Positions 1 to 64,000 of a stretch of 64,000 nucleotides of DNA are shown here, one piece after another (within the stretch, counting starts at the first letter, position 1; every line of letters begins with the position of its first letter). The DNA comes from a virus (taxonomy: Duplodnaviria > Caudoviricetes): IMG/VR virus record IMGVR_UViG_3300002835_000001, positions 233,652-297,651 of that record, one strand, 5' to 3'. The notes beneath the pieces were generated by a model that saw only the letters and a list, made by a program, of their open reading frames with translations, was not told where the DNA came from and made no database searches. The position numbers were made by a program, and so were the translations under genes.

Positions 1-153
1 ACAGCATTAAGAACCTATAAGAATAGAGTTCAAAAAACTAAGCAAATTCAAAAATTGAGGGAAAGGAAGGAATTTGTTAAACCTTCAGTCACTAAAAGGA
101 AGGAAGTTTTAAAAGCGGTATATGTTCAACAAATAAAAAATGGTCTTAATTAA
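1..153 (+). CDS. rpsU: Ribosomal protein bS21, 5'-truncated by the window edge (not in the ORF track)
   Basis: Frame 1 reads TALRTYKNRVQKTKQIQKLRERKEFVKPSVTKRKEVLKAVYVQQIKNGLN*. This matches the bS21 pattern ALxxYKxK...LRERxEFVKPSVxR and the Bacteroidota-type KAxY tail. Confidence 0.9.
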   Translation, partial: TALRTYKNRVQKTKQIQKLRERKEFVKPSVTKRKEVLKAVYVQQIKNGLN

Positions 154-165
154 GACCATTTTTTA
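134..165. terminator. Perfect 32-bp palindrome, probable bidirectional terminator shared by convergent genes
   Basis: TAAAAAATGGTCTTAATTAAGACCATTTTTTA is its own reverse complement and has a U-run on each strand. It contains both stop codons. Confidence 0.6.
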
Positions 166-892
166 ATTCTGTTAATCTGTAGTAGTTGTACTTAGATGTT
201 GTCATTTGACTAACTTCATCTTTTACTTTATTTAGTTTAGTGGTTAAATCGGGGTCGTTCGATTCACTTAAAAGTGTAGATACCTGATTAATGATTGATT
301 CTTGTAATTCATTGCTCTTAGTAATTAAATCATCATAAGAAATTGATAAAATATTTTTTAATTCTTCTTTTTGTGATTCTGATAATGTGTTAGAATATAA
401 TACGTTAAAATTGTTTGCTAATACCGCTTGTAGTAATGTTTCGTTAGGAACAACAGTCGAATCTTTAGATTCTTTAATTTCCTTTTTAGTTGTTAAATGT
501 TCTACTAATTTCTTTTTTGCAATAACTTTCTTTTCAATATTTGATAATGAATCTTTTTCTGATAACATATCTAAAGATTCATATAATTCTTTAGTTTCGA
601 TTTCAACCTCACCTAATTTAGTATTTAAAGATTCACAAAACATATTTAAACTATCCCAATTACCTATTGGTTGACCAAAATATGTATTTAATCCCTCAAC
701 ATATAATTTTGCTGTTTCTTTATCCTCAATATATTTGTTTTCAATTTCTTCGTAAAACAAGTACATTTCTTTAAAGTCTTTGTTTTCTTTGATTGTGGCT
801 AATATATTCTTAATTTCTGTCTTATTTTCATTTGCATAAGATTCAGTCAATTTGTTTAATAATTTAGATTTAAGTGCCCCAAATTTGTTCAT
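146..892 (-). CDS. Hypothetical helical protein downstream of portal
   Basis: 248-aa ORF starting 2 nt after the portal stop. No recognised motif. Confidence 0.75.
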   Translation of the reverse strand: MNKFGALKSKLLNKLTESYANENKTEIKNILATIKENKDFKEMYLFYEEIENKYIEDKETAKLYVEGLNTYFGQPIGNWDSLNMFCESLNTKLGEVEIETKELYESLDMLSEKDSLSNIEKKVIAKKKLVEHLTTKKEIKESKDSTVVPNETLLQAVLANNFNVLYSNTLSESQKEELKNILSISYDDLITKSNELQESIINQVSTLLSESNDPDLTTKLNKVKDEVSQMTTSKYNYYRLTELKNGLN

Positions 893-894
893 TT

Positions 895-2706
895 TTAGTC
901 GTTTAAAATATCGTTCAATTTATTTTCTATTTCATAAATATTCTGTTGTGCCTTTTCCATGTCAAACAAAACATTAAAATCTTCTTTTTCTTCACCTAAC
1001 ATACCTAATATTTTTGATTTTTTAGATGTTGCTTCACTTAAAGGAGCTTCTCCTCCTCCACCCGCCGCTGGAGGTGGTGGTATTCCTCCCATGTCTCCAC
1101 CAGCACCCTCACCTCCGGATGCTGCTGCTTCTGCTGCCGCTCTCTCCTCTTCAGGAATTCCATATTTCTTATCAACCTCATCAAATACACCAGAACGTTT
1201 AATAATAAGTTGACTATTTTGTAATTCAAAACCTACCGCTCTTTCTAAACGTTGTTGTTGTAAATCAAGTAATACCTCACTATCACTCATACCTAAGATA
1301 TTTTTCTTAGCCCATGTATGTGATACTGGTAAGATACCTACTTGAGATTGATCAGATGTCGCATCTTTGTAAAGAGTAATCTTTTCCTTCCATGTTTCAA
1401 TCTTTAATAAATCTGATTGCTGTGATGGGTTAGTTAACGATAATGAAAAACTATTTAAATCATCTTCTAATCCTAATAAATAAAGATGCATTAATGCAAT
1501 TTTATTTAATTCTTGAATTAACGATTTTTGTATTTTATTGATTGTTCTTGCAAAACGAATATCCATCAATGCAAGATTCTTACCATCACCAACAACTTCT
1601 TCAAAACCTAAGAAAGCTTTAGGGATACGTAAAGCCGCCAATAATTTCTTTTGAATATATTCAATATCTGCAATTTCGCCCAAGTTCTGAGCTCCTGGTA
1701 ATGTTTCGATTGGATTTGTTTGTGACGGGTCACGAACAGGTATGAAATAATCTTGGTCTACAGCCATTTGATTGTATCTCATATCCACGTTACCATTACG
1801 TGGGTCTTGTATTTGGTCTCTTTTAAATTTATTGGCAACACGTTGTACATATGGTTCAATATCTTTATCGTCCATATTACCAACAAACACCTTGAACACA
1901 CGTCTTTCAGGTGCTCTTGATGTTCTATAAATTAACATTGCATCTTCAGCAAGTAAAAGTTGTTTCCAAATTCTTCTAATCTTATCTAACATAGAAGTAC
2001 CATATGGTAACTTTCTATCGTCACCCAATAATCTAAAGTGAGCAACTTCCCAAGCTTGGAATTCCATATCTTTGTTCTTCCAAGTAAATCTTAATTCTCT
2101 TGTTGGTAGTTTTAAATCAGAACTTTGATTTGGACTTTTTCCTGTTGCACCCTCTAACCTCTCTATTTCAATATTCGGTAATTGTTGGCAACCAATAATA
2201 CCCTTTTCTGGATCAATTTTTAAATAAACAAAATCGTCACCATACTTACAAAGACCTCTTGCCCACATTTGTAAATTGGTATTTATATCTAACTTATTAT
2301 TAAATAAGTCCACTAAAATACTTTTAACTCTATCTGATTCTGAATATATGGTTAATATTTCACCCTTTTCGGACATTGTTGTAGATTCTTCAGCGTATAT
2401 GTCTAACGACGCTGAAATTTCAGGAGTAAACTCCATAGACTCGTAGTCATAATATGCTGCCAATCTATTTGGTTCGTAATAAACAGATTGATTATAAACC
2501 GATTGGTCTAACTTGGTCCATTTATCTGCAATGTATTGCGATTGTTGTGCTTGCAACATCGCCTTTTCGTAGTCTTCTCTACTATCTGTTTTTAATAACT
2601 CATCTTTGTTAAAATTAAAAGATGGTGTTTTATCCTTAATCGATTGACCCGGATAACCAAACATTCTTGTTAGTTTCTGAAAGACGGTGTAATTCTGTTC
2701 TGCCAT
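895..2706 (-). CDS. Portal protein, T4 gp20-like
   Basis: Motifs include YESMEFTPEISASLDIYAEE, HFRL, YGTSMLD, EDAMLIYRTSRAPERRVFKVFVGNM, DYFIPVR, IETLPGAQNLGEIADIEY, ALRIPKAFL and RFARTI. Confidence 0.92.
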   Translation of the reverse strand: MAEQNYTVFQKLTRMFGYPGQSIKDKTPSFNFNKDELLKTDSREDYEKAMLQAQQSQYIADKWTKLDQSVYNQSVYYEPNRLAAYYDYESMEFTPEISASLDIYAEESTTMSEKGEILTIYSESDRVKSILVDLFNNKLDINTNLQMWARGLCKYGDDFVYLKIDPEKGIIGCQQLPNIEIERLEGATGKSPNQSSDLKLPTRELRFTWKNKDMEFQAWEVAHFRLLGDDRKLPYGTSMLDKIRRIWKQLLLAEDAMLIYRTSRAPERRVFKVFVGNMDDKDIEPYVQRVANKFKRDQIQDPRNGNVDMRYNQMAVDQDYFIPVRDPSQTNPIETLPGAQNLGEIADIEYIQKKLLAALRIPKAFLGFEEVVGDGKNLALMDIRFARTINKIQKSLIQELNKIALMHLYLLGLEDDLNSFSLSLTNPSQQSDLLKIETWKEKITLYKDATSDQSQVGILPVSHTWAKKNILGMSDSEVLLDLQQQRLERAVGFELQNSQLIIKRSGVFDEVDKKYGIPEEERAAAEAAASGGEGAGGDMGGIPPPPAAGGGGEAPLSEATSKKSKILGMLGEEKEDFNVLFDMEKAQQNIYEIENKLNDILND

Positions 2707-2759
2707 ATCTATAAATACTTTTCTTTATAATATAAACTAAATTATTAGTAATTGGAACA

Positions 2760-4535
2760 TTATTTTGATCTTCCAAATAACCAATTATATTCTTGATATT
2801 GGTTCTTACCGGGTACGTTACGTATATCTTTAAATGCTGGATTATCGTCAAACCCCATTGATCCTATTTGGTCGAAAGCGGTCCCATATGAGTAAAAAGA
2901 CTTATTTGGTTCGTATGTACGTTCACTCATTGTCCAAGAATCTAACATTGCTTTGTTAGCATTTTCATTCTTTTGTAATAAGTTAAAAGATACGTCTGCA
3001 GCGTATAATGCCATTGACATACCCATAATGGCATCATCGTGTGAACCTTTCATATGGTCAGGTCTTCCATTCATGTAAACAAACGTATTGAGTTCGTTTA
3101 ATAATCTTGCAGATCTAACAATAAATCCCTTCCTAAGTTGCTCTTCAAATGCGGCAACAATTTGAGTTCTTTTATTATTGAAGTTAAGTCCTGGTATTTT
3201 CTCCATCGCTTTGGCGTTATAGTCCCAAATGTTTTGAGTATTAACTCCTTCAATGTAAACATTCTTATAGTTTAACTCAGTTAATTTTCTTGATGTGGCA
3301 ACACCCATACCACCTGTAATATCCGTAACAATAAACGCATTACCATATAAAATAGCCCATTTATATGCAACGGCAGCTAAATCATCAGGAGGTATTTTAC
3401 CAATATATTCCGCAACCTGTTCTCTATCATCAAAATCAATAATTGATATTGCTGAAAAATCCTCACTATCTCCTCTACTCACATCCACCCCCATAATATA
3501 ACGATGACCGATGATTGGTTCTTTCCATTGCCAAAATGTGGCTTGCATGTATTTTTCAATTGGTTCTCTTATCATGTTCTTAGCAATATTCTCTTGAATA
3601 TCGCCAGGAATAACACCATCTCCCGAACCTAAGAAATCACATTCCAACTCCTGAGCTATCTTACGTCTATCATATTTAAATTTCTTAGACATTGACTCAA
3701 ACCAAGATGAAAATGGTTTATAACCGTCTTCTAAAAGTTTTAGATATTCTTTCATGTCAAAATCATGTAGAACAACTTCATCATCATTATATTGTTCTCT
3801 ATTTAACATGTAATGACAGATGTCTTGACATTTTATCCAACGTAAATCTTTGGTGTAACGAGGGTCTTTAAACCATCTTAAATCGGTTATATGGAAATCA
3901 TTGATTCCACGTAATGCTTGGTCGTAAACACCATAATAGATGGGGTCGTAACCATTTGGAGTTGAGATAAGAATAATCTTACCACCCGTTGATAGGGACG
4001 CCATAGAGGCCGCCCAAAAATCATCTCCCGCTTCAATGTATGCCGCCTCATCAAATACAAGTATGGTAGGTGTGTAACCACGAAGGGCATCCGCTGATGT
4101 TGCAACCGCCTTAACCTCACATCCATTGTTTAATCTAAATCTACTTTCTGAGTTTTTATCGGGTGAGAACCCAACATTAATCCATTCAGGCCATTGTTCT
4201 AAGAAATGTCTAACCTTATTAGCCATCTCCACCGCAGTATCACGTTTGTTCGCAATAAGTAGAACTCTCTCAGGATTATCTGGTTTTGCTAATTGTAATT
4301 TTTTTGATAACCAAGCAGCCGTTACTGTTGTAACACCGGCTTGTCTATATTTTCTTGTAATATTTTCGTTGTAATCTTCGTAGTCCTGTATTAGTTGAAT
4401 TTGGTCTTCAAATAAGTCCATTGGGACATATTTCTTCTGTGTATTATCAAATGTCTGTAAATACGTTCTAAGTGCATATGGGGTATCTTTTATAATCTTA
4501 GCATACTCCATTAATTGTTCTGCTCTACTATTCAT
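2760..4535 (-). CDS. Terminase large subunit, T4 gp17-like
   Basis: Walker-A-like KYRQAGVTT, Walker B ILVFDEAAYI, motif III ISTPNG, nuclease GVDVSRGDSEDFS and HDDAIM. Confidence 0.95.
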   Translation of the reverse strand: MNSRAEQLMEYAKIIKDTPYALRTYLQTFDNTQKKYVPMDLFEDQIQLIQDYEDYNENITRKYRQAGVTTVTAAWLSKKLQLAKPDNPERVLLIANKRDTAVEMANKVRHFLEQWPEWINVGFSPDKNSESRFRLNNGCEVKAVATSADALRGYTPTILVFDEAAYIEAGDDFWAASMASLSTGGKIILISTPNGYDPIYYGVYDQALRGINDFHITDLRWFKDPRYTKDLRWIKCQDICHYMLNREQYNDDEVVLHDFDMKEYLKLLEDGYKPFSSWFESMSKKFKYDRRKIAQELECDFLGSGDGVIPGDIQENIAKNMIREPIEKYMQATFWQWKEPIIGHRYIMGVDVSRGDSEDFSAISIIDFDDREQVAEYIGKIPPDDLAAVAYKWAILYGNAFIVTDITGGMGVATSRKLTELNYKNVYIEGVNTQNIWDYNAKAMEKIPGLNFNNKRTQIVAAFEEQLRKGFIVRSARLLNELNTFVYMNGRPDHMKGSHDDAIMGMSMALYAADVSFNLLQKNENANKAMLDSWTMSERTYEPNKSFYSYGTAFDQIGSMGFDDNPAFKDIRNVPGKNQYQEYNWLFGRSK

Positions 4536-4577
4536 ATATATAAATACAAAAAAAGGTGGTTAAAACCACCTTTTCAA

Positions 4578-5774
4578 TTATTCATCGTCATCGTCATATG
4601 TTGACATACTATCATCGTAGTAATTTTTATTAATATCTTTCCTAATGGAATCATAATAATCTTTAATCATTTTTTCACCTTTTGAAGTCTTTCCTATTAC
4701 TTCTTTCATCATTGTTAAAAACTCTTTAGCTTCTAATGTGTAAAGGCTAGATAAAAAATATGATTGTAAACCTTCTTCATTTTCATCAATAACAACTTCA
4801 TCGGGTAACATACCTCTTACTCTATTCCATATTGATGGTCCTAATCTTAAATCCCACATTTCTTTGTCCATAGTGTCTTCATAACCTGAAACCTTATTCC
4901 ATAACTCCTCATCAAAATCACCATTTTCATCTCTTGGTCTTCCGTGTACTGCAAGTAATTCTAAATAACCTTTTATACATTCATGAACGGCAACAGGAAA
5001 ATTCTGTGCTCGTACTTTAATGATTGGTGGTTCCCCTTGTTCAATTTCTTCGGTGCCAGCAACTTGTCCCGATTTACCCATTTGTGACAAAAATATATCA
5101 GGAAATTGCCAATAAGTCGTGTCATTTATTGACATCATAACACCATATAAATCTAAAATAGTTTCACTTTTAGTTATATCTAAAATCTCCTCACTAACCA
5201 AATGATACGAATAATGACCTTTTTTAGATGCTCCCTGACTAATTGCATTAATTAATCTTCGTTTAGCTCTTTCTAAATTTAATCTTTCAAAATCACCATC
5301 AATCTCATTATCTAAATCAACCTGAGGTATTTGGATAGTTTCTTCATCATCCATATTAAAATTATCCGTAGATATACTGCTACCATCAACAATTTTTACA
5401 TCCCATTGAATTGAATCTTTTGGTATATGAAATTCATTCATAACTAATTTGATTGCTAATTGTTCCAGTTCGGGTCTAACATTCCTTTCAATTCTAATAA
5501 TCTCAAAGTGAGATCTCATCATAAATGAGGAGAATTCACTATATTGTGATTTGTTATTTAAATTTATTTTATTTGGATAATGTGGACCTAAATAATGATT
5601 AACATTAGATATAACTTCTTGATATCTTTCTGATGCCAATAACTCTTGAAAGTTTTGTTCTTGTGAATTTTCACAAATTGGCATAGGTATTTTAGTTAAT
5701 GAAGTGTCTTCATTTTTTAATTTATGTTGTAAACCTCTATCGGGTCTATCAACACTTGAGAAATTCATTGCCAT
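4578..5774 (-). CDS. Hypothetical acidic protein in the head module
   Basis: 398-aa ORF co-directional with terL. No family recognised. Confidence 0.75.
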   Translation of the reverse strand: MAMNFSSVDRPDRGLQHKLKNEDTSLTKIPMPICENSQEQNFQELLASERYQEVISNVNHYLGPHYPNKINLNNKSQYSEFSSFMMRSHFEIIRIERNVRPELEQLAIKLVMNEFHIPKDSIQWDVKIVDGSSISTDNFNMDDEETIQIPQVDLDNEIDGDFERLNLERAKRRLINAISQGASKKGHYSYHLVSEEILDITKSETILDLYGVMMSINDTTYWQFPDIFLSQMGKSGQVAGTEEIEQGEPPIIKVRAQNFPVAVHECIKGYLELLAVHGRPRDENGDFDEELWNKVSGYEDTMDKEMWDLRLGPSIWNRVRGMLPDEVVIDENEEGLQSYFLSSLYTLEAKEFLTMMKEVIGKTSKGEKMIKDYYDSIRKDINKNYYDDSMSTYDDDDE

Positions 5775-5827
5775 ACGTTTAAATTATATTAAGGCTAATA
5801 TAAGATTTATTTCTTATAATACCTAAT

Positions 5828-6430
5828 TTAAACCTTACTTTTCTCAGCTTTTGGTTTTGGTTTTGTAAATGGACCCGGTTGATTTGGGTTATGAGGTTTC
5901 GGTTTTGTACCTGGCGTAACCTTTGGTTTAGATGGTTTTGTCTCAACATCACCATCTGATGAAGATTCATAGGTCATAAATTCAGGAACATCGTTATGTC
6001 CAATATTAACGTTTGGACCCGCCTCTTGTAATTTAAATTGTATCATTTCCATAATTTCATTTTTAGATGTGAAACTATGATAGTTATTTTCCGCTAAAGA
6101 TTCAACCCATTCTTTAACTTCTTTGTCTTTTGTATCTGTTTTAACTGATTTTTTTTTCTTTTGACCCTTTAATATTTTAAAATCTTGTCCATCAATTTTA
6201 CCATTGTGGTTCTTGTCTAATTTCTTTTGATTACCTTTTAAGTCCTCTTTTACCTCAACTTCAATATTTGGGTCGTTCGCAATTGCTTGTAATTTGGGAT
6301 CTCTTAATTTCTCAGCATCAATAACCATTCTTTCATGTAAATCAGAAAGTTGTTTATCGCTGAAATTAACTAACGTTTTTTCAGACATACCCTCACTTAT
6401 TAACATCTTAACTAATTCTGACCTTTTCAT
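5828..6430 (-). CDS. Hypothetical head-associated protein with an EF-hand-like loop
   Basis: Contains LDKNHNGKIDGQDF (DxNxxGxID) and a Pro/Lys-rich tail. Confidence 0.7.
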   Translation of the reverse strand: MKRSELVKMLISEGMSEKTLVNFSDKQLSDLHERMVIDAEKLRDPKLQAIANDPNIEVEVKEDLKGNQKKLDKNHNGKIDGQDFKILKGQKKKKSVKTDTKDKEVKEWVESLAENNYHSFTSKNEIMEMIQFKLQEAGPNVNIGHNDVPEFMTYESSSDGDVETKPSKPKVTPGTKPKPHNPNQPGPFTKPKPKAEKSKV

Positions 6431-6828
6431 GATTCTTTAATTTTTAATTCTTCTTTTATTAAAAGATATTCTCTTTGTTTTAATTTTTTTGTTACACTTT
6501 CTAATGATTCACCAAATTTAAATGATATTCTCTCAAATTCGGAATCAAAATTAAATTTTTCCCATCCCAACGCAACTACACCATCTACTGCATCAATAAC
6601 TCCGAAATAATCGGAGTCTTGAATTAATTCTAAATGTAAATCGGTATCTTTTAATAATCCAACTAAATCAACGTATTCCACCTCAGGTGATTTTGGTTGA
6701 GATGTTGAGGAGGATGGGATAACAAACCATTCATCCATATCTATTTCTGTACTCTCACTAAAAATGAATTCGTATTGTTTTTGACCTTTATAGTCTGAAC
6801 CAATTTCATTTATATAGATTAACTTCAT
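6427..6828 (-). CDS. Hypothetical protein
   Basis: 133-aa ORF with overlapping start/stop codons at both ends. Confidence 0.75.
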   Translation of the reverse strand: MKLIYINEIGSDYKGQKQYEFIFSESTEIDMDEWFVIPSSSTSQPKSPEVEYVDLVGLLKDTDLHLELIQDSDYFGVIDAVDGVVALGWEKFNFDSEFERISFKFGESLESVTKKLKQREYLLIKEELKIKES

Positions 6829-7892
6829 TATTTGAAATATTTTCCTAATGTTGTTTGAATACTATTGTTAATCTCCTTTTTCATTTCTTCCAAATCTAAC
6901 TCAACTTCCTCATCCATAGGTTCTTCTATTGGATGACTATCTTCACCAAAGTCTACTCGAACATTTTCAGAAAAGTCTACATTAACATCTTCCTCCATTT
7001 CTAAATCAGCATAATCCGCTAAACTAGTCTCTTCAGTATCAAAATCCGACGAAGAGTTTATAAAATTTTCTAACGCATCCATTGTTGTGTCATATCCTTC
7101 ACCAATTTCAGAATCTACAGGTTCTTCCGCAGATACCTCATCTTCAGGTGACGGCTCTTCAGAAGGAACTTCTTCGCCATCTTGTTTTTCGTCACGTTCA
7201 AATTTCTTAGCAATATCTTCAATATCATCATCTTCTAACTTATCTAAATTAACAGCAGAAATAATCATATTAAGAACATATTTTATATCATCACTTTCCA
7301 TTGATTCGTGTTGGTCTCTTAATTCTTGACCTAACTTACCTGCAAATTTTTGTACTTCCGCCATGTAACTTGATCTTTTTCCTGATGCATCGTCTTCACC
7401 ATCTACAGGTGCTTCCGGTGCTGGTTCTTCAGCTGGTACTTCAGGTGATGGTTCTTCAGATGGTACTTCAGGTGCCGGTTCTTCAGCTGGCGTAGGTATA
7501 GGAGCGTTTGCTGCCGGATCACTCATAGGAGATTCACTTTTAGGTGAACTTGGTTTTAAAACGTATTTCGTTGCCTCTTGTAATTCTTCCTGTCCTTTTA
7601 ATAGGTCTAATCTTTTAAACGCTTCAGAGTATGATGAAAATTTGTTTTTGTTTTTCATGAACATACCACCAATATAATCAAGTGATGATTCATTTAATCC
7701 TCTTTTAACGTAGTATCCGTCTTTTTCTTTAACGATACCAAAAAATCCACCCGTTGTGGATTCCTTTACTAATTCTGGTTTTACAGAAGAAGACTTTTTA
7801 TTATTTTGATTAAAGTAAGTTAATTCGAGAATTCTTTTTAATTTCTCGTCGCCATTAAGCTTCTCACTTCCTAGAGGTTTGATGTCTGCCAT
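6828..7892 (-). CDS. Acidic low-complexity protein, possibly prohead core/scaffold-like
   Basis: Very E/D/P-rich (EEPAPEVPSEEPSPE repeats). TATTTATA motif upstream at 7926-7933. The function is inferred from composition and position only. Confidence 0.55.
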   Translation of the reverse strand: MADIKPLGSEKLNGDEKLKRILELTYFNQNNKKSSSVKPELVKESTTGGFFGIVKEKDGYYVKRGLNESSLDYIGGMFMKNKNKFSSYSEAFKRLDLLKGQEELQEATKYVLKPSSPKSESPMSDPAANAPIPTPAEEPAPEVPSEEPSPEVPAEEPAPEAPVDGEDDASGKRSSYMAEVQKFAGKLGQELRDQHESMESDDIKYVLNMIISAVNLDKLEDDDIEDIAKKFERDEKQDGEEVPSEEPSPEDEVSAEEPVDSEIGEGYDTTMDALENFINSSSDFDTEETSLADYADLEMEEDVNVDFSENVRVDFGEDSHPIEEPMDEEVELDLEEMKKEINNSIQTTLGKYFK

Positions 7893-7962
7893 TGTTTTTA
7901 TATTAAGATAAACTTATTCTTATCCTATAAATACATAGATATAGGGAAAAAAATAAGGTTCT

Positions 7963-8736
7963 TTATTGTGTTATGGACAATTTTTTGTTTGAAATGTCCG
8001 TTTTTAGTTTTAAAAGTTTCTCTATATATCCGTTTCTTCGAAGTAATTTGAAGGTTAAGTTCTCATATGAGTACTCTCCTCCTGATTCAAGACCACTTTG
8101 TCTAAACTCTTTAATTTTACTTCTTAGTGTTTCAATATCTGAAGTTACGTCTTTTTTACTACCTAATTTAATAAGTCTATCTATTTTTTTTGCGTACTCT
8201 TCACCCTTTTCTAATATTTTTCTATCGTCAATATTAGCCTGTTCCTTTTTAGGTTCAATAACCCATTCGTTATTTAAAATAGAATAAACACCAGATGAAA
8301 TGTGTTCCTCATTAACATCTTGTACGTATATTTCAACATCATACCCCTTTATTTTGATGTCGTATTTTTCGTTCCATACGTTTTTCTTAGCATCAAAAAA
8401 TTCTTTCAATATTGCATGAAAAGACGATGAGTTTTTATCTTTATTGATACTATCAAAATCTATAAGAATGTGTAAATCAACGTCAGAATATTGTGACCAA
8501 TTATAGTTAGAAAGTGACCCCGTTAATACGATATCATGTATAAACACATCAACATTCAAAGAGTCCACGAAATCATTTGTTATTACTAGTAATCTTTTTC
8601 TTATATCGTCTCGCATAGAAAAAGATTTACCACTAACCTCAAATATTTGGTCAGATAGTGAATCTTTAGGTTTAAAAGAACCTACGATTTTTTCGTCCTC
8701 ACCCCTATCTTCAATTAATTCTTCAAATAAACTCAT
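7963..8736 (-). CDS. Pol-beta superfamily nucleotidyltransferase
   Basis: IVLTGSLSNYNWSQYSDVDLHILID (GS...DxD) plus a third carboxylate strand DVEIYVQD. Confidence 0.8.
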   Translation of the reverse strand: MSLFEELIEDRGEDEKIVGSFKPKDSLSDQIFEVSGKSFSMRDDIRKRLLVITNDFVDSLNVDVFIHDIVLTGSLSNYNWSQYSDVDLHILIDFDSINKDKNSSSFHAILKEFFDAKKNVWNEKYDIKIKGYDVEIYVQDVNEEHISSGVYSILNNEWVIEPKKEQANIDDRKILEKGEEYAKKIDRLIKLGSKKDVTSDIETLRSKIKEFRQSGLESGGEYSYENLTFKLLRRNGYIEKLLKLKTDISNKKLSITQ

Positions 8737-8978
8737 CCTTTCTTTATGTACTTATGACTTCTGGCGATATTCTCGTTGAAGTATTTTCCTTGTGATTCAG
8801 CAAGTCTAAACTTAGTGAACTTATTCCAAGGAACTTTATTATACTCATAAATAGCACCATTGTTAAAAGTTACCGTTAAGTCTTCCGTTTCGGTATTGAA
8901 AGATGCTGTCTTTAAATTAGATGAATTGATTATAACATCAATTACCTTTCCATTAATTGTTTCTGATATAATTGCCAT
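8733..8978 (-). CDS. KTSC domain protein
   Basis: SSNLKTASFNTETEDLTVTFNNGAIYEYNKVP...AESQGKYFNENI. Likely start is MAIISE at 8978. Confidence 0.88.
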   Translation of the reverse strand: MAIISETINGKVIDVIINSSNLKTASFNTETEDLTVTFNNGAIYEYNKVPWNKFTKFRLAESQGKYFNENIARSHKYIKKG

Positions 8979-9053
8979 ATTTGATATTTTTAATGTTATA
9001 ATATACATAATAAATATCAAATAAAAAACCCTCGATAAATCGAGGGTTCAATG

Positions 9054-9422
9054 TTAGTTAAGTGAAATCAACCTTTCAACTGATTTCTTTTTACTTTTAG
9101 GTAGAATAATTTCAATTACTCCATTTTCCACACCACCTACAATATTTTTCTCATCAACATCATCAGGTACGTTGTATGATTTTTTAAATGAATTAGTAAA
9201 TGTGAATTCATCACCCTCTTTTTCATGTGATATGGTTAATTTACTTTCCTTTAATGATATTTTAACATCATCTTTAGAAAGTCCTGGAACCGATAATAGG
9301 ACCTTATAACCATCTTCTGTTGTGGTAATGTTAGAGTTAATTCTGTTATCCACCTTCAAGTAGGCTTCATCAAACACTTTATCAAAAGTGTTAAAAAACG
9401 GGTCTTTAAATAATGTAATCAT
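9054..9422 (-). CDS. Small heat shock protein (Hsp20/alpha-crystallin)
   Basis: YKVLLSVPGLSKDDVKISL, FKKSYNVPDDVD, ENGVIEIILPK and an IxI/V tail (ISLN). Confidence 0.92.
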   Translation of the reverse strand: MITLFKDPFFNTFDKVFDEAYLKVDNRINSNITTTEDGYKVLLSVPGLSKDDVKISLKESKLTISHEKEGDEFTFTNSFKKSYNVPDDVDEKNIVGGVENGVIEIILPKSKKKSVERLISLN

Positions 9423-9493
9423 AGTTTTGTTTTTTTTATTTTACATATTATTAATTTTTCATTTTACAAATTGCAAACCAAACGTCTAAAACT

Positions 9494-9538
9494 GACATTT
9501 AGACATTCGTTAGACATTTTTTTAGACATTTTGACATT
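9494..9538. repeat. Five GACATT direct repeats between divergent hsp20 and clpC-like genes
   Basis: GACATT at 9494, 9502, 9513, 9525 and 9533. Confidence 0.8.
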
Positions 9539-9540
9539 TA

Positions 9541-9572
9541 TTTGTTTTTTAGAATGAAATGTGTTATGTTTG
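9541..9572 (+). promoter_or_regulatory. Bacteroidota-type sigma promoter for the Clp ATPase
   Basis: TTTG (9541-9544), 20 nt, then TATGTTTG (9565-9572), fitting TTTG/TAnnTTTG. Confidence 0.6.
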
Positions 9573-9595
9573 TAGAAACTAAACGTAAAAATAGT

Positions 9596-11614
9596 ATGGC
9601 AGTAGATTTTTTTGAAGACGGACCAACGACAAACCCTAAAAGGGGACGTAAAGGTTCAACCACCCCAATCTTAGATAATTTTTCTCGCGATTTAATTAAA
9701 CTCGCGGAAGAAGGAAAGATTGACCCTGTAGTGGGAAGGGATAAAGAAGTGAGAAGAATCGCACAAATTCTTTCTCGTAAAAAGAAAAATAATGCAGTTG
9801 TTGTTGGAGAGGCTGGTGTTGGTAAATCAGCATTAGTTGAAAAACTCGCATTAATGATTGTAAAAGGAGATTGTCCCACAAATCTACTTGACAAAAGAAT
9901 TGTCTCTTTAGATTTAACCTCTTTAGTTGCGGGAACAAAATATCGAGGACAATTTGAAGAGAGGATTAAAGCAATCTTAAATGAATTACAAGAGGCACAC
10001 AATGTTATTGTATTCATCGATGAGTTACACACAATGGTAGGTGCAGGAAATGCCAGTGGAGCAATGGATGCGGCTAATATTATGAAACCCGCATTAGCTA
10101 GAGGAGAGATTCAATGTATCGGTGCAACCACATTCGATGAATTTAAGAAACACATTGAAAAAGATTCTGCTTTAGTTAGAAGATTTCAAAAAGTAATTTT
10201 AAAAGAACCAACTCAATCGGAAACCATTGAAATTTTAAATAACCTCAAAACTTCATATGAAGATTTCCATAAAGTACAATATGAGGATGGTGTGATTGAC
10301 ACGATTGTTAAATTATCGGGTCGTTATATTACTGATAGACAATTTCCCGATAAGGCTATTGATGTTATTGACGAGTTAGGATCTGAAAAAAGGATTTCAT
10401 TACGTGCTCCCGATACAATTGAAAAATTAAAAGGTCAAGCTGATGAGATTAAAGAAAAAAAGATTCTTGTTGTTAAAAATCAGAATTACGAACAAGCGGC
10501 AAAACTTAGAGATGAAGAAAGAAAAATTTTAGATAAACTTGAGGTTGAGAAGTCCAAGTGGATGGAAAAACAAAAGGATAATAAAATTCCTGTTTCTATT
10601 GATGATGTTTATACTATTGTATCTGAAATGACGGGTGTACCAATCACTAAATTAGATTCTAACGAAACTAAAAAGTTATTAAAGATGGAAACCCTATTAT
10701 CAGAAAAGGTTATTGGTCAAGATGAAGCAATATTAAGCATCTCAAAAGCAATTAGACGTAATCGTGTGGGAATTAAAGATGCCAACAAACCAATCGGTTC
10801 ATTTATTTTCTTAGGTTCCACAGGTGTCGGTAAAACACATTTAGCTAAGTCCCTTGCGAATTTATTATTTGGTGATCCCGATAAAATCATTCGTGTTGAT
10901 ATGAGTGAATTTATGGATAGACACAATGTATCCAAATTAATCGGTTCTCCTCCGGGTTATGTTGGTTATGATGAAGGAGGTCAATTAACTGAAAAGGTTA
11001 AGAATAATCCTTTCTCCGTTATCTTATTTGATGAAATTGAAAAGGCACATAAAGATATCTTCAATTTATTATTACAAATTTTAGATGAAGGTCATTTAAC
11101 CGATTCATTTGGTAGAAAAGTTAATTTTACTAATTGTTTGATTATCATGACATCTAATATCGGTGCTAAAAAAGTATCTGAGTTTGGTGGTGGTGTTGGT
11201 TTCAGTACTTCATCAAGTGAAACACAAAAATATGAAGTGAAGAAAACTATGATTCAAAAATCATTGAAGCAACAATTTAATCCCGAATTTTTAAATCGTA
11301 TTGATGATATTGTCTTGTTTAACTCGTTAAATGAAGAATCACTAAAGAAAATTATTGATATTGAAATTGGTAAGTTAAATTCCCGTTTAGTAGATAAAAA
11401 TTACATTGTTACGTTTGATAAAACTGTTATCGATAAAATTTTTGAATTAAACACTCAAGAAGAATACGGAGCGAGACCTTTGAAACGTATCATTCAAAAT
11501 TTATGTGAAGATTTCTTAAGTGAGGAAATCTTAAAGGGTAATATTATTGAGAATTTACCGATTATTTTAAAATATAAAAACGAAAAATTAACAATTGTGA
11601 AAAAAATGTTATAA
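9596..11614 (+). CDS. clpC: ClpC/ClpB-like two-domain AAA+ ATPase lacking the Clp N-terminal domain
   Basis: GEAGVGKS, VFIDELHT, GATTFDEF, QFPDKAIDVIDE, UVR-type middle domain (QNYEQAAKLRDEE), GSTGVGKT, LFDEIEKAH and GARPLKR. Likely start is MAVDFF at 9596. Confidence 0.88.
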   Translation: MAVDFFEDGPTTNPKRGRKGSTTPILDNFSRDLIKLAEEGKIDPVVGRDKEVRRIAQILSRKKKNNAVVVGEAGVGKSALVEKLALMIVKGDCPTNLLDKRIVSLDLTSLVAGTKYRGQFEERIKAILNELQEAHNVIVFIDELHTMVGAGNASGAMDAANIMKPALARGEIQCIGATTFDEFKKHIEKDSALVRRFQKVILKEPTQSETIEILNNLKTSYEDFHKVQYEDGVIDTIVKLSGRYITDRQFPDKAIDVIDELGSEKRISLRAPDTIEKLKGQADEIKEKKILVVKNQNYEQAAKLRDEERKILDKLEVEKSKWMEKQKDNKIPVSIDDVYTIVSEMTGVPITKLDSNETKKLLKMETLLSEKVIGQDEAILSISKAIRRNRVGIKDANKPIGSFIFLGSTGVGKTHLAKSLANLLFGDPDKIIRVDMSEFMDRHNVSKLIGSPPGYVGYDEGGQLTEKVKNNPFSVILFDEIEKAHKDIFNLLLQILDEGHLTDSFGRKVNFTNCLIIMTSNIGAKKVSEFGGGVGFSTSSSETQKYEVKKTMIQKSLKQQFNPEFLNRIDDIVLFNSLNEESLKKIIDIEIGKLNSRLVDKNYIVTFDKTVIDKIFELNTQEEYGARPLKRIIQNLCEDFLSEEILKGNIIENLPIILKYKNEKLTIVKKML

Positions 11615-11725
11615 ATACTTTACTTTTACTCAAAGTTATATATATTTATATCAATGAAGGTTCTCTTTGTCGATTACCTTTTCGTTTTTTATAAGTAAGT
11701 GGGGTTGAACCCACCGAAAGACCTT

Positions 11726-11755
11726 AAACCCCAACAACTCGTTGGGGTTTTTTTT
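11726..11755 (+). terminator. Intrinsic terminator
   Basis: AAACCCCAAC-aactc-GTTGGGGTTT followed by a U-run. Confidence 0.75.
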
Positions 11756-11799
11756 ATTAAATTTTGCGTTACCAAATGTTTTTCGTATATTTACATTAT

Positions 11800-11979
11800 A
11801 TGAAAAAAGTAACATTTATTTTAGCTCTTGGTGTTGTATTAACACTATCAGCATGTGGTTCAGGGTCAACCTCAAAAGAAACAACTGACTCAACGGCAAC
11901 TCAAGTAGATTCTACTTCAATTACCGCAACAGATTCAACAACTGCACAAATTCCAGCAGACAGTTCAGCTGTAAAATAA
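11800..11979 (+). CDS. Small lipoprotein with a Ser/Thr-rich tail
   Basis: MKKVTFILALGVVLTLSAC has a lipobox. The DSTATQVDSTS low-complexity tail is typical of Bacteroidota lipoproteins. Confidence 0.75.
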   Translation: MKKVTFILALGVVLTLSACGSGSTSKETTDSTATQVDSTSITATDSTTAQIPADSSAVK

Positions 11980-12039
11980 GAATTAGGGGTCGGATTAATC
12001 TTCGACCCCCATTTTTAATTTTTTTTAAATCTCTCTCCA

Positions 12040-12468
12040 ATGGATACAAATACAGAAAAACAAGGTGATTTAATACTTCTTAGAGGTGTTCCGGGTTCGG
12101 GTAAAACAACATTCGCTAATGTTATATTACAACAACCAAATAACAACCCACAAGAAATATTGTCTGCGGATGATTTTTTTGAGGGTGAAAATGGTGAATA
12201 TAATTTTGACCCAACAAAATTAAAAGAAGCTCACAACTATTGTCAATTTAGGTGTTCCGAAAGAATGAGACAACAAAAGGTGAGAATTGTGGTTGCAAAT
12301 ACATTTACACAAGAATGGGAAATGGATGAATATTTTAAAATGGCCGAAAGGTACAATTATAGAGTTCATACAATAATTGTAGAGAATAGACATGGTAATG
12401 AAAATATTCACGGAGTTCCAAAAGATAAACTTCAACAAATGAAGAATAGGTTTGAAATTAAATTATAG
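12040..12468 (+). CDS. P-loop kinase (polynucleotide kinase/AAA_33-like)
   Basis: LLRGVPGSGKTT, ILSADDFF, AHNYCQ, VVANTFT and NIHGVP. Confidence 0.8.
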   Translation: MDTNTEKQGDLILLRGVPGSGKTTFANVILQQPNNNPQEILSADDFFEGENGEYNFDPTKLKEAHNYCQFRCSERMRQQKVRIVVANTFTQEWEMDEYFKMAERYNYRVHTIIVENRHGNENIHGVPKDKLQQMKNRFEIKL

Positions 12469-12535
12469 ATGAGTCAATTTATTGAATCTTTTACTAAGTC
12501 AATAAACCCACCACAAAAAACACCAATCAAAAATT

Positions 12536-13741
12536 GTGCTAACTACATTAGAAAAATATTACGAAAATGGTTTGTTACACAAACAAACCCACCCAAATCT
12601 TGACTTAACTATTTGGAATTATTCCCCAAAAGTTCAGTACGAAAGATTATGGGATGAGATTACTTTGCAATGTCGTGGATTGGTAACCAACTCAAAAGGT
12701 GATATTGTTGCAAGACCATTTAAGAAATTTTTTAACTACGAGGAACATAAACCAGAAGATATCCCTAATGAAGATTATGTTGTCTATGAAAAAATGGATG
12801 GTTCGTTAGGTATTCTCTTTTATTACAAATATGAATTAAGTGAAGAGAGAAGATATAATATATGGTTTAATAACAATTATGAAACAGGTATGGAAAGGTT
12901 CTTTGACCCTAACAATTTACCTGATTACGATAATCCATATTATGACCCAACACCAAAAACAAAAGGTGAATGGATATTAGCAACTCGAGGTTCGTTTACA
13001 TCACCACAAGCAATTAAAGGAAAAGAAATACTTGACAGACACGATATTAGTGCGTGGAGAAAAGACAACACATATTTGTTTGAGATTATTTATCCTGAAA
13101 ATAGAATTGTGGTTGATTATAAAGGAGAAGAAAAATTAGTTGTCCTTGGAGCTATTCATACTGAAACTGGTGAAGAAATACCCGATAGTAGTTTGTTTTG
13201 GACACAGGACTCGGGTTTTGAAGTTGTGATGACATATAAAACTTGGGGTGAAACATACGACTTATTAAAAGAAGAAATATCTAAAGATAAAGAAGGTTAC
13301 GTAATAAAATTCAAGAATGGTTTCCGAATGAAAATAAAAGGAGATGAATATGTTAGACTTCACAAAATTCTAACTAACATATCTAATCGTGACATATGGG
13401 AATATCTAAAAGATAATAAACCATTTGATGAGTTACTTGAAAAGGTTCCAGATGAATTTAATGATTGGGTTAAAACCACAATCAGAGATTTAAAATACGC
13501 ATGTTATCAATTAAGAGAACGAGCGGGTAAATTACATGATGGTTTTAGATATGGGAAATTTGGTGACAGAGACCCTGAACCATCTAAAAAAGAATTTGCT
13601 GAATTTGTAAATAAACAACAAAAAGTTTTACATGCAATTATGTTCGCAATGTGGAATGGAAATAATCAAAAAGTTGACGACATAATTTGGAAAATAGTTA
13701 AACCGGAATATTCAAAACCATTTAAGAAAGATGAAAACTGA
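12536..13741 (+). CDS. T4 Rnl1-like RNA ligase
   Basis: Motif I YEKMDGSLG, then ATRGSF, LFEII, EGYV and RMKIKG. N-terminal LQCRGLV and PFKKFFNY. Confidence 0.88.
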   Translation: MLTTLEKYYENGLLHKQTHPNLDLTIWNYSPKVQYERLWDEITLQCRGLVTNSKGDIVARPFKKFFNYEEHKPEDIPNEDYVVYEKMDGSLGILFYYKYELSEERRYNIWFNNNYETGMERFFDPNNLPDYDNPYYDPTPKTKGEWILATRGSFTSPQAIKGKEILDRHDISAWRKDNTYLFEIIYPENRIVVDYKGEEKLVVLGAIHTETGEEIPDSSLFWTQDSGFEVVMTYKTWGETYDLLKEEISKDKEGYVIKFKNGFRMKIKGDEYVRLHKILTNISNRDIWEYLKDNKPFDELLEKVPDEFNDWVKTTIRDLKYACYQLRERAGKLHDGFRYGKFGDRDPEPSKKEFAEFVNKQQKVLHAIMFAMWNGNNQKVDDIIWKIVKPEYSKPFKKDEN

Positions 13742-14216
13742 GAAAAAAAGATTATACTTAGACGATGTTAGAACACCAATTGGAACTGATTGGGTTATTG
13801 TAAGAAATTATGAACATTTTGTTTCTACCATTAGGCTATATGGATTAGAAAATTTTGATGTTATTTCGTTAGACCATGATTTAGGTGATGAGTCTATGGT
13901 TGAATACTATACAAATGTAAAAAATAATTATGTGTTAAATTATGACAATATAGTTGGTGAGAAAACGGGATATGATTGTTGTAAGTTTTTAGTGGCGGAA
14001 AGTATGAGTAAAAAAATACCTTTACCCCAAATTTATGTTCACTCCGCTAATCCAATTGGTAGTGCTAATATGATGGGTTATATTAATAATTATTTAATGA
14101 ATTGTAGTTTACCTCAAACCTGTATTAGAGTTAAAATTGAACACACAATTGATACACCAATGGTACTCTCTCCCGAAGCTAGAAAAGCAAAATGGGATAG
14201 AAGTAACAAAAAATAA
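13731..14216 (+). CDS. Cyclic-phosphate-processing receiver-like domain protein
   Basis: LYLDDVRTP, ISLDHDLG, TGYDCCKFL and HSANPIG. It overlaps the RNA ligase stop. Confidence 0.75.
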   Translation: MKTEKKRLYLDDVRTPIGTDWVIVRNYEHFVSTIRLYGLENFDVISLDHDLGDESMVEYYTNVKNNYVLNYDNIVGEKTGYDCCKFLVAESMSKKIPLPQIYVHSANPIGSANMMGYINNYLMNCSLPQTCIRVKIEHTIDTPMVLSPEARKAKWDRSNKK

Positions 14217-14267
14217 TTTTTTTATTCCGAATTATTATTTATCTTTATAACCTTAAACAAAATAATC

Positions 14268-14618
14268 ATGTCATACACATCAAAAACAAAAACACCCTAC
14301 AAAACAATGCACATTAAAGGTAAGTATACCGATTTTAATGACTTTTATGACATTAATAAGCAATCGATATATGAAAACATTGTCGAGGTCTTTAAAGGGT
14401 TTAAAGAAACCAAAAAACGTGTTCTGTCCCTATATGTTCAGGCTATCATTCAAGGTTTAGAATGGGACACAGAATTTAAGTTTAATAGAAACGAAACAAT
14501 CGTATTATCTAGAGATGTTATTCCTTTTTTTGAGAGCATCGAAGATTACGAAAAATGTGCTGAAATAAAAAATTTATACGAAGACTTGACTAATGAAAAA
14601 ATATTAGTTACAATTTAA
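14268..14618 (+). CDS. Hypothetical protein with a UVR-like C-terminal motif
   Basis: FFESIEDYEKCAEIKNL. Confidence 0.65.
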   Translation: MSYTSKTKTPYKTMHIKGKYTDFNDFYDINKQSIYENIVEVFKGFKETKKRVLSLYVQAIIQGLEWDTEFKFNRNETIVLSRDVIPFFESIEDYEKCAEIKNLYEDLTNEKILVTI

Positions 14619-14651
14619 ATGTATCAGGAGAGAGGTACATTTATTTTTGTC
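14618..14651 (+). repeat. Direct repeat, left copy (pairs with 26370-26401)
   Basis: AATGTATCAGGAGAGAGGTACATTTATTTTTGTC. Confidence 0.8.
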
Positions 14652-14685
14652 ATGTCCCCGTTGGTTTTTATCAATGGGGATTTTT

Positions 14686-16242
14686 TTATAACATCATTCT
14701 TGACCCAATAAGAAAATTACTTAAGAATGGGGAACCTGGTTTGGTATTACCTCCCAATTTATAATTGAAACTAAATCCAAAACGTTTAGTTATTTTATAA
14801 TCAAATGATGACCCCAATAAAAATCCCATATGTCTATTAACTGTCGTTTCTCCGTTTGTACTATTCCAAGCTATTGGTGAAAACATAGTAAACACCTGCG
14901 GTGATACTGTAAGTTTTTTTGAATAAACATATGGCTTCGTCCAAAATGCGATTGCTGAAGATGCTACATTATAATCATATCCTTTTCCATTATTAAGGAA
15001 TAAATTAATGATACCAACATTATAACCAAATGTTCCTTTTTTAGGTGTTGGCTTAATCCAAGTATAACCTAACAAATTCATATAGTTACCAGCAAGATAA
15101 GCAAATGCTGTTCCATATGAATGTATCGCATCTAAATTACCATCTTTTTTCATTGCCATTTTAGTGTAACCACCCGTTAATACTATTTGACTTAAATCAC
15201 TATTCACCACCATACCTGAACTATAACTTTCATCACCCGCCATAGATGATTTACTTACACCCATTGATATCGATACCAAATATCTATTATCGGGCATTTG
15301 AGATGTTGTTAAGTCAGAAGACATTAATAGTGGATTTGTTACCTCATCTTTCTTCTTCTTTTCTTCCTCTTTCTTCTTCTTTTCTTCTTCTTTCTTTTTC
15401 TCCTCCTCTTTTTTGGTTTCTTCTTTCTTTTCTTCCGATTTCTTTTCCTCGGTTTTAGACTCCTCTTTTTTCTCTTCAGTTTTAGTTTCTGTTTTCTTTT
15501 CTTCTGTTTTACTTTCAGTTTTAGTTTCAGTTTTAGTTTCTTCTGTTTTAGTCTCGGTTTTAGTCTCGGTTTTAGTTTCTGACGATGATGAACCACCACT
15601 ACTTGAAGATGATGAACCGCTACTTGATGAAGAACTACTTGCTGGTGGAGGTGATGAAGAACTACTTGCCGGTGGTGGAGTACTTACTGGTGGGGGCGTT
15701 GAAGCACTACTTGCGGCAGATGATGCCGCACCACTTGCTGCACCACTTGCAGATGAACTTGCGGCTGACGATGCTGCAGAACTCGCAGCTGACGATGCTG
15801 CTCCACTTGCAGATGAACTTGCGGCTGACGCAGCACTAGCCGCCGCAGCATCTGATGCAGCTTTAGCCGCCGCAGCCGCCGCAGCATCTGATGCAGCTTT
15901 AGCCGCCGCAGCCGCCGCAGCATCTGCCGCCGCCCTTGCCGCAGCATCAGCCGCAGCCCTTGCTGCCGCTTGTTGAGCTAAGAAAATTGCATCGTCTTGT
16001 GTTGAACATGGTGTTGCAAATATACTATTAACCCATGTTTGAAACGCACCACTACTGATATCTGCTAATGTTACAATTTTAGATTTACCTCTAATAACAG
16101 CAACGGTTGAGTTTTGTCCGAATGGAATAATAACCACATATACCTTTTGATCACACGGATCAATATATGTTTGTGTTATGGTTTGACCAAACGACTCACT
16201 ACAAAAAAATAATATTAGGAGAGAGATAATATATTTTTTCAT
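14686..16242 (-). CDS. Secreted protein with an Ala/Ser/Lys-Glu stalk and a C-terminal beta-barrel-like domain
   Basis: Signal peptide MKKYIISLLILFFCSESFG, then AAAKAASD, SSS and KTE/KEE tracts. The C-terminus has alternating aromatic strands paralogous to 20805-21698. Confidence 0.75.
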   Translation of the reverse strand: MKKYIISLLILFFCSESFGQTITQTYIDPCDQKVYVVIIPFGQNSTVAVIRGKSKIVTLADISSGAFQTWVNSIFATPCSTQDDAIFLAQQAAARAAADAAARAAADAAAAAAAKAASDAAAAAAAKAASDAAAASAASAASSSASGAASSAASSAASSAASSSASGAASGAASSAASSASTPPPVSTPPPASSSSSPPPASSSSSSSGSSSSSSGGSSSSETKTETKTETKTEETKTETKTESKTEEKKTETKTEEKKEESKTEEKKSEEKKEETKKEEEKKKEEEKKKKEEEKKKKDEVTNPLLMSSDLTTSQMPDNRYLVSISMGVSKSSMAGDESYSSGMVVNSDLSQIVLTGGYTKMAMKKDGNLDAIHSYGTAFAYLAGNYMNLLGYTWIKPTPKKGTFGYNVGIINLFLNNGKGYDYNVASSAIAFWTKPYVYSKKLTVSPQVFTMFSPIAWNSTNGETTVNRHMGFLLGSSFDYKITKRFGFSFNYKLGGNTKPGSPFLSNFLIGSRMML

Positions 16243-16243
16243 T

Positions 16244-17083
16244 TTAAAAATTAATACCTAAACCAAAAGTACCATTACTAATAATTGGGTCGTAATCCAT
16301 TTTTATTGTAAAATTTTTATAATCATGTAAAGCCCCTATTTTTATTGTTGTAAAACGATTTGAATATTTTGGGAATGTTATGTAACCATCATCATCTTTT
16401 CCACGATATCTTACAATCTCGTTAACGTTACCCACCATAAAATGAACTCCCGTTCTTTTAACTCTTTTCCCAAAACCAACATAAAATGAGTTTAATTTAA
16501 CTAAATCATCAACAAGTGGAAAATCAACGAGGTCTAATCTTCCATGTGGATAAAAAGTTGACCTATCATGTGTGAAATTATATTCTGTTATGAAATATCC
16601 TTTGTTACCAATTGTAAAGAATCCACCAATTTGTCTATCTGTTGTTTTTTGAATACCAAAACTTATGATAGGTTTTTTTCCTCTAATAGTATCTCTATTA
16701 CCATTATCATAAACATAAATTCTTGCAGGTTGTCTGTAACCCCAATCGTTCCAATATGGCATTGGAGACCAATAATTCCACCCAAAATTAGGTGCTCCCC
16801 ACATGTCCCATCTATTCCATCCCCAATTGTTCCACCCCTGTCCATAGTTATTCCAATATGGGTCTCTGATTACTATATTTGAACCTCGTCTTGGTTGTGG
16901 TTGTGATTCTTGTGGTGGATTGTTTCTCCAACTACTCACATTGTTTTGTTGTGGTATGGATGGTTGAACTCTTGTTTGAGTTGATTGTGTCTGTGATTGT
17001 GTAGGTGGGTTACTTCTCCAAGTTGATATTTGACCAAATAGAAGTGTTGGTATGAATGTTAAAAATACTAATAGAGTCTTCAT
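16244..17083 (-). CDS. Outer-membrane beta-barrel-like protein with a W/N/G/Q-rich N-terminal region
   Basis: Signal peptide, low-complexity WNNYGQGWNNWGWNRW segment, and a C-terminal strand GTFGLGINF ending in Phe. Confidence 0.7.
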   Translation of the reverse strand: MKTLLVFLTFIPTLLFGQISTWRSNPPTQSQTQSTQTRVQPSIPQQNNVSSWRNNPPQESQPQPRRGSNIVIRDPYWNNYGQGWNNWGWNRWDMWGAPNFGWNYWSPMPYWNDWGYRQPARIYVYDNGNRDTIRGKKPIISFGIQKTTDRQIGGFFTIGNKGYFITEYNFTHDRSTFYPHGRLDLVDFPLVDDLVKLNSFYVGFGKRVKRTGVHFMVGNVNEIVRYRGKDDDGYITFPKYSNRFTTIKIGALHDYKNFTIKMDYDPIISNGTFGLGINF

Positions 17084-17159
17084 AAGTTTGTTTTTATATA
17101 AATATAAAAAAAGGGGGTATTACACCCCCTTTTTTTTATCTTAACTCATTAAAATATGT

Positions 17160-17882
17160 TTATTTTGTAAAAATTCCCTTTTTAATCATTCTATCAAGAA
17201 TGTTAGCACAAGCAATATCTAAAGCTTTTTTGGTTGCAGTACTAATTGTTGATTGGTTGAATTTAATTGGGTCAATCGTTGCGTCAGACAAAAGAGTTAA
17301 TTCTCTTTTTGTTGTTGCCTCACCTAAACCCGATCCACCAAATACAACACCAGTTTCCGCGTTTGTAAATCTAACTTGAAGACCAATACGAGTTACCATA
17401 TTATCTTGTACACCATTTTTAAGGTTCACAGTTTCATCTTCAGATACCGAGTAGTCATAACACTCAATGGTTACAAAATACTCAGCCAAATTGATTTTAC
17501 CACGTCCGTCTAACTTATTCTCAGAAATTCCGGATTGAGATGCTTGAAATTGTTTTACCATACGATTCTTAATTTCTGTCTTGTCTTCAGTAAATTTGAA
17601 TCTGTTTAAGTTTTCAAGATATTCCATAGATATATTTGCAACACCCAAACCAACACGTTTTTCTTTTAATTCAGGATACATCTCATACATCTCATCAGAA
17701 ATGCCCGCCTTTAATATTTGAATTGGAATTTGAGGACCATCGTAGTCCATGTAAGCACTTATATCTCTTTTCTTTTCGAAGTCCGCCTTATAGTCTTCCG
17801 TTTTAGTTTTACCTATTGTTTGTCCGTTAACGACAACAGCGCTTAGTAAAAAAACACTTAATAATGTTAATAATTTTTTCAT
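17160..17882 (-). CDS. CsgG/HfaB-like protein
   Basis: Signal peptide, then GVANISMEYLENLNRF, AEYFVTIECYDY, IGLQVRFTNAETGVVF and ATKKAL, following the CsgG-family secondary-structure pattern. Confidence 0.7.
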   Translation of the reverse strand: MKKLLTLLSVFLLSAVVVNGQTIGKTKTEDYKADFEKKRDISAYMDYDGPQIPIQILKAGISDEMYEMYPELKEKRVGLGVANISMEYLENLNRFKFTEDKTEIKNRMVKQFQASQSGISENKLDGRGKINLAEYFVTIECYDYSVSEDETVNLKNGVQDNMVTRIGLQVRFTNAETGVVFGGSGLGEATTKRELTLLSDATIDPIKFNQSTISTATKKALDIACANILDRMIKKGIFTK

Positions 17883-17895
17883 ACATCTTATTTTA

Positions 17896-18156
17896 TTAAC
17901 CTTCTAATTCTTCTTCTTTCTTTTTGTGAGAGAATTTATCCAAAGTATCGGCACCCATTCCAATTCCCGTTATTAACATCACTGCATTTACCAATTCAGG
18001 TGATGGAGCAAAATCCGCGTGAGAGAACGAATTTAATACCATTGTAACACATAGGAACATTGCACCTACCATTGCTATTACCGGCTTAACCGATATTGAT
18101 CCCCTTTCATCTTTGAAAAGTTCGATAACCCATTCTTTAAATTTCATTTTTGTCAA
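17896..18156 (-). CDS. Small two-TM membrane protein
   Basis: Two hydrophobic helices (VIAMVGAMFLCVTMVL and AVMLITGIGMG). Confidence 0.7.
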   Translation of the reverse strand: MTKMKFKEWVIELFKDERGSISVKPVIAMVGAMFLCVTMVLNSFSHADFAPSPELVNAVMLITGIGMGADTLDKFSHKKKEEELEG

Positions 18157-18175
18157 TTTTTAATTTATATTTATT

Positions 18176-18805
18176 TTATCCTTCCATGTGCATTTCTGCA
18201 TTTTCATCTTTTATTTTACCACACTTTAAACATTCCTCAATCCCATCTCCGTCTAAGTCACCCCAAACGTGATCACATTGTCTATGTGCAAAATACATAT
18301 CAATTTTGCCATCCCCGTCGAAATCTATACCATCCATTATACCATCACCATCTTCATCAACTTCAATACCTGTTCTTGGTTGAACGGTTGGTACTTGTTC
18401 AAACGTATCATTTACCTTTTCGGTTTTTGAATTCTCAATAGCTGTTTGAAACGATTCTGGAATTAGTGGAGTATTGTTTGGTGGAGTTACAGGTAAATCG
18501 GCGGTATTGCTTAACGCCGTACCATCTTCCTCATCCATTTTCTGAACTAACATCTTATCCTTATCCGTATCACTAAACCAATAGTCAATAATTTTACCAT
18601 AAGAACCAATAAAGGCTCCCAATAATAATAGAAGAAGTTCTTTCCATTCTCCTTCTATTGCCGATTTATTTAATATAGCGAAGAACATTCCTCCTATAAT
18701 AAACATAAATCCACCCAATACTAATGCGGTGATGTACCATCTTCTGGCCATCATATTACTTAATAAATCTTTAAATCCACTTGGTGTTTCTTTATTTTCC
18801 GCCAT
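18176..18805 (-). CDS. Two-TM membrane protein with DxDxDG calcium-binding-like repeats
   Basis: TMs are followed by IIDYWF. The C-terminus has DEDGDGIMDG, DFDGDGKID, DLDGDGIEE and a CxH...CxxC motif. Confidence 0.7.
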   Translation of the reverse strand: MAENKETPSGFKDLLSNMMARRWYITALVLGGFMFIIGGMFFAILNKSAIEGEWKELLLLLLGAFIGSYGKIIDYWFSDTDKDKMLVQKMDEEDGTALSNTADLPVTPPNNTPLIPESFQTAIENSKTEKVNDTFEQVPTVQPRTGIEVDEDGDGIMDGIDFDGDGKIDMYFAHRQCDHVWGDLDGDGIEECLKCGKIKDENAEMHMEG

Positions 18806-18825
18806 ATTACTTATTTTTTTTTAAT

Positions 18826-18984
18826 TTATGGTCTATTCCAAGACCATCCTTTTTTTCTACCTCTTATTACTAAATAACTACAACCCCCAATAAAAAATGT
18901 TAAAAACATCAATGGAGAATTAAATACAAACATAGCTATCATGCATAATACAATTACTGCTATAAAACTTAATCCTTGTTCCAT
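18826..18984 (-). CDS. Small membrane protein (not in the ORF track)
   Basis: MEQGLSFIAVIVLCMIAMFVFNSPLMFLTFFIGGCSYLVIRGRKKGWSWNRP*, 52 aa, filling the gap between neighbours. Confidence 0.65.
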   Translation of the reverse strand: MEQGLSFIAVIVLCMIAMFVFNSPLMFLTFFIGGCSYLVIRGRKKGWSWNRP

Positions 18985-18993
18985 TTTAATTTT

Positions 18994-19305
18994 TTACCAC
19001 TTAGGAGCCTCTTCCTTAAACTCATCACCTTCTTTTTTCTTAACCGGTTTTGCGGGTTCTTTAACGGTTTCTTTTTCTTTAATAATAACCGTCTTACCAC
19101 CACCCGCTGATTGTTGTTGAGTTTGTGAATTTGTAATGTTTATTACTGGTGCCGCTTGTACTGGTGCTGGTTCTGATTTGTCACCACCACCTAAAAGTGA
19201 GGCTGCCCATACACCACCTGCGGTTACTATGGTACCCACAGCACCGATAAGTGTTTTCTTTAAACCACTCATTGTTCCTTCTTGTTCTTGTGTTTCTTCT
19301 GACAT
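18994..19305 (-). CDS. Single-TM protein
   Basis: LIGAVGTIVTAGGVWAASLL followed by a low-complexity tail. Confidence 0.7.
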   Translation of the reverse strand: MSEETQEQEGTMSGLKKTLIGAVGTIVTAGGVWAASLLGGGDKSEPAPVQAAPVINITNSQTQQQSAGGGKTVIIKEKETVKEPAKPVKKKEGDEFKEEAPKW

Positions 19306-19335
19306 TGTATTTGTTTTTAGTTTATTTTATTAATA

Positions 19336-20055
19336 TTATGCACCAAACGCTTTAGTAAATCCTTCAGGACAAGTTTTTGTACATATCAAATCTGCAATAA
19401 CTGGTGCAAATGCTGCTCCAATTGCAATACCAACTCCAGCTGGTGTTGCCCATAACTCTGCGGAATCTAAACTTTTACCTAAACAATTTGAAATTATATT
19501 TTTTAATAGTGTGTGGTCAATACTATCACTAACGTATGGTATTGCTAAAAATCCTTCTGTTATAATTTCTGTCATTGCCATTACTACCACCACTTTAGCC
19601 GCTTTATCTGCAACATAAAGAACAGGTGTTGCCATAAGTGATAGAGTGGTTGATGTCGCTGCGCCCGCTGGTTGTTCTGGTGCAAATGCCGCAACACAAC
19701 CCAAACCAATTGCTGCGGTTACTCCTATATTACAAGCATTTTTATCAGCCCATTGATATGCATCAATTACCCCTTCTTTTACTTCTTCGTAACCTTCTTT
19801 AATTACAGACTCTATTTCATTTCCAATATTAATGAGTACTGGTACTACTTCTTCTTCCCACTCTCTACCAGTTACATCTTCAATTCTATGATTTGTTTCA
19901 GGATGGTCGTGTATGTACCTTATTGCTCTATCGGTAAGTCCCCATGATTCACATGTTGAACAAGGGCCGTCACCACCAAATCCATACCATCTTACATTGT
20001 TATCTCCGCAATCTGAGCGATGATAAACTATTCCGTCTCCGTTTCTGTCTGCCAT
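19336..20055 (-). CDS. Hypothetical Cys-containing protein with a hydrophobic C-terminal half
   Basis: 239 aa with several Cys and small-residue-rich hydrophobic helices. Confidence 0.7.
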   Translation of the reverse strand: MADRNGDGIVYHRSDCGDNNVRWYGFGGDGPCSTCESWGLTDRAIRYIHDHPETNHRIEDVTGREWEEEVVPVLINIGNEIESVIKEGYEEVKEGVIDAYQWADKNACNIGVTAAIGLGCVAAFAPEQPAGAATSTTLSLMATPVLYVADKAAKVVVVMAMTEIITEGFLAIPYVSDSIDHTLLKNIISNCLGKSLDSAELWATPAGVGIAIGAAFAPVIADLICTKTCPEGFTKAFGA

Positions 20056-20075
20056 AATTTTTATTTTTTAATTTT

Positions 20076-20456
20076 TTAGTTTATTTTATTGAAATCTGTT
20101 ATTCCTAATTGTTTATTATTAGAATCGAATAACCCTATTCTGTATGCTGATGATGGTAATGCGTTAGTGTATACCTTTAAAAGGTTATCACCCGCAATTA
20201 CGTTCATTGTTTCTTTAGATACCACCCTATTGGAAATGTCAAATATTTTAATCGTTACCGGACCTGCGGTTTCAATTTTAACGTTCATCGCCACTTCTGA
20301 AGTGACAAATGATGATTGTAATTTAATACCAATAGAACTTGTCATTTTCAGGTCTTCTGATATTGATTGAGGTGTAGGTAAGATATCGTCCTTATAACAT
20401 CCTGTTAAAATTGTGGATACCAATACTAATAAGAGAATCTTTTTCATTTTTGTCAT
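20076..20456 (-). CDS. Lipoprotein with an Ig-like domain resembling a T9SS C-terminal/FlgD domain
   Basis: Lipobox LTGC, then VTIKIFDISNRVV...LPSSAYRIGL. Confidence 0.65.
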   Translation of the reverse strand: MTKMKKILLLVLVSTILTGCYKDDILPTPQSISEDLKMTSSIGIKLQSSFVTSEVAMNVKIETAGPVTIKIFDISNRVVSKETMNVIAGDNLLKVYTNALPSSAYRIGLFDSNNKQLGITDFNKIN

Positions 20457-20459
20457 TTT

Positions 20460-20801
20460 TTAATTTACTATTATTGTTGTCTTTTTTAATTCTTTTTTAT
20501 CCACATCCTCAAGTACTAAATATAAATATCCCTTGGGTAATGAATTGGTATAAATCTTTTTTTCATTTTTACCTATTTGACCAATAAACTTTTCTCGACT
20601 TATTACTTGTCCACTATTTTTATCGATTAAAATTAAATAATGAACAGTATTAGAGGTTAAATCAAAAAAAATTGATTGACCATTTGTTACACTACTTTCA
20701 CCCACATTGAATATTTTTTCAACAGGAGGAGTTGGGGTTGGGATATCCATCTTAGTACAACCCCATAGTAAAATCACAAATATGAATAGTATTTTTTTCA
20801 T
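20460..20801 (-). CDS. Lipoprotein with an Ig-like domain, paralog of 20076-20456
   Basis: Lipobox LWGC. IYTNSLPKGYLYL here compares with VYTNALPSSAYRI in the neighbour. Confidence 0.65.
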   Translation of the reverse strand: MKKILFIFVILLWGCTKMDIPTPTPPVEKIFNVGESSVTNGQSIFFDLTSNTVHYLILIDKNSGQVISREKFIGQIGKNEKKIYTNSLPKGYLYLVLEDVDKKELKKTTIIVN

Positions 20802-20804
20802 ATG

Positions 20805-21698
20805 TTAAAATTGAAAGTTTGTTCCTATCATAAACATTATTGGATTACTCTTTTTATACCCAACCGATTCGCTCAATTTGTCAAAAGTTGTGTTATATCT
20901 AATATTAGTATTCAAAATGAACCTTTTAGTTATTTTCCAATCAAACGATGTTCCATAATATAAATCTAAATTAAAATCATCAAAATATGATAAATCCGAT
21001 GTCGTACCATCTTTAAATACTTTATAGACATCACTCATTGCAAATATTTGCGGTGATATGTTTACCCTTTTTGTTTTCAATGTATATGTGTACATTACCA
21101 TACCTCTATAACTTATTTCACTTGATGCCGGCACCATTGGATATATTAAATCTTTAAAATCACCATTTTCATCTACCGTATATTTTCCTTCCCATTGACC
21201 TTCATATGTTCCCCAAAAAGATTTTGATGCAATTAAACTATATCCAAATGTTCCAAACTTTTTAGTTCTGAATACATCTATGAATGATAGTGTAATATCT
21301 TTTTGGAAATCAAAATCGGTTGAATAAAATGATTGTAATGTAGTAGTTCTCTTATCTGTATTTCTAGTGAAACCATATCCTACTCCATAATATTTCCATA
21401 TAGGGTTTATTGACGCTGCGAATGTGTGTCCCCATTGACCATTCATAGATGATTTATTGTAACCCAAATTAAGAGTAGTTGATACTTGTCTACCAATTAT
21501 ACCAACTGAAAGATTTGATGATGATAGAACATCTTTTGAAAAATTAACATAGGATTGTAATATACCCACATCGTTCCAATCATCACTTTCCCCAAATAAT
21601 TCCTTTGGTGATAGTTGTAATGTATCGGGTTTTTGTATTTGTGCGTTTGTCACAAATGTTGTCGAAATTAGTGACAGAATTATTATTAGTTTTTTCAT
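20805..21698 (-). CDS. Outer-membrane beta-barrel-like protein
   Basis: Signal peptide, amphipathic strands and a terminal MIGTNFQF. Confidence 0.72.
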   Translation of the reverse strand: MKKLIIILSLISTTFVTNAQIQKPDTLQLSPKELFGESDDWNDVGILQSYVNFSKDVLSSSNLSVGIIGRQVSTTLNLGYNKSSMNGQWGHTFAASINPIWKYYGVGYGFTRNTDKRTTTLQSFYSTDFDFQKDITLSFIDVFRTKKFGTFGYSLIASKSFWGTYEGQWEGKYTVDENGDFKDLIYPMVPASSEISYRGMVMYTYTLKTKRVNISPQIFAMSDVYKVFKDGTTSDLSYFDDFNLDLYYGTSFDWKITKRFILNTNIRYNTTFDKLSESVGYKKSNPIMFMIGTNFQF

Positions 21699-23992
21699 TA
21701 GTTCATTTTTACTTTTAATTGTATTCCATTCTTATTGACGGCATCGGTTGTTGATATTGAAGTTAAACCCAAAGTACCACTCAATCCTATTAATGGTAAA
21801 AATGTTATTTTATATTCTGTTGTTTTATCCAATAATGTTGAACCATCAGTAATCAATGAACCTAATGTTATTGATGAACCTCTATTAGTTCCAAAATTGG
21901 TAGGAGTTCCATTTGTGGTGAATTCTACCTTTTCAAACTTTAATGCTGTATTATCGTAGTTTAAATTGAATTGAGTACCAACCAACTCTTGTTGTAAAGG
22001 GTCTACCGAAATCGTTACTACTAATTTACCACCAATGTTTTCACCCATTAGATATGCGTTGATTTGATTGGAAACTGAATTAGTACCCAAACTCATAGTT
22101 CTAATAGAATTACTAGCAACACCACTTGTACTTTGTTGTGCTGAATGAGATAGGTTTACATCACCAAGCCAAGTAACATTAACATTGTATGTGTTATTAA
22201 GTGTACCCGTATTTAAACTAAACGGATATAAACTTCTTGTTGAATTAAATTTGGTATTCCAATTAGATTTAGTAATCCCATCATAATCTGATTTACTATA
22301 AAGTTTCATCAGAAAAGTTAATAGTGGATTTTGTGTAAGTGGTTGAACTCCTGTTAAATGTTGTAATAGTTTATATGTATCTGCTTCGTTGAATATACCA
22401 TTACCATCAACGTCCGCATTAATAAATTGAATACCGTTTGTAAATTCATTTCCACTTTCATTTCCAAATATTCCACCATTTGATAATTCTTTGAAGGCAA
22501 TAAAGACATCCGATACGGTCACAATACTATTGTATAAAGTGTTTAAATCCGTTTGATTGGTGTATGTTAACTCAATCCCATGTTGTTTATATGACATTAT
22601 TGGTGAGAAAGTAAATTCTGCTCTTGTTCCATACCAACCATCTTGTAATCTTAATTGTGCCTGAAATGTGGATGATGTTATCTTAGTTGTCAAATTACCG
22701 GGCATTATATAAGTTTTCCAAAACCCACTTACACTATGAATACTAACCGGTCCATCGTATATATCAAATAATTTAACTGATGTTATATCACTTGGAGATA
22801 CTCCTGTCCCATCAAATTCCCTTTCGTCTATTAATAATTGATGCCCACCTAAATTTGCATCATACGGATTTATTATTGCCCATTCAACTTGTCCTGCAGT
22901 TGTTGACGCTTTAGTACCAATACCACTTACCTTTGCAGTATCTAAATCATTTGTAATGTCAACCTTACCCAATCCACTTATTGCTCGTGATGTGTTGGTT
23001 GTTGTACTCCATAGATTATTTACATATCTATTTGCCTTTGTTGAGAATTTAGTTTCATCTATATTACTCCCAAAATCAAAATTAAATTTAGCGGTTAAAA
23101 CTTCACCATTTGAATGAGATACACTATTGGTATAAAATTCAGTAAATGTTGCATCATCGGGATTAGACCAAGTTCCATATTCAATTATGTATGGATTAGT
23201 CCAATTATTTGATAAATCATTCCAAGTTGATGCACCACCCCAATTTGTTACCGCATAATCCTCACTATGATTATATCCATTAGGTTCACCACCTGCCCAG
23301 TTGTTATACACACCAGGTCTATTTCCTGCCGTCTGTCCATTTGATGTTTTCATAACAGTTCCTTTTTCAGGTCCCGCATCAATTACCCAAGTTCCATCTA
23401 TAACCTCATCTGTTGCTGCAAACCATATATTAGCTTGTGGTACGTTAGAAAATATAAAAGCATTTTCAGATGCCGATGTTATTGTTACTAAATAACCTGT
23501 CTGTCCTTTGAATGTTGTTAATAACGATGCCGATCTAGCACCAGTATAAGTTGTACCTGCCGTTACGGGTTTATAAAAATGACCATTTACACCATTGTAA
23601 TAAAATCCTGTTGGATTGATTGTTGCAGCAACCGATAATTTTACATTACCAACTACCGAACCTGTGTTTATTTTTAGGGATGTCAATGCCGTATTGATAC
23701 TTGCCATTGTACCCGTTATTACTAAACGAGTTTTATTACCACTTAAAGTAAATCCACTTGCAGCAGTTAGACCCGTTGTTGTGTTCAATACGAATGTTGT
23801 ACCTGTTGGAAATTCTACTAAACTAATTGATGCTAATAAAGTTGACGTTGAACTAAACCCACTTAAAACAAAACCACTAGCATCTTGTGCACTAGTGGAT
23901 TGTAAAAAAGACTTAGAGTCCGGAGCAGATACACTCTGTCCGAACCCTAAGAATGATGTAAATAAAAATAATATTAAAAATAATTTCTTCAT
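21698..23992 (-). CDS. Secreted multidomain adhesin-like protein with C-type lectin, dockerin-like and cohesin-like domains
   Basis: Signal peptide. Lectin signature GHFY...YLVTITSASEN...IWF...YNNWAGGEPN...WNDL. Dockerin-like ADVDGNGIFNEADTYKLLQHL. Cohesin-like GTQFNLNYDNTALKF. Confidence 0.75.
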   Translation of the reverse strand: MKKLFLILFLFTSFLGFGQSVSAPDSKSFLQSTSAQDASGFVLSGFSSTSTLLASISLVEFPTGTTFVLNTTTGLTAASGFTLSGNKTRLVITGTMASINTALTSLKINTGSVVGNVKLSVAATINPTGFYYNGVNGHFYKPVTAGTTYTGARSASLLTTFKGQTGYLVTITSASENAFIFSNVPQANIWFAATDEVIDGTWVIDAGPEKGTVMKTSNGQTAGNRPGVYNNWAGGEPNGYNHSEDYAVTNWGGASTWNDLSNNWTNPYIIEYGTWSNPDDATFTEFYTNSVSHSNGEVLTAKFNFDFGSNIDETKFSTKANRYVNNLWSTTTNTSRAISGLGKVDITNDLDTAKVSGIGTKASTTAGQVEWAIINPYDANLGGHQLLIDEREFDGTGVSPSDITSVKLFDIYDGPVSIHSVSGFWKTYIMPGNLTTKITSSTFQAQLRLQDGWYGTRAEFTFSPIMSYKQHGIELTYTNQTDLNTLYNSIVTVSDVFIAFKELSNGGIFGNESGNEFTNGIQFINADVDGNGIFNEADTYKLLQHLTGVQPLTQNPLLTFLMKLYSKSDYDGITKSNWNTKFNSTRSLYPFSLNTGTLNNTYNVNVTWLGDVNLSHSAQQSTSGVASNSIRTMSLGTNSVSNQINAYLMGENIGGKLVVTISVDPLQQELVGTQFNLNYDNTALKFEKVEFTTNGTPTNFGTNRGSSITLGSLITDGSTLLDKTTEYKITFLPLIGLSGTLGLTSISTTDAVNKNGIQLKVKMN

Positions 23993-23995
23993 AAA

Positions 23996-25651
23996 TTACT
24001 CCACTGTCAAATTTATCTTGTTTCCGTTTCCGTCAACAGCATCAGATAAAACTGTATAGAATAAACCCGCAGTGTTTGTTATGGTTTCTTTTGGTGTAAA
24101 TGTTAATTTATATGGTGTACCTGTTTTAATTCTTGCGGTTTTTGTTTGATCCATAGAACCAAATGTTAATCTACCATCTCCGTTTGTTGAGAAGTTAGTT
24201 ACGATTGGTCCCGCGTCAAATGAAATATTATCAAAAGTTAATTTAGAATTATCATATTGTAATATAACCTCCAAACCAGCTAAACCTTCTTTTGTTAAAT
24301 TACCTGTCAATACAACCTTACCGTTAACTATTGTAGAGGTTAAACTTAATTTAGCGGTTTCAAATACTTGATTATATGACATTGATTGAACTGACATTGA
24401 TTTATTATTATCATTGACGGAATTAACAAAATTACCACTTGCAACTCTACTTGCAATTTCGGTTGCGGATGATGAATGAGACCAATCTAAATCACCTCCC
24501 CATGCAAATACCATATCTACTACTTTAATAGGAGTATCGATTATAACTTTATTTTTTATAACACCATTTAACCAATTTTGATTTAATAAACCACTATACC
24601 ATCTTACATTTTCAGATGTGGTGGTTGATTTTGGAATTTTTGCACTAGAAGATACATCTATTCCCATTACATGTGCGAATGTATAATATGAATCCGATTC
24701 ACTAAACGCACTATTGGCGTTTGTAACTCTTGCAATCATTTTTTCTAAATTAGGATATACAAAGTATGTTTGTGTACCTGAAATATCTACTTGTGAAATA
24801 CCTAAGAATGATTTATATGCGTCCGATACGGTTATAATATTATTCATAAATGTTTTAGTCCCCGTTGGTTGGACGTATACACCAAAAGTATCTCCCACCT
24901 TAACTTCAGTTGTGAATATTGCTTCACCAGTTGCATCCAATACCTTTTGAGCTATTGGTTGTTTAGTCCAATCTATATCACCACTAGCATCAGTTTTAAG
25001 TGGCATCAATTGTATATTATGACTAGTTATACTATATCCTGTTGGAAATAAAACTCTAACTTTGAATTGAGAAGTATTACCCGATACATTTGATAAAGAT
25101 ATTGTGCCCGGATTAGTTGTGATTGGAGTAATATACTCACTCGTAGCATTGATGGAATATGATAAATCTAATTTATGAATATTTGTATAATCAACTAAAT
25201 CTTTGATTACATATTTTTGAGTTGCAATATCACCATTGATTGACGCATCGGTTCTTTGTACTGTCAATTGTCCGGCGTTCCAATCTGCGTTAGCCACATA
25301 TCCCCACGGAGTTGCTAAATATTGTGCATATAAACTTGTAGCAGTAATACCATTTGCTGTACTTGGTGTAAATTTATACCCTGACCAACCAGTATAAAAT
25401 GTTTGTACTGATGAACCTTGTGAGAATACAGTAGAAACATATGATAATGCTTTATTGTTGAATTGGTATCTTAACCAAAAATAACGAGGGGTAGTCGTAC
25501 CTCTATCAATTGTATACTTCACCGAAAGAGTATCACCAACTTTTAAGTTTGAAGTGGGTGAAAACGATTGGTTAATTGTCAATTGAGCAAATGATGTAAA
25601 CGTAATTAGGGATAGGGTTAGTATCACTATGAGTGTTAATAGTTTTTTCAT
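23996..25651 (-). CDS. Secreted protein with cohesin-like domains, paralog of 21698-23992
   Basis: Signal peptide. RYQFNNKALSY and LEVILQYDNSKLTF. Shares IITVSDAY/IVTVSDVF and a DAVxxNG terminus with the neighbour. Confidence 0.72.
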   Translation of the reverse strand: MKKLLTLIVILTLSLITFTSFAQLTINQSFSPTSNLKVGDTLSVKYTIDRGTTTPRYFWLRYQFNNKALSYVSTVFSQGSSVQTFYTGWSGYKFTPSTANGITATSLYAQYLATPWGYVANADWNAGQLTVQRTDASINGDIATQKYVIKDLVDYTNIHKLDLSYSINATSEYITPITTNPGTISLSNVSGNTSQFKVRVLFPTGYSITSHNIQLMPLKTDASGDIDWTKQPIAQKVLDATGEAIFTTEVKVGDTFGVYVQPTGTKTFMNNIITVSDAYKSFLGISQVDISGTQTYFVYPNLEKMIARVTNANSAFSESDSYYTFAHVMGIDVSSSAKIPKSTTTSENVRWYSGLLNQNWLNGVIKNKVIIDTPIKVVDMVFAWGGDLDWSHSSSATEIASRVASGNFVNSVNDNNKSMSVQSMSYNQVFETAKLSLTSTIVNGKVVLTGNLTKEGLAGLEVILQYDNSKLTFDNISFDAGPIVTNFSTNGDGRLTFGSMDQTKTARIKTGTPYKLTFTPKETITNTAGLFYTVLSDAVDGNGNKINLTVE

Positions 25652-25656
25652 TTTTA

Positions 25657-26307
25657 TTATTTTTTATCCATTAATTTATTTATTAGTTTTTCACTAGCCT
25701 TTTTGAGAGCATTACTTAAAGATGTCTGATTAAATGAACCTCCTTCGTCAACAATAAGTGTTGACATAGAAACTTCAGATGATGACTCCTCAACAATAAG
25801 TTCTTTTTCTTTTTTACCGTCTTTTGTTAATGTTCCTTTCAATCTAATAACCACTTCTTCCTCACCAGAATGGAAAACCGATATGTTCTTCTTTGTTGTA
25901 AGAACGTCTAAATAAACAATTTGTACTTTTAATTTGTATGGAGATGATGCCGATAAATCGTAACCCTTTTCTTGTAAAAACTCTTCTAATATGTTTTTAA
26001 CCCCAAATGCTAAATTTCTATTACCTGCTAGTTTACCAATTTTAACCTCATTGGTTACACTTTCGACCCAAATGTGGTCGTCGGCATCGTACCAAATATT
26101 TTCAGGGGAGTTTTTGAATGTACCATCGATTCTCCATTCAATCCAATTTATTACGTTTCTCTGTAATTCATGTTTACCTGAAAATTCTAAATAAACGAAG
26201 AATAATTGAAAACACAGTGCGAATGCAATCCAAAACCCAACTAATGATAAAAATATCATAGCAAGTTTGTCGCCAATGTTAATAGTAAGTGATTTGATTT
26301 TTTCCAT
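25657..26307 (-). CDS. Membrane-anchored protein, possible CsgG-like paralog
   Basis: N-terminal TM. It ends FNQTSLSNALKKA, comparable with FNQSTISTATKKA in 17160-17882. Confidence 0.55.
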   Translation of the reverse strand: MEKIKSLTINIGDKLAMIFLSLVGFWIAFALCFQLFFVYLEFSGKHELQRNVINWIEWRIDGTFKNSPENIWYDADDHIWVESVTNEVKIGKLAGNRNLAFGVKNILEEFLQEKGYDLSASSPYKLKVQIVYLDVLTTKKNISVFHSGEEEVVIRLKGTLTKDGKKEKELIVEESSSEVSMSTLIVDEGGSFNQTSLSNALKKASEKLINKLMDKK

Positions 26308-26369
26308 AAGGTTCTAAGTTTTTTTACCCACTCAGAACCACATATTAATATCATATTAATATAATATGT

Positions 26370-26401
26370 AATGTATTGAGAGAGATACATTTATTTTTGT
26401 C
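26370..26401 (+). repeat. Direct repeat, right copy (pairs with 14618-14651)
   Basis: AATGTATTGAGAGAGATACATTTATTTTTGTC. Confidence 0.8.
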
Positions 26402-26489
26402 CCTTATAAATATCAAGATATGGTAACTAGTCAAAAAAAATTTATTAAAATATTTTTAACTTTTTCTTGTTTATATATATATTTATTGT

Positions 26490-26497
26490 TATCTTTG
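26490..26497 (+). promoter_or_regulatory. Bacteroidota -7 element upstream of the leader ORF and tRNA cluster
   Basis: TATCTTTG fits TAnnTTTG. Confidence 0.55.
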
Positions 26498-26527
26498 TAG
26501 AAAGAAAAAAATATTAAATAAAATTCA

Positions 26528-26623
26528 ATGAGACAATTAACACATATGCCGTCAACATCAAACCAACTAAATTGGAATGAGCAACCTATGTCCATATGTC
26601 TCGATGATACTGATGTGGGTTAA
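26528..26623 (+). CDS. 31-aa leader-peptide-like ORF (not in the ORF track)
   Basis: MRQLTHMPSTSNQLNWNEQPMSICLDDTDVG*, lying between a promoter and a terminator. Confidence 0.5.
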   Translation: MRQLTHMPSTSNQLNWNEQPMSICLDDTDVG

Positions 26624-26645
26624 GTAATTAACCTAATATAATTAG

Positions 26646-26682
26646 AAAACCTCGGGACTTAAAAAATCTCGAGGTTTTTTGT
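26646..26682 (+). terminator. Intrinsic terminator just upstream of tRNA-Pro
   Basis: AAAACCTCGGGA-cttaaaaaa-TCTCGAGGTTTT followed by a U-run. Confidence 0.7.
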
Positions 26683-26693
26683 TTTATACAAAT

Positions 26694-26768
26694 AGGGTAA
26701 TGGACTAATGGCTAAGTCACTTGCTTTGGGAGCAAGGCATCATGGAGGTTCGAGTCCTCTTTACCCTA
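26694..26768 (+). tRNA. tRNA-Pro(TGG)
   Basis: Acceptor AGGGTAA/TTACCCT, anticodon arm CTTGC-TT TGG GA-GCAAG, T-loop TTCGAGT. Confidence 0.92.
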
Positions 26769-26773
26769 CAAAC

Positions 26774-26845
26774 GCTGATTTAGCTCAGAGGCAGAGCACG
26801 AAGCTGTTAACTTCGGGGTCCGGATATCGTAATTCTGAATCAGCG
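26774..26845 (+). tRNA. tRNA-Asn(GTT) with an atypical T-loop
   Basis: GCTGATT/AATCAGC, CGAAG-CT GTT AA-CTTCG, T-loop ATCGTAA. Confidence 0.85.
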
Positions 26846-26850
26846 CAAAC

Positions 26851-26922
26851 ATCCGTGTAGTTCAATCGGTAGAACGTCGGTCTCCAAAACCGAAAATGAA
26901 GGTTCGAGTCCTTACATGGGTG
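26851..26922 (+). tRNA. tRNA-Trp(CCA)
   Basis: ATCCGTG/CATGGGT, TCGGT-CT CCA AA-ACCGA, T-loop TTCGAGT. Confidence 0.9.
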
Positions 26923-26929
26923 CAATAAT

Positions 26930-27009
26930 ACCCGAGTGGTGGAATGGTATACACAGCGGTCTTAGAAACCGTGTCGAAAGGCGTGTCGGTTCGAGTCCGA
27001 CCTTGGGTA
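26930..27009 (+). tRNA. tRNA-Leu(TAG)
   Basis: ACCCGAG/CTTGGGT, GCGGT-CT TAG AA-ACCGT, long variable arm. Confidence 0.92.
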
Positions 27010-27014
27010 CATAT

Positions 27015-27085
27015 TGTCCTTTGGTATAACGGTAGTACAAATGTTTTTGGAGCATCTAGTTGAGGTTCGAATCCTTGAGGGACAA
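27015..27085 (+). tRNA. tRNA-Gln(TTG)
   Basis: TGTCCTT/AGGGACA, loop TT TTG GA, T-loop TTCGAAT. Confidence 0.88.
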
Positions 27086-27087
27086 CT

Positions 27088-27160
27088 GTGTTTATAGTGT
27101 TAATGGTTAGCACGTCAGTTTGTGGTACTGATAGTATGGGTTCAAATCCCATTAAACACC
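27088..27160 (+). tRNA. tRNA-His(GTG)
   Basis: GTGTTTA/TAAACAC, TCAGT-TT GTG GT-ACTGA, C73. Position -1 is T, not G. Confidence 0.9.
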
Positions 27161-27222
27161 CTTTGGTTATTAGTGTTCCAAATCAAACAAAAAAATGGAC
27201 TTTTGGAACATTAATAATATAT

Positions 27223-27297
27223 TGCGGGATGTGTAGAAAATGGTTATCTCGTCGGTCTCATAAGCCGAAGTTCTGGGTTCAAGTCCCAGTCCCGCAA
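27223..27297 (+). tRNA. tRNA-Met(CAT), initiator-like sequence
   Basis: TGCGGGA/TCCCGCA, TCGGT-CT CAT AA-GCCGA, T-loop TTCAAGT. Confidence 0.85.
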
Positions 27298-27433
27298 CTA
27301 CAGAAGCAAAGTATTTTAAGTAAAATTTTGCAAAGTAAAAAAAAAGTTTTACATTCGTACCATAATTAAATGGGGTGAGATGTATTACCTATAGTTCCCA
27401 TAAATGGGGTCATAAATTATTAATTAATTAAGT

Positions 27434-27916
27434 ATGAAAAAAAGATTATTATTTATCGTGTTGTTTATCATAGTAACAACATCAACAATTAAAACAGAAG
27501 GAAAAACAATTAAATTAAACAATAACCAAATACCAAAAATAAGTTATGTAAATTTATATAATACTATTTTATCGATGGGTATTCTATATCCAGATATTGT
27601 ATTTGCCCAAGCGGTGTTAGAATCTGGAAGTTTTAAATCAAATTTAGCAATATTAAATAATAATATTTTTGGTATGAGACACCCAAAAATCCGTGAAACA
27701 ACCGCAATAGGTGAAGGAAAGAGTGGATATGCAAAATACAAAACGTGGGTACAAAGTGTTGAGGATTACCAACATTGGCAGGATTTTTTTCTAAAAGATA
27801 AGGAAATTTCAAGACAAGAATATCTTAATCTATTAGGAAGAATATACGCAACTGATAAAAATTATATATTAAGATTAAATCGTAAAATTAAAGAATATAA
27901 ACACATATTAGGTTAA
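27434..27916 (+). CDS. GH73/FlgJ-like glucosaminidase with an N-terminal signal/TM
   Basis: FAQAVLESG, NNIFGM, YAKYKTW and YATDKNY. Confidence 0.85.
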   Translation: MKKRLLFIVLFIIVTTSTIKTEGKTIKLNNNQIPKISYVNLYNTILSMGILYPDIVFAQAVLESGSFKSNLAILNNNIFGMRHPKIRETTAIGEGKSGYAKYKTWVQSVEDYQHWQDFFLKDKEISRQEYLNLLGRIYATDKNYILRLNRKIKEYKHILG

Positions 27917-28067
27917 AAATAAATTTGACAATTATTTTTTAATTTAAAGTATTGTTCATATATTTGTTAAACAATGGTTGATTGGGATTTAACGGGGCTA
28001 GCGAATAGCGAGAAACGCCAATTATAAAAACAGATGTCCACACCCCCATCTTCTGTTTTCCATAGTA

Positions 28068-28140
28068 GCCCGAATAGCTCAGTTGGTAGAGCAGCTGATT
28101 TGTAATCAGCAGGTCGTCAGTTCGAGTCTGACTTTGGGCT
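28068..28140 (+). tRNA. tRNA-Thr(TGT)
   Basis: GCCCGAA/TTTGGGC, GCTGA-TT TGT AA-TCAGC. Confidence 0.93.
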
Positions 28141-28331
28141 CAACAGGTGACGACGGTGGTGGAACCCCACTGTCTATAAATCTCAACACCCGCCTTGATT
28201 CGCGGTATTATAGCGGTGAGAGTAGAGTTATTACAAGTCGGGAGTAATTAACCCAATGACGAAAGTGTAACCACAGATATAGAAATATATTTGTTATGAT
28301 GTACGAAAGGGTACGAAAAACCTGTTATTTT

Positions 28332-28404
28332 GGGATTGAGGTCAAACGGTTAAGATGTCGCCCTGTCACGGCGCACGGAGCGGGTTCAACTCCCGTCAGT
28401 CCCG
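28332..28404 (+). tRNA. tRNA-Asp(GTC)
   Basis: GGGATTG/CAGTCCC, loop CT GTC AC, G73. Confidence 0.9.
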
Positions 28405-28611
28405 CAATGAGTAAGAAGTACTCAGTAAGTTTGGTAACGTTCTTTCAAGATGTTATGGTTGTCTCCTACCACGGCCTTAAGAGGGGGTCTCGGAATATGG
28501 GGGTAACAATCCCACCGAGTATGTTTGACTTTTTAAGCGGTAAGACGCGTTGGGTTTTTCAATAGGAAAAACTGTGAATATCTACTCACTGGGACTTCAG
28601 GTGGGACAATT

Positions 28612-28697
28612 GGAAGGATGGCAGAGTTGGTCTATCGCGTCGGTCTTGAAAACCGAAGTACTGAAAGGTACCGTGGGTTCGAATCCTACTCCTTCCG
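28612..28697 (+). tRNA. tRNA-Ser(TGA)
   Basis: GGAAGGA/TCCTTCC, TCGGT-CT TGA AA-ACCGA, long variable arm, G73. Confidence 0.93.
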
Positions 28698-28702
28698 CAT
28701 TT

Positions 28703-28774
28703 GCTCGGTTCGACTAGTGGTTAGGTCGCGTCCCTTTCACGGACGTAGCACGGGTTCGAATCCCGTACCGAGTA
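28703..28774 (+). tRNA. tRNA-Glu(TTC)
   Basis: GCTCGGT/ACCGAGT, CGTCC-CT TTC AC-GGACG. Confidence 0.93.
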
Positions 28775-28791
28775 CTGAATATAATAAAAAC

Positions 28792-29433
28792 ATGGAGACA
28801 AAGATTATCAACGGAGATTTTAGAGATTGTGTGGTACCTGATGGTTTAGTGATAACTGACCCTCCATACAACCAAGAATATTCTTATAACGAATATAAGG
28901 ATAAACTTACTGAAGAAGAATATATTGAACTACTATCTAAGATACCAACTCCATGTGTAATCATTCATTATCCTGAAGAAACAATTAATTTGTTACCAAA
29001 AGCAATTAACGCAAAATGTGAACAAGTGGTTTGTTGGGTTTATAATTCTAACACGGGAAAACAAAGTCGATTAATTTCTTGGTGGGGATGTAAACCTGAT
29101 TTTAAAAAGGTTAGGCAAGAATATAAAAATCTAAAAGACAAAAGAATTCAGAAAAGAATTGCTGAGGGTAAAACCGGAGCTAAACTTTATGATTGGTGGG
29201 AAATCAATCAAGTAAAAAATGTTAGCAAGGAAAAAACCGAACACCCTTGTCAAATACCCGAAGAATTAATTAGACGAATTATTCTTACAACGGCACAATC
29301 AAATCAAACAATCATTGATGTTTTCGGTGGTAGTGGTACAACATCAAAAGTCGCTAAAGAATTAGGATTTAATTCGATTAGTTACGAAATTGATGAGAAG
29401 TATTGTGAAATTATTAAGAATAGAATTACATAA
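28792..29433 (+). CDS. Amino (N4-C/N6-A) DNA methyltransferase, beta-class order
   Basis: ITDPPY near the N-terminus, HPCQIP, and IIDVFGGSGTT SAM motif. True start is METKIING at 28792; the longer ORF in the track runs through tRNAs. Confidence 0.88.
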   Translation: METKIINGDFRDCVVPDGLVITDPPYNQEYSYNEYKDKLTEEEYIELLSKIPTPCVIIHYPEETINLLPKAINAKCEQVVCWVYNSNTGKQSRLISWWGCKPDFKKVRQEYKNLKDKRIQKRIAEGKTGAKLYDWWEINQVKNVSKEKTEHPCQIPEELIRRIILTTAQSNQTIIDVFGGSGTTSKVAKELGFNSISYEIDEKYCEIIKNRIT

Positions 29434-29515
29434 AAACTTTTACTTTTTTATATTAAGATATTGATTTACAATATTTTATTTTGTATATTTGTTATATTAC
29501 AAATATTTATAATAT

Positions 29516-29818
29516 ATGATAGATAAAATCACATTATCGTTAATGTTATTTTTTAACACATTAACGTCATCTATCGACCCAAGTCTTTCTGATGAAAGAA
29601 AGTCTGTCAATCAAATAAAAAAACAGATTAAATCTCTTGAAAGAAAAATTGAATGGGTTGAAGTAACAGATGAGAATTACGCTAGCAGGGCCGTCAAAAC
29701 CAAAGGAATCACGGACGAGATTACCAAATTAAATGGTGAAATTGTAAAGATTGAGAAGGTTGCAAATTTAAAAGATAAATGGGCTAAGGAAGATTCCTTA
29801 ACCAAATCGAAAAAATGA
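29516..29818 (+). CDS. Secreted coiled-coil protein
   Basis: Hydrophobic N-terminus and a heptad-rich body. TATATTTG at 29484-29491. Confidence 0.65.
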   Translation: MIDKITLSLMLFFNTLTSSIDPSLSDERKSVNQIKKQIKSLERKIEWVEVTDENYASRAVKTKGITDEITKLNGEIVKIEKVANLKDKWAKEDSLTKSKK

Positions 29819-30264
29819 AAAAAATTTTTTTAGTGCTAACGTTACTTTTGGGAGTGGAAGTCGTAGCAAATGGACAAGAGTGGTTTATAACTGCCACTCG
29901 AAAAGGCGGTCCATCAGATGGTTATATAACTGGTGGTTTTATGAAAAAAGGTTGGGGGTTTTATGCTGGTCTTCCTTATGGTGAAATAGGGGGTCCGAAT
30001 GGTGGAATTTCAATTCCTCCTGGTGTTAATACCAAAACGGGAAACGTATCTGATAACATGAAGTTCGGTGTTCTTAGACAATTAAAAGAAGATAAAGCAA
30101 TTGTTGGATTTGGATTACAACCAACACTTGGTGGTAATAAACCAAATTTTCTTATAATGTACAATCCACTTAGGCCAAGTACCGTTATAAATTTATGGAC
30201 AATTGGTAATTTAGTCGGTAGTGATTTCACATTAGGACTTGGTTTATCGTATAAAGTAAAATAA
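29815..30264 (+). CDS. Small outer-membrane beta-barrel-like protein
   Basis: Signal peptide, Gly/aromatic strands and a terminal LGLGLSYKVK. Confidence 0.65.
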   Translation: MKKIFLVLTLLLGVEVVANGQEWFITATRKGGPSDGYITGGFMKKGWGFYAGLPYGEIGGPNGGISIPPGVNTKTGNVSDNMKFGVLRQLKEDKAIVGFGLQPTLGGNKPNFLIMYNPLRPSTVINLWTIGNLVGSDFTLGLGLSYKVK

Positions 30265-30281
30265 ACATTTTTAGTTAAGTT

Positions 30282-30323
30282 AAAACCCTGAACAAACTAA
30301 AAAAAATTGTTCAGGGTTTTTTT
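30282..30323 (+). terminator. Intrinsic terminator
   Basis: AAAACCCTGAACAA ... TTGTTCAGGGTTTT followed by a U-run. Confidence 0.75.
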
Positions 30324-30383
30324 ATACCATTTTTTTTTATTATATTTGAATTATAGTTCTTTGATTTATTGGAAAAACAAAAT

Positions 30384-30468
30384 GCCTGAGTGATGAAATG
30401 GTATACATGACAGACTTAAAATCTGTTGAGCAGAAACGCTCGTGCGGGTTCAAGTCCCGCCTCAGGTA
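30384..30468 (+). tRNA. tRNA-Leu(TAA)
   Basis: GCCTGAG/CTCAGGT, ACAGA-CT TAA AA-TCTGT, long variable arm. Confidence 0.93.
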
Positions 30469-30620
30469 CAAATGTAATGATTCAGAAATGAGTGACGGAA
30501 CGGACGCTACGTATGAAATGGAAACTTTTGAAGCACGTACAAAGGTGCTGATTTGAAACAAACCGTACAGACATTACATTTAAACACTATCGTTCTTTGA
30601 AAATAAAGGAGAAAATTAAT

Positions 30621-30869
30621 ATGGATATATTATCATTTATTTTAGGAATGTCAATAGTTGTGGTTATCGCAGTTGCGGTAGTTGCGGTTATTGCCTTTGT
30701 TAAGGTTAATAAAACTAACAAAGAAATTGAAACGATTCATACCATTATGGGTAATGAATCCGAAAGGTCGCATAGAGAGCGTGAAGAAGCAATTCAAAAT
30801 GTTTATAGAACATTAGATTCACGACTTGATAAACTTGAGAGTAAAATTACAACAAGCCGTAAGGCATAA
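30621..30869 (+). CDS. Single-TM coiled-coil protein inside the tRNA cluster
   Basis: MDILSFILGMSIVVVIAVAVVAVIAF followed by a coiled coil. AAGGAG upstream. Bracketed by an inverted repeat. Confidence 0.7.
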   Translation: MDILSFILGMSIVVVIAVAVVAVIAFVKVNKTNKEIETIHTIMGNESERSHREREEAIQNVYRTLDSRLDKLESKITTSRKA

Positions 30870-30909
30870 CGATTAAATAAAAACTTTCAAAGACGATAGT
30901 GTTATTTTT

Positions 30910-30983
30910 GGTTCCGTAGCTCAGTTGGATAGAGCAACATCCTTCTAAGATGTGGGTCTTTGGTTCGAATCCAAACGGGATCA
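30910..30983 (+). tRNA. tRNA-Arg(TCT)
   Basis: GGTTCCG/CGGGATC, ACATC-CT TCT AA-GATGT. Confidence 0.93.
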
Positions 30984-31036
30984 CGTAATCATTGAAAAAA
31001 ACGATATCAGATTTTATCGTTAGATTAAACGATAAT

Positions 31037-31110
31037 GGACTTGTAGCTCACTAGGTTAGAGCGGCACACTCATAATGTGAAGGTAATAGGTTCGATTCCT
31101 ATCTGGTCCA
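31037..31110 (+). tRNA. tRNA(CAT), probably Ile2 (lysidine-type) rather than Met
   Basis: GGACTTG/CTGGTCC, loop CT CAT AA, A73. The Ile2 versus Met identity is inferred from the GGxC acceptor start. Confidence 0.75.
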
Positions 31111-31237
31111 CTATTTAAAGTATGGGATTCCGATGGAAGTCCGCAAGAAAAATAGATGTTTTTCATCCATCAAAAAATCATCATAGAGGCCGCTAAATCG
31201 AGTTAGTGAAAATCTACATTCTCTGTGATGATCATAT

Positions 31238-31388
31238 TGTAGTGTGACGAAATTGGCAAACGTGCCCTCCTGTCTCGGGGGCGTGGATAAAGAAATAGAT
31301 TGATAATATTAGGGGGTAGACCACCAGCTTGCAAGCGTCATGTTATCAATCGAATCTCCACTTGGTGGTTCGAATCCATCCACTACAG
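31238..31388 (+). ncRNA. 151-nt tRNA-like RNA with an 82-nt structured variable arm and a non-canonical anticodon loop
   Basis: Acceptor TGTAGTG/CACTACA plus G, class-II-type D arm, CCCTC-CTGTCTC-GGGGG, T arm GGTGG-TTCGAAT-CCATC, insertion at 31282-31363. Confidence 0.8.
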
Positions 31389-31445
31389 CTTTTTATAAAT
31401 AAATTTTGTTTTGTCAATTTTATTTCTTATATTTTATTATAAACA

Positions 31446-31678
31446 TGGAAAATATGAAATGTATTAAATTAATTAAAGCAAGTAAAGGTCACGAAATTGG
31501 TCAAATTTTAAGAGTAAACGATGATGAGGCAGATTTAAGAGTAAAAGGTGGTTATTGGTCATTTGCACCAAAGACCGAATATAAACTTTATAAGAATCCT
31601 GACTACAAAACAAAGAAGACATCTGAGAAAGTATCTTCTAAAAAAACCTTGAAAAAAAATAAAGTAGAAAATAATTAA
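31446..31678 (+). CDS. Small basic hypothetical protein
   Basis: MENMKCIKLIK...ILRVNDDEADLRVKGGYWSF with a Lys-rich tail. Confidence 0.65.
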
Positions 31679-31685
31679 AAAATAT

Positions 31686-31765
31686 TTTGTTTTTTCAAAA
31701 AGTATTCGTATATTTGTAAAAGAAATCAGATAGATGGTTTCTAAAAACAAGAAATAGTTCTTTGA
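31686..31765 (+). promoter_or_regulatory. Bacteroidota promoter plus boxA-like element for the large ncRNA
   Basis: TTTG (31686), 19 nt, TATATTTG (31709-31716), then GTTCTTTGA at 31757-31765. Confidence 0.65.
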
Positions 31766-31776
31766 ATTAAAAATAT

Positions 31777-32571
31777 TGGCCGCCTATGGTCAACAAAATA
31801 AACCACGAAAGTGGGATAAAGTGATTTGGTTTGGTTAAATCAAGTTGCGGTTTCAGCAATGGAACTTGAGTAGGCAAACAGAATATCGTTGAACCTTAAT
31901 TACCGAGGGTAACACTGTAGGGAAAGTGGTTTAATGACTAAGCAATCCGAGTTGTTTGGTTGAGGTGGGAACACCAATAAGAATAATCTGTAGAGTTATT
32001 ACAAGAAGTAGGACGTCCAATCTTACAATTGTGTGACTCAATATGATGGGAATCTTAAAACCGAAAGGTATGGTGAAGTACGAGTGGTGTCGTTATCATC
32101 CTTAATTGAACTCTACCAAGGGTTTAGTTTTGAAGGGGTCCAAAAATATGGTAGCAGGGATGTTACAGAGAGTAGTTTAGTATCGAGTTGTTCAAAAGAT
32201 AACTTGGCTGGCAGACGAGCCACTACTTTCCAAATTCGGAACCAATAACAATTGTTAATTACGGTTTAACAACTCAAACAACAAGGAAAAGTGCTCGTCA
32301 GTCGTTGGAGACAGGTGACTACACAGTCGAGAGAGGTTCTCGGCCACAAAGGGTCCAAACCCAATGTGATTTTTAAGAAAGTTCTCTAAGTTCGCAAGAC
32401 TTAGTCGGGGTGGCAACCTCGAAGAGTAATGAGTATTAAAAGAGTATCTAACGACTTAAGGATTGGTTAATCTAATTGACCGTCGCTGATTGGTACTACT
32501 CAAAAGGTAGTGGATAAGAGAAGAAAAGATAATGTCTCTAAAGTCAATCGTTAAATGGTGTAATCTCAGCC
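31777..32571 (+). ncRNA. Large ornate structured RNA of about 795 nt, GOLLD-like
   Basis: No credible ORF, GC-richer than the flanks, own promoter. GNRA hairpins CCAC-GAAA-GTGG (31803), ACC-GAAA-GGT (32060) and CTAAGTTC-GCAA-GACTTAG (32386). Long-range helix GGAAAGTGGT (31921) with ACTACTTTCC (32222). Size and position next to tRNAs fit GOLLD. The family is not verified. Confidence 0.6.
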
Positions 32572-32707
32572 TTTTCTTTTTTTAATTTTGTGTAAAATTA
32601 AATGGTGGAATCTAACGATATTAAAAACCGTTCGGCCCTAAAAAATTAGTCATAAGAAATTATGGCTTTTTTTGTGCTTTTAATAAAATTTTACTTATAT
32701 TTGTTTT

Positions 32708-33460
32708 ATGAGAATAGTTTGTATATCAGACACACATAGTCTTCAGGATTTAATGTCTCACCCAATCCCCAAGGGTGATATATTGATACATTCAGGGGAT
32801 ATTTCAAATAAAGGAGGTGAAAAGGATGTCACCAATTTTGTACATTGGTTTCAAAACATTGAGGGTTTTGATTCTAAGGTATTCATTGCCGGTAATCACG
32901 ATTTTTGTTTTGAAAAAGTTAATCAACCTCATCACAAAGGTGATTATGATTGGTTACATAATTTAATGTCGCCTGAGAATCTATCACAATCTAATGTTGA
33001 GTATTTGGAGGATAATTCATTTGTAATAGAGTCACCTGAATTTTCAAAACTAATTAAAATTTACGGAAGTCCTTGGCAACCAAATTTTTACGATTGGGCA
33101 TTTAATTTACCGAGAATGGGTGATGAACTTAAATCTAAATGGGATATGATTCCTGATGATGTTAATATTTTAATCACTCACGGACCCCCAAATGAGATTA
33201 GAGATTTTGTAAGTAACTGGAGACAAGGTGATATGAATGTTGGTTGTGAATTGTTAAGACACCAATTAGATAACAGAATTAAACCAGTACTACACGTATT
33301 TGGACATATCCACGGAGCATATGGTGCGGCACTAATTAAGGATACTCTTTATGTAAACGCATCAACTTGTACTGAAAGATACGAACCAACAAATAAACCA
33401 ATCATTGTTGACTTAACTGAAGTTGATGGTAAATTAATTGCAACATATGTCGAAGAATAA
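32708..33460 (+). CDS. Calcineurin-like metallophosphoesterase
   Basis: CISDTH, HSGD, IAGNHD, ITHGPP and VFGHIH. Confidence 0.92.
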   Translation: MRIVCISDTHSLQDLMSHPIPKGDILIHSGDISNKGGEKDVTNFVHWFQNIEGFDSKVFIAGNHDFCFEKVNQPHHKGDYDWLHNLMSPENLSQSNVEYLEDNSFVIESPEFSKLIKIYGSPWQPNFYDWAFNLPRMGDELKSKWDMIPDDVNILITHGPPNEIRDFVSNWRQGDMNVGCELLRHQLDNRIKPVLHVFGHIHGAYGAALIKDTLYVNASTCTERYEPTNKPIIVDLTEVDGKLIATYVEE

Positions 33461-34130
33461 CCAACCAATTAGTGTTGTAATATCAACACGAAAAATTGAT
33501 GATACGTATTTAAAACACGTAGAAAAAATGTTTTCACACCCTAAGACTCAAATATTAATTTATGAGAATGATGGTGTCGATTCTTTACCCAAAATTTACA
33601 ATTTAGGATTACAAGAATCCGAACATGACATTGTTGTGTTTATGCATGATGATCTTATTTTGGAAACAACAAACATTACACCGAAAGTTGTTAGATTATT
33701 TAATGAGAATCCTGAATATGGTATAATTGGATTGGCTGGTACCGATAATCTAATAAGTGGGATGTGGTGGCAAGACAAAGAGTCGATGTATGGAGTTGTT
33801 GGTCACGAACACCAAGGTAAACGACATGTAAATCACTATTCAAAGAAATCATTTGGCGATAAACCAAAGGAGGTTGCTATTGTTGATGGTTTATTCATGA
33901 TGATACATAAAAAAAGAATTAAACACACATTCAACGAAGAGTTTAGTGGGTTTCATTTTTACGATTTACCGATATGTGTGGAAAACCACTTAGATGGTGT
34001 TAAAGTTGGTGTGACAACCAAAATTATGGTAACACATAAATCGATTGGTATGGTAAATAAACAATGGGAAAAAAATAAGTTGTTTTTTGAGGCATTATAT
34101 GAAAAACACTTCCCTTTAAGGGTTAACTGA
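33447..34130 (+). CDS. GT-A (GT2-like) glycosyltransferase
   Basis: IYNLGL, VVFMHDDL, GIIGLAG, VDGLFM and FHFYDL. Confidence 0.82.
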   Translation: MSKNNQPISVVISTRKIDDTYLKHVEKMFSHPKTQILIYENDGVDSLPKIYNLGLQESEHDIVVFMHDDLILETTNITPKVVRLFNENPEYGIIGLAGTDNLISGMWWQDKESMYGVVGHEHQGKRHVNHYSKKSFGDKPKEVAIVDGLFMMIHKKRIKHTFNEEFSGFHFYDLPICVENHLDGVKVGVTTKIMVTHKSIGMVNKQWEKNKLFFEALYEKHFPLRVN

Positions 34131-34172
34131 TTTTAGTACAATAACGGATATTTATATATAAAACAAACAATT

Positions 34173-34475
34173 ATGATGACAGTATTTTTAATTTTAATAG
34201 TTCTAGTAATAGCTGGAGCTGTAACATTTTTCCTAATGAAAAAAGGTAAAATCGAAGACAAAAACGGTAATAACATTCCTGATGTGGTTGAAGAAAAAAT
34301 TGAGGATGTTAAAGAATTGGTTAATGTAGTTAAAGAAAGAGCAACAAGAGTCGTTGAAGAAACTAAAGATGTTGTTGAAGCGGCTAAAAAAGTTGTTAAA
34401 CAATCTAAAGACGTAGTAGATGCAGCTAAGGGCAATGGTGCTCGTAAAGGAAGAAAACCATCTACTAAAAAGTAA
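34173..34475 (+). CDS. Single-TM protein with an amphipathic helical repeat tail
   Basis: TM helix, DKNGNNIPDVVEE, and VVEETKDVVEAAK repeats. TATTTATA at 34149-34156. Confidence 0.7.
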   Translation: MMTVFLILIVLVIAGAVTFFLMKKGKIEDKNGNNIPDVVEEKIEDVKELVNVVKERATRVVEETKDVVEAAKKVVKQSKDVVDAAKGNGARKGRKPSTKK

Positions 34476-34509
34476 ATTATTATACACATAGAAATTTAAT
34501 GGGTTAAAA

Positions 34510-34555
34510 TTTGTTTTTTAACCCTTTTTTATCTATCTTTGTAAAAGTTCTTTAA
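34510..34555 (+). promoter_or_regulatory. Bacteroidota promoter plus boxA-like element for tmRNA
   Basis: TTTG (34510), 20 nt, TATCTTTG (34534-34541), then GTTCTTTAA at 34547-34555. Confidence 0.65.
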
Positions 34556-34560
34556 AATAT

Positions 34561-34966
34561 GGGGATGCTTGGAATTGATTTCAGGTATCAGGGGTAAATG
34601 GCACGTAGTCAGACTTCATCTATGACTTAAATCTATGGTGGAAAATTTTAGACGGCAACGTTTATAAAAACATGGAAATTGCAGGTTTACTTGCAACTTC
34701 TAACGTAGAAGTAGCCTAAGGCAAAACTACAATCGGGTCGATGTACATATAACCTAGGAACAGAAGTACTCAAGGTGTAATACCACCCAAAGATGTATTA
34801 GGAGTCTCGTTCAGGGGTCTACTCCAACACAAGTGAACCCGACACAGTTATTGGTAACGATGTCAAAATAGGAACCAATTATTTGTCTGTTGTGAACTAA
34901 CAGAATAAACGTGTAGTCATTTATTGTTGAACCGGGAAGACCGGAGTTCGAGTCTCCGCATCTCCA
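34561..34966 (+). ncRNA. ssrA: tmRNA
   Basis: Acceptor GGGGATG/CATCTCC with G3-U70 and A73. 3' T arm CGGAG-TTCGAGT-CTCCG. Internal tag ORF at 34654-34719. Adjacent to smpB. Confidence 0.92.
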
Positions 34967-34969
34967 CTC

Positions 34970-35000
34970 AAAGGGGTTTCATTAATTGGAACCCCTTTTT
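34970..35000 (+). terminator. Intrinsic terminator after tmRNA
   Basis: AAAGGGGTTTC ... GAACCCCTTTTTT. Confidence 0.7.
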
Positions 35001-35031
35001 TATTTTAAAAAATTATACATATATTTGTAAT

Positions 35032-35469
35032 ATGAAAAATGTCATTGATAATCGAAAAGCTTATTTTAATTATAATATCGAGGATAAGTACACCGCAGGT
35101 ATACAATTAATTGGTACTGAAATAAAGTCCATTCGTGAAGGTAAATTAAATTTTAACGATTCATTTTGTTTATTCATCAATGGTGAATTATTTGTCCGAG
35201 GGATTTACATATCAGATTATTCTTTTGGTGTAAAACATGAAAATGTTAGAGATAGGAAATTACTACTAACCAAAAAGGAATTAAAGAAAATACAGGAATC
35301 AATTAAAGAAAAGGGATATACGATTGTACCATTAAAAGGGTACTTTACGGATACGAATTATTTTAAAATAGAGATTGGTATTGGTAAGGGTAAAAAGTCC
35401 TACGATAAGAGAGAAACAATAAAAAAAAGGGACTCTGAACGTGAGGTTAGAAGATTGGTGACCACATAA
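35032..35469 (+). CDS. smpB: SsrA-binding protein
   Basis: NRKAYFNY, AGIQLIGTEIKSIR, RDRKLLLTKKE, GYTIVPL and GKGKKSYDKRETIKKRD. True start is at 35032. Confidence 0.95.
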   Translation: MKNVIDNRKAYFNYNIEDKYTAGIQLIGTEIKSIREGKLNFNDSFCLFINGELFVRGIYISDYSFGVKHENVRDRKLLLTKKELKKIQESIKEKGYTIVPLKGYFTDTNYFKIEIGIGKGKKSYDKRETIKKRDSEREVRRLVTT

Positions 35470-35583
35470 ACGAACAAAAGGTCCGAAGACCCTTTGCCGA
35501 GATTAAAAACACCTCCTTTTCGTTTAGATAAGTTATCGTTTAACGGCGACCAAACCAATTAAACTCTACTTATAAATATCACG

Positions 35584-36492
35584 TTATACATATCTTTGCG
35601 CTAAAAGTTTTAACATTCCCATACCCATTGTTCCACCAAACATTCCACCATCATCTTCCTGGCTTTTATCTCTACCTTCGATTTTGGCTAAATCACTTTC
35701 TGATGTATTTGAATTAACCATTTCAGAAAATTTTTCATTTTTTGAGAAACGTTCCAATTCATTAGGGTCCCCCATTCTTCTTTCAAAATCTGTTAAATTT
35801 GGAATACCTAAAATAGCCAATAAATTATTAGCAACTATAAAATTTCTAATATATTGTCTTTTTGCTCTACTACCTAAATAAGTTATATTATACCAGTTAG
35901 ATAACCATGTTTTTGGTGCATATCCTTTTTTAACAATATATTGTGCTAATTTTTCTTCTCTAAAAAATTTAGTTAGTCCCCCACCAATTTTACCGGTACT
36001 AACAACCGCACTTGCAATCCCTTTAGGTCTTTCCAATAATTTAGTAAGAACCGACTTATGTTGAGTTAAGGAAATTTGAATTTGTTTTGCAAACGTAGGT
36101 GAAACTTCATCAACCTGAGAAATTAATTTATTTACTGTCTTACTATCTGCGTATTTACCTAATTTACTATATTGTTCAGCAACCTTAGGGTTCTTTCTCA
36201 AGAATGAAACCATTTCATCGGTTCCCTTTAATGCATTTTTTGCTAACGGAGATTTAAATATTTTTATCAAAGGTTTTGCTATAAAATCACCAACTGTTGG
36301 TATTAAAGCAAATAACATTAAACCAGCGTATAACCATTCTCTTTTGTAACAATAATAAATAATCAAAGCTAAATCGGCAACTTCACCGATAACGGGAACA
36401 AATCCCACTATCATTAAAGTATTCTCAATCCAGTTTTCATTTATGACCTGTTTTGATTCTAATAACTCTTCTTTAGTGTAATATTTTTTCAT
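35584..36492 (-). CDS. Late protein with a pre-toxin TG-like motif
   Basis: IVGFVPVIGEVADLA and ALIPTVGDF. Leader-like N-terminus. Confidence 0.6.
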   Translation of the reverse strand: MKKYYTKEELLESKQVINENWIENTLMIVGFVPVIGEVADLALIIYYCYKREWLYAGLMLFALIPTVGDFIAKPLIKIFKSPLAKNALKGTDEMVSFLRKNPKVAEQYSKLGKYADSKTVNKLISQVDEVSPTFAKQIQISLTQHKSVLTKLLERPKGIASAVVSTGKIGGGLTKFFREEKLAQYIVKKGYAPKTWLSNWYNITYLGSRAKRQYIRNFIVANNLLAILGIPNLTDFERRMGDPNELERFSKNEKFSEMVNSNTSESDLAKIEGRDKSQEDDGGMFGGTMGMGMLKLLAQRYV

Positions 36493-37121
36493 TATCCGTG
36501 TATTAAATTACAAAATTTTGCTCCAGCAATTTCACCAAGATTAGAAGCTTCTATTGATTCACCAAATAAATTACCAACACCTAATTTAACAACCTCACTT
36601 CCACCTGGAGATACTCGCCCACCAATATATGAACCAATACTTTTCATTATGGCATCACATAGAGCTGGCATACTATCGGATGCCATACAAGATGACATAT
36701 CTTTAAATGGTTTTAATAAATTAAGTGGGTCAAATCTTGCAAATGTTGAAGCCACAAATTCCGACGCCTCACCTTTTAACCCTAAATTACTAAGTAACCA
36801 TCTTATTGCGTATTCTTTAATTGACGTCATTATAGTTCCTTTTGCAATCTTACCCCAGTCAGCATTTTTAACTTGTGATAATGCATCATCACCAGCTGCA
36901 ACTAATGAACTTGCGTCTTGTTCGTTTAAAAAACTTTCAATCTCATCCATTTCATACCCCTCACTTATTAAGTTTGAGGAAGCTATTAACACTCTAGTTA
37001 AGAATTCATCTTTACTAGATGAACCCCTAACTATTGAAAAAGATTCTTGAAAAATTTCTTTTCTTGTACGTTGTAAATTTTCACTTACAACCTTTCTAAT
37101 ATCTACTTTTATATTACTCAT
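36492..37121 (-). CDS. Hypothetical late protein
   Basis: 209-aa ORF coupled to its neighbours. Confidence 0.7.
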   Translation of the reverse strand: MSNIKVDIRKVVSENLQRTRKEIFQESFSIVRGSSSKDEFLTRVLIASSNLISEGYEMDEIESFLNEQDASSLVAAGDDALSQVKNADWGKIAKGTIMTSIKEYAIRWLLSNLGLKGEASEFVASTFARFDPLNLLKPFKDMSSCMASDSMPALCDAIMKSIGSYIGGRVSPGGSEVVKLGVGNLFGESIEASNLGEIAGAKFCNLIHG

Positions 37122-37124
37122 TTT

Positions 37125-39170
37125 TTATTGTTTTACCCAAACGTATTTAACCCCGTAACCTTTATCTTTGTCTTTAATTGATTCTTCTCTATATCCCAAT
37201 GTTGCAACATATTGACTTAATTGGTCTTTAGCGTCTCCTCCCATGGATTCTCCTTTATATTTAAGTCTTCCTCCTTCACTAAAGATGTATGGGAATTCAG
37301 GATTTGATCCATCACCATAGTTTGATTGTAACATTTTGTAAATTGATTCACCATTATTAGATGACCCGCTACCCATATCAATAGGTTTAACTTTACCTGT
37401 TAAATCACCTAATTTAGTGGTATCGGATAATTTTATTTTTTCTGTAGATATTGGTGCCAATTCTGCGTCACTATATTTTTTACGTTCAGGTTCGGAGGTC
37501 TCGGCTCCACCACATTTGGCTTTAACGGCATCATATATTTCTTTTGTAATACCACCTGATAAATCATAAGTTGGTTCCATTGTACGCTTTGTTTTAGGTC
37601 CAAAATAACCTTTTTGTGGTGTGATACCTAAACAACCTTGTATTTCTGCAATTTTTGGTGAAATACAACCAAATTCAAATGGAAAATCTTTAGAAGAACA
37701 ATCATGATAATTAACTCCAGATTTACTACCTCCACCAACACTTCCTCCACCAACTGGTGTTTCATCTTTCTTTTCACCATCCCATGAGATATCTATTTTG
37801 GATAACCCAATTTTACCAGCAACTGGAGGTGTCACACCGGGTGTCACAGGTTGTGTACTTGTATTATTTGCTAAAGCAATAATTTGAGGTTTCATGTTTT
37901 TAGCCTTTACGCTTAAATTTGCAACACCGACACCCTGAACGTCAGATACAAAATCTTTGTCCTCATCTTCTTTATAATATTGTAAGAATTTTTTAATTGC
38001 ATCCTCACCATTATTTGTTTTACCTTTTAATGCCGTTAAAATATTAAAAAGACTTTGTAAATTATATTCAGCAACATATCCATCTAAATCATCTACAGCA
38101 TCATCAACATATGTATCCATCATTTCATCACTAATTTCATTAGCTTGCTCATTAAGTACTAATCTTGTTAATGACATTATTTTTGATTCCGTCTGTATTT
38201 TTACCTGACCATCTTTACATTTCCATGTACCCATTTTCTTTGTTTTAATATCGGCAACTCTACCGTTAGAGACAAAATTCAATCCTTCGGGATATTCTGG
38301 AGTTACTAAACGTACAACCGTTAACTTACTGGCACCTACCTGCATTATTGTACCTTCTTTTGAATCAAGTAATTCTTTGATACAAGGTGCCCATTGAGTA
38401 TCGTCAGCCGGTGGAGTCGGTGGCGTTTCTGCTGGTTTTTCACCATCAGCAACAAACCCATCCAACATATACCAAAGAGCGGCGGCACCAATACCTAATC
38501 CAGCACCCCATGCAACCATTTCTTTCCAACTTCGCTTTTTCTTTAATTGTTCTTGTATTTTAGTTTTCCATTTTTCCCATAAAGTTTTTATATTTGATGG
38601 TGCTGGTGGTACATTAGGTTTAGGATTAGGTTTACCGGACGTTGCTCCAATATCTTTTTTTGCAATTGTTTCAGGGCGAGCGTATGGTTTTCCAGTTTTT
38701 GGATCTATTTGATTAAATTTCTTTTGTACAATTTTTGTTATTGCATCTTCACTATAACCTGCTTGTTTTAATGCCTTTTCATATGCCGGCTGTCCTTTTG
38801 CAAATTCAGCTGCATATTTTTGGTCAAATACTTTATTTCTAACTAAATTTTCTGAAGCTAAATCAATTAATTTAGCATTTTTAGTATTTGATTTTAAAAC
38901 ACCCAATTCTAATGAACCTTTTAATGTTTTTGATAGTCTGTTACCTTTTAACGCAGCTAATAATTCTTCAGCTGTTCTAATTCCATTTTTCGTTAATTCG
39001 GCAGCAATCTTTTGGTCCTTAATCATTATTTTAAGGTAAGCCTCTAATTCAGAAGCCACTAATTTACCTTCTCTCGCTGCGGATGCGATTAAATCCTCAT
39101 CTAAAGATTGTTTAATAGTTTCAATAAGACTCATTTTATTTCTTATTGGCGAATAGTTTTTATTTTCCAT
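37125..39170 (-). CDS. Large late protein with a hydrophobic segment and a peptidoglycan-binding-like motif
   Basis: WGAGLGIGAAALW and IAEIQGCLG...GYFGPKT. Confidence 0.6.
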   Translation of the reverse strand: MENKNYSPIRNKMSLIETIKQSLDEDLIASAAREGKLVASELEAYLKIMIKDQKIAAELTKNGIRTAEELLAALKGNRLSKTLKGSLELGVLKSNTKNAKLIDLASENLVRNKVFDQKYAAEFAKGQPAYEKALKQAGYSEDAITKIVQKKFNQIDPKTGKPYARPETIAKKDIGATSGKPNPKPNVPPAPSNIKTLWEKWKTKIQEQLKKKRSWKEMVAWGAGLGIGAAALWYMLDGFVADGEKPAETPPTPPADDTQWAPCIKELLDSKEGTIMQVGASKLTVVRLVTPEYPEGLNFVSNGRVADIKTKKMGTWKCKDGQVKIQTESKIMSLTRLVLNEQANEISDEMMDTYVDDAVDDLDGYVAEYNLQSLFNILTALKGKTNNGEDAIKKFLQYYKEDEDKDFVSDVQGVGVANLSVKAKNMKPQIIALANNTSTQPVTPGVTPPVAGKIGLSKIDISWDGEKKDETPVGGGSVGGGSKSGVNYHDCSSKDFPFEFGCISPKIAEIQGCLGITPQKGYFGPKTKRTMEPTYDLSGGITKEIYDAVKAKCGGAETSEPERKKYSDAELAPISTEKIKLSDTTKLGDLTGKVKPIDMGSGSSNNGESIYKMLQSNYGDGSNPEFPYIFSEGGRLKYKGESMGGDAKDQLSQYVATLGYREESIKDKDKGYGVKYVWVKQ

Positions 39171-39193
39171 TTTTATTTTTTGATTTTTTTATT

Positions 39194-40450
39194 TTAAAGT
39201 TGATCGTAATTGTATTCGGACTCAATATCCGGGTTTGTTAATGCCAATTCGAGCGATTGTTCATAATCATTTTTTTGTCCTTGTGTATATGCCCCAATTC
39301 CTCCTAATAATGCTCCCGTATTTAACGCCGTTTGTGCACCACTACCCAATTTACCACCACCTAACGCCGATTTAAGTACTTTTCCGGGTTTACTTACAAC
39401 ATTAACTGCAGCCTTAGCTCCACCACTTAATAAATTAATAATTTGTGTCATGAAACCACCAATAGCATTTAGTGGTGTACTTATAAAACTATAAATTTTT
39501 GGGGACGTTGTTTTTAAATTAGCTAACGCCTTTCCTATAAGTCCCTTAGCTCCTGTTAAAGCGTCTAATATTTTTTTAGCGATTCCTTGTAATGCTACGT
39601 TCGATTTGATTGCCTTTGTAAATCCTTCAGTACCCGCTCCAAAACTTTTAAGTGCCGCTCCCACAATTCCTTTAGCTCCTTTAGCCGCTATACCAGCAAA
39701 AACTAATCCTATAATATCAACACCTAAAAAAAGTAATCTCCAAGGTAATGATAATGTAGTATCTTCGTGATTTCCTGAAATTAATTCATATATATCTAAA
39801 CCAACAACTATAGCCCATATAACAAATTGTGCTCCTTTACCAACACCTGTAGCGATTAAAATTGCGTCTAATAAAATACCGATCGGGTTGTACAATGCTG
39901 CCCTAATTGATCTTGCAACGTATAAAATACCCTTTCCAATAATTTCAAAGGCTTTCTTCCATTCACCATCTTTAATATTCGTGTATAGTTTTTTTAGACC
40001 GTCTATAGAGGTGTTTGTAAAATCTTTTACTCCTTGTACGGCCGCCGCTCCTGTTTCTTTTGCATAATCCCAAGCATCGGAGAAGTAATTTCGTTCAGAT
40101 AAAAGTTGTTTAATGTAAGGTTTTAAACCTGACATATTTTGATTAGATTCAGTAATTAAAAATGAGTCTAAAGAAGTTAATACCGATTCTTTGATTTCTT
40201 GAGGTAAATTTGTTGCAACTTCAAACGAATGTTTTAAAAAGAACTTAAAATGGTCAAAATTTTCCCAAATATTACCAATTTTAACTTTATTTTCTACGTC
40301 AATTAAATCGTCAAGAAAAATACAAAACTTTTCATCTGGTGATAACCATTCAGCAATTACTATTGATTCTGATGATATTGGTCTTCCGTACATTCCCAAT
40401 ATTCTGTTTTGTTCAGATTCCGTAACTATTTGTCTTCTTTGATATACCAT
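39194..40450 (-). CDS. Late protein with several hydrophobic helices
   Basis: Leader IVTESEQNRIL, Gly/Ala-rich hydrophobic helices, TATTTATA at 40469-40476. Confidence 0.7.
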   Translation of the reverse strand: MVYQRRQIVTESEQNRILGMYGRPISSESIVIAEWLSPDEKFCIFLDDLIDVENKVKIGNIWENFDHFKFFLKHSFEVATNLPQEIKESVLTSLDSFLITESNQNMSGLKPYIKQLLSERNYFSDAWDYAKETGAAAVQGVKDFTNTSIDGLKKLYTNIKDGEWKKAFEIIGKGILYVARSIRAALYNPIGILLDAILIATGVGKGAQFVIWAIVVGLDIYELISGNHEDTTLSLPWRLLFLGVDIIGLVFAGIAAKGAKGIVGAALKSFGAGTEGFTKAIKSNVALQGIAKKILDALTGAKGLIGKALANLKTTSPKIYSFISTPLNAIGGFMTQIINLLSGGAKAAVNVVSKPGKVLKSALGGGKLGSGAQTALNTGALLGGIGAYTQGQKNDYEQSLELALTNPDIESEYNYDQL

Positions 40451-40487
40451 ACTTTTTAGAGTTTTTTATATAAATATCTCAATAATT

Positions 40488-40754
40488 TTATTTTAATGGA
40501 TTTGATTTACCTCTTTTTAATACACTACCGACAATATCACTCCATTTTGTTACCCCAATTTGATTAGATGGACCCCTTGTTACTCCACTTTCCCATTTAC
40601 CAACCGAAGGATAACCCTGACCTCCCGATTGAGCACTTGACGTACCAGTTTCAGGTTGAGTGGCGGAAGGGTCCGCTTGTTCCTCCATTTCTTTCTCAGA
40701 AACTTCTTGTGATAATATAACTTTTAATTGTCTTTCGTTAATTAGTAATTCCAT
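40488..40754 (-). CDS. Small late protein with the shared leader
   Basis: MELLINERQLKVILSQE. TATTTATA at 40759-40766. Confidence 0.7.
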   Translation of the reverse strand: MELLINERQLKVILSQEVSEKEMEEQADPSATQPETGTSSAQSGGQGYPSVGKWESGVTRGPSNQIGVTKWSDIVGSVLKRGKSNPLK

Positions 40755-40834
40755 AATATATAAATACTAAATAATATCTTTGAGGGACATTATTATTTTT
40801 AAAAATACGTAATTTAATGGAGTTTATAAAGACA

Positions 40835-41200
40835 TTAATCCTCGTATATGTCGGGATTTTCTTTTGAGAACATTTTTATGTATTGACCGGCCTTAGCATT
40901 TGCCTCATCTTCTATCTCACCTCCAATATCGGGAGGTCTAACCTCTAATCTACCCTGTTCAAATTGTTTGTGGTGAACTAATTCATGTGCCACACTCCTC
41001 ATGATGTCAACAAGTGCTCTGTTTTTACCATAAACCTTAACTACCTTGTTTTCTTTGGTGTAATCGTAATTTGCGGTGGTTTTAAGACCATCTCTATTGC
41101 TTTTAATAACAATGGTCGGAATAGAATCCAATTCCAATTGATTTTTAACGAATTTAACAAACCCGTTTAATTTTTCCTTATTGATATCGCTTAAAAGTGC
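40835..41200 (-). CDS. HExxH zincin-like metallopeptidase domain protein
   Basis: RSVAHELVHHKQ...EDEAN. Likely start is MALLSD. Confidence 0.65.
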   Translation of the reverse strand, partial: ALLSDINKEKLNGFVKFVKNQLELDSIPTIVIKSNRDGLKTTANYDYTKENKVVKVYGKNRALVDIMRSVAHELVHHKQFEQGRLEVRPPDIGGEIEDEANAKAGQYIKMFSKENPDIYED

Positions 41201-41214
41201 CATAGTAATAAATA

Positions 41215-41463
41215 TCACAAAGTTTTTTCTTCGGGTAAATCGTTTTCTTTTAGATATTGTTCAATTAATTCAATAATGAAATCCTCATCAATATCCTCCA
41301 AATCCACCTCGTCAATTATTTCTGGTGAGTAGTACTTAACCTCGTCATACCCTAATTGTAAGACCCTGTAAAAAGTGTCGCCGTCCTCATCCGTTGAGAA
41401 TTCAACAGACAACCTTCTATGGTCCTCATCGTAATAGTATTCAATTATATTCATGGTAAACAT
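41215..41463 (-). CDS. Acidic hypothetical protein
   Basis: 82-aa ORF. Confidence 0.65.
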   Translation of the reverse strand: MFTMNIIEYYYDEDHRRLSVEFSTDEDGDTFYRVLQLGYDEVKYYSPEIIDEVDLEDIDEDFIIELIEQYLKENDLPEEKTL

Positions 41464-41546
41464 TGATAATTATATTCTTTTTATTCAAAAAACAAAAAAT
41501 TGTTTAATCATATACAAAATACCATAAAAATTATGTAATTTATAGT

Positions 41547-41876
41547 ATGTTAGACTGGTATACAATTAATTATCTTTATCCTAAATCCTTTGAGAGGTTT
41601 TCTAATGTCATGTTCCCAAATGTTGGGGTGGTTAGTTTATCGACTCTTGAATTTTATGACGCTAAAAAATTATATCAATTTTTTGACAAAGAGGGTGTAT
41701 ATTTGAATGTTGAGATGTATAACCCACATCAATGGGTTTTTAGTGTATCACTTTCTAATGGAATAGTGTTTGGTCCAACACAAGAATCTAAAAAAAATAG
41801 AGAAGATGTTGAATATGATGGATTTGTGGAATGTTTTAAAATAATGGATAAAATAATAAGAGATAAGACCCAATAG
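41547..41876 (+). CDS. Hypothetical protein
   Basis: 109-aa ORF. Confidence 0.7.
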   Translation: MLDWYTINYLYPKSFERFSNVMFPNVGVVSLSTLEFYDAKKLYQFFDKEGVYLNVEMYNPHQWVFSVSLSNGIVFGPTQESKKNREDVEYDGFVECFKIMDKIIRDKTQ

Positions 41877-41883
41877 TATTTAT

Positions 41884-42180
41884 ATGGAGATGACAATTAA
41901 TTTTTTACTACAAACAATGAGGGTTCTACATGTCGGTAATTACGATGAGGAAGAACTATCAATGGTGTATAACTTCATAACTTCTGTTACCGATGACGTA
42001 TTAAATGACTATAAAGATACATGTACAATTTTATCATATGAAAATGATTTAGAGTTATATATGGAGATTTTAGACATTTGTATTGTTATTTTTGAAGATA
42101 GGGAAGAATATGAAAAATGTCAAAAATTAAAAGATAAAAAAGAAGAAGTAATAAAAATAATAGAAAATAAAACAATTTAA
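41884..42180 (+). CDS. Hypothetical protein with a UVR-like motif
   Basis: IFEDREEYEKCQKLKD. Confidence 0.65.
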   Translation: MEMTINFLLQTMRVLHVGNYDEEELSMVYNFITSVTDDVLNDYKDTCTILSYENDLELYMEILDICIVIFEDREEYEKCQKLKDKKEEVIKIIENKTI

Positions 42181-42183
42181 ATC

Positions 42184-42336
42184 ATGAGCGTATTTGGAAT
42201 GTCGGAAGACGAAAAAAAGAAAATACTTGATAAACATAAAGAGGCAACTAAAAACCATTATGTTAAAGTAGATGAAACAAAAAAAGGTTTACAAAAACCA
42301 GTAGATAAGAAAGACATAAAAAAAACCTCCAAATAG
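42184..42336 (+). CDS. 50-aa basic protein with a leader-like N-terminus (not in the ORF track)
   Basis: MSVFGMSEDEKKKILDKHKEATKNHYVKVDETKKGLQKPVDKKDIKKTSK*. Confidence 0.6.
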   Translation: MSVFGMSEDEKKKILDKHKEATKNHYVKVDETKKGLQKPVDKKDIKKTSK

Positions 42337-42350
42337 GAGGTTTTTTTTTA

Positions 42351-43151
42351 TTATGAAAATATATTATAGTATTCTCTCCATGTACATTTAATTAAATGAT
42401 ATTTTGATGTGTCTTTTAAATACGTTATATCAAATACCTTCTCATCACTACCGATAAATTCAGATTCTATACATTCGTTTACTGTGTTGTTAAAATTAAA
42501 TAATAAATCATTAACTAAATTTGATGGTACAAAAAATGCCGTCCCTTGAATATTCCTAACCTGTGATAAAGAATGCCATTGATTATCATGTACACCAAAT
42601 GGGTCATTATGACTAAAAAATGTTATTTTGTTATTATCTAAATTATTTATTTTTTCAATGTTTGGCCAAACCTTACCTTGATAAACTTCGACAGGTTCTC
42701 TTAAACCTCCCGCGTCTGCCCAAATAACAAAGTCGTTATCGAAATACCCATTATCAACACAATGTTTAATCCAATAAACTTTATTGAACATGATAACATT
42801 GTATAATGGTTTATCCATCTCAGGTACATCAAAATGTGCTTTTTGTAGAAACACATCCGAAAACATTAAATCATTTAATTTTTGATTATAGAGTTTATAT
42901 CCTTCCAATTCCTCTAATTCTTGAATAACAATAATAGTTTTTTCTAAATTAACATCATATTTTCTTCTATAACTTTCAATTTCATCTTTGAATTTTTGTT
43001 GAGTGTATATTACAAGATTGGAATCTAAGGATAATGTTCGTTCCATCCAATGAATGTATCCACCATATGATTGTGTGAATTTTTCCCATTTATCCCTACC
43101 AATGTCGTAAAGTGCGGTAACAATTACCGGATTGTTTATAGCCATTCCCAT
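42351..43151 (-). CDS. HtrL/YibB (WlaTC)-like glycosyltransferase
   Basis: IVTALYDIGR, FNKVYWIK, VIWADAG and SDEKVF. Confidence 0.75.
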   Translation of the reverse strand: MGMAINNPVIVTALYDIGRDKWEKFTQSYGGYIHWMERTLSLDSNLVIYTQQKFKDEIESYRRKYDVNLEKTIIVIQELEELEGYKLYNQKLNDLMFSDVFLQKAHFDVPEMDKPLYNVIMFNKVYWIKHCVDNGYFDNDFVIWADAGGLREPVEVYQGKVWPNIEKINNLDNNKITFFSHNDPFGVHDNQWHSLSQVRNIQGTAFFVPSNLVNDLLFNFNNTVNECIESEFIGSDEKVFDITYLKDTSKYHLIKCTWREYYNIFS

Positions 43152-43891
43152 GTTATTTTAACGTTTTTATGATATATGTTAACCTCATTAACATCAAATA
43201 ATAATGATGTATTATCAGGTTGTATTATTGTATTTAATTTCATTCCATGATAATTTAACATGGTTGGTACAAATCCTTCGTGATATGCGTGAAATTGATT
43301 TTCGTTATCTGTTAATAGTTGTTTTAATGCTCTGTTCGAAAATCTTGTAGTTGGAAAGAAGGAACCGAAATATTCTGTTACCTCATTTGGCATCACAGCT
43401 CCATGACCAGGAAACCTATAAAACCATTGGTCATTTGAAAACATTCTACTATCTGTTGTATGTATATTCGGTTGCGATAATACTCCTTTATTTTTAAAAC
43501 AAAAATAAGCTAAAAAGTCTGAATCGTCTTTATCAACACCATCAAAAAATTTAGACCAATTGTCCATTCTAATATCATCATCAAAAAACCAATAGTAATC
43601 GTAATATGGATTGGATATGTAGAAATTTAACATCCTTAGGTGCGCATAAAACCACGCTATGTTTCTTCTACCTAAACAATTCCAATAATTAGTGGTGCTC
43701 GGTTCAGTATTAAAATTTAAATTTGTTTTTAAATCATTTTCATCAAATGTAAATCCAATATCAAAAGATTTATCTTTTGTGTTATCTGAAACAAATAAAA
43801 ATTCTTTACCACTATCTTTAAAATTATCCCAATGCTGGTGATAATGTGGGTACATTTCAGGTGTTGTACAAACACAATATACGTTATTCAT
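43136..43891 (-). CDS. Putative GT-A glycosyltransferase
   Basis: YYWFFDDDIR (DxD), RFSNRAL and YHEGFVPT. Confidence 0.6.
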   Translation of the reverse strand: MNNVYCVCTTPEMYPHYHQHWDNFKDSGKEFLFVSDNTKDKSFDIGFTFDENDLKTNLNFNTEPSTTNYWNCLGRRNIAWFYAHLRMLNFYISNPYYDYYWFFDDDIRMDNWSKFFDGVDKDDSDFLAYFCFKNKGVLSQPNIHTTDSRMFSNDQWFYRFPGHGAVMPNEVTEYFGSFFPTTRFSNRALKQLLTDNENQFHAYHEGFVPTMLNYHGMKLNTIIQPDNTSLLFDVNEVNIYHKNVKITWEWL

Positions 43892-44702
43892 ATTCTTTAA
43901 TTAAAATTTCATGCCATTCAGGTACTCTATTAAATTGATGTACGATGTCAAATAGTTTATCGTCTCCGGTATATACTTTACCATCAATAAATTTTGGTAC
44001 ACCATATCTAGACTCTAAATTTCTCCTTAAACCCCAAGACTCAAAGAATTGTGTTGGTCCAGATGATTGACAATGCATTGCCCATCCTTCATCTAAACTA
44101 AAAACTTTCAATTTATCAACCATCCCTTTCGCCATCATGATTATTAATGCAGCTTGGTCCCTAACATTGTGACCATTAACAGCATATTCACACATTAAGT
44201 GCATTTTCTCAAATAAATGCATCAATGACTCTCTTTTACCCCCAATAACACCCGAACATGTGATTTCATTATTAATACAACATTCAATTTCACCAGGAAA
44301 ACATCTATTAATAACATCAGTATTCCATGGCTCCTCTCTTAACATAATACCTTCATTACTAACAAATAAATCGTAATTATCTAAATCGAATTTATCAAAT
44401 GGATTTGATTGAAATAGAACGTCAAAAACATCTGTTGATAAGAAAACATCAATATCACTTGCTTTTAAAAATTGTGATATGTGAAATAATCTTTTATTAT
44501 TTATATACCACGGGTCACCAACATCTGCAACATGATATGTGATATTTAATTCTTCACAAACCCTAATATCTTCTTCGTCTGCGTTCGCGGCAATCAATAT
44601 AACTTCTCCATCGGAATGTTTTCTAAAACTTTCCGACCACACTTTAATTTTACTCTTATGTTCTTTTATTTTATTGGATATTCCAATTAGTGCTGTTTTC
44701 AT
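43884..44702 (-). CDS. Putative nucleotide-diphospho-sugar transferase
   Basis: STDVFDVLFQSNPF, CSGVIGG, DQAALI and VHQFNR. Confidence 0.7.
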   Translation of the reverse strand: MKTALIGISNKIKEHKSKIKVWSESFRKHSDGEVILIAANADEEDIRVCEELNITYHVADVGDPWYINNKRLFHISQFLKASDIDVFLSTDVFDVLFQSNPFDKFDLDNYDLFVSNEGIMLREEPWNTDVINRCFPGEIECCINNEITCSGVIGGKRESLMHLFEKMHLMCEYAVNGHNVRDQAALIIMMAKGMVDKLKVFSLDEGWAMHCQSSGPTQFFESWGLRRNLESRYGVPKFIDGKVYTGDDKLFDIVHQFNRVPEWHEILIKEYE

Positions 44703-44703
44703 A

Positions 44704-45273
44704 TTAACAATTTAATCTACTTTCTTCTAATTCATTATTGAAATTTAAAATAGTTGGCCAAAGATACTCAATTAAATAATTTGTGTGACTTATCACTTGA
44801 TTTGGTATTGAGTCCTTTATTTTTTGGTACGATTCCTTTTCTCTCATTAATATTAATTCTTTAGATACAATACATTGAGCGGAATTAATAAACATTATTG
44901 GTAACTCATATTTTATCCCAATACTATCGGCATAATCTATCGTTTCTTTAACTATGTGATCAACACTCCTAATATAAGATATACCTAATGGGTGAAATTT
45001 TTTAGTAAAGTCAAACTCGTTAACTTTTTGGATAAATCTCGGACAATGATAAAATGGATTATCTTGACTAAAACAAACATAATCGGGTAGATTATCATAA
45101 TTGTCAATAATATACTTTAAATAAACTATAGTATCAAATCCAACATTAGGTAAATTTATTTCATATAAATCAACTTCATTTGGATTTTTATTATAAACAA
45201 TAACTTTGTGTTTAATATTTGATATCCAAGTTAAATCTTCTTTAAAGTGGCAAATAACAACCGTTAATTCCAT
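44704..45273 (-). CDS. DUF3431-like GT-associated protein
   Basis: VVICHFKEDLTWI and LPNVGFDTIVYLKYIIDNYDNLPDYVCFSQDNPFYH. Confidence 0.75.
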   Translation of the reverse strand: MELTVVICHFKEDLTWISNIKHKVIVYNKNPNEVDLYEINLPNVGFDTIVYLKYIIDNYDNLPDYVCFSQDNPFYHCPRFIQKVNEFDFTKKFHPLGISYIRSVDHIVKETIDYADSIGIKYELPIMFINSAQCIVSKELILMREKESYQKIKDSIPNQVISHTNYLIEYLWPTILNFNNELEESRLNC

Positions 45274-45896
45274 TATACCAATTCCGTTTTTGAAAATAAT
45301 ACATCGTGTTGAATTAAAATTGAATGGTTCTCTGGATGGTGAATATCTGACACGATTTTATGGTGTGGGTAACCAATAGAGGACATAAATTCTTTTAATT
45401 CGTCAAACATCGGAGCACCTAAATTGTATGGGTAAACCGAAGCCTCCAATAAAAATATCTTCGCTCTTTTACACATTTCCAATCCACCTTTTATAATGTC
45501 CATCTCTGACCCCTGACTATCTATTTTAATAAAATCAAACGTAACCTCGTTTTTAAAAATTTCATCTAACGTTGATGTTTTAATTTGTTCAGTTAATAAC
45601 TTATCGTCACTATAATAGTTTGTGTTTTCTCTATATAAAGAATCGCCAGTATTAAATGCGTTATATGTTGTTTTATAAACAATGGTGTCTTTAACTTCGT
45701 TGCTTAAATAAACAATTTTATAATCAATTCCTGAATTACCAATGTAATGTTCAGTAATATGATTACCATCTATCATGTAATAATACGCTTCAGGGTAAAA
45801 TTGTTTACAACCAAATGTAAACGTACCGGCATGTGCTCCAACATCTAATACCGACTTAATATCTAAGTTATTATTAATTAAAATTTTAAAATCCAT
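45273..45896 (-). CDS. FkbM-family methyltransferase
   Basis: VLDVGAHAG, TSTLD and FIKIDSQGSEMDIIKGG. Confidence 0.88.
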   Translation of the reverse strand: MDFKILINNNLDIKSVLDVGAHAGTFTFGCKQFYPEAYYYMIDGNHITEHYIGNSGIDYKIVYLSNEVKDTIVYKTTYNAFNTGDSLYRENTNYYSDDKLLTEQIKTSTLDEIFKNEVTFDFIKIDSQGSEMDIIKGGLEMCKRAKIFLLEASVYPYNLGAPMFDELKEFMSSIGYPHHKIVSDIHHPENHSILIQHDVLFSKTELV

Positions 45897-45899
45897 AAG

Positions 45900-47150
45900 T
45901 TATAATTTATTTTCTATTTTATCTAACCAACCTTTACTTAAAGAATGTGGCCACACAATCCATTTTGCAGGTTTTTTTATTGTATCAAACGTTCTCCATA
46001 TTTTAATAAATTCATCCGAGTCGTTTAACATATTATTTATTTCGTCCGATAGAATGTCTTTTCTATTTAATGGTTGATTCTTTTCATCCTCAAAAATCAC
46101 CGCCCAAAAATCATAATCAGTTTCGGTAAACGACCCTTTATGTACATCAATACAATGTTTGAATATTTTCAAAAAAGATTCTTCAAATTCAACACCATAT
46201 AAAGGTGGATTCGGTGCTAAGTTGTTGTCTAATGTATATTTTTGAACTGCTCTCTTTTTAAATGAAATTCCGGCATATCTTTCGTAATCTTCTATTGTTC
46301 TTACATTACCAAAATCATAAATTCCAAAATCAATATCTTTTTTTAACCCATCCATTTCAAAAAGTTTACGATTTCTTAAATGTGAATTTGAATTTTTATC
46401 TCCCCATGTTTTATCGTCGTCCCATTGTTTTGTTCTACCTTTACGTGTATACTCGTGCCATGCAATAATTTTATGTGGATGAAACAAATCATAACCCCAT
46501 GTATATGCTCTTACTGCTATTGATATTTCTTCTCCATGAAAGTAATATTCAGGATCATGTGGTACTTCTTTAACAAAACTACCCTCAGCAAATGCAAAAT
46601 GTGCAGAATAAAATCTTGCGGGTACAGGTTCCGATAATTCTTTAAAATTATCTATTCCAGCAGGTAAGAAAAATACTGCACCTTCAGGAATAAATCTATC
46701 AAAGTTCATTTTCCATGGAACATTAACTCTACCTTCTGGATCATTTTCGGGGTCGTATGATGAAATGTATGATGTAAGTAATGGTTTTTCAACTCCCTTA
46801 TCTTTTAATTGATTAAACATACCAATAAGTTCCTCATCCCAATTTTCAATAAATCTATGATGAGAATCTAATTGTAATGTGTATTGTTCATCTGTGTAAT
46901 TTTGTTGTAGTCTATTTCTAGCCCAACAAGCCCCCTTTGAATCTCTATAATCAATATCTATGATTTTAAAACGACTATCATTTGTATATTCACCGAGTGT
47001 GTCCCACTCGTCATCAACAGAATGTTGCCAAGCAATTGAAAATACTAAATTTTCGGGATATTTTGATTTTGAAATACAATCGTTTAATGTTGTTAATAAT
47101 TGTGGATCTCTATAAGATGCAATTTGTATGAAAATTTTCTGATTACCCAT
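45900..47150 (-). CDS. GlcNAc-transferase-like protein (Skp1 Gnt1/GT60-like)
   Basis: IFIQIASYRDP, GACWAR, LQLDSHHRF and YFHGEEISIAVRAYTWGYDLF. Confidence 0.8.
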   Translation of the reverse strand: MGNQKIFIQIASYRDPQLLTTLNDCISKSKYPENLVFSIAWQHSVDDEWDTLGEYTNDSRFKIIDIDYRDSKGACWARNRLQQNYTDEQYTLQLDSHHRFIENWDEELIGMFNQLKDKGVEKPLLTSYISSYDPENDPEGRVNVPWKMNFDRFIPEGAVFFLPAGIDNFKELSEPVPARFYSAHFAFAEGSFVKEVPHDPEYYFHGEEISIAVRAYTWGYDLFHPHKIIAWHEYTRKGRTKQWDDDKTWGDKNSNSHLRNRKLFEMDGLKKDIDFGIYDFGNVRTIEDYERYAGISFKKRAVQKYTLDNNLAPNPPLYGVEFEESFLKIFKHCIDVHKGSFTETDYDFWAVIFEDEKNQPLNRKDILSDEINNMLNDSDEFIKIWRTFDTIKKPAKWIVWPHSLSKGWLDKIENKL

Positions 47151-47224
47151 TAAAAGTTAATTATACAATAATATAATAAAAAAATATTGGTTTTTCAACA
47201 AATGCATAAAAAAAGGTTAGATTT

Positions 47225-47560
47225 CTAACCTTTTTTCTTCTCATCTACTTGTTGTGAGTAAGTTGATTTTTTATGTTGTCTAATTTTATCCTTTAATTGG
47301 ATTAATAGTTTTTGTGCATTTGATAAATTAATAGAAATACTATTAACTCTTGCACCCGATAGTGTTTTTAAACCATTTGGTATTGAATCTTCTAATTTTC
47401 TAAGTTCTTTAATCGTTTCACCCAAAGAATTTTGTAGTTCTTCAACTTTATACTGAACTCTATTAAAATCGTCCCTTTTAACTTTTGACGTTTCCTCACT
47501 TAAGAGTTCTTGAACCATATTTTTTACAATTTCTTCAGAAATTAATGATTTATTGTCCAT
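47225..47560 (-). CDS. Coiled-coil late protein
   Basis: LISEEIVKNMVQELLSEE leader-like start and heptads. Confidence 0.65.
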   Translation of the reverse strand: MDNKSLISEEIVKNMVQELLSEETSKVKRDDFNRVQYKVEELQNSLGETIKELRKLEDSIPNGLKTLSGARVNSISINLSNAQKLLIQLKDKIRQHKKSTYSQQVDEKKKG

Positions 47561-47565
47561 AGGTA

Positions 47566-47799
47566 CTATACTTCAAATTCTTTTTCTTCCTTATCTGTTA
47601 ATTCTCCGTCTTTCATCATCCCTTCTTTAATATAAGTTCTAATAAGTTTAGAAACACTTATACTTTTGTGTTTAGCAACCTTATCTATTTCCTTATAATA
47701 GGCTGGAACTACTCTAAATGTTAGCATTTTAATAAATTGCTTGTGTTTTGGTTGATCCGAGGTAAAACCTTCCTTTTCGTCTAAATCTTCTATGTTCAT
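47566..47799 (-). CDS. Ribbon-helix-helix DNA-binding protein
   Basis: MLTFRV...EIDKVAKHKSISVSKLIRTYIKEG. Confidence 0.7.
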   Translation of the reverse strand: MNIEDLDEKEGFTSDQPKHKQFIKMLTFRVVPAYYKEIDKVAKHKSISVSKLIRTYIKEGMMKDGELTDKEEKEFEV

Positions 47800-47870
47800 G
47801 TGAATATGTTTTTATATAAATATTTTGTATTACAAATAAAAACCACTATATTAGTAAAAAACCAAAATAT

Positions 47871-48230
47871 ATGTCAGAAAATAAAGAATTACCAATCGAC
47901 CCGATTAAAATGTGTGAGGAAAAGTATCCCGAAACCACCAAAGAATTCAAAAAAATCCTAAAAGAACAGTATGAGATATTCTGCAGGAAACAATTAAACT
48001 ATGGACCCGATAATATCTCCGTAGGAACCCGTTTAGAGACCCCTGATGAGCTTAAATTGTCTCAGACAGGACTATGGTTCAGAATGAACGATAAGATACA
48101 GAGACTAAAGCAATTGGTATTATTGGGTAAACCAGATACCGTTGGTGAAGCTGTTGAGGATACATATCAGGATTTATCCGTATATAATATCATCGCACAA
48201 ATCGTTATTAGAGGTAAATGGGCAAAATAA
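47871..48230 (+). CDS. DUF1599/nucleotide-modification-associated domain 1 (NTP-PPase-like)
   Basis: KQLNYG, FRMNDKIQRL and EDTYQDLSVY. Confidence 0.75.
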   Translation: MSENKELPIDPIKMCEEKYPETTKEFKKILKEQYEIFCRKQLNYGPDNISVGTRLETPDELKLSQTGLWFRMNDKIQRLKQLVLLGKPDTVGEAVEDTYQDLSVYNIIAQIVIRGKWAK

Positions 48231-48291
48231 AATTGACAATTTATAATTTTTAAACCCAATTTTAACCTATTTATTAAAAAACGAAAGAACC

Positions 48292-48654
48292 ATGAAAGTT
48301 AATGTAAATCACCCATCTTTTATTTCATTTTTAGAGAATGTAACTGAAAACATCCTATCAACAATCTCAGTTAATAACTATTTTTCATTACCTCAGGAAA
48401 ATAAGATGGGTGTTTTATACATGGTTTTTAAATTAATGAAAAATTCCGTTAAATCGAGAGCAAAATTGACTGACTTGGAGTTAATAAGTTTTGTTACCGT
48501 TTTATGGAAAAAAAATGAAGAATCTGAAAACTACGAGTTTGCCGCAATATTGAAAGATATTTTAGATAATTTCGATACGGTTAATGAATTCACCAATACA
48601 CCACCTAAAAGGACAACCAGAACGATAAAAACCGATAAGACTAACAATGGCTAG
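48292..48654 (+). CDS. Hypothetical protein with a UVR-like motif
   Basis: EESENYEFAAILKDI. Confidence 0.65.
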   Translation: MKVNVNHPSFISFLENVTENILSTISVNNYFSLPQENKMGVLYMVFKLMKNSVKSRAKLTDLELISFVTVLWKKNEESENYEFAAILKDILDNFDTVNEFTNTPPKRTTRTIKTDKTNNG

Positions 48655-49039
48655 GACTATCGACAATCAGACTAAAAAAAAGTATGCAATTTTAGCGTTA
48701 AGATGGTGTGAGGAGTATTTTGGTCTATGTGATAGAAAGAAAAGACGATTACTTTTTAGATTTAGTGATAGAAAACGAAAAATGAATAATTTTGATATTT
48801 TTGGTAACTATTGTTTTTATCGAAATGAAATTATAATTTACTTACCCAACAACAATACAATATACGATTTGGTTGCAACCGTCATTCACGAATACACACA
48901 TTACCTACAAGTTCGTAGAAAATATAGAGAATATGAATTGTCTAGATATTATTCTCAAAATCCAATGGAAAGACAGGCTAAACGTAATGAAGACAAATAT
49001 ACTAAAATTTGTTTAAAACAGATTAAATCTAATCTATAA
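48647..49039 (+). CDS. HExxH zincin-like protein
   Basis: ATVIHEYTHYLQ...NPMERQA. Confidence 0.7.
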   Translation: MARTIDNQTKKKYAILALRWCEEYFGLCDRKKRRLLFRFSDRKRKMNNFDIFGNYCFYRNEIIIYLPNNNTIYDLVATVIHEYTHYLQVRRKYREYELSRYYSQNPMERQAKRNEDKYTKICLKQIKSNL

Positions 49040-49232
49040 CAATTTCAGCTTCCTCAATTTCTCTCATAAACAATAACGTATCGTCGTTGTTTATTCTATT
49101 TCTTACAACCATATCACACATCCAAAAATTCTTTAAATCTGTAATTGATCCTTCTTTTACTTGTGAGTTTTTTACTTTTCGATAAACCCAATATAGTTTA
49201 TCTTGATAGTTCACTAATTCTTTGTTTAACAT
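49029..49232 (-). CDS. Hypothetical protein
   Basis: 67-aa ORF coupled to the upstream nuclease. Confidence 0.6.
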   Translation of the reverse strand: MLNKELVNYQDKLYWVYRKVKNSQVKEGSITDLKNFWMCDMVVRNRINNDDTLLFMREIEEAEIVID

Positions 49233-49235
49233 AAT

Positions 49236-49838
49236 TTACTTGTGGCTACTTGGTTGACACAACATCCCCAACTCACTCCATTTGAATTTTGGTCTTTCAT
49301 TTAATAATACAAAACATTTCCACACTTTCTGTTTTTCAAAATAAATGTGTTTTTCCATGTGAGACGGTATTGCTGCGTTGGTAGGTACTCTTTTAGGTAC
49401 TTTATCAAAAAATACTTTAATTGTAATTGTTAAATTTTCATTGTCGTCCCATTTTCTTTCCTGCTCTTCTAACAATCTCCACTCACCTCTATTTTGATAC
49501 TGGTCTTGCATCATACAATTCAAATACGAAAATGTTTGTTTAAGGTTTTCCATATTATCTGAAAATGACGCCGCGGGAGCTAAATGACCTTTATCGTATA
49601 TATTTGATTTATAATCCTCAGCATCCGAAGTTTTGATGCCTTTTTCAATATAGAAATCCATACTACCTCTATTAACATTTGTTGGTCTATTGGTTGATCT
49701 ATATTTTAACCATAATGGTGATTCTAATTTTTGTGAATACAATACTTCAAATATTTGATTCTTAACTCTTATAGTGTCTTGTGAAAATGAACTTAAACTA
49801 ATTAGAATAAGTCCAAATAAAAATAACCCTTTTTTCAT
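49236..49838 (-). CDS. Secreted DNA/RNA non-specific endonuclease (NucA/EndoG-like)
   Basis: Signal peptide, YDKGHLAPAA, TFSYLNC and NRGEWRLLE. Confidence 0.88.
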   Translation of the reverse strand: MKKGLFLFGLILISLSSFSQDTIRVKNQIFEVLYSQKLESPLWLKYRSTNRPTNVNRGSMDFYIEKGIKTSDAEDYKSNIYDKGHLAPAASFSDNMENLKQTFSYLNCMMQDQYQNRGEWRLLEEQERKWDDNENLTITIKVFFDKVPKRVPTNAAIPSHMEKHIYFEKQKVWKCFVLLNERPKFKWSELGMLCQPSSHK

Positions 49839-50389
49839 ATATGATATTTGTTTATATAGTTAAATATGTCCACTGCGGTGTTTGTATACACATCAAACTC
49901 AATAAATGGAATATCATTTGTAATTAATTTTTGTTTAATCTCCTCGTCAATTTCTTTAGATTCTGTTAAATCTTGAAATCTACCGTTTTGGTCGTAAGTC
50001 TCGTCGTTCCTTTTAAGAAACACATTTAAACTATTATATTTTTTGAATAGACTCAGAATAAATGCGTCGTATGTTTCATCATAAAACATTGCGGGATATT
50101 CAGGTTTATCGTTATATCTATCTTTGTAAATTAAACCCAATATTATTGGTGAATCAACAATGACGTATTTTACCTTACCATATAATCTACTAATGTTTCT
50201 GTGTTGATTTGCGGTAATATAGAATTGGTCCTTAATTGCTGAATAGTTTTCCTCCCAAGCCACAATTTTAGGAAATTCAAAAGTCAATTCAACATCCATA
50301 TGATGTTTCTTCATTTCGGTAAATAAACCTGAGGATTGGGTAGATTTACCAATACCAGGACCACCAAAAAAATTAATAATTAAACTCAT
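49835..50389 (-). CDS. P-loop kinase, NadR/AAA_28-like
   Basis: FFGGPGIGKST, VIVDSPI and GRFQD. Confidence 0.72.
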   Translation of the reverse strand: MSLIINFFGGPGIGKSTQSSGLFTEMKKHHMDVELTFEFPKIVAWEENYSAIKDQFYITANQHRNISRLYGKVKYVIVDSPIILGLIYKDRYNDKPEYPAMFYDETYDAFILSLFKKYNSLNVFLKRNDETYDQNGRFQDLTESKEIDEEIKQKLITNDIPFIEFDVYTNTAVDIFNYINKYHI

Positions 50390-50615
50390 AAATCAAATAT
50401 ACATAAAAAAAGGGAGTTTGTGAAATCTCCCATATATTAATTTAGTAAGTTTATTTTGTCCCCCGACAACAAAAATAAATAAACTATAATATAAAAAAAG
50501 ACCATAAAATATGATGACTATTTGTCAGTTTAAAATTAATTTCGGTTTATTATAAGGTAAACGTAATAAAATTTAAAACTTTATTTTTAATATAACTATT
50601 TATAGAATTATTACT

Positions 50616-51242
50616 ATGGAACAACACACAATAGAATTAATTGGTATGGTCTTAGTGGCCGTTATTACAGCATTAGTTGGTCCCGCGGGACTTGAGTACG
50701 TAAAAGCTAAACTATCTAAACCTGTTTCAAAAGATATCGTTAGAGATGACATTGAAAGAAATTTGGTTATTTTTGATGAAATATCGGAAATTAGGGATAT
50801 GGTAGATGCGGATAGAATTTGGATAAGTCAATTTCACAATGGCGGTCATTTTCTTCACACTAACAAATCAATTCAAAAGTTTTCAATAACATATGAGGAC
50901 GTTAAACCCGGTGTTAGTAGTATTATTCATTTATTCACAGACATCCCATTATCGTTATATTCAAGATCAATGAATTACATTATGGAACATAAACATTTGT
51001 GGATTTCCGATTTTAAAGATGAAACCATTGCAACTTATGGGTTAAAGTCCGCGGCGGACGCAACGGGGACTAATGCATCATATGTAATTGGGTTATTTGA
51101 TATTGTAACAGATAGATGTATTGGAACAATGGGGGTGGACTATAGAGATAAGAAGAAACTAACACAAACACAAAAAGATTTTTTAATCGAGAGAGGTAGT
51201 CGATTAGCGGGATATTTATCAGTATACCTTAAATCAAAGTAA
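50616..51242 (+). CDS. Single-TM protein with a GAF-like soluble domain, candidate T4 T-like holin
   Basis: N-terminal TM, then ADRIWISQFHNG...CIGTMGVDY, a GAF-like pattern. The holin role is inferred. Confidence 0.45.
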   Translation: MEQHTIELIGMVLVAVITALVGPAGLEYVKAKLSKPVSKDIVRDDIERNLVIFDEISEIRDMVDADRIWISQFHNGGHFLHTNKSIQKFSITYEDVKPGVSSIIHLFTDIPLSLYSRSMNYIMEHKHLWISDFKDETIATYGLKSAADATGTNASYVIGLFDIVTDRCIGTMGVDYRDKKKLTQTQKDFLIERGSRLAGYLSVYLKSK

Positions 51243-51248
51243 CACATT

Positions 51249-51644
51249 ATGAAAAAATATATATTCACAGAAAGTCAAATTAAAAAAATCATTGACAATC
51301 AAGTAAACGAACAATATGGTGATACAGATTCACCAGAAGATATGCACCACATTCAAGATGCATTAAACAAATATTTTAAGTCTAAAAATATTAGGGGTAC
51401 TTGGGACGGGTCGTCTGAATTTAAATTAAACCCAAAGGCACCAGTAATTGTAATAAGTGCGGATGGTGCTTGGGGGGATAAATCAAAATCGGCATTATCT
51501 ATTTTCCAAAAAAATAATGGATTAGACGATGACGGTATGGTTGGTTGTAAGTCAGCTAAGAAATTAATCCAACTTGGATATATGGGTCGAGACCTATGGG
51601 GTAAACTAATGGATATGTTTGGATGGGGACCGTCTTGTGACTAA
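51249..51644 (+). CDS. Leader plus peptidoglycan-binding domain protein
   Basis: MKKYIFTESQIKKII and ALSIFQKNNGLDDDGMVG. Confidence 0.75.
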   Translation: MKKYIFTESQIKKIIDNQVNEQYGDTDSPEDMHHIQDALNKYFKSKNIRGTWDGSSEFKLNPKAPVIVISADGAWGDKSKSALSIFQKNNGLDDDGMVGCKSAKKLIQLGYMGRDLWGKLMDMFGWGPSCD

Positions 51645-52249
51645 CCCTTAGACGATATTTCGTCAAATATTTTAATAATATCATCTAAATTCAAATAATC
51701 AAAACATTCAGAATAACCTGAAAAAGATTCTAAAACTGGTCTGTATTTTTTTACAGACCTTTTTTTATTTAATTTTTCTTTAATATCACTCTCCAATTTT
51801 TCGGCGTTTGGGGTATCGATTCTTCTTAAAATGGTTTCTACCACATATCCTTCATAACCATGTACCTTACTAAAACGTCTCATTATAAATCGTTTGGATG
51901 TAATACCCACCTTAACGAAGGTTTTATTTGTTGATTCTTCCTTAATTAATACCAAATACAAGGATTTTGGTAACTTACTTATTTTTTTGTTTTTTTCTTT
52001 TCTTTTTTTGGATAATTTATTTTTAATATAATCCTTAGCCTTATCTAACGAAGTAAACTCTTTTTCATCTCTATATGGGTTAATTATGTATTTTTTGAAC
52101 CTTTGGAGGTAGATAGTTTTACCGCTATCCACTTTGTATTTTTTACCCCTTGTTGTTAAAATCTCATATATTGAATAATATCCAACCTTCAATATCGGTT
52201 CTTGTGACATAGTATCTGTTTTACATAATATACATAGTTTAGAACTCAA
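51641..52249 (-). CDS. T5orf172/GIY-YIG-like domain protein
   Basis: LYLVL...FVKVGIT...RRFS, KLESDIKEKL and GYSECF. Confidence 0.65.
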   Translation of the reverse strand: MSSKLCILCKTDTMSQEPILKVGYYSIYEILTTRGKKYKVDSGKTIYLQRFKKYIINPYRDEKEFTSLDKAKDYIKNKLSKKRKEKNKKISKLPKSLYLVLIKEESTNKTFVKVGITSKRFIMRRFSKVHGYEGYVVETILRRIDTPNAEKLESDIKEKLNKKRSVKKYRPVLESFSGYSECFDYLNLDDIIKIFDEISSKG

Positions 52250-52319
52250 AATAAATCAAACTCAATAAAACTACGGATTCATACACAATAAAAGGTATTT
52301 ATGGTATATTTATAATATC

Positions 52320-54053
52320 ATGGAAATAGAAAAACTAATATCGAATATTGTTAACGAAGCGGTTAAAAAAAGTGACCTTGTTACGTTTTTATCAAACAAA
52401 TTTAGTTCGGAATCACCCAAGTTCAATTCATTGGACCCCGAAACAAAATCAACTCACACATTTGCGATAGTTGAGGCGTACAAAAATATAAAATCTAAAC
52501 TTAGAGCATCCAATCCCGCCACATTTAATTTTTTACAAAGACATGATGGTAATCACGGGTCAAATTTAATTACAATTGAACAATTAAATAAAATTACTGA
52601 AATTCCATTTAAACAATTGATGGAATTATTATCAACAGTTGGTGACTTTAAACCATTGGTATCGGACGACGCATCAAAAGTTGGTGGAGATGATACTGAA
52701 GTTAAATTAATTAAGACATTTGGAACAAGTGGTAATAAACCTACCGAAGGTAAGGTTACCACATCTAAAGAGATGTGGGGTAGTCCTAATAATGCAATAA
52801 TAAATGAAGACGGTTTTAGAGTATATCATATAAAAGACCAAACCCAAGCAATACGAATGGGTTATTATTACCAATCATTACATATAAAACAATATAGAGA
52901 TTTAAAACTTGAAGTTAGACCCCCGTGGAACGTAACATTTAGAAAAGGGTTTCAAGAAATGAATACAGTAGGTTCCTCAATTATTTCTCACGGATTCAAC
53001 AAATGGTCAAGTTTTAGAACGGCACATGAGGTATCAATCTATTTCGTAATTGATGAAAGTAGAAATCCATTTGAGGATGTACTAACTAACGGTAAATATT
53101 TCATGTCAGTTATTGAAGTGATTAATGACGGTGGTTACCAATTAAGGTCTATGTTAAATGACGGGTCATTATTACTTAATTGGAAGAAGTTAGTTACTCT
53201 ATATCCAAAATTAGAGGGCCATGAAGACCAATTCGTTTACCATGATTTTACACCAGAGGAATTAATTGAACCAACGGAAATTGATACATCGTTCAACGAA
53301 TATCCTGAATCTAAAAATTATATTGGTAAACAATTACCTGACGTTCAAATTGCTTGGTTTAAAGAAGGTAATGACATTACAAAGGCATTAACATGGAGAA
53401 CTATGACAACTCCTGTTAGATTGGCGTACATAGATACTATAACATCTTACAACATTTTTGAAAAAATTTCTAATGTAGATTTAATGAATGAGATGTTAAA
53501 AGGTGTTGATTATTCTGGAAAGGGAGGTAAAAGATTTGAGACAATATTAAATGATAAAATGATTAGTGTTGGTAAAAAAGGTATATCATTCTTAACTCAC
53601 TATTATTATCAAACTAAATATGATGTTGAATTTATCGGTAAAAGAGTTCCAACGAGATTTGTTTATAGCACCATAAGTAAAGACCCATTAATAAACGGAT
53701 TAATGGGTATATTTGACACAAAAACAGGTAAATGGTTTACAGGTCCAACCGGAATAAGATACGATGCTAGATATAAAATAACAGAAAGATTTTTAAAAAA
53801 GGATGTTAATAAGAAAACATATTTAATATTTGAGTTTACATCTGTTATACCTTTTATAGATGATAAAGGAAATAAAGTTCCAACAAGCGTAGGTACTAAA
53901 TTTTATGTAGTAAACGACGAACCCTTTGTTCCAGATAAAACTCACCATGGTTATTTCATTGGTGAATCATTATATAGAGATTTTGTTGTAAAATTTATAG
54001 AATCGGAAACCCCCGAAATATTTAAAGCACCTAAAACAAGTATAGCACAATAG
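52320..54053 (+). CDS. Large late hypothetical protein
   Basis: 577 aa, LISNIVNE leader, TATTTATA at 52307-52314. Confidence 0.75.
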   Translation: MEIEKLISNIVNEAVKKSDLVTFLSNKFSSESPKFNSLDPETKSTHTFAIVEAYKNIKSKLRASNPATFNFLQRHDGNHGSNLITIEQLNKITEIPFKQLMELLSTVGDFKPLVSDDASKVGGDDTEVKLIKTFGTSGNKPTEGKVTTSKEMWGSPNNAIINEDGFRVYHIKDQTQAIRMGYYYQSLHIKQYRDLKLEVRPPWNVTFRKGFQEMNTVGSSIISHGFNKWSSFRTAHEVSIYFVIDESRNPFEDVLTNGKYFMSVIEVINDGGYQLRSMLNDGSLLLNWKKLVTLYPKLEGHEDQFVYHDFTPEELIEPTEIDTSFNEYPESKNYIGKQLPDVQIAWFKEGNDITKALTWRTMTTPVRLAYIDTITSYNIFEKISNVDLMNEMLKGVDYSGKGGKRFETILNDKMISVGKKGISFLTHYYYQTKYDVEFIGKRVPTRFVYSTISKDPLINGLMGIFDTKTGKWFTGPTGIRYDARYKITERFLKKDVNKKTYLIFEFTSVIPFIDDKGNKVPTSVGTKFYVVNDEPFVPDKTHHGYFIGESLYRDFVVKFIESETPEIFKAPKTSIAQ

Positions 54054-54085
54054 AAATAAAAAAAGGGACATTTAGTCCCTTTTTT

Positions 54086-54928
54086 TTATGATAGTAATGA
54101 ATAGTATTCTTTAAAGTGTTTAATTCTATCGACTAAACCGATAGTTCCACCATTTACTCTTTTTGTAATTGAAGTTACAACCGCATCGGTTGCTCCACCA
54201 TCCGCCATTTTGTGTAAACCATTTTTAGAAAAGAACCAAGCCGCAGATAATAATGCGTAATCTGTTGCCACCTTTTCTGGATTTGCAGTCATATCTTCAT
54301 TTATAGATTTACCAAACGCTGTGTAGTTTTCTTTTCCTGTTAATTGAATATATCCACGTCCACAGAATTTTGAACCTTCACCTGATGATTCGGGACCATT
54401 ACCCATTCTGTTTCCGTAAACTTTATTTGCAATTTTTACAGGTTGTCTCTCGTATGGTTTTGCTGAGGCTTCTGTTGGAAAGTACTTTTTGAATGTACCA
54501 TTTAAACCTTTTGCTGAGTAATTTAAATTTTCTTTTGTAGCTCTAAATCCTCCTGATTCGTGACCACATTGTGCCAAGAAGTGTGCCAACCTTAACGGTG
54601 TATTAATTTGGAATTTAGCCGCAGTGTCGGGTATCATTTTAATAACCGAATCGGGAATGTGACCCTTTAATTTCTCTAATTTTAAACCACCAACTGAAGC
54701 AACTGGTGCCGGTTCAGTTATAATTGTTGGAGCACTTACAACACCTTCAGAGAATAACTTACCCCAAGTGCCATCACCAACAACCCCGTCTGCCGTTAAA
54801 CCATTTGCAGATTGCCACGATTTAACCGCAGCTTCTGTTTTTGGTCCAAATTTACCTATTGGGTCAACACCCAATTTAACCTGGAGTTTTTTTACATCTT
54901 CTCCTTCAGATCCTAATTTTAATAACAT
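54086..54928 (-). CDS. Endolysin with an N-terminal PG-binding domain and a GH19 catalytic domain
   Basis: LKLGSEGEDVKKLQ...ADGVVG, LAHFLAQCGHES, GRGYIQLTGKENY and ITKRVNGGTIGL. Confidence 0.9.
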   Translation of the reverse strand: MLLKLGSEGEDVKKLQVKLGVDPIGKFGPKTEAAVKSWQSANGLTADGVVGDGTWGKLFSEGVVSAPTIITEPAPVASVGGLKLEKLKGHIPDSVIKMIPDTAAKFQINTPLRLAHFLAQCGHESGGFRATKENLNYSAKGLNGTFKKYFPTEASAKPYERQPVKIANKVYGNRMGNGPESSGEGSKFCGRGYIQLTGKENYTAFGKSINEDMTANPEKVATDYALLSAAWFFSKNGLHKMADGGATDAVVTSITKRVNGGTIGLVDRIKHFKEYYSLLS

Positions 54929-54975
54929 ATCAATATTTTTTTTGTGTTTATTATATAAATACTCTTTGAGTTTTT

Positions 54976-55257
54976 TTAATTATGTGTACCACATGTTGAA
55001 CATACAAAAGACCCTTTTCTACCATCTTTCATGACGGTTATTGTATGTTTCTTTTTACAATTTTTGCAAGAAGCCCATTCAGGTTGGCCTGATTTTGATT
55101 TTGGATTATTATCATGTCCACATTCGTGACATACGTATTTATTCTTTCCTCCTTCCGATTCTTTCCATTTCCAACCACATTGTTTACATTTTATGGTTTT
55201 GTCGGTTTCTTCGTCCACAATACGTTTTAATTGTGATTCAGTTATAATAATTTTCAT
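54976..55257 (-). CDS. Leader plus zinc-ribbon protein
   Basis: MKIIITESQLKRIVDEE followed by four CxxC pairs. Confidence 0.75.
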   Translation of the reverse strand: MKIIITESQLKRIVDEETDKTIKCKQCGWKWKESEGGKNKYVCHECGHDNNPKSKSGQPEWASCKNCKKKHTITVMKDGRKGSFVCSTCGTHN

Positions 55258-55519
55258 AACTATAAATAGTTAGGTATGTTGTGTTTTTCTAATGTCGTTT
55301 TTTAAAAACACAGAAAAATCCCCATTAACCTTTTCTTTAAAATTATGAAGTTCCATATAATGTTTATTACACAGGTAAGTTGTGAATGAGTACATATTGA
55401 GGTCGTGGTCCAATACCTTATATGTTTCTTTAAATTCCACATCTCTGTGACATCCAATAAATTGACATTCGTGTTTTTCCATATGCATAAAAAAACCCTC
55501 CATTATGAGGGTTTTTAAA

Positions 55520-63951: not shown

Positions 63952-64000
63952 TCCACCCACAGAAAGAAAGACCTCAACGAAAGTTGGGGTTTTTTTATGT

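What the first reader, a model, noticed from the sequence alone, without database searches (positions are those of the whole stretch)
14618..26401. 11.7-kb host-surface remodelling cassette: CsgG-like pores, beta-barrels and lectin/dockerin/cohesin adhesins
Seen: 14 co-oriented genes, almost all with signal peptides, lipoboxes or TMs. They form paralog pairs: two barrel-bearing proteins (GTFGY...SPQ.F.M...FD.KITKRF), two cohesin/dockerin-bearing secreted proteins, two Ig-like lipoproteins and two CsgG-like proteins. Known: CsgG forms an outer-membrane secretion channel and csgG/csgF homologs occur in some marine phages; cohesin-dockerin pairs assemble surface complexes. Inference: the phage builds an outer-membrane adhesin or scaffold system on infected cells, which could serve aggregation, superinfection exclusion or grazer evasion. 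A TATTTATA motif (26405-26412) suggests late expression.
Basis: partly seen in the sequence, partly recalled or inferred. Interest (0 to 1): 0.85.

Follow-up and report, generated by a model that had tools for sequence, protein, structure and literature searches.

The report
Phage operon that redecorates host surface
A large lake phage of Bacteroidota carries a conserved, probably late-expressed 14-gene operon whose products all go to the host cell envelope, including sugar-binding adhesins copied from the host's type IX secretion (T9SS) cargo. It probably changes the surface of the infected cell, and nobody has described it.

Summary
Fourteen co-oriented genes (14686-26307, minus strand) encode 8 proteins with cleavable Sec signals and 6 membrane proteins, and all four paralog pairs are real.

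The parts:
- g297 is a 12-stranded outer-membrane barrel (KdgM Z 17.2, NalP 16.5). g518 carries a paralogous barrel behind an N-domain and a disordered stalk.
- g764 has an EPN/WND C-type lectin head that is 46-50% identical to chromosomal Bacteroidota T9SS adhesins.
- g551 and g764 end in dockerin-like then cohesin-like modules. That is the order in host Dockerin-Cohesin-CTD proteins, but the T9SS sorting domain (CTD) is missing.
- The two "Ig-like lipoproteins" are bare T9SS type-A CTDs (hhalign 96%, E 2e-9).
- Relatives show a fission pattern. Cohesin and CTD are fused in Flavobacterium phage immuto and in locus L154. Elsewhere there is one CTD lipoprotein per CTD-less cohesin protein.

"CsgG-like" holds only at superfold level (CsgG/PelC/LptE). 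There is no Pfam CsgG match, no lipobox and no evidence of a pore.

The operon is conserved in hundreds of phage contigs and sits behind the motif that also precedes portal, terminase and endolysin genes.

Best reading: a late surface-display module that uses or interferes with host T9SS. Its purpose is untested. This scan noted the same module in other genomes; I found no publication describing it.

The parts
26405..26412 (-). TATTTATA motif (sense of the operon), candidate late promoter of transcription unit 1
   Evidence: The same motif lies within about 30 nt upstream of the portal, terminase, 6828-7892, 39194-40450, endolysin 54086-54928 and g279 genes (one search names the endolysin). 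Its function is inferred.
26370..26401 (-). Hairpin (AATGTA..TACATT) in the predicted 5' leader; near-identical copy at 14618-14651
   Evidence: The 16-mer TACATTTATTTTTGTC occurs exactly twice in the window. Role unknown.
25657..26307 (-). g216: N-terminal membrane anchor plus periplasmic YajG/LptE/CsgG-superfold domain
   Evidence: All 9 orthologs tested hit Pfam PF03923 (best E 3.9e-6, below the curated cut-off for the window copy). Atlas features agree. Homolog of immuto gene 19 (E 4e-6).
23996..25651 (-). g551: secreted 551-aa adhesin-like protein with a degenerate dockerin-like segment (about 262-335) and a C-terminal cohesin-like domain (about 422-551); no CTD
   Evidence: Paralog of g764 (E 1e-20). 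3 of 14 orthologs hit Pfam Cohesin. The joint C-terminal profile hits solved cohesins (4ums, E 7e-4). This domain folded at pLDDT 81-86.
21698..23992 (-). g764: secreted 764-aa adhesin with an N-domain, a C-type lectin (about 137-272, EPN and WND motifs), a dockerin-like segment (about 480-560) and a cohesin-like domain (about 630-764); no CTD
   Evidence: Lectin_C in 14 of 14 orthologs (best E 1.5e-6), Dockerin_1 in 7 of 14, Cohesin in 5 of 14 (best E 3.6e-5). Hits solved C-type lectins (CEL-I, E 5.7e-5). Residues 10-294 are 46-50% identical to chromosomal T9SS adhesins.
20805..21698 (-). g297: 12-stranded outer-membrane beta-barrel; accessory, as it is absent from compact variants
   Evidence: Model pLDDT 70. 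VIA-align: KdgM Z 17.2, NalP 16.5, BrkA 16.3, FapF 16.2. All top Foldseek PDB hits are OM barrels. The protein ends in an aromatic residue (F). The family is small: 28 representative clusters.
20460..20801 (-). g113: lipoprotein whose mature part is a bare T9SS type-A C-terminal sorting domain
   Evidence: Lipobox LLWGC. hhalign of the family against 32 CTDs: prob 96.2%, E 2e-9, 77 columns; controls 0.5% or less. Local CTD HMM E 4.9e-5.
20076..20456 (-). g126: paralogous lipoprotein, also a bare T9SS CTD, with C-Y-K-D-D after the lipid-attachment Cys
   Evidence: Local CTD HMM E 4.2e-6. Its ortholog gives the only Por_Secre_tail-like hit in the complete relative genome G001.
19336..20055 (-). 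g239: protein with an N-terminal Cys-rich soluble part and three hydrophobic segments; variable presence
   Evidence: Weak PHROG hit to 'tail fiber protein/lysozyme' (E 1.8e-6). Found in 19 of 83 complete related cassettes.
18994..19305 (-). g103: single-pass membrane protein with a Lys/Glu/Pro-rich tail; core gene
   Evidence: Found in 80 of 83 related cassettes. 59% identical to immuto gene 16 over the N-terminal 49 residues.
18826..18984 (-). g52: small hydrophobic membrane protein
   Evidence: Detected in few relatives. It is short, so detection is weak.
18176..18805 (-). g209: membrane-anchored protein with three D-x-D-G-D-G calcium-loop-like repeats and a Cys-x-x-Cys pair
   Evidence: Only a weak EF-hand likeness (troponin C, E 0.11). 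Found in 72 of 83 related cassettes.
17896..18156 (-). g86: small membrane protein
   Evidence: Median 92% identity where present.
17160..17882 (-). g240: secreted periplasmic protein (SPI signal, no lipobox) of the CsgG/PelC/LptE superfold; the most conserved gene of the block
   Evidence: Median 85% identity across relatives. 53% identical to immuto gene 17 (E 2.6e-85). Atlas features are nearest CsgG/HfaB/LpoB clusters (0.94). A low-confidence model (pLDDT 51) has CsgG as top Foldseek hit (E 6.6e-4), with VIA Z 6-6.7 for HpaA-like, CsgG, PelC and LptE. hhalign against 29 Bacteroidota CsgG: prob 20%, E 1.1e-3.
17097..17136 (-). Intrinsic terminator-like hairpin (17136-17106) followed by a second TATTTATA motif (17097-17104): boundary between two transcription units
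16244..17083 (-). g279: secreted protein with a Trp/Asn/Gly-rich N-part and a C-terminal beta-rich part ending in Phe, probably a small OM barrel; fast-evolving
   Evidence: Sequence. Median 44% identity among relatives. No family or PDB match. The barrel reading is inferred from sequence pattern only.
14686..16242 (-). g518: autotransporter-like layout of signal peptide, about 80-aa two-Cys N-domain, about 220 aa of Ala/Ser/Pro/Thr/Glu/Lys low complexity, and a C-terminal barrel paralogous to g297; core gene
   Evidence: The N-domain is homologous to immuto gene 18 (E 2.7e-6). The barrel part is 50-78% identical in relatives.

Best explanation
What it is: a conserved operon of a large T4-like phage of Bacteroidota (Flavobacteriia-type hosts). 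It probably runs as two late transcription units and sends all 14 of its products to the host envelope.

Shown:
- Eight products carry cleavable Sec signals of the Bacteroidota type and six are membrane proteins.
- g297 is a 12-stranded OM barrel. g518 carries a paralogous barrel behind an N-domain and a long disordered stalk.
- g764 bears a C-type lectin head with EPN/WND motifs that is homologous to chromosomal T9SS adhesins.
- g551 and g764 end in dockerin-like then cohesin-like modules, as host Dockerin-Cohesin-CTD surface proteins do, but without the T9SS sorting domain (CTD).
- g113 and g126 are lipoproteins made of a bare T9SS CTD.
- In relatives the cohesin protein and the CTD are either fused, or split one-to-one.

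Inferred mechanism:
1. Late in infection the proteins are exported by Sec, and the barrels are inserted by the host BAM complex.
2. The lectin and cohesin proteins join through cohesin-dockerin contacts.
3. They are brought to, or held at, the cell surface with the help of the host type IX secretion system. The CTD lipoproteins stand in for the lost cis CTD, as adaptor or anchor.
4. The stalked barrel g518 and the CsgG/LptE-like periplasmic proteins g240 and g216 act as the fixed machinery.

Net effect: the infected cell's surface carries phage-chosen sugar-binding proteins. The likeliest purposes are sticking to neighbouring host cells or particles, or masking glycan or T9SS-dependent receptors.
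For: Phage context:
- Portal phrog_213 at E 8.4e-62, and a terminase.
- Nearest cultured relatives include Flavobacterium phage immuto.

Export signals:
- They are enriched inside the block (p 1e-4).

Barrel and lectin:
- Barrel.
- Lectin.
- Host adhesin homology: g764 residues 10-294 are 46-50% identical to a 1921-aa chromosomal protein that has a CHU_C T9SS domain and is followed by PorP/SprF.

Cohesin and dockerin:
- Host proteins hit by the cohesin profile are arranged Dockerin_1, then Cohesin, then Por_Secre_tail.

CTD identity of g113/g126:
- hhalign prob 96.2%, E 2e-9; controls 0.5% or less.

Fusion and fission pattern:
- Immuto gene 15 is a signal peptide plus Cohesin plus Por_Secre_tail, both above Pfam cut-offs.
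- The L154 variant has the cohesin-like domain fused to a CTD (E 6.9e-9) and no CTD lipoprotein.
- Compact variants have one cohesin protein followed by one CTD lipoprotein.
- The window has two of each.

Conservation:
- 100 and 520 related stretches in IMG/VR.
- Gene order is conserved.
- g240 and g297 are about 85-87% identical across relatives, against 69% for the phage RNA ligase.

Promoter:
- The motif is shared with portal, terminase and endolysin genes.

Cohesin-dockerin fold test:
- g551 cohesin with g764 dockerin gave weak support: score 0.40 against a best control of 0.06.
- That mark was reached by 58 of 80 solved complexes and 2 of 110 mismatched pairs. At 0.60 or under it was reached by only 7 of the 80 solved complexes and by both mismatches.
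- The runs agree in at least 5% of contacts, and the partner's pLDDT is at least 49.
- Cohesin-dockerin complexes are solved, so this pass may come from the model's memory.
Against: - No protein was localised and no expression data were obtained. The read-laying run was blocked.
- g551 and g764 have no CTD, and it is unknown how they would cross the outer membrane. They could stay in the periplasm.
- No known case exists of a T9SS CTD working in trans or on a lipoprotein.
- g297 shows no profile similarity to PorP/SprF (hhalign prob 9%).
- The g240 fold call rests on a poor model (pLDDT 51), with Z values under 8.
- In immuto the homologous cluster lies downstream of replication genes, so late timing may not be general.
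- The dockerin-like segment of g551 lacks the canonical calcium loops.
Confidence: 0.55

Rival explanations
1. T9SS jamming or receptor shut-off. The membrane-tethered bare CTDs (g113, g126) act as decoys that occupy the PorV/SprA translocon. The rest of the module coats the surface. Host T9SS-dependent surface proteins, which are common phage receptors in Flavobacteria, then stop appearing. The result is superinfection exclusion, or protection of progeny from adsorbing to debris.
For: - g113 and g126 consist of little more than a CTD.
- Phage resistance in Flavobacterium psychrophilum arises mostly through mutations in gliding-motility genes, and reverting them restores susceptibility (PMC9804748). 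That these are T9SS-dependent surface functions is from my memory of the field.
- The lectin could mask glycans.
Against: - The one-to-one count of CTD lipoproteins and CTD-less cohesin proteins, and the fused forms in L154 and immuto, point to a cargo-linked role rather than a free decoy.
- Fused forms would be ordinary cargo, not blockers.
Confidence: 0.15
2. A curli-like (type VIII-like) secretion system. g240 forms a CsgG-type oligomeric pore in the outer membrane and exports the low-complexity or aromatic-rich proteins (g279, the g518 stalk) or the adhesins.
For: - Atlas features are nearest CsgG/HfaB clusters.
- CsgG is the top Foldseek hit.
- hhalign gives a collinear 208-column alignment at E 1.1e-3, against controls of 0.016-0.03.
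- Pelagimyophages carry CsgG/CsgF clusters (PMC7029224).
Against: - No Pfam CsgG match in the window proteins (E 0.1 or less) or in the complete relative genome (E 1 or less).
- No lipobox on g240.
- No CsgE, CsgF or CsgA-like hits.
- The structure match does not separate CsgG from PelC, LptE or HpaA (Z 6-6.7).
- No evidence of transmembrane hairpins or of an oligomer.
Confidence: 0.1
3. An envelope-disruption or lysis-support module. The small membrane proteins (g52, g86, g103, g209) act as holin, antiholin or spanin-like factors, and the OM proteins weaken the outer membrane at lysis.
For: - The promoter motif is shared with an endolysin gene.
- A signal-bearing glucosaminidase lies 1.1 kb away.
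- Five small membrane proteins sit in the middle of the block.
Against: - No PHROG lysis hit for the ten larger cassette proteins scanned. The four smallest, including three of the membrane proteins this rival invokes, were not scanned against PHROGs.
- Lectin, cohesin and CTD modules are not expected in lysis systems.
- The lipoproteins are folded beta-sandwich domains, unlike the o-spanins I know of (from memory).
Confidence: 0.07
4. Virion (tail fibre or baseplate) proteins misread as exported proteins.
For: - Lectin and Ig-like domains are common in phage fibres (from memory).
- g239 has a weak PHROG 'tail fiber/lysozyme' hit.
- The promoter is of the late type.
Against: - Eight cleavable Sec signals with Gln at +1 or a lipobox, conserved in orthologs.
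- OM barrel fold.
- T9SS CTDs.
- Virions assemble in the cytoplasm.
Confidence: 0.03

Closest known systems
Bacteroidota T9SS cell-surface adhesins with C-terminal Dockerin-Cohesin-CTD, and CHU_C adhesins paired with PorP/SprF
   Same: - The g764 head (N-domain plus C-type lectin) is 46-50% identical to such chromosomal proteins.
- The order dockerin then cohesin is the same.
- In the host, a roughly 296-aa OM barrel gene follows the adhesin gene, as g297 follows g764.
   Different: - The phage proteins lack the CTD, which is instead encoded as separate lipoproteins.
- g297 shows no detectable similarity to PorP/SprF.
- The phage proteins are much shorter.
Phage-encoded T9SS cargo of 'Cryophage' (Bellas et al. 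2020, PMC7468147)
   Same: A phage of Bacteroidota encodes proteins with T9SS type-A sorting domains, presumed to hijack host secretion.
   Different: - There the cargo are enzymes in variable islands.
- Here it is a conserved multi-gene module with barrels, CsgG-superfold proteins, cohesin/dockerin modules and CTD-only lipoproteins.
CsgG/CsgF 'curli' cluster of pelagimyophages (Zaragoza-Solas et al. 2020, PMC7029224)
   Same: A conserved cluster of envelope and secretion proteins of unknown role in T4-like aquatic phages. An aggregation ('sibling capture') idea was proposed for it.
   Different: - Those are recognisable CsgG and CsgF homologs close to proteobacterial ones.
- Here there is no Pfam CsgG match, no CsgF, and a different host phylum.
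Cellulosome cohesin-dockerin assemblies
   Same: The C-terminal domain profile hits solved cohesins (4ums, 3l8q, 5lxv). There is a D-x-D-x-N-G dockerin loop in g764.
   Different: - The matches are weak (E 7e-4).
- There are no enzymes.
- Binding has only weak model support.
- The setting is a Gram-negative envelope.
Beta-barrel outer membrane proteins of huge phages (Yuan and Chen 2026, bioRxiv 10.64898/2026.10.24.761521); also phage OMPs in BFVD
   Same: Phage-encoded OM barrels with envelope-related neighbours, many from freshwater.
   Different: That survey does not mention CsgG, lectin, cohesin, dockerin or T9SS.
Type Va autotransporters
   Same: g518 has the layout signal peptide, N-terminal passenger, linker and C-terminal barrel. 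Its g297-type barrel matches NalP, BrkA, AIDA-I and Hbp translocators at Z 16-16.5.
   Different: - The same model matches KdgM and NanC porins and FapF equally well.
- There is no Pfam Autotransporter hit.
- The passenger is an 80-aa domain on a disordered stalk.

Membership tests
CsgG (Pfam PF03783, curli secretion channel) | Sequence match to the family model | tested here: not met
   No hit at E 0.1 or less for g240 or g216. No hit at E 1 or less anywhere in the complete relative genome G001, while the control genomes did match.
CsgG (Pfam PF03783, curli secretion channel) | Shared fold of the periplasmic alpha/beta domain | tested here: inconclusive
   The model has pLDDT 51. CsgG is the top Foldseek hit (E 6.6e-4). 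VIA Z is 6.7 for CsgG, tied with HpaA-like, PelC and LptE. hhalign prob 20%, E 1.1e-3.
CsgG (Pfam PF03783, curli secretion channel) | N-terminal lipobox (CsgG is a lipoprotein) | tested here: not met
   g240 has an SPI-type signal ending NGQ with no Cys. g216 has an uncleaved membrane anchor.
CsgG (Pfam PF03783, curli secretion channel) | Nonameric ring with transmembrane hairpins; CsgE/CsgF/CsgA partners | not testable with these tools
   The oligomer was not modelled. No CsgE, CsgF or CsgA Pfam hit among the 14 proteins.
T9SS type-A C-terminal sorting domain (Por_Secre_tail, PF18962) | Profile similarity over the whole domain | tested here: met
   The g113/g126 family against 32 CTDs: hhalign prob 96.2%, E 2e-9, 77 of 91 columns; four control profiles 0.5% or less. 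13 of 27 members hit PF18962, though below its cut-off (best E 9e-4).
T9SS type-A C-terminal sorting domain (Por_Secre_tail, PF18962) | Located at the C-terminus of a Sec-exported cargo protein | tested here: not met
   In the window the domain is the whole mature part of a lipoprotein, with no passenger. The feature is met in relatives: immuto gene 15 and L154 6696-8606.
T9SS type-A C-terminal sorting domain (Por_Secre_tail, PF18962) | Recognition by PorV/SprA and cleavage by PorU | not testable with these tools
   Needs experiment.
Cohesin (PF00963) | Sequence match to the family model or to solved cohesins | tested here: inconclusive
   The window copies give no Pfam hit at E 0.1 or less. 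5 of 14 g764 orthologs (best E 3.6e-5) and 3 of 14 g551 orthologs do hit. The joint profile hits solved cohesins first (4ums, E 7e-4). The immuto gene 15 cohesin is above the Pfam cut-off.
Dockerin type I (PF00404) | Duplicated calcium-binding loop-helix segment | tested here: inconclusive
   7 of 14 g764 orthologs hit at best E 0.018. g764 has one canonical D-V-D-G-N-G loop, and the g551 segment is degenerate. Binding to the g551 cohesin has weak support only: score 0.40 against a best control of 0.06.
C-type lectin (PF00059) | Domain match plus calcium/sugar-binding EPN and WND motifs | tested here: met
   14 of 14 orthologs hit (best E 1.5e-6). The window copy scores 22.2 bits against a cut-off of 22.6. 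The profile hits solved lectins (CEL-I, E 5.7e-5). EPN and WND are present in g764. Sugar binding was not tested.
PorP/SprF (PF11751) | Sequence or profile similarity | tested here: not met
   No Pfam hit. hhalign of the g297 family against 12 PorP/SprF proteins gives prob 9% over 24 columns. Only the gene position after an adhesin gene is alike.
12-stranded outer-membrane beta-barrels (KdgM/NanC porins, autotransporter translocators, FapF) | Closed antiparallel barrel of 12 strands with a C-terminal aromatic residue | tested here: met
   g297 model residues 52-297: KdgM Z 17.2 (rmsd 2.1 over 157 residues), NalP Z 16.5, a designed 12-stranded barrel Z 13.3. The protein ends in F. Which subfamily it belongs to is not resolved.
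YajG / Lipoprotein_16 (PF03923) | Sequence match to the family model | tested here: inconclusive
   9 of 9 g216 orthologs hit, best E 3.9e-6. The window copy scores 21.8 bits against a cut-off of 25 and covers 64 of 159 model positions.

The most novel reading that the evidence does not exclude
A split type IX secretion signal. In this phage clade the CTD has been cut off the cohesin-bearing adhesins and re-encoded as a lipid-anchored stand-alone domain, one per adhesin. It would then work in trans. It might dock the folded adhesin complex to the T9SS translocon for piggy-back export. Or it might replace the usual LPS anchor with a lipoprotein anchor. Either would be the first trans-acting T9SS sorting domain, and a virus-made way of loading foreign cargo onto a host secretion system.
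Probability: 0.22. Interest if true: 0.88.

Novelty: new variant of a known kind. Interest (0 to 1): 0.72.

Why it matters
Phages are known to encode single outer-membrane proteins, lipoproteins and, in one report, T9SS cargo. This is different in scale. It is a whole conserved operon, found in hundreds of contigs of a very abundant lake phage group and, in compact form, in a cultured Flavobacterium phage.

The operon appears to equip the dying host with sugar-binding surface proteins built from host adhesin parts. If that is so, infection changes how Bacteroidota cells stick to each other, to particles or to phages, which bears on aggregation, carbon flux and superinfection in lakes and seas.

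The fused and split cohesin/CTD forms give a natural experiment on how the T9SS recognises cargo. The cultured pair, phage immuto and Flavobacterium sp. LMO8, makes this directly testable.

Tried and rejected
- **Near-identical phages:** megablast of the block against 50,697 phage records found no match.
- **PHROGs:** no family for nine of the ten larger proteins scanned, g239 being the one hit. The four smallest were not scanned.
- **NCBIfam:** nothing meaningful.
- **g240 fold:** with an 18-row alignment the model reached only pLDDT 51, so its matches are leads only.
- **g240 close homologs:** 5772 clusters were found, but all 120 listed are 84% identical or more, so the search added no diversity.
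- **Solved structures by sequence:** no match for the g240 family profile, the g551 family profile (only a chance ribosomal hit), g239 or g279.
- **PorP/SprF idea for g297:** rejected at profile level (prob 9%).
- **Cellular homologs:** the g240 family and the g551 family were not found in the 401 Bacteroidota genomes searched. Only signal peptides matched.
- **Expression:** six metatranscriptome runs hold small shares (0.06-0.14) of the sampled words.
- **Sigma-70 scan:** not enriched (54 sites against 63 expected).
- **g216/g240 paralogy from window-clade alignments alone:** weak (21 columns, prob 15%). It improved only after immuto homologs were added.
- **'Lipobox plus bare CTD' in three host genomes:** I looked at the small CTD-bearing ORFs. 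The only complete one has an SPI signal, not a lipobox.

Full report
**Context**

The window is part of a large tailed phage. It holds a T4-type portal (phrog_213, E 8.4e-62), a large terminase, an Rnl1-type RNA ligase and a ClpA-like ATPase. It also holds 12 tRNAs and a tmRNA. G+C is about 32%. The portal's nearest cultured relatives include Flavobacterium phage immuto, at 36% identity.

Relatives are very common in public data:
- 100 and 520 related stretches were found in IMG/VR for two cassette proteins, on contigs up to 335,630 bp.
- The 335,630-bp contig is rated 100% complete by CheckV.
- The g240 family has 5772 clusters at 90% identity.
- Near-identical DNA sits in lake-water metagenomes.

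**Observation**

Fourteen ORFs lie head to tail on the minus strand from 26307 to 14686. I name each by its length in residues.
- Six have signal-peptidase-I signals with Gln at +1: g518, g279, g240, g297, g764, g551. From memory, Bochtler et al. 2018 describe this as typical of Bacteroidota.
- Two have lipoboxes: g113 and g126.
- Six have TM segments.
- Signal-like N-termini are enriched inside the block (8 of 14 against 3 of 48, p 1e-4).

All four paralog pairs are real.

**Transcription**

The motif TATTTATA, read in gene sense, lies 98 nt upstream of g216. It also lies 3-30 nt upstream of the portal, terminase, a tape-measure-like gene, an endolysin and others. It occurs 27 times in the window against 15 expected.

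A 14-bp-stem terminator followed by a second copy of the motif separates g240 from g279. I infer two late transcription units, g216 to g240 and g279 to g518. This is inference from sequence; I obtained no RNA evidence.

**Barrels**

The g297 model (pLDDT 70) matches 12-stranded OM barrels: KdgM Z 17.2, NalP 16.5, BrkA 16.3, AIDA-I 16.2, FapF 16.2. All top Foldseek hits in PDB and AFDB are OM barrels.
- The family is small and viral, with 28 representative clusters in an exhaustive HMMER search.
- g518 has a paralogous barrel behind an 80-aa two-Cys domain and about 220 residues of low complexity. That is an autotransporter-like layout.
- The barrel reading of g279 is inferred from sequence pattern only.

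**CsgG-like proteins**

For g240, three weak and partly independent lines point to the CsgG/PelC/LptE/HpaA superfold:
- Language-model features are nearest CsgG/HfaB/LpoB clusters (0.94).
- Foldseek on a poor model puts CsgG first (E 6.6e-4). VIA Z is 6-6.7 for HpaA-like, CsgG, PelC and LptE, all under 8.
- hhalign against 29 Bacteroidota CsgG proteins gives a collinear 208-column alignment (prob 20%, E 1.1e-3), against 1.6-2.8% for the controls.

The defining features of CsgG itself are not met. There is no Pfam match, even in a complete relative genome. There is no lipobox, and there are no CsgE or CsgF partners.

g216 is a membrane-anchored YajG/LptE-like domain: 9 of 9 orthologs hit PF03923. 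So 'CsgG-like pores' is not established. A periplasmic partner of a barrel, in the way LptE works with LptD or PelC with PelB, is equally possible.

**Adhesins**

g764 has a C-type lectin with EPN and WND motifs, and 14 of 14 orthologs hit Lectin_C. Its first 290 residues are 46-50% identical to parts of chromosomal Bacteroidota proteins. One of these, in a Sphingobacteriaceae MAG, is a 1921-aa protein with L-type lectin, cadherin and He_PIG domains and a CHU_C T9SS domain. It is followed directly by a 296-aa PorP/SprF gene.

g551 and g764 share a C-terminal 290 residues.
- The last 130 residues hit solved cohesins first (4ums, E 7e-4), and some orthologs hit Pfam Cohesin.
- About 100 residues upstream lies a dockerin-like segment. 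It is canonical in g764 and degenerate in g551.
- Chromosomal proteins found with the cohesin profile have the order Dockerin_1, Cohesin, Por_Secre_tail.
- The phage proteins keep that order but stop after the cohesin, as do all 26 orthologs examined.

A fold test of the g551 cohesin with the g764 dockerin gave weak support only.
- The score was 0.40 against a best control of 0.06.
- That mark was reached by 58 of 80 solved complexes and 2 of 110 mismatched pairs. At 0.60 or under it was reached by only 7 of the 80 solved complexes and by both mismatches.
- The runs agree in at least 5% of their contacts, and the partner's pLDDT is at least 49.
- The pass may reflect likeness to solved cohesin-dockerin complexes.

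**The CTD lipoproteins**

I tested this.
- A profile of 27 family members aligns over 77 of 91 columns with an alignment of 31 Bacteroidota type-A CTDs plus the immuto one. The result is prob 96.2%, E 2e-9. Four other cassette profiles score 0.5% or less.
- An HMM of the CTDs hits g126 at E 4.2e-6 and g113 at E 4.9e-5.
- In the complete relative genome, the only CTD-like hit is the g126 ortholog.
- g126 has C-Y-K-D-D after the lipid-attachment Cys. From memory (Lauber et al. 2016), this fits the Bacteroidota lipoprotein surface-export signal.

**Comparative evidence**

Flavobacterium phage immuto carries a compact homologous cluster:
- a lectin protein (Lectin_C, E 1.9e-15);
- a signal-bearing protein ending in a dockerin-like loop;
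- a protein made of signal peptide, Cohesin and Por_Secre_tail, with both domains above Pfam cut-offs;
- a g103 homolog;
- a g240 homolog (53% identity);
- a g518 homolog;
- a g216 homolog.

Within the window's own clade the gene order is conserved in most of the 83 loci that hold both ends. The informative variants are these:
- **Compact variants** have one cohesin-ended protein followed directly by one g113/g126-type lipoprotein, and no g297.
- **L154** has the cohesin-like domain fused to a CTD (E 6.9e-9) and no lipoprotein.

So the number of CTD lipoproteins equals the number of CTD-less cohesin proteins: 2:2 in the window, 1:1 in compact variants and 0:1 in fused forms. This fusion/fission pattern links the two functionally. 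The core set is g216, cohesin protein(s), g103, g209, g240 and g518.

Evolutionary rates fit this picture. g240 and g297 are more conserved (85-87% median identity) than the phage RNA ligase (69%). The adhesins, g279 and the g518 stalk evolve fast, as expected for fixed machinery against exposed parts.

**Interpretation**

Shown: this is an envelope-targeted, conserved phage module, built partly from host T9SS adhesin parts.

Inferred: it places lectin-bearing complexes at the cell surface late in infection, using cohesin-dockerin contacts and the host T9SS, with the CTD supplied in cis or, after fission, on a lipoprotein.

Rivals:
- T9SS jamming or receptor shut-off. Phage resistance in Flavobacterium psychrophilum maps mostly to gliding-motility genes (PMC9804748), functions that from my memory depend on T9SS.
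- A curli-like secretion system.
- A lysis-support role.
- Virion parts (very unlikely).

**Novelty**

Single phage OMPs, huge-phage OMP barrels (bioRxiv 10.64898/2026.10.24.761521), phage T9SS cargo (PMC7468147) and pelagimyophage CsgG/CsgF clusters (PMC7029224) are known. I found no description of this module in my literature searches.

This scan has noted the same kind of cassette in several other genomes, with similar follow-up readings. I reached the T9SS link from my own tests before seeing those follow-ups, apart from the CTD lead.

Noticed in passing
window 14618-14651 and 26370-26401: A near-identical hairpin element flanks the operon at both ends. Its 16-mer TACATTTATTTTTGTC occurs exactly twice in the window. 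On the plus strand it reads as a hairpin plus T-run. From memory, it also contains TATTTTTG, which fits the Bacteroidota -7 promoter pattern TAnnTTTG. At 26386 it would point toward the tRNA array.
   Followed up: partly
window 26694-31111 and 34561-34967: An array of 12 tRNA genes and a tmRNA gene with tag ATSNVEVA lies just beyond the operon's promoter, on the opposite strand.
   Followed up: no
window 12040-14216: An RNA-repair trio lies next to the cassette: a P-loop kinase (AAA_33), an Rnl1-type RNA ligase (phrog_562) and a cyclic-phosphate receiver domain protein (PF20274, E 3.1e-22).
   Followed up: no
window 27434-27916 and 54086-54928: There are two cell-wall hydrolases. One is a glucosaminidase with a hydrophobic signal-like N-terminus (PF01832, E 3.2e-16). 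The other is an endolysin (phrog_181, E 1.4e-69), preceded by the TATTTATA motif.
   Followed up: partly
window 29815-30264 and 49236-49838: Two further small proteins outside the cassette have Bacteroidota-type signal peptides with Gln at +1. Their function was not examined.
   Followed up: no
window-wide, e.g. 2710, 4539, 7926, 40469, 54954, 56741, 59637: TATTTATA, read in gene sense, recurs 3-30 nt upstream of start codons of packaging, lysis and unknown genes. There are 27 copies against 15 expected. In several cases it is so close to the ATG that the transcripts would have very short leaders.
   Followed up: partly
L161 (JBIPMA010000251.1, 3368 bp): A short contig with a g764 ortholog (73% identity) is binned in a Schleiferiaceae (Flavobacteriales) MAG from a lake time series. 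It is probably a phage fragment. It gives a weak hint at the host family.
   Followed up: no
L154 12290-13165; L185 8800-9798: In some relatives the lectin head is a separate gene, after g518 in L154 and first in the cluster in immuto. It is not fused to the dockerin/cohesin protein, so the heads look swappable.
   Followed up: partly
window 9542-11614: A 690-aa ClpA/Lon-like ATP-dependent protease ATPase is present (phrog_4871, E 2.2e-242). A ClpA gene is listed among the widely shared gene groups of the 'moraphage' lineage of large aquatic Bacteroidota phages (PMC12619734). Whether this phage belongs to that lineage was not tested.
   Followed up: no

What the first reader, a model, noticed from the sequence alone, without database searches (positions are those of the whole stretch)
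31238..31388. tRNA-like RNA with an 82-nt multi-helix variable arm and a non-decoding anticodon loop
Seen: perfect 7-bp acceptor stem, class-II D arm and canonical T arm. The variable arm (31282-31363) folds as GTGGA/TCCAC enclosing a 10-bp helix GATTGATAAT/GTTATCAATC, capped by small hairpins including palindromic GCTTGCAAGC. The anticodon loop CTGTCTC has U37, whereas position 37 is normally a purine, and a normal tRNA-Asp(GTC) already exists at 28332. Known: T4 encodes tRNA-cluster RNAs of unknown function (rnaC/rnaD). Inference: this is a tRNA-processed scaffold or decoy, for example bait for anticodon nucleases or uncharged-tRNA sensors, or a partner of the neighbouring ~795-nt RNA.
Basis: partly seen in the sequence, partly recalled or inferred. 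Interest (0 to 1): 0.85.

Follow-up and report, generated by a model that had tools for sequence, protein, structure and literature searches.

The report
Phage tRNA-Asp look-alike with giant arm
This is a real, conserved and apparently undescribed family of phage RNAs shaped like an aspartate tRNA but carrying an 80-base folded extra arm and an anticodon loop unsuited to normal decoding, so it probably uses the cell's tRNA machinery for something other than ordinary translation.

Summary
Window 31238-31388 (+) is a 151-nt class-II-type cloverleaf with an 82-nt branched variable arm. ARAGORN and Rfam's tRNA model both miss it.

I found 42 copies (40 distinct) in freshwater phage and metagenome contigs. 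Each of five large phage records holds exactly one copy.
- 99.2% of modelled pairs form, and 29 of 45 pairs show compensatory changes. These occur in all four tRNA arms and in arm helices P1, P2 and P4.
- Invariant: G34, U35, C36, C38, G73 and G2-C71 (the aspartate identity set), U8, A14, A15-U48 and an encoded C74.
- Position 33 varies (U, C, A or G). Position 37 is always a pyrimidine. Pair 1-72 is U-A or A-U, never G-C. 17 of 40 copies have a bulged U in the T stem.
- A canonical tRNA-Asp (A37, G1-C72) sits beside it in the window and in four large phage records.
- The arm tip is a perfect 10-nt palindrome in 38 of 42 copies, which suggests a dimer.
- GOLLD is often nearby but is absent from one complete genome that has the element.

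Best reading (about 0.5): AspRS recognises it, tRNA enzymes mature it, and it does not serve as an ordinary decoder. The decoy reading is not excluded.

First-stage readers of this scan had already noted the same element in other genomes.

The parts
31238..31388 (+). Whole tRNA-shaped RNA: 151 nt, positions 1-73 in tRNA numbering
   Evidence: Sequence. CM R1 scores it 172.6 bits. 42 homologues are aligned in A3 and the structure counts are.
31238..31244 (+). Acceptor stem 5' strand. It pairs with 31381-31387. U1-A72 and G2-C71.
   Evidence: 6 of 7 pairs covary. Pair 1-72 is U-A in 37 and A-U in 3. G2-C71 is invariant in 40 of 40.
31245..31264 (+). U8, G9, 3-bp D stem (31247-31249 with 31261-31263), D loop with A14, A15, G18, G19, and position 26
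   Evidence: U8, G9, A14 and A15 are invariant and D-stem pairs covary. 8 of 40 relatives carry an extra hairpin of about 27 nt in the D loop.
31265..31281 (+). Anticodon arm. 5-bp stem and 7-nt loop CUGUCUC at 31270-31276 (G34 at 31272, U37 at 31275, C38 at 31276).
   Evidence: 4 of 5 stem pairs covary. G34, U35, C36 and C38 are invariant. Position 33 is U in 34, C in 4, G in 1 and A in 1. Position 37 is U in 35 and C in 5.
31282..31363 (+). Variable region, 82 nt. P1: 31283-31287 with 31357-31361. Bulge: 31288-31291. GA/UC pairs: 31292-31293 with 31355-31356. Internal loop: AAUA at 31294-31297 opposite GAA at 31352-31354. P2: 31298-31308 with 31341-31351. The arm ends in a three-way junction.
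   Evidence: P1 has 3 of 5 and P2 has 7 of 11 pairs with compensatory changes. The loop sequences are invariant.
31313..31325 (+). P3 hairpin, GGGG-UAGA-CC(A)CC, nearly invariant. It contains an invariant GAC, which is complementary to the GUC loop.
   Evidence: No covariation is available, so the fold is only predicted.
31327..31336 (+). P4, the palindrome GCUUGCAAGC, at the tip of the arm
   Evidence: All 3 stem pairs covary. Loop positions 1 and 4 change together (UGCA to GGCC). 38 of 42 copies are a perfect 10-nt palindrome in four versions. The predicted homodimer duplex is 16.1 kcal/mol better than two hairpins.
31364..31380 (+). T arm, with loop UUCGAAU
   Evidence: 4 of 5 pairs covary. 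17 of 40 relatives have a bulged U in the 5' strand.
31388..31389 (+). Discriminator G73 and encoded C74. No CCA is encoded in this copy.
   Evidence: G73 is invariant in 40 of 40. C74 is present in 40 of 40, and a full CCA is encoded in 5 of 40.
28332..28404 (+). Comparator: the phage's canonical tRNA-Asp(GUC), with loop CUGUCAC, G1-C72 and G73
   Evidence: Rfam tRNA model, 50.1 bits. Sequence. The same gene is found in G002 and G003.

Best explanation
A phage-encoded, single-copy RNA of the tRNA kind that I could not find described.

Steps of the proposed mechanism:
1. It is transcribed with, or beside, the phage tRNA array.
2. It is cut out and given its CCA end by the normal tRNA enzymes. 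(Inferred.)
3. It folds into a normal L-shaped class-II tRNA core.
4. The host aspartyl-tRNA synthetase recognises it, because every major aspartate identity nucleotide is invariant. (Inferred; charging has not been shown.)
5. It is kept out of, or works poorly in, ordinary decoding. (Inferred.) The reasons are that position 33 is free to vary, position 37 is never a purine, the first pair is U-A rather than the G-C of bacterial tRNA-Asp, many copies have a bulge in the T stem, and an arm of about 80 nt projects from the core.
6. The sequence-conserved arm is the functional handle. It binds a partner still unknown and, through its palindromic tip, probably joins two molecules tip to tip. (Inferred.)

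The most likely use is a dedicated aspartyl carrier, or an AspRS-binding RNA, that is separate from the translational tRNA-Asp pool.

Shown: the structure, its conservation, the pattern of invariant and variable positions, coexistence with a canonical tRNA-Asp, and presence in RNA libraries.
For: - Structure and family: 42 copies, 99.2% of pairs formed, 29 of 45 pairs compensatory, controls far lower.
- Invariant G34, U35, C36, C38, G73 and G2-C71 while the neighbouring stem positions vary. The identity review PMC9976931 lists G73, G34, U35, C36 and C38 as the five strong aspartate determinants and G2-C71 as a minor one.
- tRNA core contacts are kept: U8-A14, A15-U48, G18 G19 and the T loop UUCGA.
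- Features that argue against decoding: position 33 is U in 34, C in 4, G in 1 and A in 1; position 37 is U in 35 and C in 5, never a purine; a T-stem bulge occurs in 17 of 40.
- A canonical tRNA-Asp with A37 and G1-C72 is present as well in the window, G002, G003, G004 and G005.
- One copy in each of 5 phage records.
- C74 is encoded in 40 of 40 copies. Several copies lie 3-5 nt after a tRNA.
- RNA-library contigs cover the element, including the arm (X17 contig of depth 70.7 across 31305-31312; X20 bins at depth 36-47). Two further freshwater metatranscriptome runs hold 6-7 of its 10 sampled words.
- None of the phage records searched encodes an AspRS, so a host enzyme would have to act.
Against: - Aminoacylation has not been tested in any way.
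- Bacterial tRNA-Asp has G1-C72, which helps place the 3' end in E. coli AspRS. The element has U1-A72.
- From general knowledge of class II synthetase complexes, AspRS approaches tRNA from the variable-loop side, so an 80-nt arm might clash with it.
- G10, an E. coli determinant, is not conserved: A in 20, G in 18 and U in 2.
- G73 and G2-C71 also fit serine identity.
- U33 is still the majority, and a GC-rich GUC anticodon could tolerate U37, so weak decoding is not excluded.
- No partner protein was identified. The neighbouring genes differ between loci.
- RNA-library contigs cannot prove transcription, ends or charging.
Confidence: 0.5

Rival explanations
1. Decoy or bait. The RNA displays a tRNA-Asp anticodon arm to a host factor that attacks or senses tRNA-Asp, such as an anticodon nuclease. 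The pyrimidine at 37 and the arm make it a non-productive, tight or uncleavable ligand, which protects the real tRNA-Asp.
For: - The loop differs from the phage's own tRNA-Asp only at position 37.
- GUC-Y-C is invariant.
- The phage carries an RNA repair set: AAA_33 kinase, Rnl1-type ligase and a cREC domain at 12040-14216. Rnl1 is also present in both near-complete relatives. Such sets are typical of phages facing anticodon nucleases.
- Some relatives carry a second hairpin with a GUCUC loop in the D loop.
Against: - A nuclease that reads only the anticodon loop would not explain the invariant G73 and G2-C71, about 75 Angstrom away.
- No tRNA-Asp-specific defence nuclease is known for these hosts.
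- The sequence-conserved arm has no role in this model.
- A literature search for the phrase 'tRNA decoy' together with 'phage' found nothing.
Confidence: 0.2
2. A working but unusual tRNA-Asp. It decodes GAY codons, for example as a nuclease- or modification-resistant backup, and the arm recruits a phage factor.
For: - The cloverleaf, the tRNA core contacts, the GUC anticodon and the Asp identity set are all complete.
- It is located in tRNA arrays.
- U33 is the majority state.
Against: - Position 33 is C, A or G in 6 of 40 distinct copies, and position 37 is never a purine.
- 17 of 40 copies have a T-stem bulge.
- The arm of about 80 nt, with about 20 bp of helix and a three-way junction, is far beyond any known decoding tRNA.
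- A canonical tRNA-Asp is encoded alongside it in 5 genomes.
Confidence: 0.12
3. tRNA scaffold for a cargo RNA. The tRNA body only provides processing and stability, and the arm is the active module, for example a partner of GOLLD or of a phage protein. Aspartate identity would be irrelevant.
For: - The arm loops are invariant in sequence.
- GOLLD lies 0.4-1.7 kb downstream in about 14 loci.
- Kretsch et al. note tRNAs in the GOLLD linker region and propose that the cages may hold tRNAs.
Against: - A mere scaffold would not hold G34, U35, C36, C38 and G73 invariant and Y37 pyrimidine-only.
- The complete genome G004 and loci L004, L013, L015, L017, L030 and L031 have the element but no GOLLD.
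Confidence: 0.1
4. Serine-accepting tRNA with an aspartate anticodon. SerRS would recognise the long arm, G73 and G2-C71, giving a Ser carrier or a missense tRNA.
For: [quoted passage not shown] G73 and G2-C71 are serine elements.
- The D arm is of the class II type.
Against: - SerRS ignores the anticodon, so the invariant GUC and C38 would be unexplained.
- G1-C72, conserved in bacterial tRNA-Ser, is absent.
- The arm's bulges and length differ from tRNA-Ser arms.
Confidence: 0.05
5. An intron-containing pre-tRNA. The 82-nt arm is spliced out to give a class I tRNA.
For: - One low-depth contig (4.5x) in one RNA run skips 31303-31342.
- The phage encodes an RNA ligase and a kinase.
Against: - The insert lies in the variable region, not the anticodon loop.
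- No intron family matches.
- The arm's loops are invariant and its helices covary, as in a functional RNA.
- RNA-library contigs contain the arm.
- The skipped 40 nt is not the whole arm, and the skip sits at the base of a strong hairpin, where reverse transcriptase or assembly artefacts arise.
- Splicing would still leave Y37 and a variable position 33.
Confidence: 0.03

Closest known systems
Canonical bacterial or phage tRNA-Asp(GUC)
   Same: 7/5 acceptor and T arms, GUC anticodon, C38, G73, G2-C71, T loop UUCGA, tRNA core contacts, an encoded C74 like the phage's other tRNAs, and a gene inside a tRNA array.
   Different: An 82-nt branched variable arm instead of 4-5 nt. A class-II (Leu-like) 3-bp D arm. 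A pyrimidine at 37. A variable position 33. U1-A72 instead of G1-C72. A T-stem bulge in many copies. Rfam's tRNA model and ARAGORN do not detect it.
T4 RNAC / RNAD (species 1 and 2 RNAs of the T4 tRNA cluster)
   Same: Stable phage RNAs of 119-139 nt at the distal end of a T4-type tRNA cluster. RNAC has a T arm and an acceptor-like stem. Their function is unknown. In L015 the element lies next to a T4 e-type lysozyme gene, as rnaC lies near e in T4.
   Different: There is no detectable homology. CM R1 gives rnaC 15 bits, on the T arm only. rnaC has no D arm plus anticodon arm plus variable arm layout, an imperfect acceptor stem and no G73.
Non-proteinogenic tRNA-Gly of staphylococci (dedicated to cell-wall synthesis)
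   Same: Concept only, from general knowledge. These are tRNAs charged by the normal synthetase but carrying sequence changes that keep them out of translation, so they serve as amino-acid donors for a non-ribosomal reaction.
   Different: Those are normal-sized class I tRNAs with no extra domain. No transferase partner is known here, and charging has not been shown.
tRNA-Asn / tRNA-Gln substrates of GatCAB
   Same: U1-A72 is the determinant that lets the amidotransferase act, and G1-C72 of tRNA-Asp blocks it. The element combines U1-A72 with aspartate identity. The Flectobacillus MAG that holds two contigs with the element encodes GatB.
   Different: The anticodon is GUC, not GUU. The phage tRNA-Asn genes mostly have G1-C72, so these hosts probably use AsnRS. 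The phage records encode no GatA or GatB.
Class II tRNAs (Leu, Ser, Tyr) and tRNA-Sec
   Same: A 3-bp D stem, the A15-U48 Levitt pair, and a helical variable arm that leaves the core between positions 44 and 48. The best ordinary-tRNA matches to the model are tRNA-Leu and tRNA-Ser.
   Different: Their arms are simple hairpins of about 10-25 nt without conserved sequence. Here the arm has about 20 bp, two internal loops and a three-way junction with invariant loops. G73 excludes leucine identity.
Bacterial YrlA Y RNAs and tmRNA (tRNA-like modules in larger RNAs)
   Same: A tRNA-like fold used outside ordinary decoding, and processing by tRNA enzymes.
   Different: In YrlA the 5' and 3' ends form the Ro-binding stem, not an acceptor stem. 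tmRNA lacks an anticodon arm and carries a tag reading frame. Neither Rfam model matches the element.

Membership tests
Elongator tRNA (Rfam RF00005 / ARAGORN definition) | Detected by the tRNA covariance model or by ARAGORN | tested here: not met
   No tRNA hit at 31238-31388 at the gathering threshold or at E up to 10. ARAGORN is silent there.
Elongator tRNA | Cloverleaf with 7-bp acceptor, 5-bp T stem, 5-bp anticodon stem and 7-nt loop, and the core contacts U8-A14, 15-48 and G18 G19 with the T loop | tested here: met
   All helices covary. U8, A14, A15, U48, G18, G19 and UUCGA are conserved.
Elongator tRNA | U33 universally conserved and a purine at position 37 | tested here: not met
   Position 33 is U in 34, C in 4, G in 1 and A in 1. 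Position 37 is U in 35 and C in 5, with no purine in 40 distinct sequences.
Bacterial tRNA-Asp | Identity set G73, G34, U35, C36, C38, plus G2-C71 | tested here: met
   All are invariant in 40 of 40. The set is as given in PMC9976931.
Bacterial tRNA-Asp | G1-C72 strictly conserved, and a class I body with a 4-5-nt variable loop | tested here: not met
   Pair 1-72 is U-A in 37 and A-U in 3. The variable region is 78-90 nt and the D arm is class II.
Bacterial tRNA-Asp | Aspartylated by AspRS and delivered by EF-Tu to GAY codons | not testable with these tools
   This needs aminoacylation, EF-Tu and ribosome assays.
tRNA with intron (group I or protein-spliced) | The insert lies in or next to the anticodon loop, has an intron fold or a bulge-helix-bulge, and is absent from the mature RNA | tested here: not met
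   The insert lies between positions 44 and 48. No intron family matches. The arm is present in RNA-library contigs. The mature ends were not determined.
T4 RNAC family | Sequence or structure homology to T4 rnaC | tested here: not met
   CM R1 gives 15.1 bits, limited to the T arm region. The predicted folds differ. Only the genomic position is similar.
GOLLD-associated tRNA (tRNA in the GOLLD linker region) | Always linked to a GOLLD RNA | tested here: not met
   GOLLD is present in about 14 loci. It is absent from the complete genome G004 and from six loci with flanks of 3.5-12 kb.
GatCAB substrate (Asp-tRNA to be amidated) | U1-A72 present, and the G1-C72 antideterminant absent | tested here: met
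   U1-A72 in 37 of 40 and never G-C. The rule is as given in PMC9976931. Whether amidation happens cannot be tested here.

The most novel reading that the evidence does not exclude
Two of these RNAs join tip to tip through the palindromic P4 to form a twin tRNA. The dimeric host AspRS charges it with aspartate. Because of U1-A72, GatCAB may then convert the aspartate to asparagine. The RNA then serves as a ribosome-excluded amino-acid carrier or platform for a phage-directed non-ribosomal reaction. This would be a first example of a virus-encoded, dimeric, non-proteinogenic tRNA.
Probability: 0.15. Interest if true: 0.92.

Novelty: new variant of a known kind. Interest (0 to 1): 0.74.

Why it matters
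Phage tRNA genes are usually explained by codon usage or by escape from host tRNA nucleases. This case is different. The RNA keeps every nucleotide that aspartyl-tRNA synthetase reads, loses the features the ribosome needs, and carries a conserved 80-nt domain.

If it is charged, it would be a virus-encoded tRNA dedicated to something other than translation. That would add to recent evidence that phages use charged tRNAs for non-ribosomal chemistry, such as Mom with Gly-tRNA (PMC13219725).

If it is a decoy, it would be a new kind of counter-defence.

In either case:
- It offers a handle on the old question of what the extra stable RNAs in T4-type tRNA clusters do.
- It shows that standard tRNA finders miss a whole class of tRNA-shaped genes.
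- Its palindromic tip adds a candidate to the newly recognised set of self-assembling phage RNAs.

Tried and rejected
- **BLAST against phage GenBank records:** no homologue of the element; only tRNA fragments matched.
- **Own genome:** no whole genome is held for this window.
- **Pattern GAATCTCCAC..GGTTCGA in viral contigs:** it added only chance hits inside coding regions (L035-L045; no CM match at E up to 1e-8).
- **Genome-contig scan:** the L033 hit is a chance match.
- **My metagenome pattern was too loose.** The family census is therefore incomplete.
- **K-turn reading of the P1/P2 internal loops:** the sequences do not fit the G-A/A-G rule (by eye).
- **Pairing of the arm's GACCACC with the T-stem 5' strand:** rejected, because the T stem varies while GACCACC does not.
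- **Queuine transglycosylase substrate or decoy:** weakened, because U33, which that enzyme needs, is not conserved.
- **Contact between the P3 loop GAC and the GUC loop:** it is possible by complementarity, but both are invariant. Position 37 does not covary with the base 5' of GAC, so nothing supports it.
- **Phage-encoded AspRS, GatB or GatA:** not found in 4-5 large phage records.
- **Neighbouring genes differ between loci:** metallophosphoesterase and glycosyltransferase in the window, lysozyme in L015. No conserved protein partner emerged.
- **Read laying:**
  - The lack of cover over the coding stretch 32715-34163 cannot be used to argue that the libraries are free of DNA.
  - The single 4.5x joint 31302 to 31343 is too weak to count as splicing.
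  - RNA runs holding fewer than 5 words of the element are not evidence.
- **Complex prediction, protein folding and structure searches were not used.** The object is an RNA.
Full report
**1. What is in the sequence**

Window 31238-31388 (+) reads as a complete cloverleaf.
- The acceptor 31238-31244 pairs perfectly with 31381-31387.
- U8 and G9 follow.
- The D stem has 3 bp (31247-31249 with 31261-31263). Its loop carries A14, A15, G18 and G19.
- The anticodon stem has 5 bp (31265-31269 with 31277-31281). Its loop is CUGUCUC (31270-31276), that is G34 U35 C36 U37 C38.
- The variable region is 82 nt (31282-31363).
- The T arm (31364-31380) has loop UUCGAAU.
- G73 is at 31388 and an encoded C74 at 31389.

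- P1, GUGGA/UCCAC.
- A bulge, then two GA/UC pairs.
- An internal loop, AAUA opposite GAA.
- An 11-bp helix, P2.
- A three-way junction with two small hairpins. P3 is GGGG-UAGA-CC(A)CC and P4 is the palindrome GCUUGCAAGC.

ARAGORN does not report the element. Rfam's tRNA model does not match it either, even at E up to 10 on the isolated stretch, and no other Rfam family matches.

**2. Setting**

The window is part of a T4-type phage:
- T4-like portal and large terminase.
- An array of about 15 tRNA genes at 26694-31111 on the same strand.
- The 3' half of a GOLLD RNA at 32168-32572, at 316 bits.
- A tmRNA at 34561-34969, followed by a phage SmpB gene at 34924-35469.
- An RNA repair set at 12040-14216: AAA_33 kinase, Rnl1-type ligase and a cREC domain.

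No whole genome is held for the window. The phage GenBank collection has no close relative.

A canonical tRNA-Asp lies at 28332-28404. It has loop CUGUCAC, G1-C72 and G73. ARAGORN misses it.

**3. The family**

Exact and degenerate pattern scans of IMG/VR, one metagenome scan and one genome scan gave homologues. A covariance model (R1) built from 14 of them finds 42 copies, 40 of them distinct.
- The copies score 91-173 bits.
- Ordinary tRNAs in the same loci score 46 bits or less.

Whole-record searches find exactly one high-scoring copy in each of five phage records of 51-324 kb.

The contigs come from freshwater or lake samples, judging by the runs that hold the window. Two short contigs are binned with a Flectobacillus MAG, which hints at a Bacteroidota host.

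**4. Structure support**

On the 40 distinct sequences:
- 99.2% of cells form standard pairs.
- 29 of 45 pairs show changes on both sides.
- No shuffle out of 500 reaches any of the observed measures.
- Sliding the 3' partners by 1-3 columns drops pairing to 41-53% and the covariation score from 0.43 to about 0.06.

| Helix | Pairs with compensatory changes |
|---|---|
| Acceptor | 6 of 7 |
| D stem | 2 of 3 |
| Anticodon stem | 4 of 5 |
| T stem | 4 of 5 |
| P1 | 3 of 5 |
| P2 | 7 of 11 |
| P4 | 3 of 3 |

P3 and the two GA/UC pairs never vary, so they remain predictions. A mutual-information scan recovers the modelled pairs at the top. It adds only one further Watson-Crick-like pair, positions 1 and 4 of the P4 loop, which change together from UGCA to GGCC.

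**5. What is conserved and what is not**

Invariant in 40 of 40:
- U8, G9, A14, A15 and U48.
- G2-C71.
- G34, U35, C36 and C38.
- G73.
- Most single-stranded residues of the arm: AAGAAA.AG, GACCACC and GAAUCUC.

Variable or unusual:
- Position 33 is U in 34, C in 4, G in 1 and A in 1. The C33 state occurs in three different sequences.
- Position 37 is U in 35 and C in 5, never a purine.
- Pair 1-72 is U-A in 37 and A-U in 3, never G-C.
- Position 10 is A, G or U.
- 17 of 40 have a bulged U in the 5' strand of the T stem.
- 8 of 40 carry an extra hairpin of about 27 nt in the D loop. In several of these the hairpin loop again reads GUCUC.

C74 is encoded in all copies and a full CCA in 5 of 40. 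Several copies start 3-5 nt after a tRNA-Ser, the usual spacing in tRNA arrays.

**6. Reading the pattern**

The identity review PMC9976931 makes these points:
- Aspartate identity rests on five strong determinants conserved through evolution: G73, G34, U35, C36 and C38.
- G2-C71 is a minor determinant.
- G1-C72 is strictly conserved in bacterial tRNA-Asp.
- GatCAB amidates Asp-tRNA only when the first pair is U1-A72. G1-C72 acts as an antideterminant.

The element therefore keeps exactly the nucleotides AspRS reads, at both ends of the molecule, while the neighbouring stem positions drift.

It departs from decoding tRNAs at the two most conserved positions of the anticodon loop, 33 and 37. 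Many copies have a bulge in the T stem, and all carry a very large arm.

Selection against a purine at 37, rather than free variation there, suggests that efficient decoding or modification at position 37 would be harmful.

The simplest explanation is an RNA that AspRS binds, and probably charges, but that does not act as an ordinary decoder. The charging itself is inferred, not shown.

Points that weaken this reading:
- U1-A72.
- The lack of a conserved G10.
- The expected approach of class II AspRS from the variable-loop side (general knowledge).
- G73 and G2-C71 plus a long arm also fit serine identity. SerRS, however, would not explain the invariant anticodon.

**7. It is not the phage's only tRNA-Asp**

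A canonical tRNA-Asp (A37, G1-C72) is encoded as well in:
- the window;
- L003, L007, L024 and L147;
- the large records G002, G003, G004 and G005.

In the complete genome G004 the canonical gene lies in a 21-tRNA array. The element stands alone about 7 kb away, between an AT-rich leader and a terminator-like hairpin.

**8. Relation to GOLLD and tmRNA**

GOLLD follows the element within 0.4-1.7 kb in about 14 loci. tmRNA follows about 2 kb further on.

However, six loci with 3.5-12 kb of downstream flank have no GOLLD. The complete genome G004 has neither GOLLD nor a tmRNA above the cut-off. The element is therefore an independent gene that often shares an RNA island with them.

**9. Expression**

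Contigs from four lake metatranscriptome runs, laid on 30300-35100, gave these results:
- Very high depth over GOLLD, in the thousands.
- High depth over tmRNA.
- Contigs over the element. In X17 one contig of depth 70.7 spans arm positions 31305-31312 and carries the sequence variant seen in relatives. In X20 the bins over 31105-31426 have depth 36-47.

Two further freshwater metatranscriptome runs hold 6 and 7 of the element's 10 sampled 31-mers.

These are contigs. They show presence, with the arm, in RNA libraries. They do not show ends, strand or charging.

One 4.5x contig skips 40 nt inside the arm. It sits at the base of the strong P2 hairpin and is best treated as an artefact or a rare variant.

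**10. The arm**

Its helices covary but its loops are fixed, which points to a specific partner.

P4 is a perfect 10-nt palindrome in 38 of 42 copies, in four versions: GCUUGCAAGC, GCAUGCAUGC, GCCGGCCGGC and UCCGGCCGGA. As a hairpin it is worth only -1.5 kcal/mol. An intermolecular 10-bp duplex is predicted to be 16.1 kcal/mol better than two hairpins.

Together with the coupled change in the loop, from UGCA to GGCC, this makes a tip-to-tip homodimer a reasonable inference.

Two caveats apply:
- The loop change may be only one or two evolutionary events.
- Perfect-palindrome hairpins also occur in the D loops of some copies and of another odd tRNA in L012. An insertion mechanism that creates palindromes is therefore an alternative explanation.

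**11. Comparison with known things**

T4 RNAC (139 nt) and RNAD (119 nt) are stable RNAs at the end of the T4 tRNA cluster. Their roles are still unknown.
- RNAC has a T arm and an imperfect acceptor stem.
- Model R1 gives it only 15 bits, so homology is not shown.
- The genomic position is similar. In L015 the element is followed by a T4 e-type lysozyme gene, and in T4 rnaC lies next to the e region.

The nearest functional concepts are:
- non-proteinogenic tRNAs that are charged but avoid translation (general knowledge);
- aminoacyl-tRNA-dependent, non-ribosomal reactions in phages, such as Mom using Gly-tRNA (PMC13219725).

No paper describing this element was found.

**12. Other checks**
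- The large phage records encode no AspRS, GatB or GatA, so host enzymes would have to act.
- The Flectobacillus MAG encodes GatB.
- The phage tRNA-Asn genes mostly have G1-C72, so asparagine is probably made directly in these hosts. The GatCAB idea therefore stays speculative.
- Rnl1 is present in both near-complete relatives. This fits a phage lineage exposed to tRNA nucleases, so the decoy reading remains possible.

**13. Verdict**

- The specific links to GOLLD and to uncharged-tRNA sensors are not supported.
- The decoy idea is possible, but it explains less than recognition by AspRS does.
- Function remains unproven. The experiments listed would decide it quickly.

First-stage readers of this scan had noted look-alike elements in several other genomes. 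My homologue searches were made independently of those notes.

Noticed in passing
L017:716-818 (+): A second odd tRNA-like gene (103 nt) in the L004/L011/L017 phage group. Its D arm resembles the element's. Its anticodon arm is degenerate. Its variable arm of about 40 nt has a stem that resembles P2 of the element. It may be a paralogous family.
   Followed up: partly
L012:6677-6782 (-): A 106-nt tRNA-like gene with a perfect-palindrome hairpin (GGUGGCCACC) inserted in its D loop. Similar perfect palindromes (GCAAUUGC, GCGUACGC) sit in the D loops of some copies of the element. Either selection for dimers or an insertion mechanism could produce them.
   Followed up: partly
window 28332-28404 and 26774-26845: ARAGORN misses two tRNA genes that Rfam finds (50.1 and 47 bits). 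One of them is the canonical tRNA-Asp.
   Followed up: partly
window 31749-32553: The GOLLD RNA reaches contig depths in the thousands in four lake metatranscriptome runs. The roughly 780 nt upstream of the Rfam hit is conserved at the DNA level in 14 loci. That stretch holds the GOLLD 5' half and a small ORF-like segment at 31406-31678.
   Followed up: partly
window 34561-35469: A phage-encoded tmRNA immediately followed by a phage SmpB gene (PF01668, 179 bits). The tmRNA is well covered in RNA libraries.
   Followed up: partly
window 12040-14216: An RNA repair set: AAA_33 kinase, Rnl1-type RNA ligase (PF09511) and a cyclic-phosphate-processing cREC domain (PF20274). A metallophosphoesterase lies at 32708-33460, between GOLLD and tmRNA. 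Rnl1 is also present in the related complete phages G002 and G004.
   Followed up: partly
L167:2909-3047 (-), T4 rnaC: T4 RNAC folds with a T arm and an acceptor-like stem with two U-U mismatches. A hairpin just 5' of the T arm has a 6-nt loop, CGUCAA, which contains GUC. This may be chance, at about 6%.
   Followed up: no
L015:5874-6392 (-): In the G004/L015 phage group the element is a stand-alone gene directly upstream of a T4 e-type lysozyme gene. This mirrors the tRNA-rnaD-rnaC-e region of T4.
   Followed up: partly
window 9542-11614: A ClpB/ClpC-like double-AAA ATPase encoded by the phage, near the RNA repair genes.
   Followed up: no

What the first reader, a model, noticed from the sequence alone, without database searches (positions are those of the whole stretch)
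31777..32571. About 795-nt ornate ncRNA (GOLLD-like) with its own promoter and boxA
Seen: an ORF-free, GC-enriched block with many GNRA-capped hairpins and a 10-bp helix spanning 300 nt (31921/32222). It has a promoter upstream and a U-rich end. Known: GOLLD RNAs are about 800 nt, often phage-encoded near tRNAs, form oligomeric cages by cryo-EM, and have unknown function. Inference: this is GOLLD or a new large RNA class in a Bacteroidota jumbo phage.
Basis: partly seen in the sequence, partly recalled or inferred. Interest (0 to 1): 0.8.

Follow-up and report, generated by a model that had tools for sequence, protein, structure and literature searches.

The report
Phage GOLLD RNA with boxA leader
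This 796-base stretch is a complete copy of GOLLD, a known giant phage RNA that builds 14-copy cages, so the element is ordinary; what was not found in print is that it and over a hundred relatives start with the signal host bacteria place before their ribosomal RNA genes.

Summary
Rfam's GOLLD model (RF02032) matches window 32168-32572 end to end at 316 bits (cut-off 150). That model covers only the 3' half.

The 5' half (31777-32167) is also GOLLD:
- It aligns along its whole length with at least 60 phage copies from IMG/VR.
- 75 of its 106 predicted pairs show compensatory changes.
- Both ends match the env-38 RNA, whose 14-mer cage was solved by cryo-EM.

Contigs from RNA libraries of lake water cover 31795-32571.

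The claimed 10-bp helix (31921/32222) fails in relatives. A different long-range pairing, 31946-52 with 32234-40, covaries clearly.

The boxA call holds up best. GTTCTTTGA sits in the leader of 115 of 118 related GOLLD genes. The same nine bases lie upstream of 16S rRNA in 43 of 100 Bacteroidota loci sampled. This suggests rRNA-style Nus-factor antitermination, which is untested.

Verdict: a new member of a known family. The boxA leader is not in the searched literature. The scan's own notes record boxA-like leaders before structured phage RNAs on other DNA.

The parts
31686..31716 (+). Bacteroidota-type promoter: -33 TTTG (31686-89) and -7 TATATTTG (31709-16). The predicted start is near 31722-24.
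   Evidence: Pattern match (9 matches in the window against 4.65 expected). The same type lies 20 nt before the tmRNA gene. Both boxes are conserved in five close relatives while the spacing to the RNA varies. The start site is inferred, not mapped.
31722..31741 (+). Small leader hairpin at the predicted 5' end (GAAAUCA-GAUAGA-UGGUUUC).
   Evidence: Read from the sequence. L075 keeps a hairpin with a changed stem; L097, L009 and L093 lack it. It is therefore optional.
31757..31766 (+). boxA-like element GTTCTTTGAA in the transcribed leader, 11 nt before the RNA core.
   Evidence: present in 115 of 118 GOLLD leaders and in 17 of 19 leader sequence clusters. Density is 6.5 per kb in leaders against 0.12 per kb elsewhere. 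It lies 25-66 nt after the -7 box but 19-131 nt before the core; the same 9-mer lies upstream of 16S in 43 of 100 Bacteroidota loci.
31777..32167 (+). GOLLD 5' domain, the cap-forming part in env-38. It includes the GAAA loop at 32063-66 that fits the published L11a.
   Evidence: Not covered by the Rfam model. It aligns with 29 non-redundant phage copies. 106 predicted pairs are 96.4% canonical, 75 with compensatory change, against 36-42% and 24-37 when partners are slid. It starts as env-38 does.
32168..32572 (+). GOLLD 3' domain, the universally conserved half. It includes the CAAAA loop at 32193-97, the loop-loop candidates at 32393-97 and 32412-15, and the terminal loop GUAAUCUCA at 32560-68.
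   Evidence: Rfam RF02032: 316.1 bits, E 1.2e-89, model positions 1-416 of 416. 89 pairs are 96.7% canonical, 69 with compensatory change.
32241..32289 (+). Variable A-rich linker, closed by the helix 32214-20/32293-99.
   Evidence: The columns are poorly conserved in alignment A2. The closing helix is 100% paired with six covarying pairs. In env-38 the linker is disordered and lies inside the cage.
31946..31952 (+). Hairpin-loop arm of a long-range pairing; its partner is 32234-32240.
   Evidence: UCCGAGU/AUUCGGA here, UGUGGGU/AUCCACA in most relatives, UACCGGU/AUCGGUA in L109 and UGUAGAU/AUCUACA in two huge phages. Covariation cannot tell whether the pairing is within one chain or between chains.
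32234..32240 (+). Partner arm of the long-range pairing, just 3' of the first helix of the 3' domain.
32573..32585 (+). U-rich tract directly after the last helix.
   Evidence: Present in most of the 30 aligned copies. The longest contigs from RNA libraries end at 32571-32575.
32648..32673 (+). Intrinsic-terminator-like hairpin (AGTCATAA-GAAA-TTATGGCT) followed by a T run, 75 nt after the RNA core.
   Evidence: Conserved in six close relatives with changed stem bases, AGTCAGGA...TTCTGACT. The consensus scan missed it because the stem has only two G-C pairs.

Best explanation
Window 31777-32572 (+) is a complete gene for a GOLLD RNA (Rfam RF02032), carried by an uncultivated freshwater jumbo phage.

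Identity is shown. Both domains are present and under structural selection, and both ends equal those of env-38, the GOLLD whose structure is solved.

By homology (inferred), the roughly 796-nt RNA should assemble without protein into a closed 14-copy cage. The 5' domains would form the caps and the variable linker would lie inside.

The transcription unit is inferred from comparison:
- A host-type (Bacteroidota) promoter at 31686-31716 starts an RNA whose first 35-45 nt carry GUUCUUUGAA.
- That motif is the one Bacteroidota place before their 16S rRNA.
- I read it as a boxA. It would recruit host NusB-S10 and the other Nus factors to RNA polymerase.
- This would let the long untranslated RNA be made without Rho-dependent termination, and fold as it is made, as for rRNA.
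- The leader, and the trailer up to the hairpin terminator at 32648-73, would then be trimmed off.

The biological role of the cage is unknown. The gene sits among 12 tRNA genes, a tRNA-like gene and a tmRNA-SmpB pair, so the likeliest field of action is host translation during infection.

The overall confidence below is for identity as GOLLD. My own odds for the other steps are about 0.6 for the boxA function, about 0.7 for cage assembly and about 0.3 for a translation-related role.
For: Identity:
- Rfam GOLLD at 316 bits, full model.
- The 5' motif has at least 118 exact matches in viral contigs.
- 60 full-length relatives range from 53% to 85% identity.
- RNAalifold on 30 of them gives 197 pairs, 144 with compensatory change, spread over both halves and far above slid-partner controls.
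- env-38 begins ATGGCCGCTATGGTCG and ends GGTGTATTCTCAGCCT, the same ends as here.
- The GAAA loop fits the published L11a and the CAAAA loop fits L14. The GC/CG switch in the loop at 32393-97 fits the published L21a.

Expression:
- Contigs from four lake RNA libraries of at least two studies cover 31795-32571 at summed word depths of 10^2 to 10^4.
- Near-identical DNA is held by 14 freshwater or lake runs from 2016 and 2024.

Promoter.

boxA:
- Searches give the leader counts.
- The motif differs by one base from the gamma-proteobacterial GYTCTTTAA (10.1101/091223) and from B. subtilis GAUCUUUGAA, which was shown to bind NusB (PMC13753749).
- The identical 9-mer lies 85-200 nt upstream of 16S in 43 of 100 Bacteroidota loci. 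One-mismatch variants occur in 34 more. The reverse-complement control has no exact match.

Context: 12 tRNAs, a tmRNA and SmpB.
Against: - No experiment bears on this copy. Cage assembly is inferred from one solved homologue that I could compare only by eye.
- The start site, the processing and the working terminator are not mapped. Assembled contigs cannot show RNA ends.
- Binding of Nus factors to this motif is untested, and the host is unknown.
- GOLLD copies that sit inside tRNA arrays show no boxA-like motif directly upstream: Acinetobacter phage Bestia and LR756502. The motif is therefore not needed by every GOLLD.
- The motif is T-rich in an AT-rich genome. Its background density, 0.12 per kb, is about eight times the uniform expectation.
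- A second copy at 30592 precedes an ordinary small ORF.
Confidence: 0.93

Rival explanations
1. The RNA is GOLLD, but the conserved GUUCUUUGA in its leader is not a Nus-factor site. It could be a processing signal for the nuclease that trims the leader, a site for a phage protein, or part of the promoter's early transcribed region.
For: The motif keeps a fixed distance to the promoter rather than to the RNA core, which would also fit a promoter-proximal element. GOLLD copies inside tRNA arrays lack it.
Against: The identical 9-mer stands before 16S rRNA in 43 of 100 Bacteroidota loci, at the usual boxA distance. It matches published boxA consensus sequences at all but one position, including the critical C at position 4. 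A phage-specific site would not be expected in host rrn leaders.
Confidence: 0.3
2. The block is a new class of large structured RNA that only resembles GOLLD in size and setting.
For: The Rfam model covers only the 3' half, so the 5' 390 nt have no database match of their own.
Against: The 3' half matches the full GOLLD model at twice the gathering score. The 5' half aligns helix for helix with other GOLLD copies and begins as env-38 does.
Confidence: 0.01
3. The block is a remnant of a group I or II intron or another mobile RNA, or a degraded protein gene.
For: It is long, structured and GC-enriched, lies beside tRNA genes where introns occur, and has no ORF.
Against: No intron or other family matches at E <= 1 in 29400-34600. 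Length and structure are conserved in at least 60 phages. Substitutions are compensatory in helices, not at codon third positions.
Confidence: 0.01

Closest known systems
GOLLD RNA env-38 (JCVI_SCAF_1096627009515/1239-410), whose 14-mer D7 cage was solved by cryo-EM (Kretsch et al., Nature 2025, PMC12286853)
   Same: Same family, with the same 5' and 3' ends, the same two-domain layout and a variable linker. The GAAA and CAAAA loops fit the published L11a and L14, and the terminal loop is near-identical (GUAAUCUCA here, GUAUUCUCA in env-38). Both lie downstream of a tRNA-Met gene.
   Different: This copy is 796 nt, against about 830. It comes from fresh water, not the sea. Several 5'-domain hairpins are shorter. 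The loop-linker pairing uses CCGA/UCGG.
Rfam family RF02032 (GOLLD; Weinberg et al. 2009), including copies in Lactobacillales prophages, Mycobacterium tRNA arrays and Acinetobacter phages
   Same: Full-length match to the model, phage-borne, beside tRNA genes.
   Different: This clade has its own promoter and a boxA-like leader instead of sitting inside a tRNA array. Its 5' motif was found in no genome of 185,579 bacterial and archaeal species, only in viral contigs.
rrn operon leader boxA and the NusB-NusE (S10) antitermination complex; also phage T7's boxA behind its early promoters
   Same: A short single-stranded motif lies just after the promoter of a long untranslated RNA. The sequence is GYUCUUURA-like, and identical to the motif before Bacteroidota 16S genes.
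   Different: No binding or antitermination has been shown here. No boxC equivalent is evident. A boxB-like hairpin is present in only some relatives.
ROOL RNA (another large phage RNA that forms cages)
   Same: Phage-borne, near tRNA islands, large, and forms an RNA-only cage.
   Different: Sequence and fold are unrelated, and Rfam gives no ROOL match here.

Membership tests
GOLLD RNA (Rfam RF02032) | Covariance-model score above the curated gathering score, over the whole model | tested here: met
   316.1 bits against 150; model positions 1-416 of 416; E 1.2e-89.
GOLLD RNA (Rfam RF02032) | A second, less conserved 5' domain of about 400 nt joined to the 3' domain, giving about 800 nt in all | tested here: met
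   The 5' domain is 391 nt and the whole is 796 nt. The 5' domain aligns with 29 non-redundant copies and has 75 covarying pairs. Its start equals that of env-38.
GOLLD RNA (Rfam RF02032) | Encoded by phages or prophages, often beside tRNA genes | tested here: met
   Twelve tRNA genes lie at 26694-31111 and a tmRNA at 34561. Relatives lie on viral contigs of up to 281 kb.
GOLLD RNA (Rfam RF02032) | Accumulates as an RNA | tested here: inconclusive
   Contigs of four lake RNA libraries cover 31795-32571. Contigs cannot give strand, ends or level, and relatives at 90% identity or more are summed.
GOLLD RNA (Rfam RF02032) | Assembles into a protein-free 14-mer cage | not testable with these tools
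   Known only for env-38. Here it is inferred from homology and from conserved loops.
rrn-type boxA antitermination signal | Sequence fits the boxA consensus of the host group | tested here: met
   GTTCTTTGAA. The exact 9-mer lies before 16S in 43 of 100 Bacteroidota loci, against none in the reverse-complement control. It is one base from the published consensus sequences.
rrn-type boxA antitermination signal | Lies in the transcribed leader shortly after the promoter | tested here: inconclusive
   It lies 25-66 nt after the start of the -7 box in 83 loci. No start site is mapped.
rrn-type boxA antitermination signal | Binds NusB-S10 and makes RNA polymerase resistant to termination | not testable with these tools
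ROOL, OLE, group I and group II introns | Match to the family's covariance model | tested here: not met
   No match at gathering scores in the window, nor at E <= 1 in 29400-34600.

The most novel reading that the evidence does not exclude
GOLLD genes of Bacteroidota phages are built like miniature rRNA operons. A host promoter is followed by the host's own rrn boxA, so the phage borrows the NusB-S10 antitermination and folding machinery to mass-produce its cage RNA. The leader motif then also reports the host phylum of uncultivated phages.
Probability: 0.55. Interest if true: 0.5.

Novelty: new member of a known kind. Interest (0 to 1): 0.4.

Why it matters
The element itself adds one more GOLLD gene to a family known since 2009, so its discovery value is small.

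Three by-products may be useful to people who work on these RNAs:
- A host-type boxA sits before nearly every GOLLD of this lake-phage clade. That gives a testable account of how an 800-nt untranslated RNA escapes Rho and folds, and a first handle on its biogenesis.
- The promoter type and the boxA variant point to Bacteroidota hosts for a large set of uncultivated phages.
- The alignment of 60 full-length copies gives strong covariation for the 5' domain, which Rfam does not model. It includes a loop-linker pairing that could be checked against the cryo-EM model.

Tried and rejected
Rejected.
- **Leader-trailer helix.** The leader AAUUAAAAA could pair with the trailer UUUUUAAUU and enclose the RNA as in rRNA operons. 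I rejected this by eye, because the nearest relatives (L097, L009) break two of the pairs without compensation.
- **Pairing of the boxA-like motif with the conserved UCAAAAG loops.** The registers do not fit.
- **A universal protein neighbour of GOLLD.** The order small ORF, GOLLD, metallophosphoesterase, glycosyltransferase is shared by only about 11 close relatives out of 118 loci.
- **The 5' motif in 185,579 species genomes.** No match, so no prophage host was found.
- **Whole genome of the window.** Not held.
- **Megablast of 24 kb against 50,697 phage records.** Only tRNA-sized matches.
- **Arnvig et al. 2008 (PMC2580698) on boxA across phyla.** Not held.
- **Laid RNA libraries, flanks.** The flanks 31300-31461 and 32596-32900 had no cover, and the leader had single-digit depth in one run. 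One contig carrying adapter letters next to 31778 comes from a relative and is a single record.
- **Published helix names.** I could not map the long-range pairing 31946-52/32234-40 or the pairing 32314-19/32482-87 onto the P/L/J names of the cryo-EM paper, because figures are not held.
- **Formal pair-count tool.** Not used, because it needs a 927-character structure typed in. The same counts and slid-partner controls were computed in a script.

Full report
**What is there.** The stretch 31777-32572 has no stop-free run longer than 78 codons on either strand. Its GC is 39.9%, against 32.4% for the window. Rfam's GOLLD model (RF02032) matches 32168-32572 on the + strand over all 416 model positions, at 316.1 bits (gathering score 150, E 1.2e-89). 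No ROOL, OLE or intron model matches, even at E <= 1 in 29400-34600.

**The 5' half.** The Rfam model describes only the conserved 3' half of GOLLD, so 31777-32167 needed its own test.
- A 29-nt motif from its start (AAATAAACCNCGAAAGNGGGATAAAGTGA) has at least 118 exact matches in IMG/VR viral contigs. It has none in one genome for each of 185,579 bacterial and archaeal species.
- Sixty of those loci hold a full-length copy, with the 5' and 3' motifs 763-816 nt apart (765 here). Identity to the window runs from 53% to 85%.
- An alignment of 30 non-redundant copies (A2) is colinear over both halves.
- RNAalifold predicts 197 pairs, 144 with at least one compensatory double change.
- Split by domain, the 5' domain has 106 pairs, 96.4% canonical, 75 with compensation. 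The 3' domain has 89 pairs, 96.7% canonical, 69 with compensation. Sliding the 3' partners by 1-3 columns gives 36-45% canonical and 19-37 compensated pairs.

The published sequence of GOLLD env-38, whose 14-mer cage was solved by cryo-EM, begins ATGGCCGCTATGGTCG and ends GGTGTATTCTCAGCCT (PMC12286853, supplementary file 1). The window reads TTGGCCGCCTATGGTC at 31777 and GGTGTAATCTCAGCCT up to 32572. By eye the 5' domains share long blocks.

**Structure details.**
- Five strict GNRA tetraloops lie in the 5' domain.
- The GAAA loop at 32063-66 fits the published L11a, and the CAAAA loop at 32193-97 fits L14. The loop at 32393-97 has GC where the two huge phages LR745206 and LR756502 have CG, the switch reported for L21a.
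It is 5 + 5 pairs with a bulge, only 76% of cells pair across relatives, and its outer pairs are mostly G-A or G-G.
- Its 3' arm is taken by two well-supported helices: 32168-76/32222-30 (99.6% paired, GC swapped for CG) and 32214-20/32293-99 (100% paired, six covarying pairs), which closes the variable linker.
- A scan for covarying stacks outside the nested fold found a real long-range pairing close by. The hairpin loop 31946-52 pairs with 32234-40. The arms read UCCGAGU/AUUCGGA here, UGUGGGU/AUCCACA in most copies, UACCGGU/AUCGGUA in L109 and UGUAGAU/AUCUACA in the huge phages.
- A second such pairing is 32314-19/32482-87.
- Covariation cannot say whether these pairings are within one chain or between chains, and I could not map them to the published helix names.

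**Transcription unit.** A Bacteroidota-type promoter lies upstream: TTTG at 31686-89 and TATATTTG at 31709-16. The same type sits 20 nt before the tmRNA gene. Both boxes are conserved in five close relatives, although the distance to the RNA varies through insertions and deletions. After the core comes a U-rich tract found in most copies. Then comes about 75 nt of trailer, conserved in the close relatives, and a hairpin with a T run at 32648-73. That hairpin's stem changes compensatorily among relatives.

**The boxA-like element.** GTTCTTTGAA lies at 31757-66.
- The motif [GC]TTCTTT[GA]A occurs within 170 nt upstream of the 5' motif in 115 of 118 loci.
- It is 6.5 per kb in leaders against 0.12 per kb elsewhere in the same loci.
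- It is kept in 17 of 19 leader sequence clusters, and one further cluster has a one-base deletion variant.
- All 55 distinct contexts read GTTCTTT, 51 of them followed by GA. The flanking positions vary.
- It lies 25-66 nt after the start of the -7 box (mode 34-36) but 19-131 nt before the RNA core. It is therefore tied to the start of transcription, not to the RNA fold.

Published boxA sequences are UGCUCUUUAACA in E. coli, GYTCTTTAANA in gamma-proteobacteria with a critical C at position 4 (10.1101/091223), and AUGAUCUUUGAAA in B. subtilis, which binds NusB (PMC13753749).

To learn what the presumed host phylum uses, I fetched 120 genome loci holding the Bacteroidota-type start of 16S rRNA. 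Of the 100 with at least 350 nt upstream:
- 43 carry the exact GTTCTTTGA, mostly 85-200 nt before the 16S gene.
- 34 more carry a one-mismatch form, chiefly GTTCATTGA or GATCTTTGA.
- The reverse complements of the same leaders give no exact match and 11 one-mismatch forms.

The GOLLD leader motif is therefore the rrn boxA of Bacteroidota. That it works as one here is inference. The function would be recruitment of NusB-S10 and resistance to Rho, together with assisted folding of a long untranslated RNA.

GOLLD copies inside tRNA arrays show no such motif directly upstream: Acinetobacter phage Bestia and LR756502. Phage use of a host boxA outside the lambda N system has a precedent in T7. A search of the held library for GOLLD together with boxA found only unrelated plant papers. 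The founding 2009 paper is not in that library.

**Expression and habitat.** Near-identical DNA is held by 14 freshwater or lake-water runs from 2016 and 2024. Six metatranscriptome runs hold 43-45% of the sampled words of the 1071-nt query, which included flanks. I laid four of the RNA runs, which come from at least two studies. Their contigs cover 31795-32571 at summed word depths of hundreds to tens of thousands. These are assembled contigs that include relatives at 90% identity or more. They show presence in RNA libraries, not ends, strand or level. The lack of cover on the flanks is recorded only under Tried and rejected.

**Setting.**
- Upstream lie 12 tRNA genes (26694-31111) and an uncalled tRNA-like gene (31238-31388).
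- Downstream lie a metallophosphoesterase (32708-33460), a family-2 glycosyltransferase (33438-34130), a tmRNA (34561-34969) and SmpB (34924-35469).
- The neighbouring protein genes are shared only with about 11 close relatives, so no protein partner is suggested by gene order.
- The place offsets of this scan's earlier notes put at least 181 kb of the same genome before this window, so the phage exceeds about 245 kb. A close relative lies on a 213.7-kb contig.

**Mechanism and odds.**
- Identity as GOLLD: about 0.98.
- Assembly into a 14-mer cage like env-38: about 0.7, by homology.
- boxA-dependent antitermination: about 0.6.
- A role in host translation during infection: about 0.3, resting only on the gene's neighbours and on published pull-downs of ribosomes with GOLLD.

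**Novelty.** The element is a new member of a known family. The boxA leader is the only part I did not find in print. Notes of this scan on other phages also describe rRNA-style, boxA-led units for structured RNAs. Those notes are leads, not independent evidence.

Noticed in passing
window 31238-31388 (+): A 151-nt tRNA-like gene with an acceptor stem (TGTAGTG/CACTACA), a T arm holding GGTTCGAATCC, an anticodon-like loop CTGTCTC and an extra arm of about 80 nt. ARAGORN (with and without introns) and Rfam at E <= 1 do not call it. The minimum-energy fold is a cloverleaf with a giant extra arm at -45 kcal/mol.
   Followed up: partly
window 34510-35469 (+): The phage carries its own tmRNA (34561-34969, Rfam 76.9 bits) with a Bacteroidota-type promoter 20 nt upstream. 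An SmpB gene follows directly (34924-35469, Pfam PF01668, E 4.5e-53).
   Followed up: partly
window 30592-30601 (+): The only other exact GTTCTTTGAA in the 64 kb. It lies about 20 nt before the start codon of an 82-codon membrane-like ORF (30621-30869) that has an AAAGGAG ribosome site, followed by tRNA-Arg and tRNA-Met. No promoter motif was seen just upstream. It may be chance or a second Nus-factor site.
   Followed up: no
window 32600-32645 (+): A conserved trailer element (AAATGGTGGAAT ... CCGTKCGGCCC) lies between the GOLLD core and the terminator in the close relatives. In LR756502 a tRNA gene sits at the matching place, so this may be a tRNA remnant.
   Followed up: no
L123-L242 (Bacteroidota 16S loci): Upstream of 16S the phylum shows three main boxA forms: GTTCTTTGA (43 of 100 loci), GTTCATTGA (for example Polaribacter, Arenibacter, Christiangramia) and GATCTTTGA (for example a Chitinophagia MAG and Bacteroidales MAGs). 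The variant could help assign phage hosts below phylum level.
   Followed up: partly
L122 about 1900-2642 (Acinetobacter phage Bestia, MW316733.1 about 26150-26894): An unannotated GOLLD gene (Rfam 221.8 bits for the 3' half) fills the gap between tRNA-Asn and tRNA-Asp in a cultured 98-kb Acinetobacter phage. The same match occurs in phages YMC13/03/R2096 and P577.
   Followed up: partly
Supplementary ROOL alignment of PMC12286853 (file 5): Four human-gut ROOL rows begin UGUUCUUUGAUAUG at the 5' edge of the alignment. A boxA-like leader may therefore also precede some ROOL RNAs.
   Followed up: no
leaders of L004, L006, L007, L019, L046, L055, L074, L083 and others: In many leader classes a second short motif, TTATCC, follows the boxA-like element by about 12-20 nt. 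It is absent from the short leader of the window's own clade.
   Followed up: no
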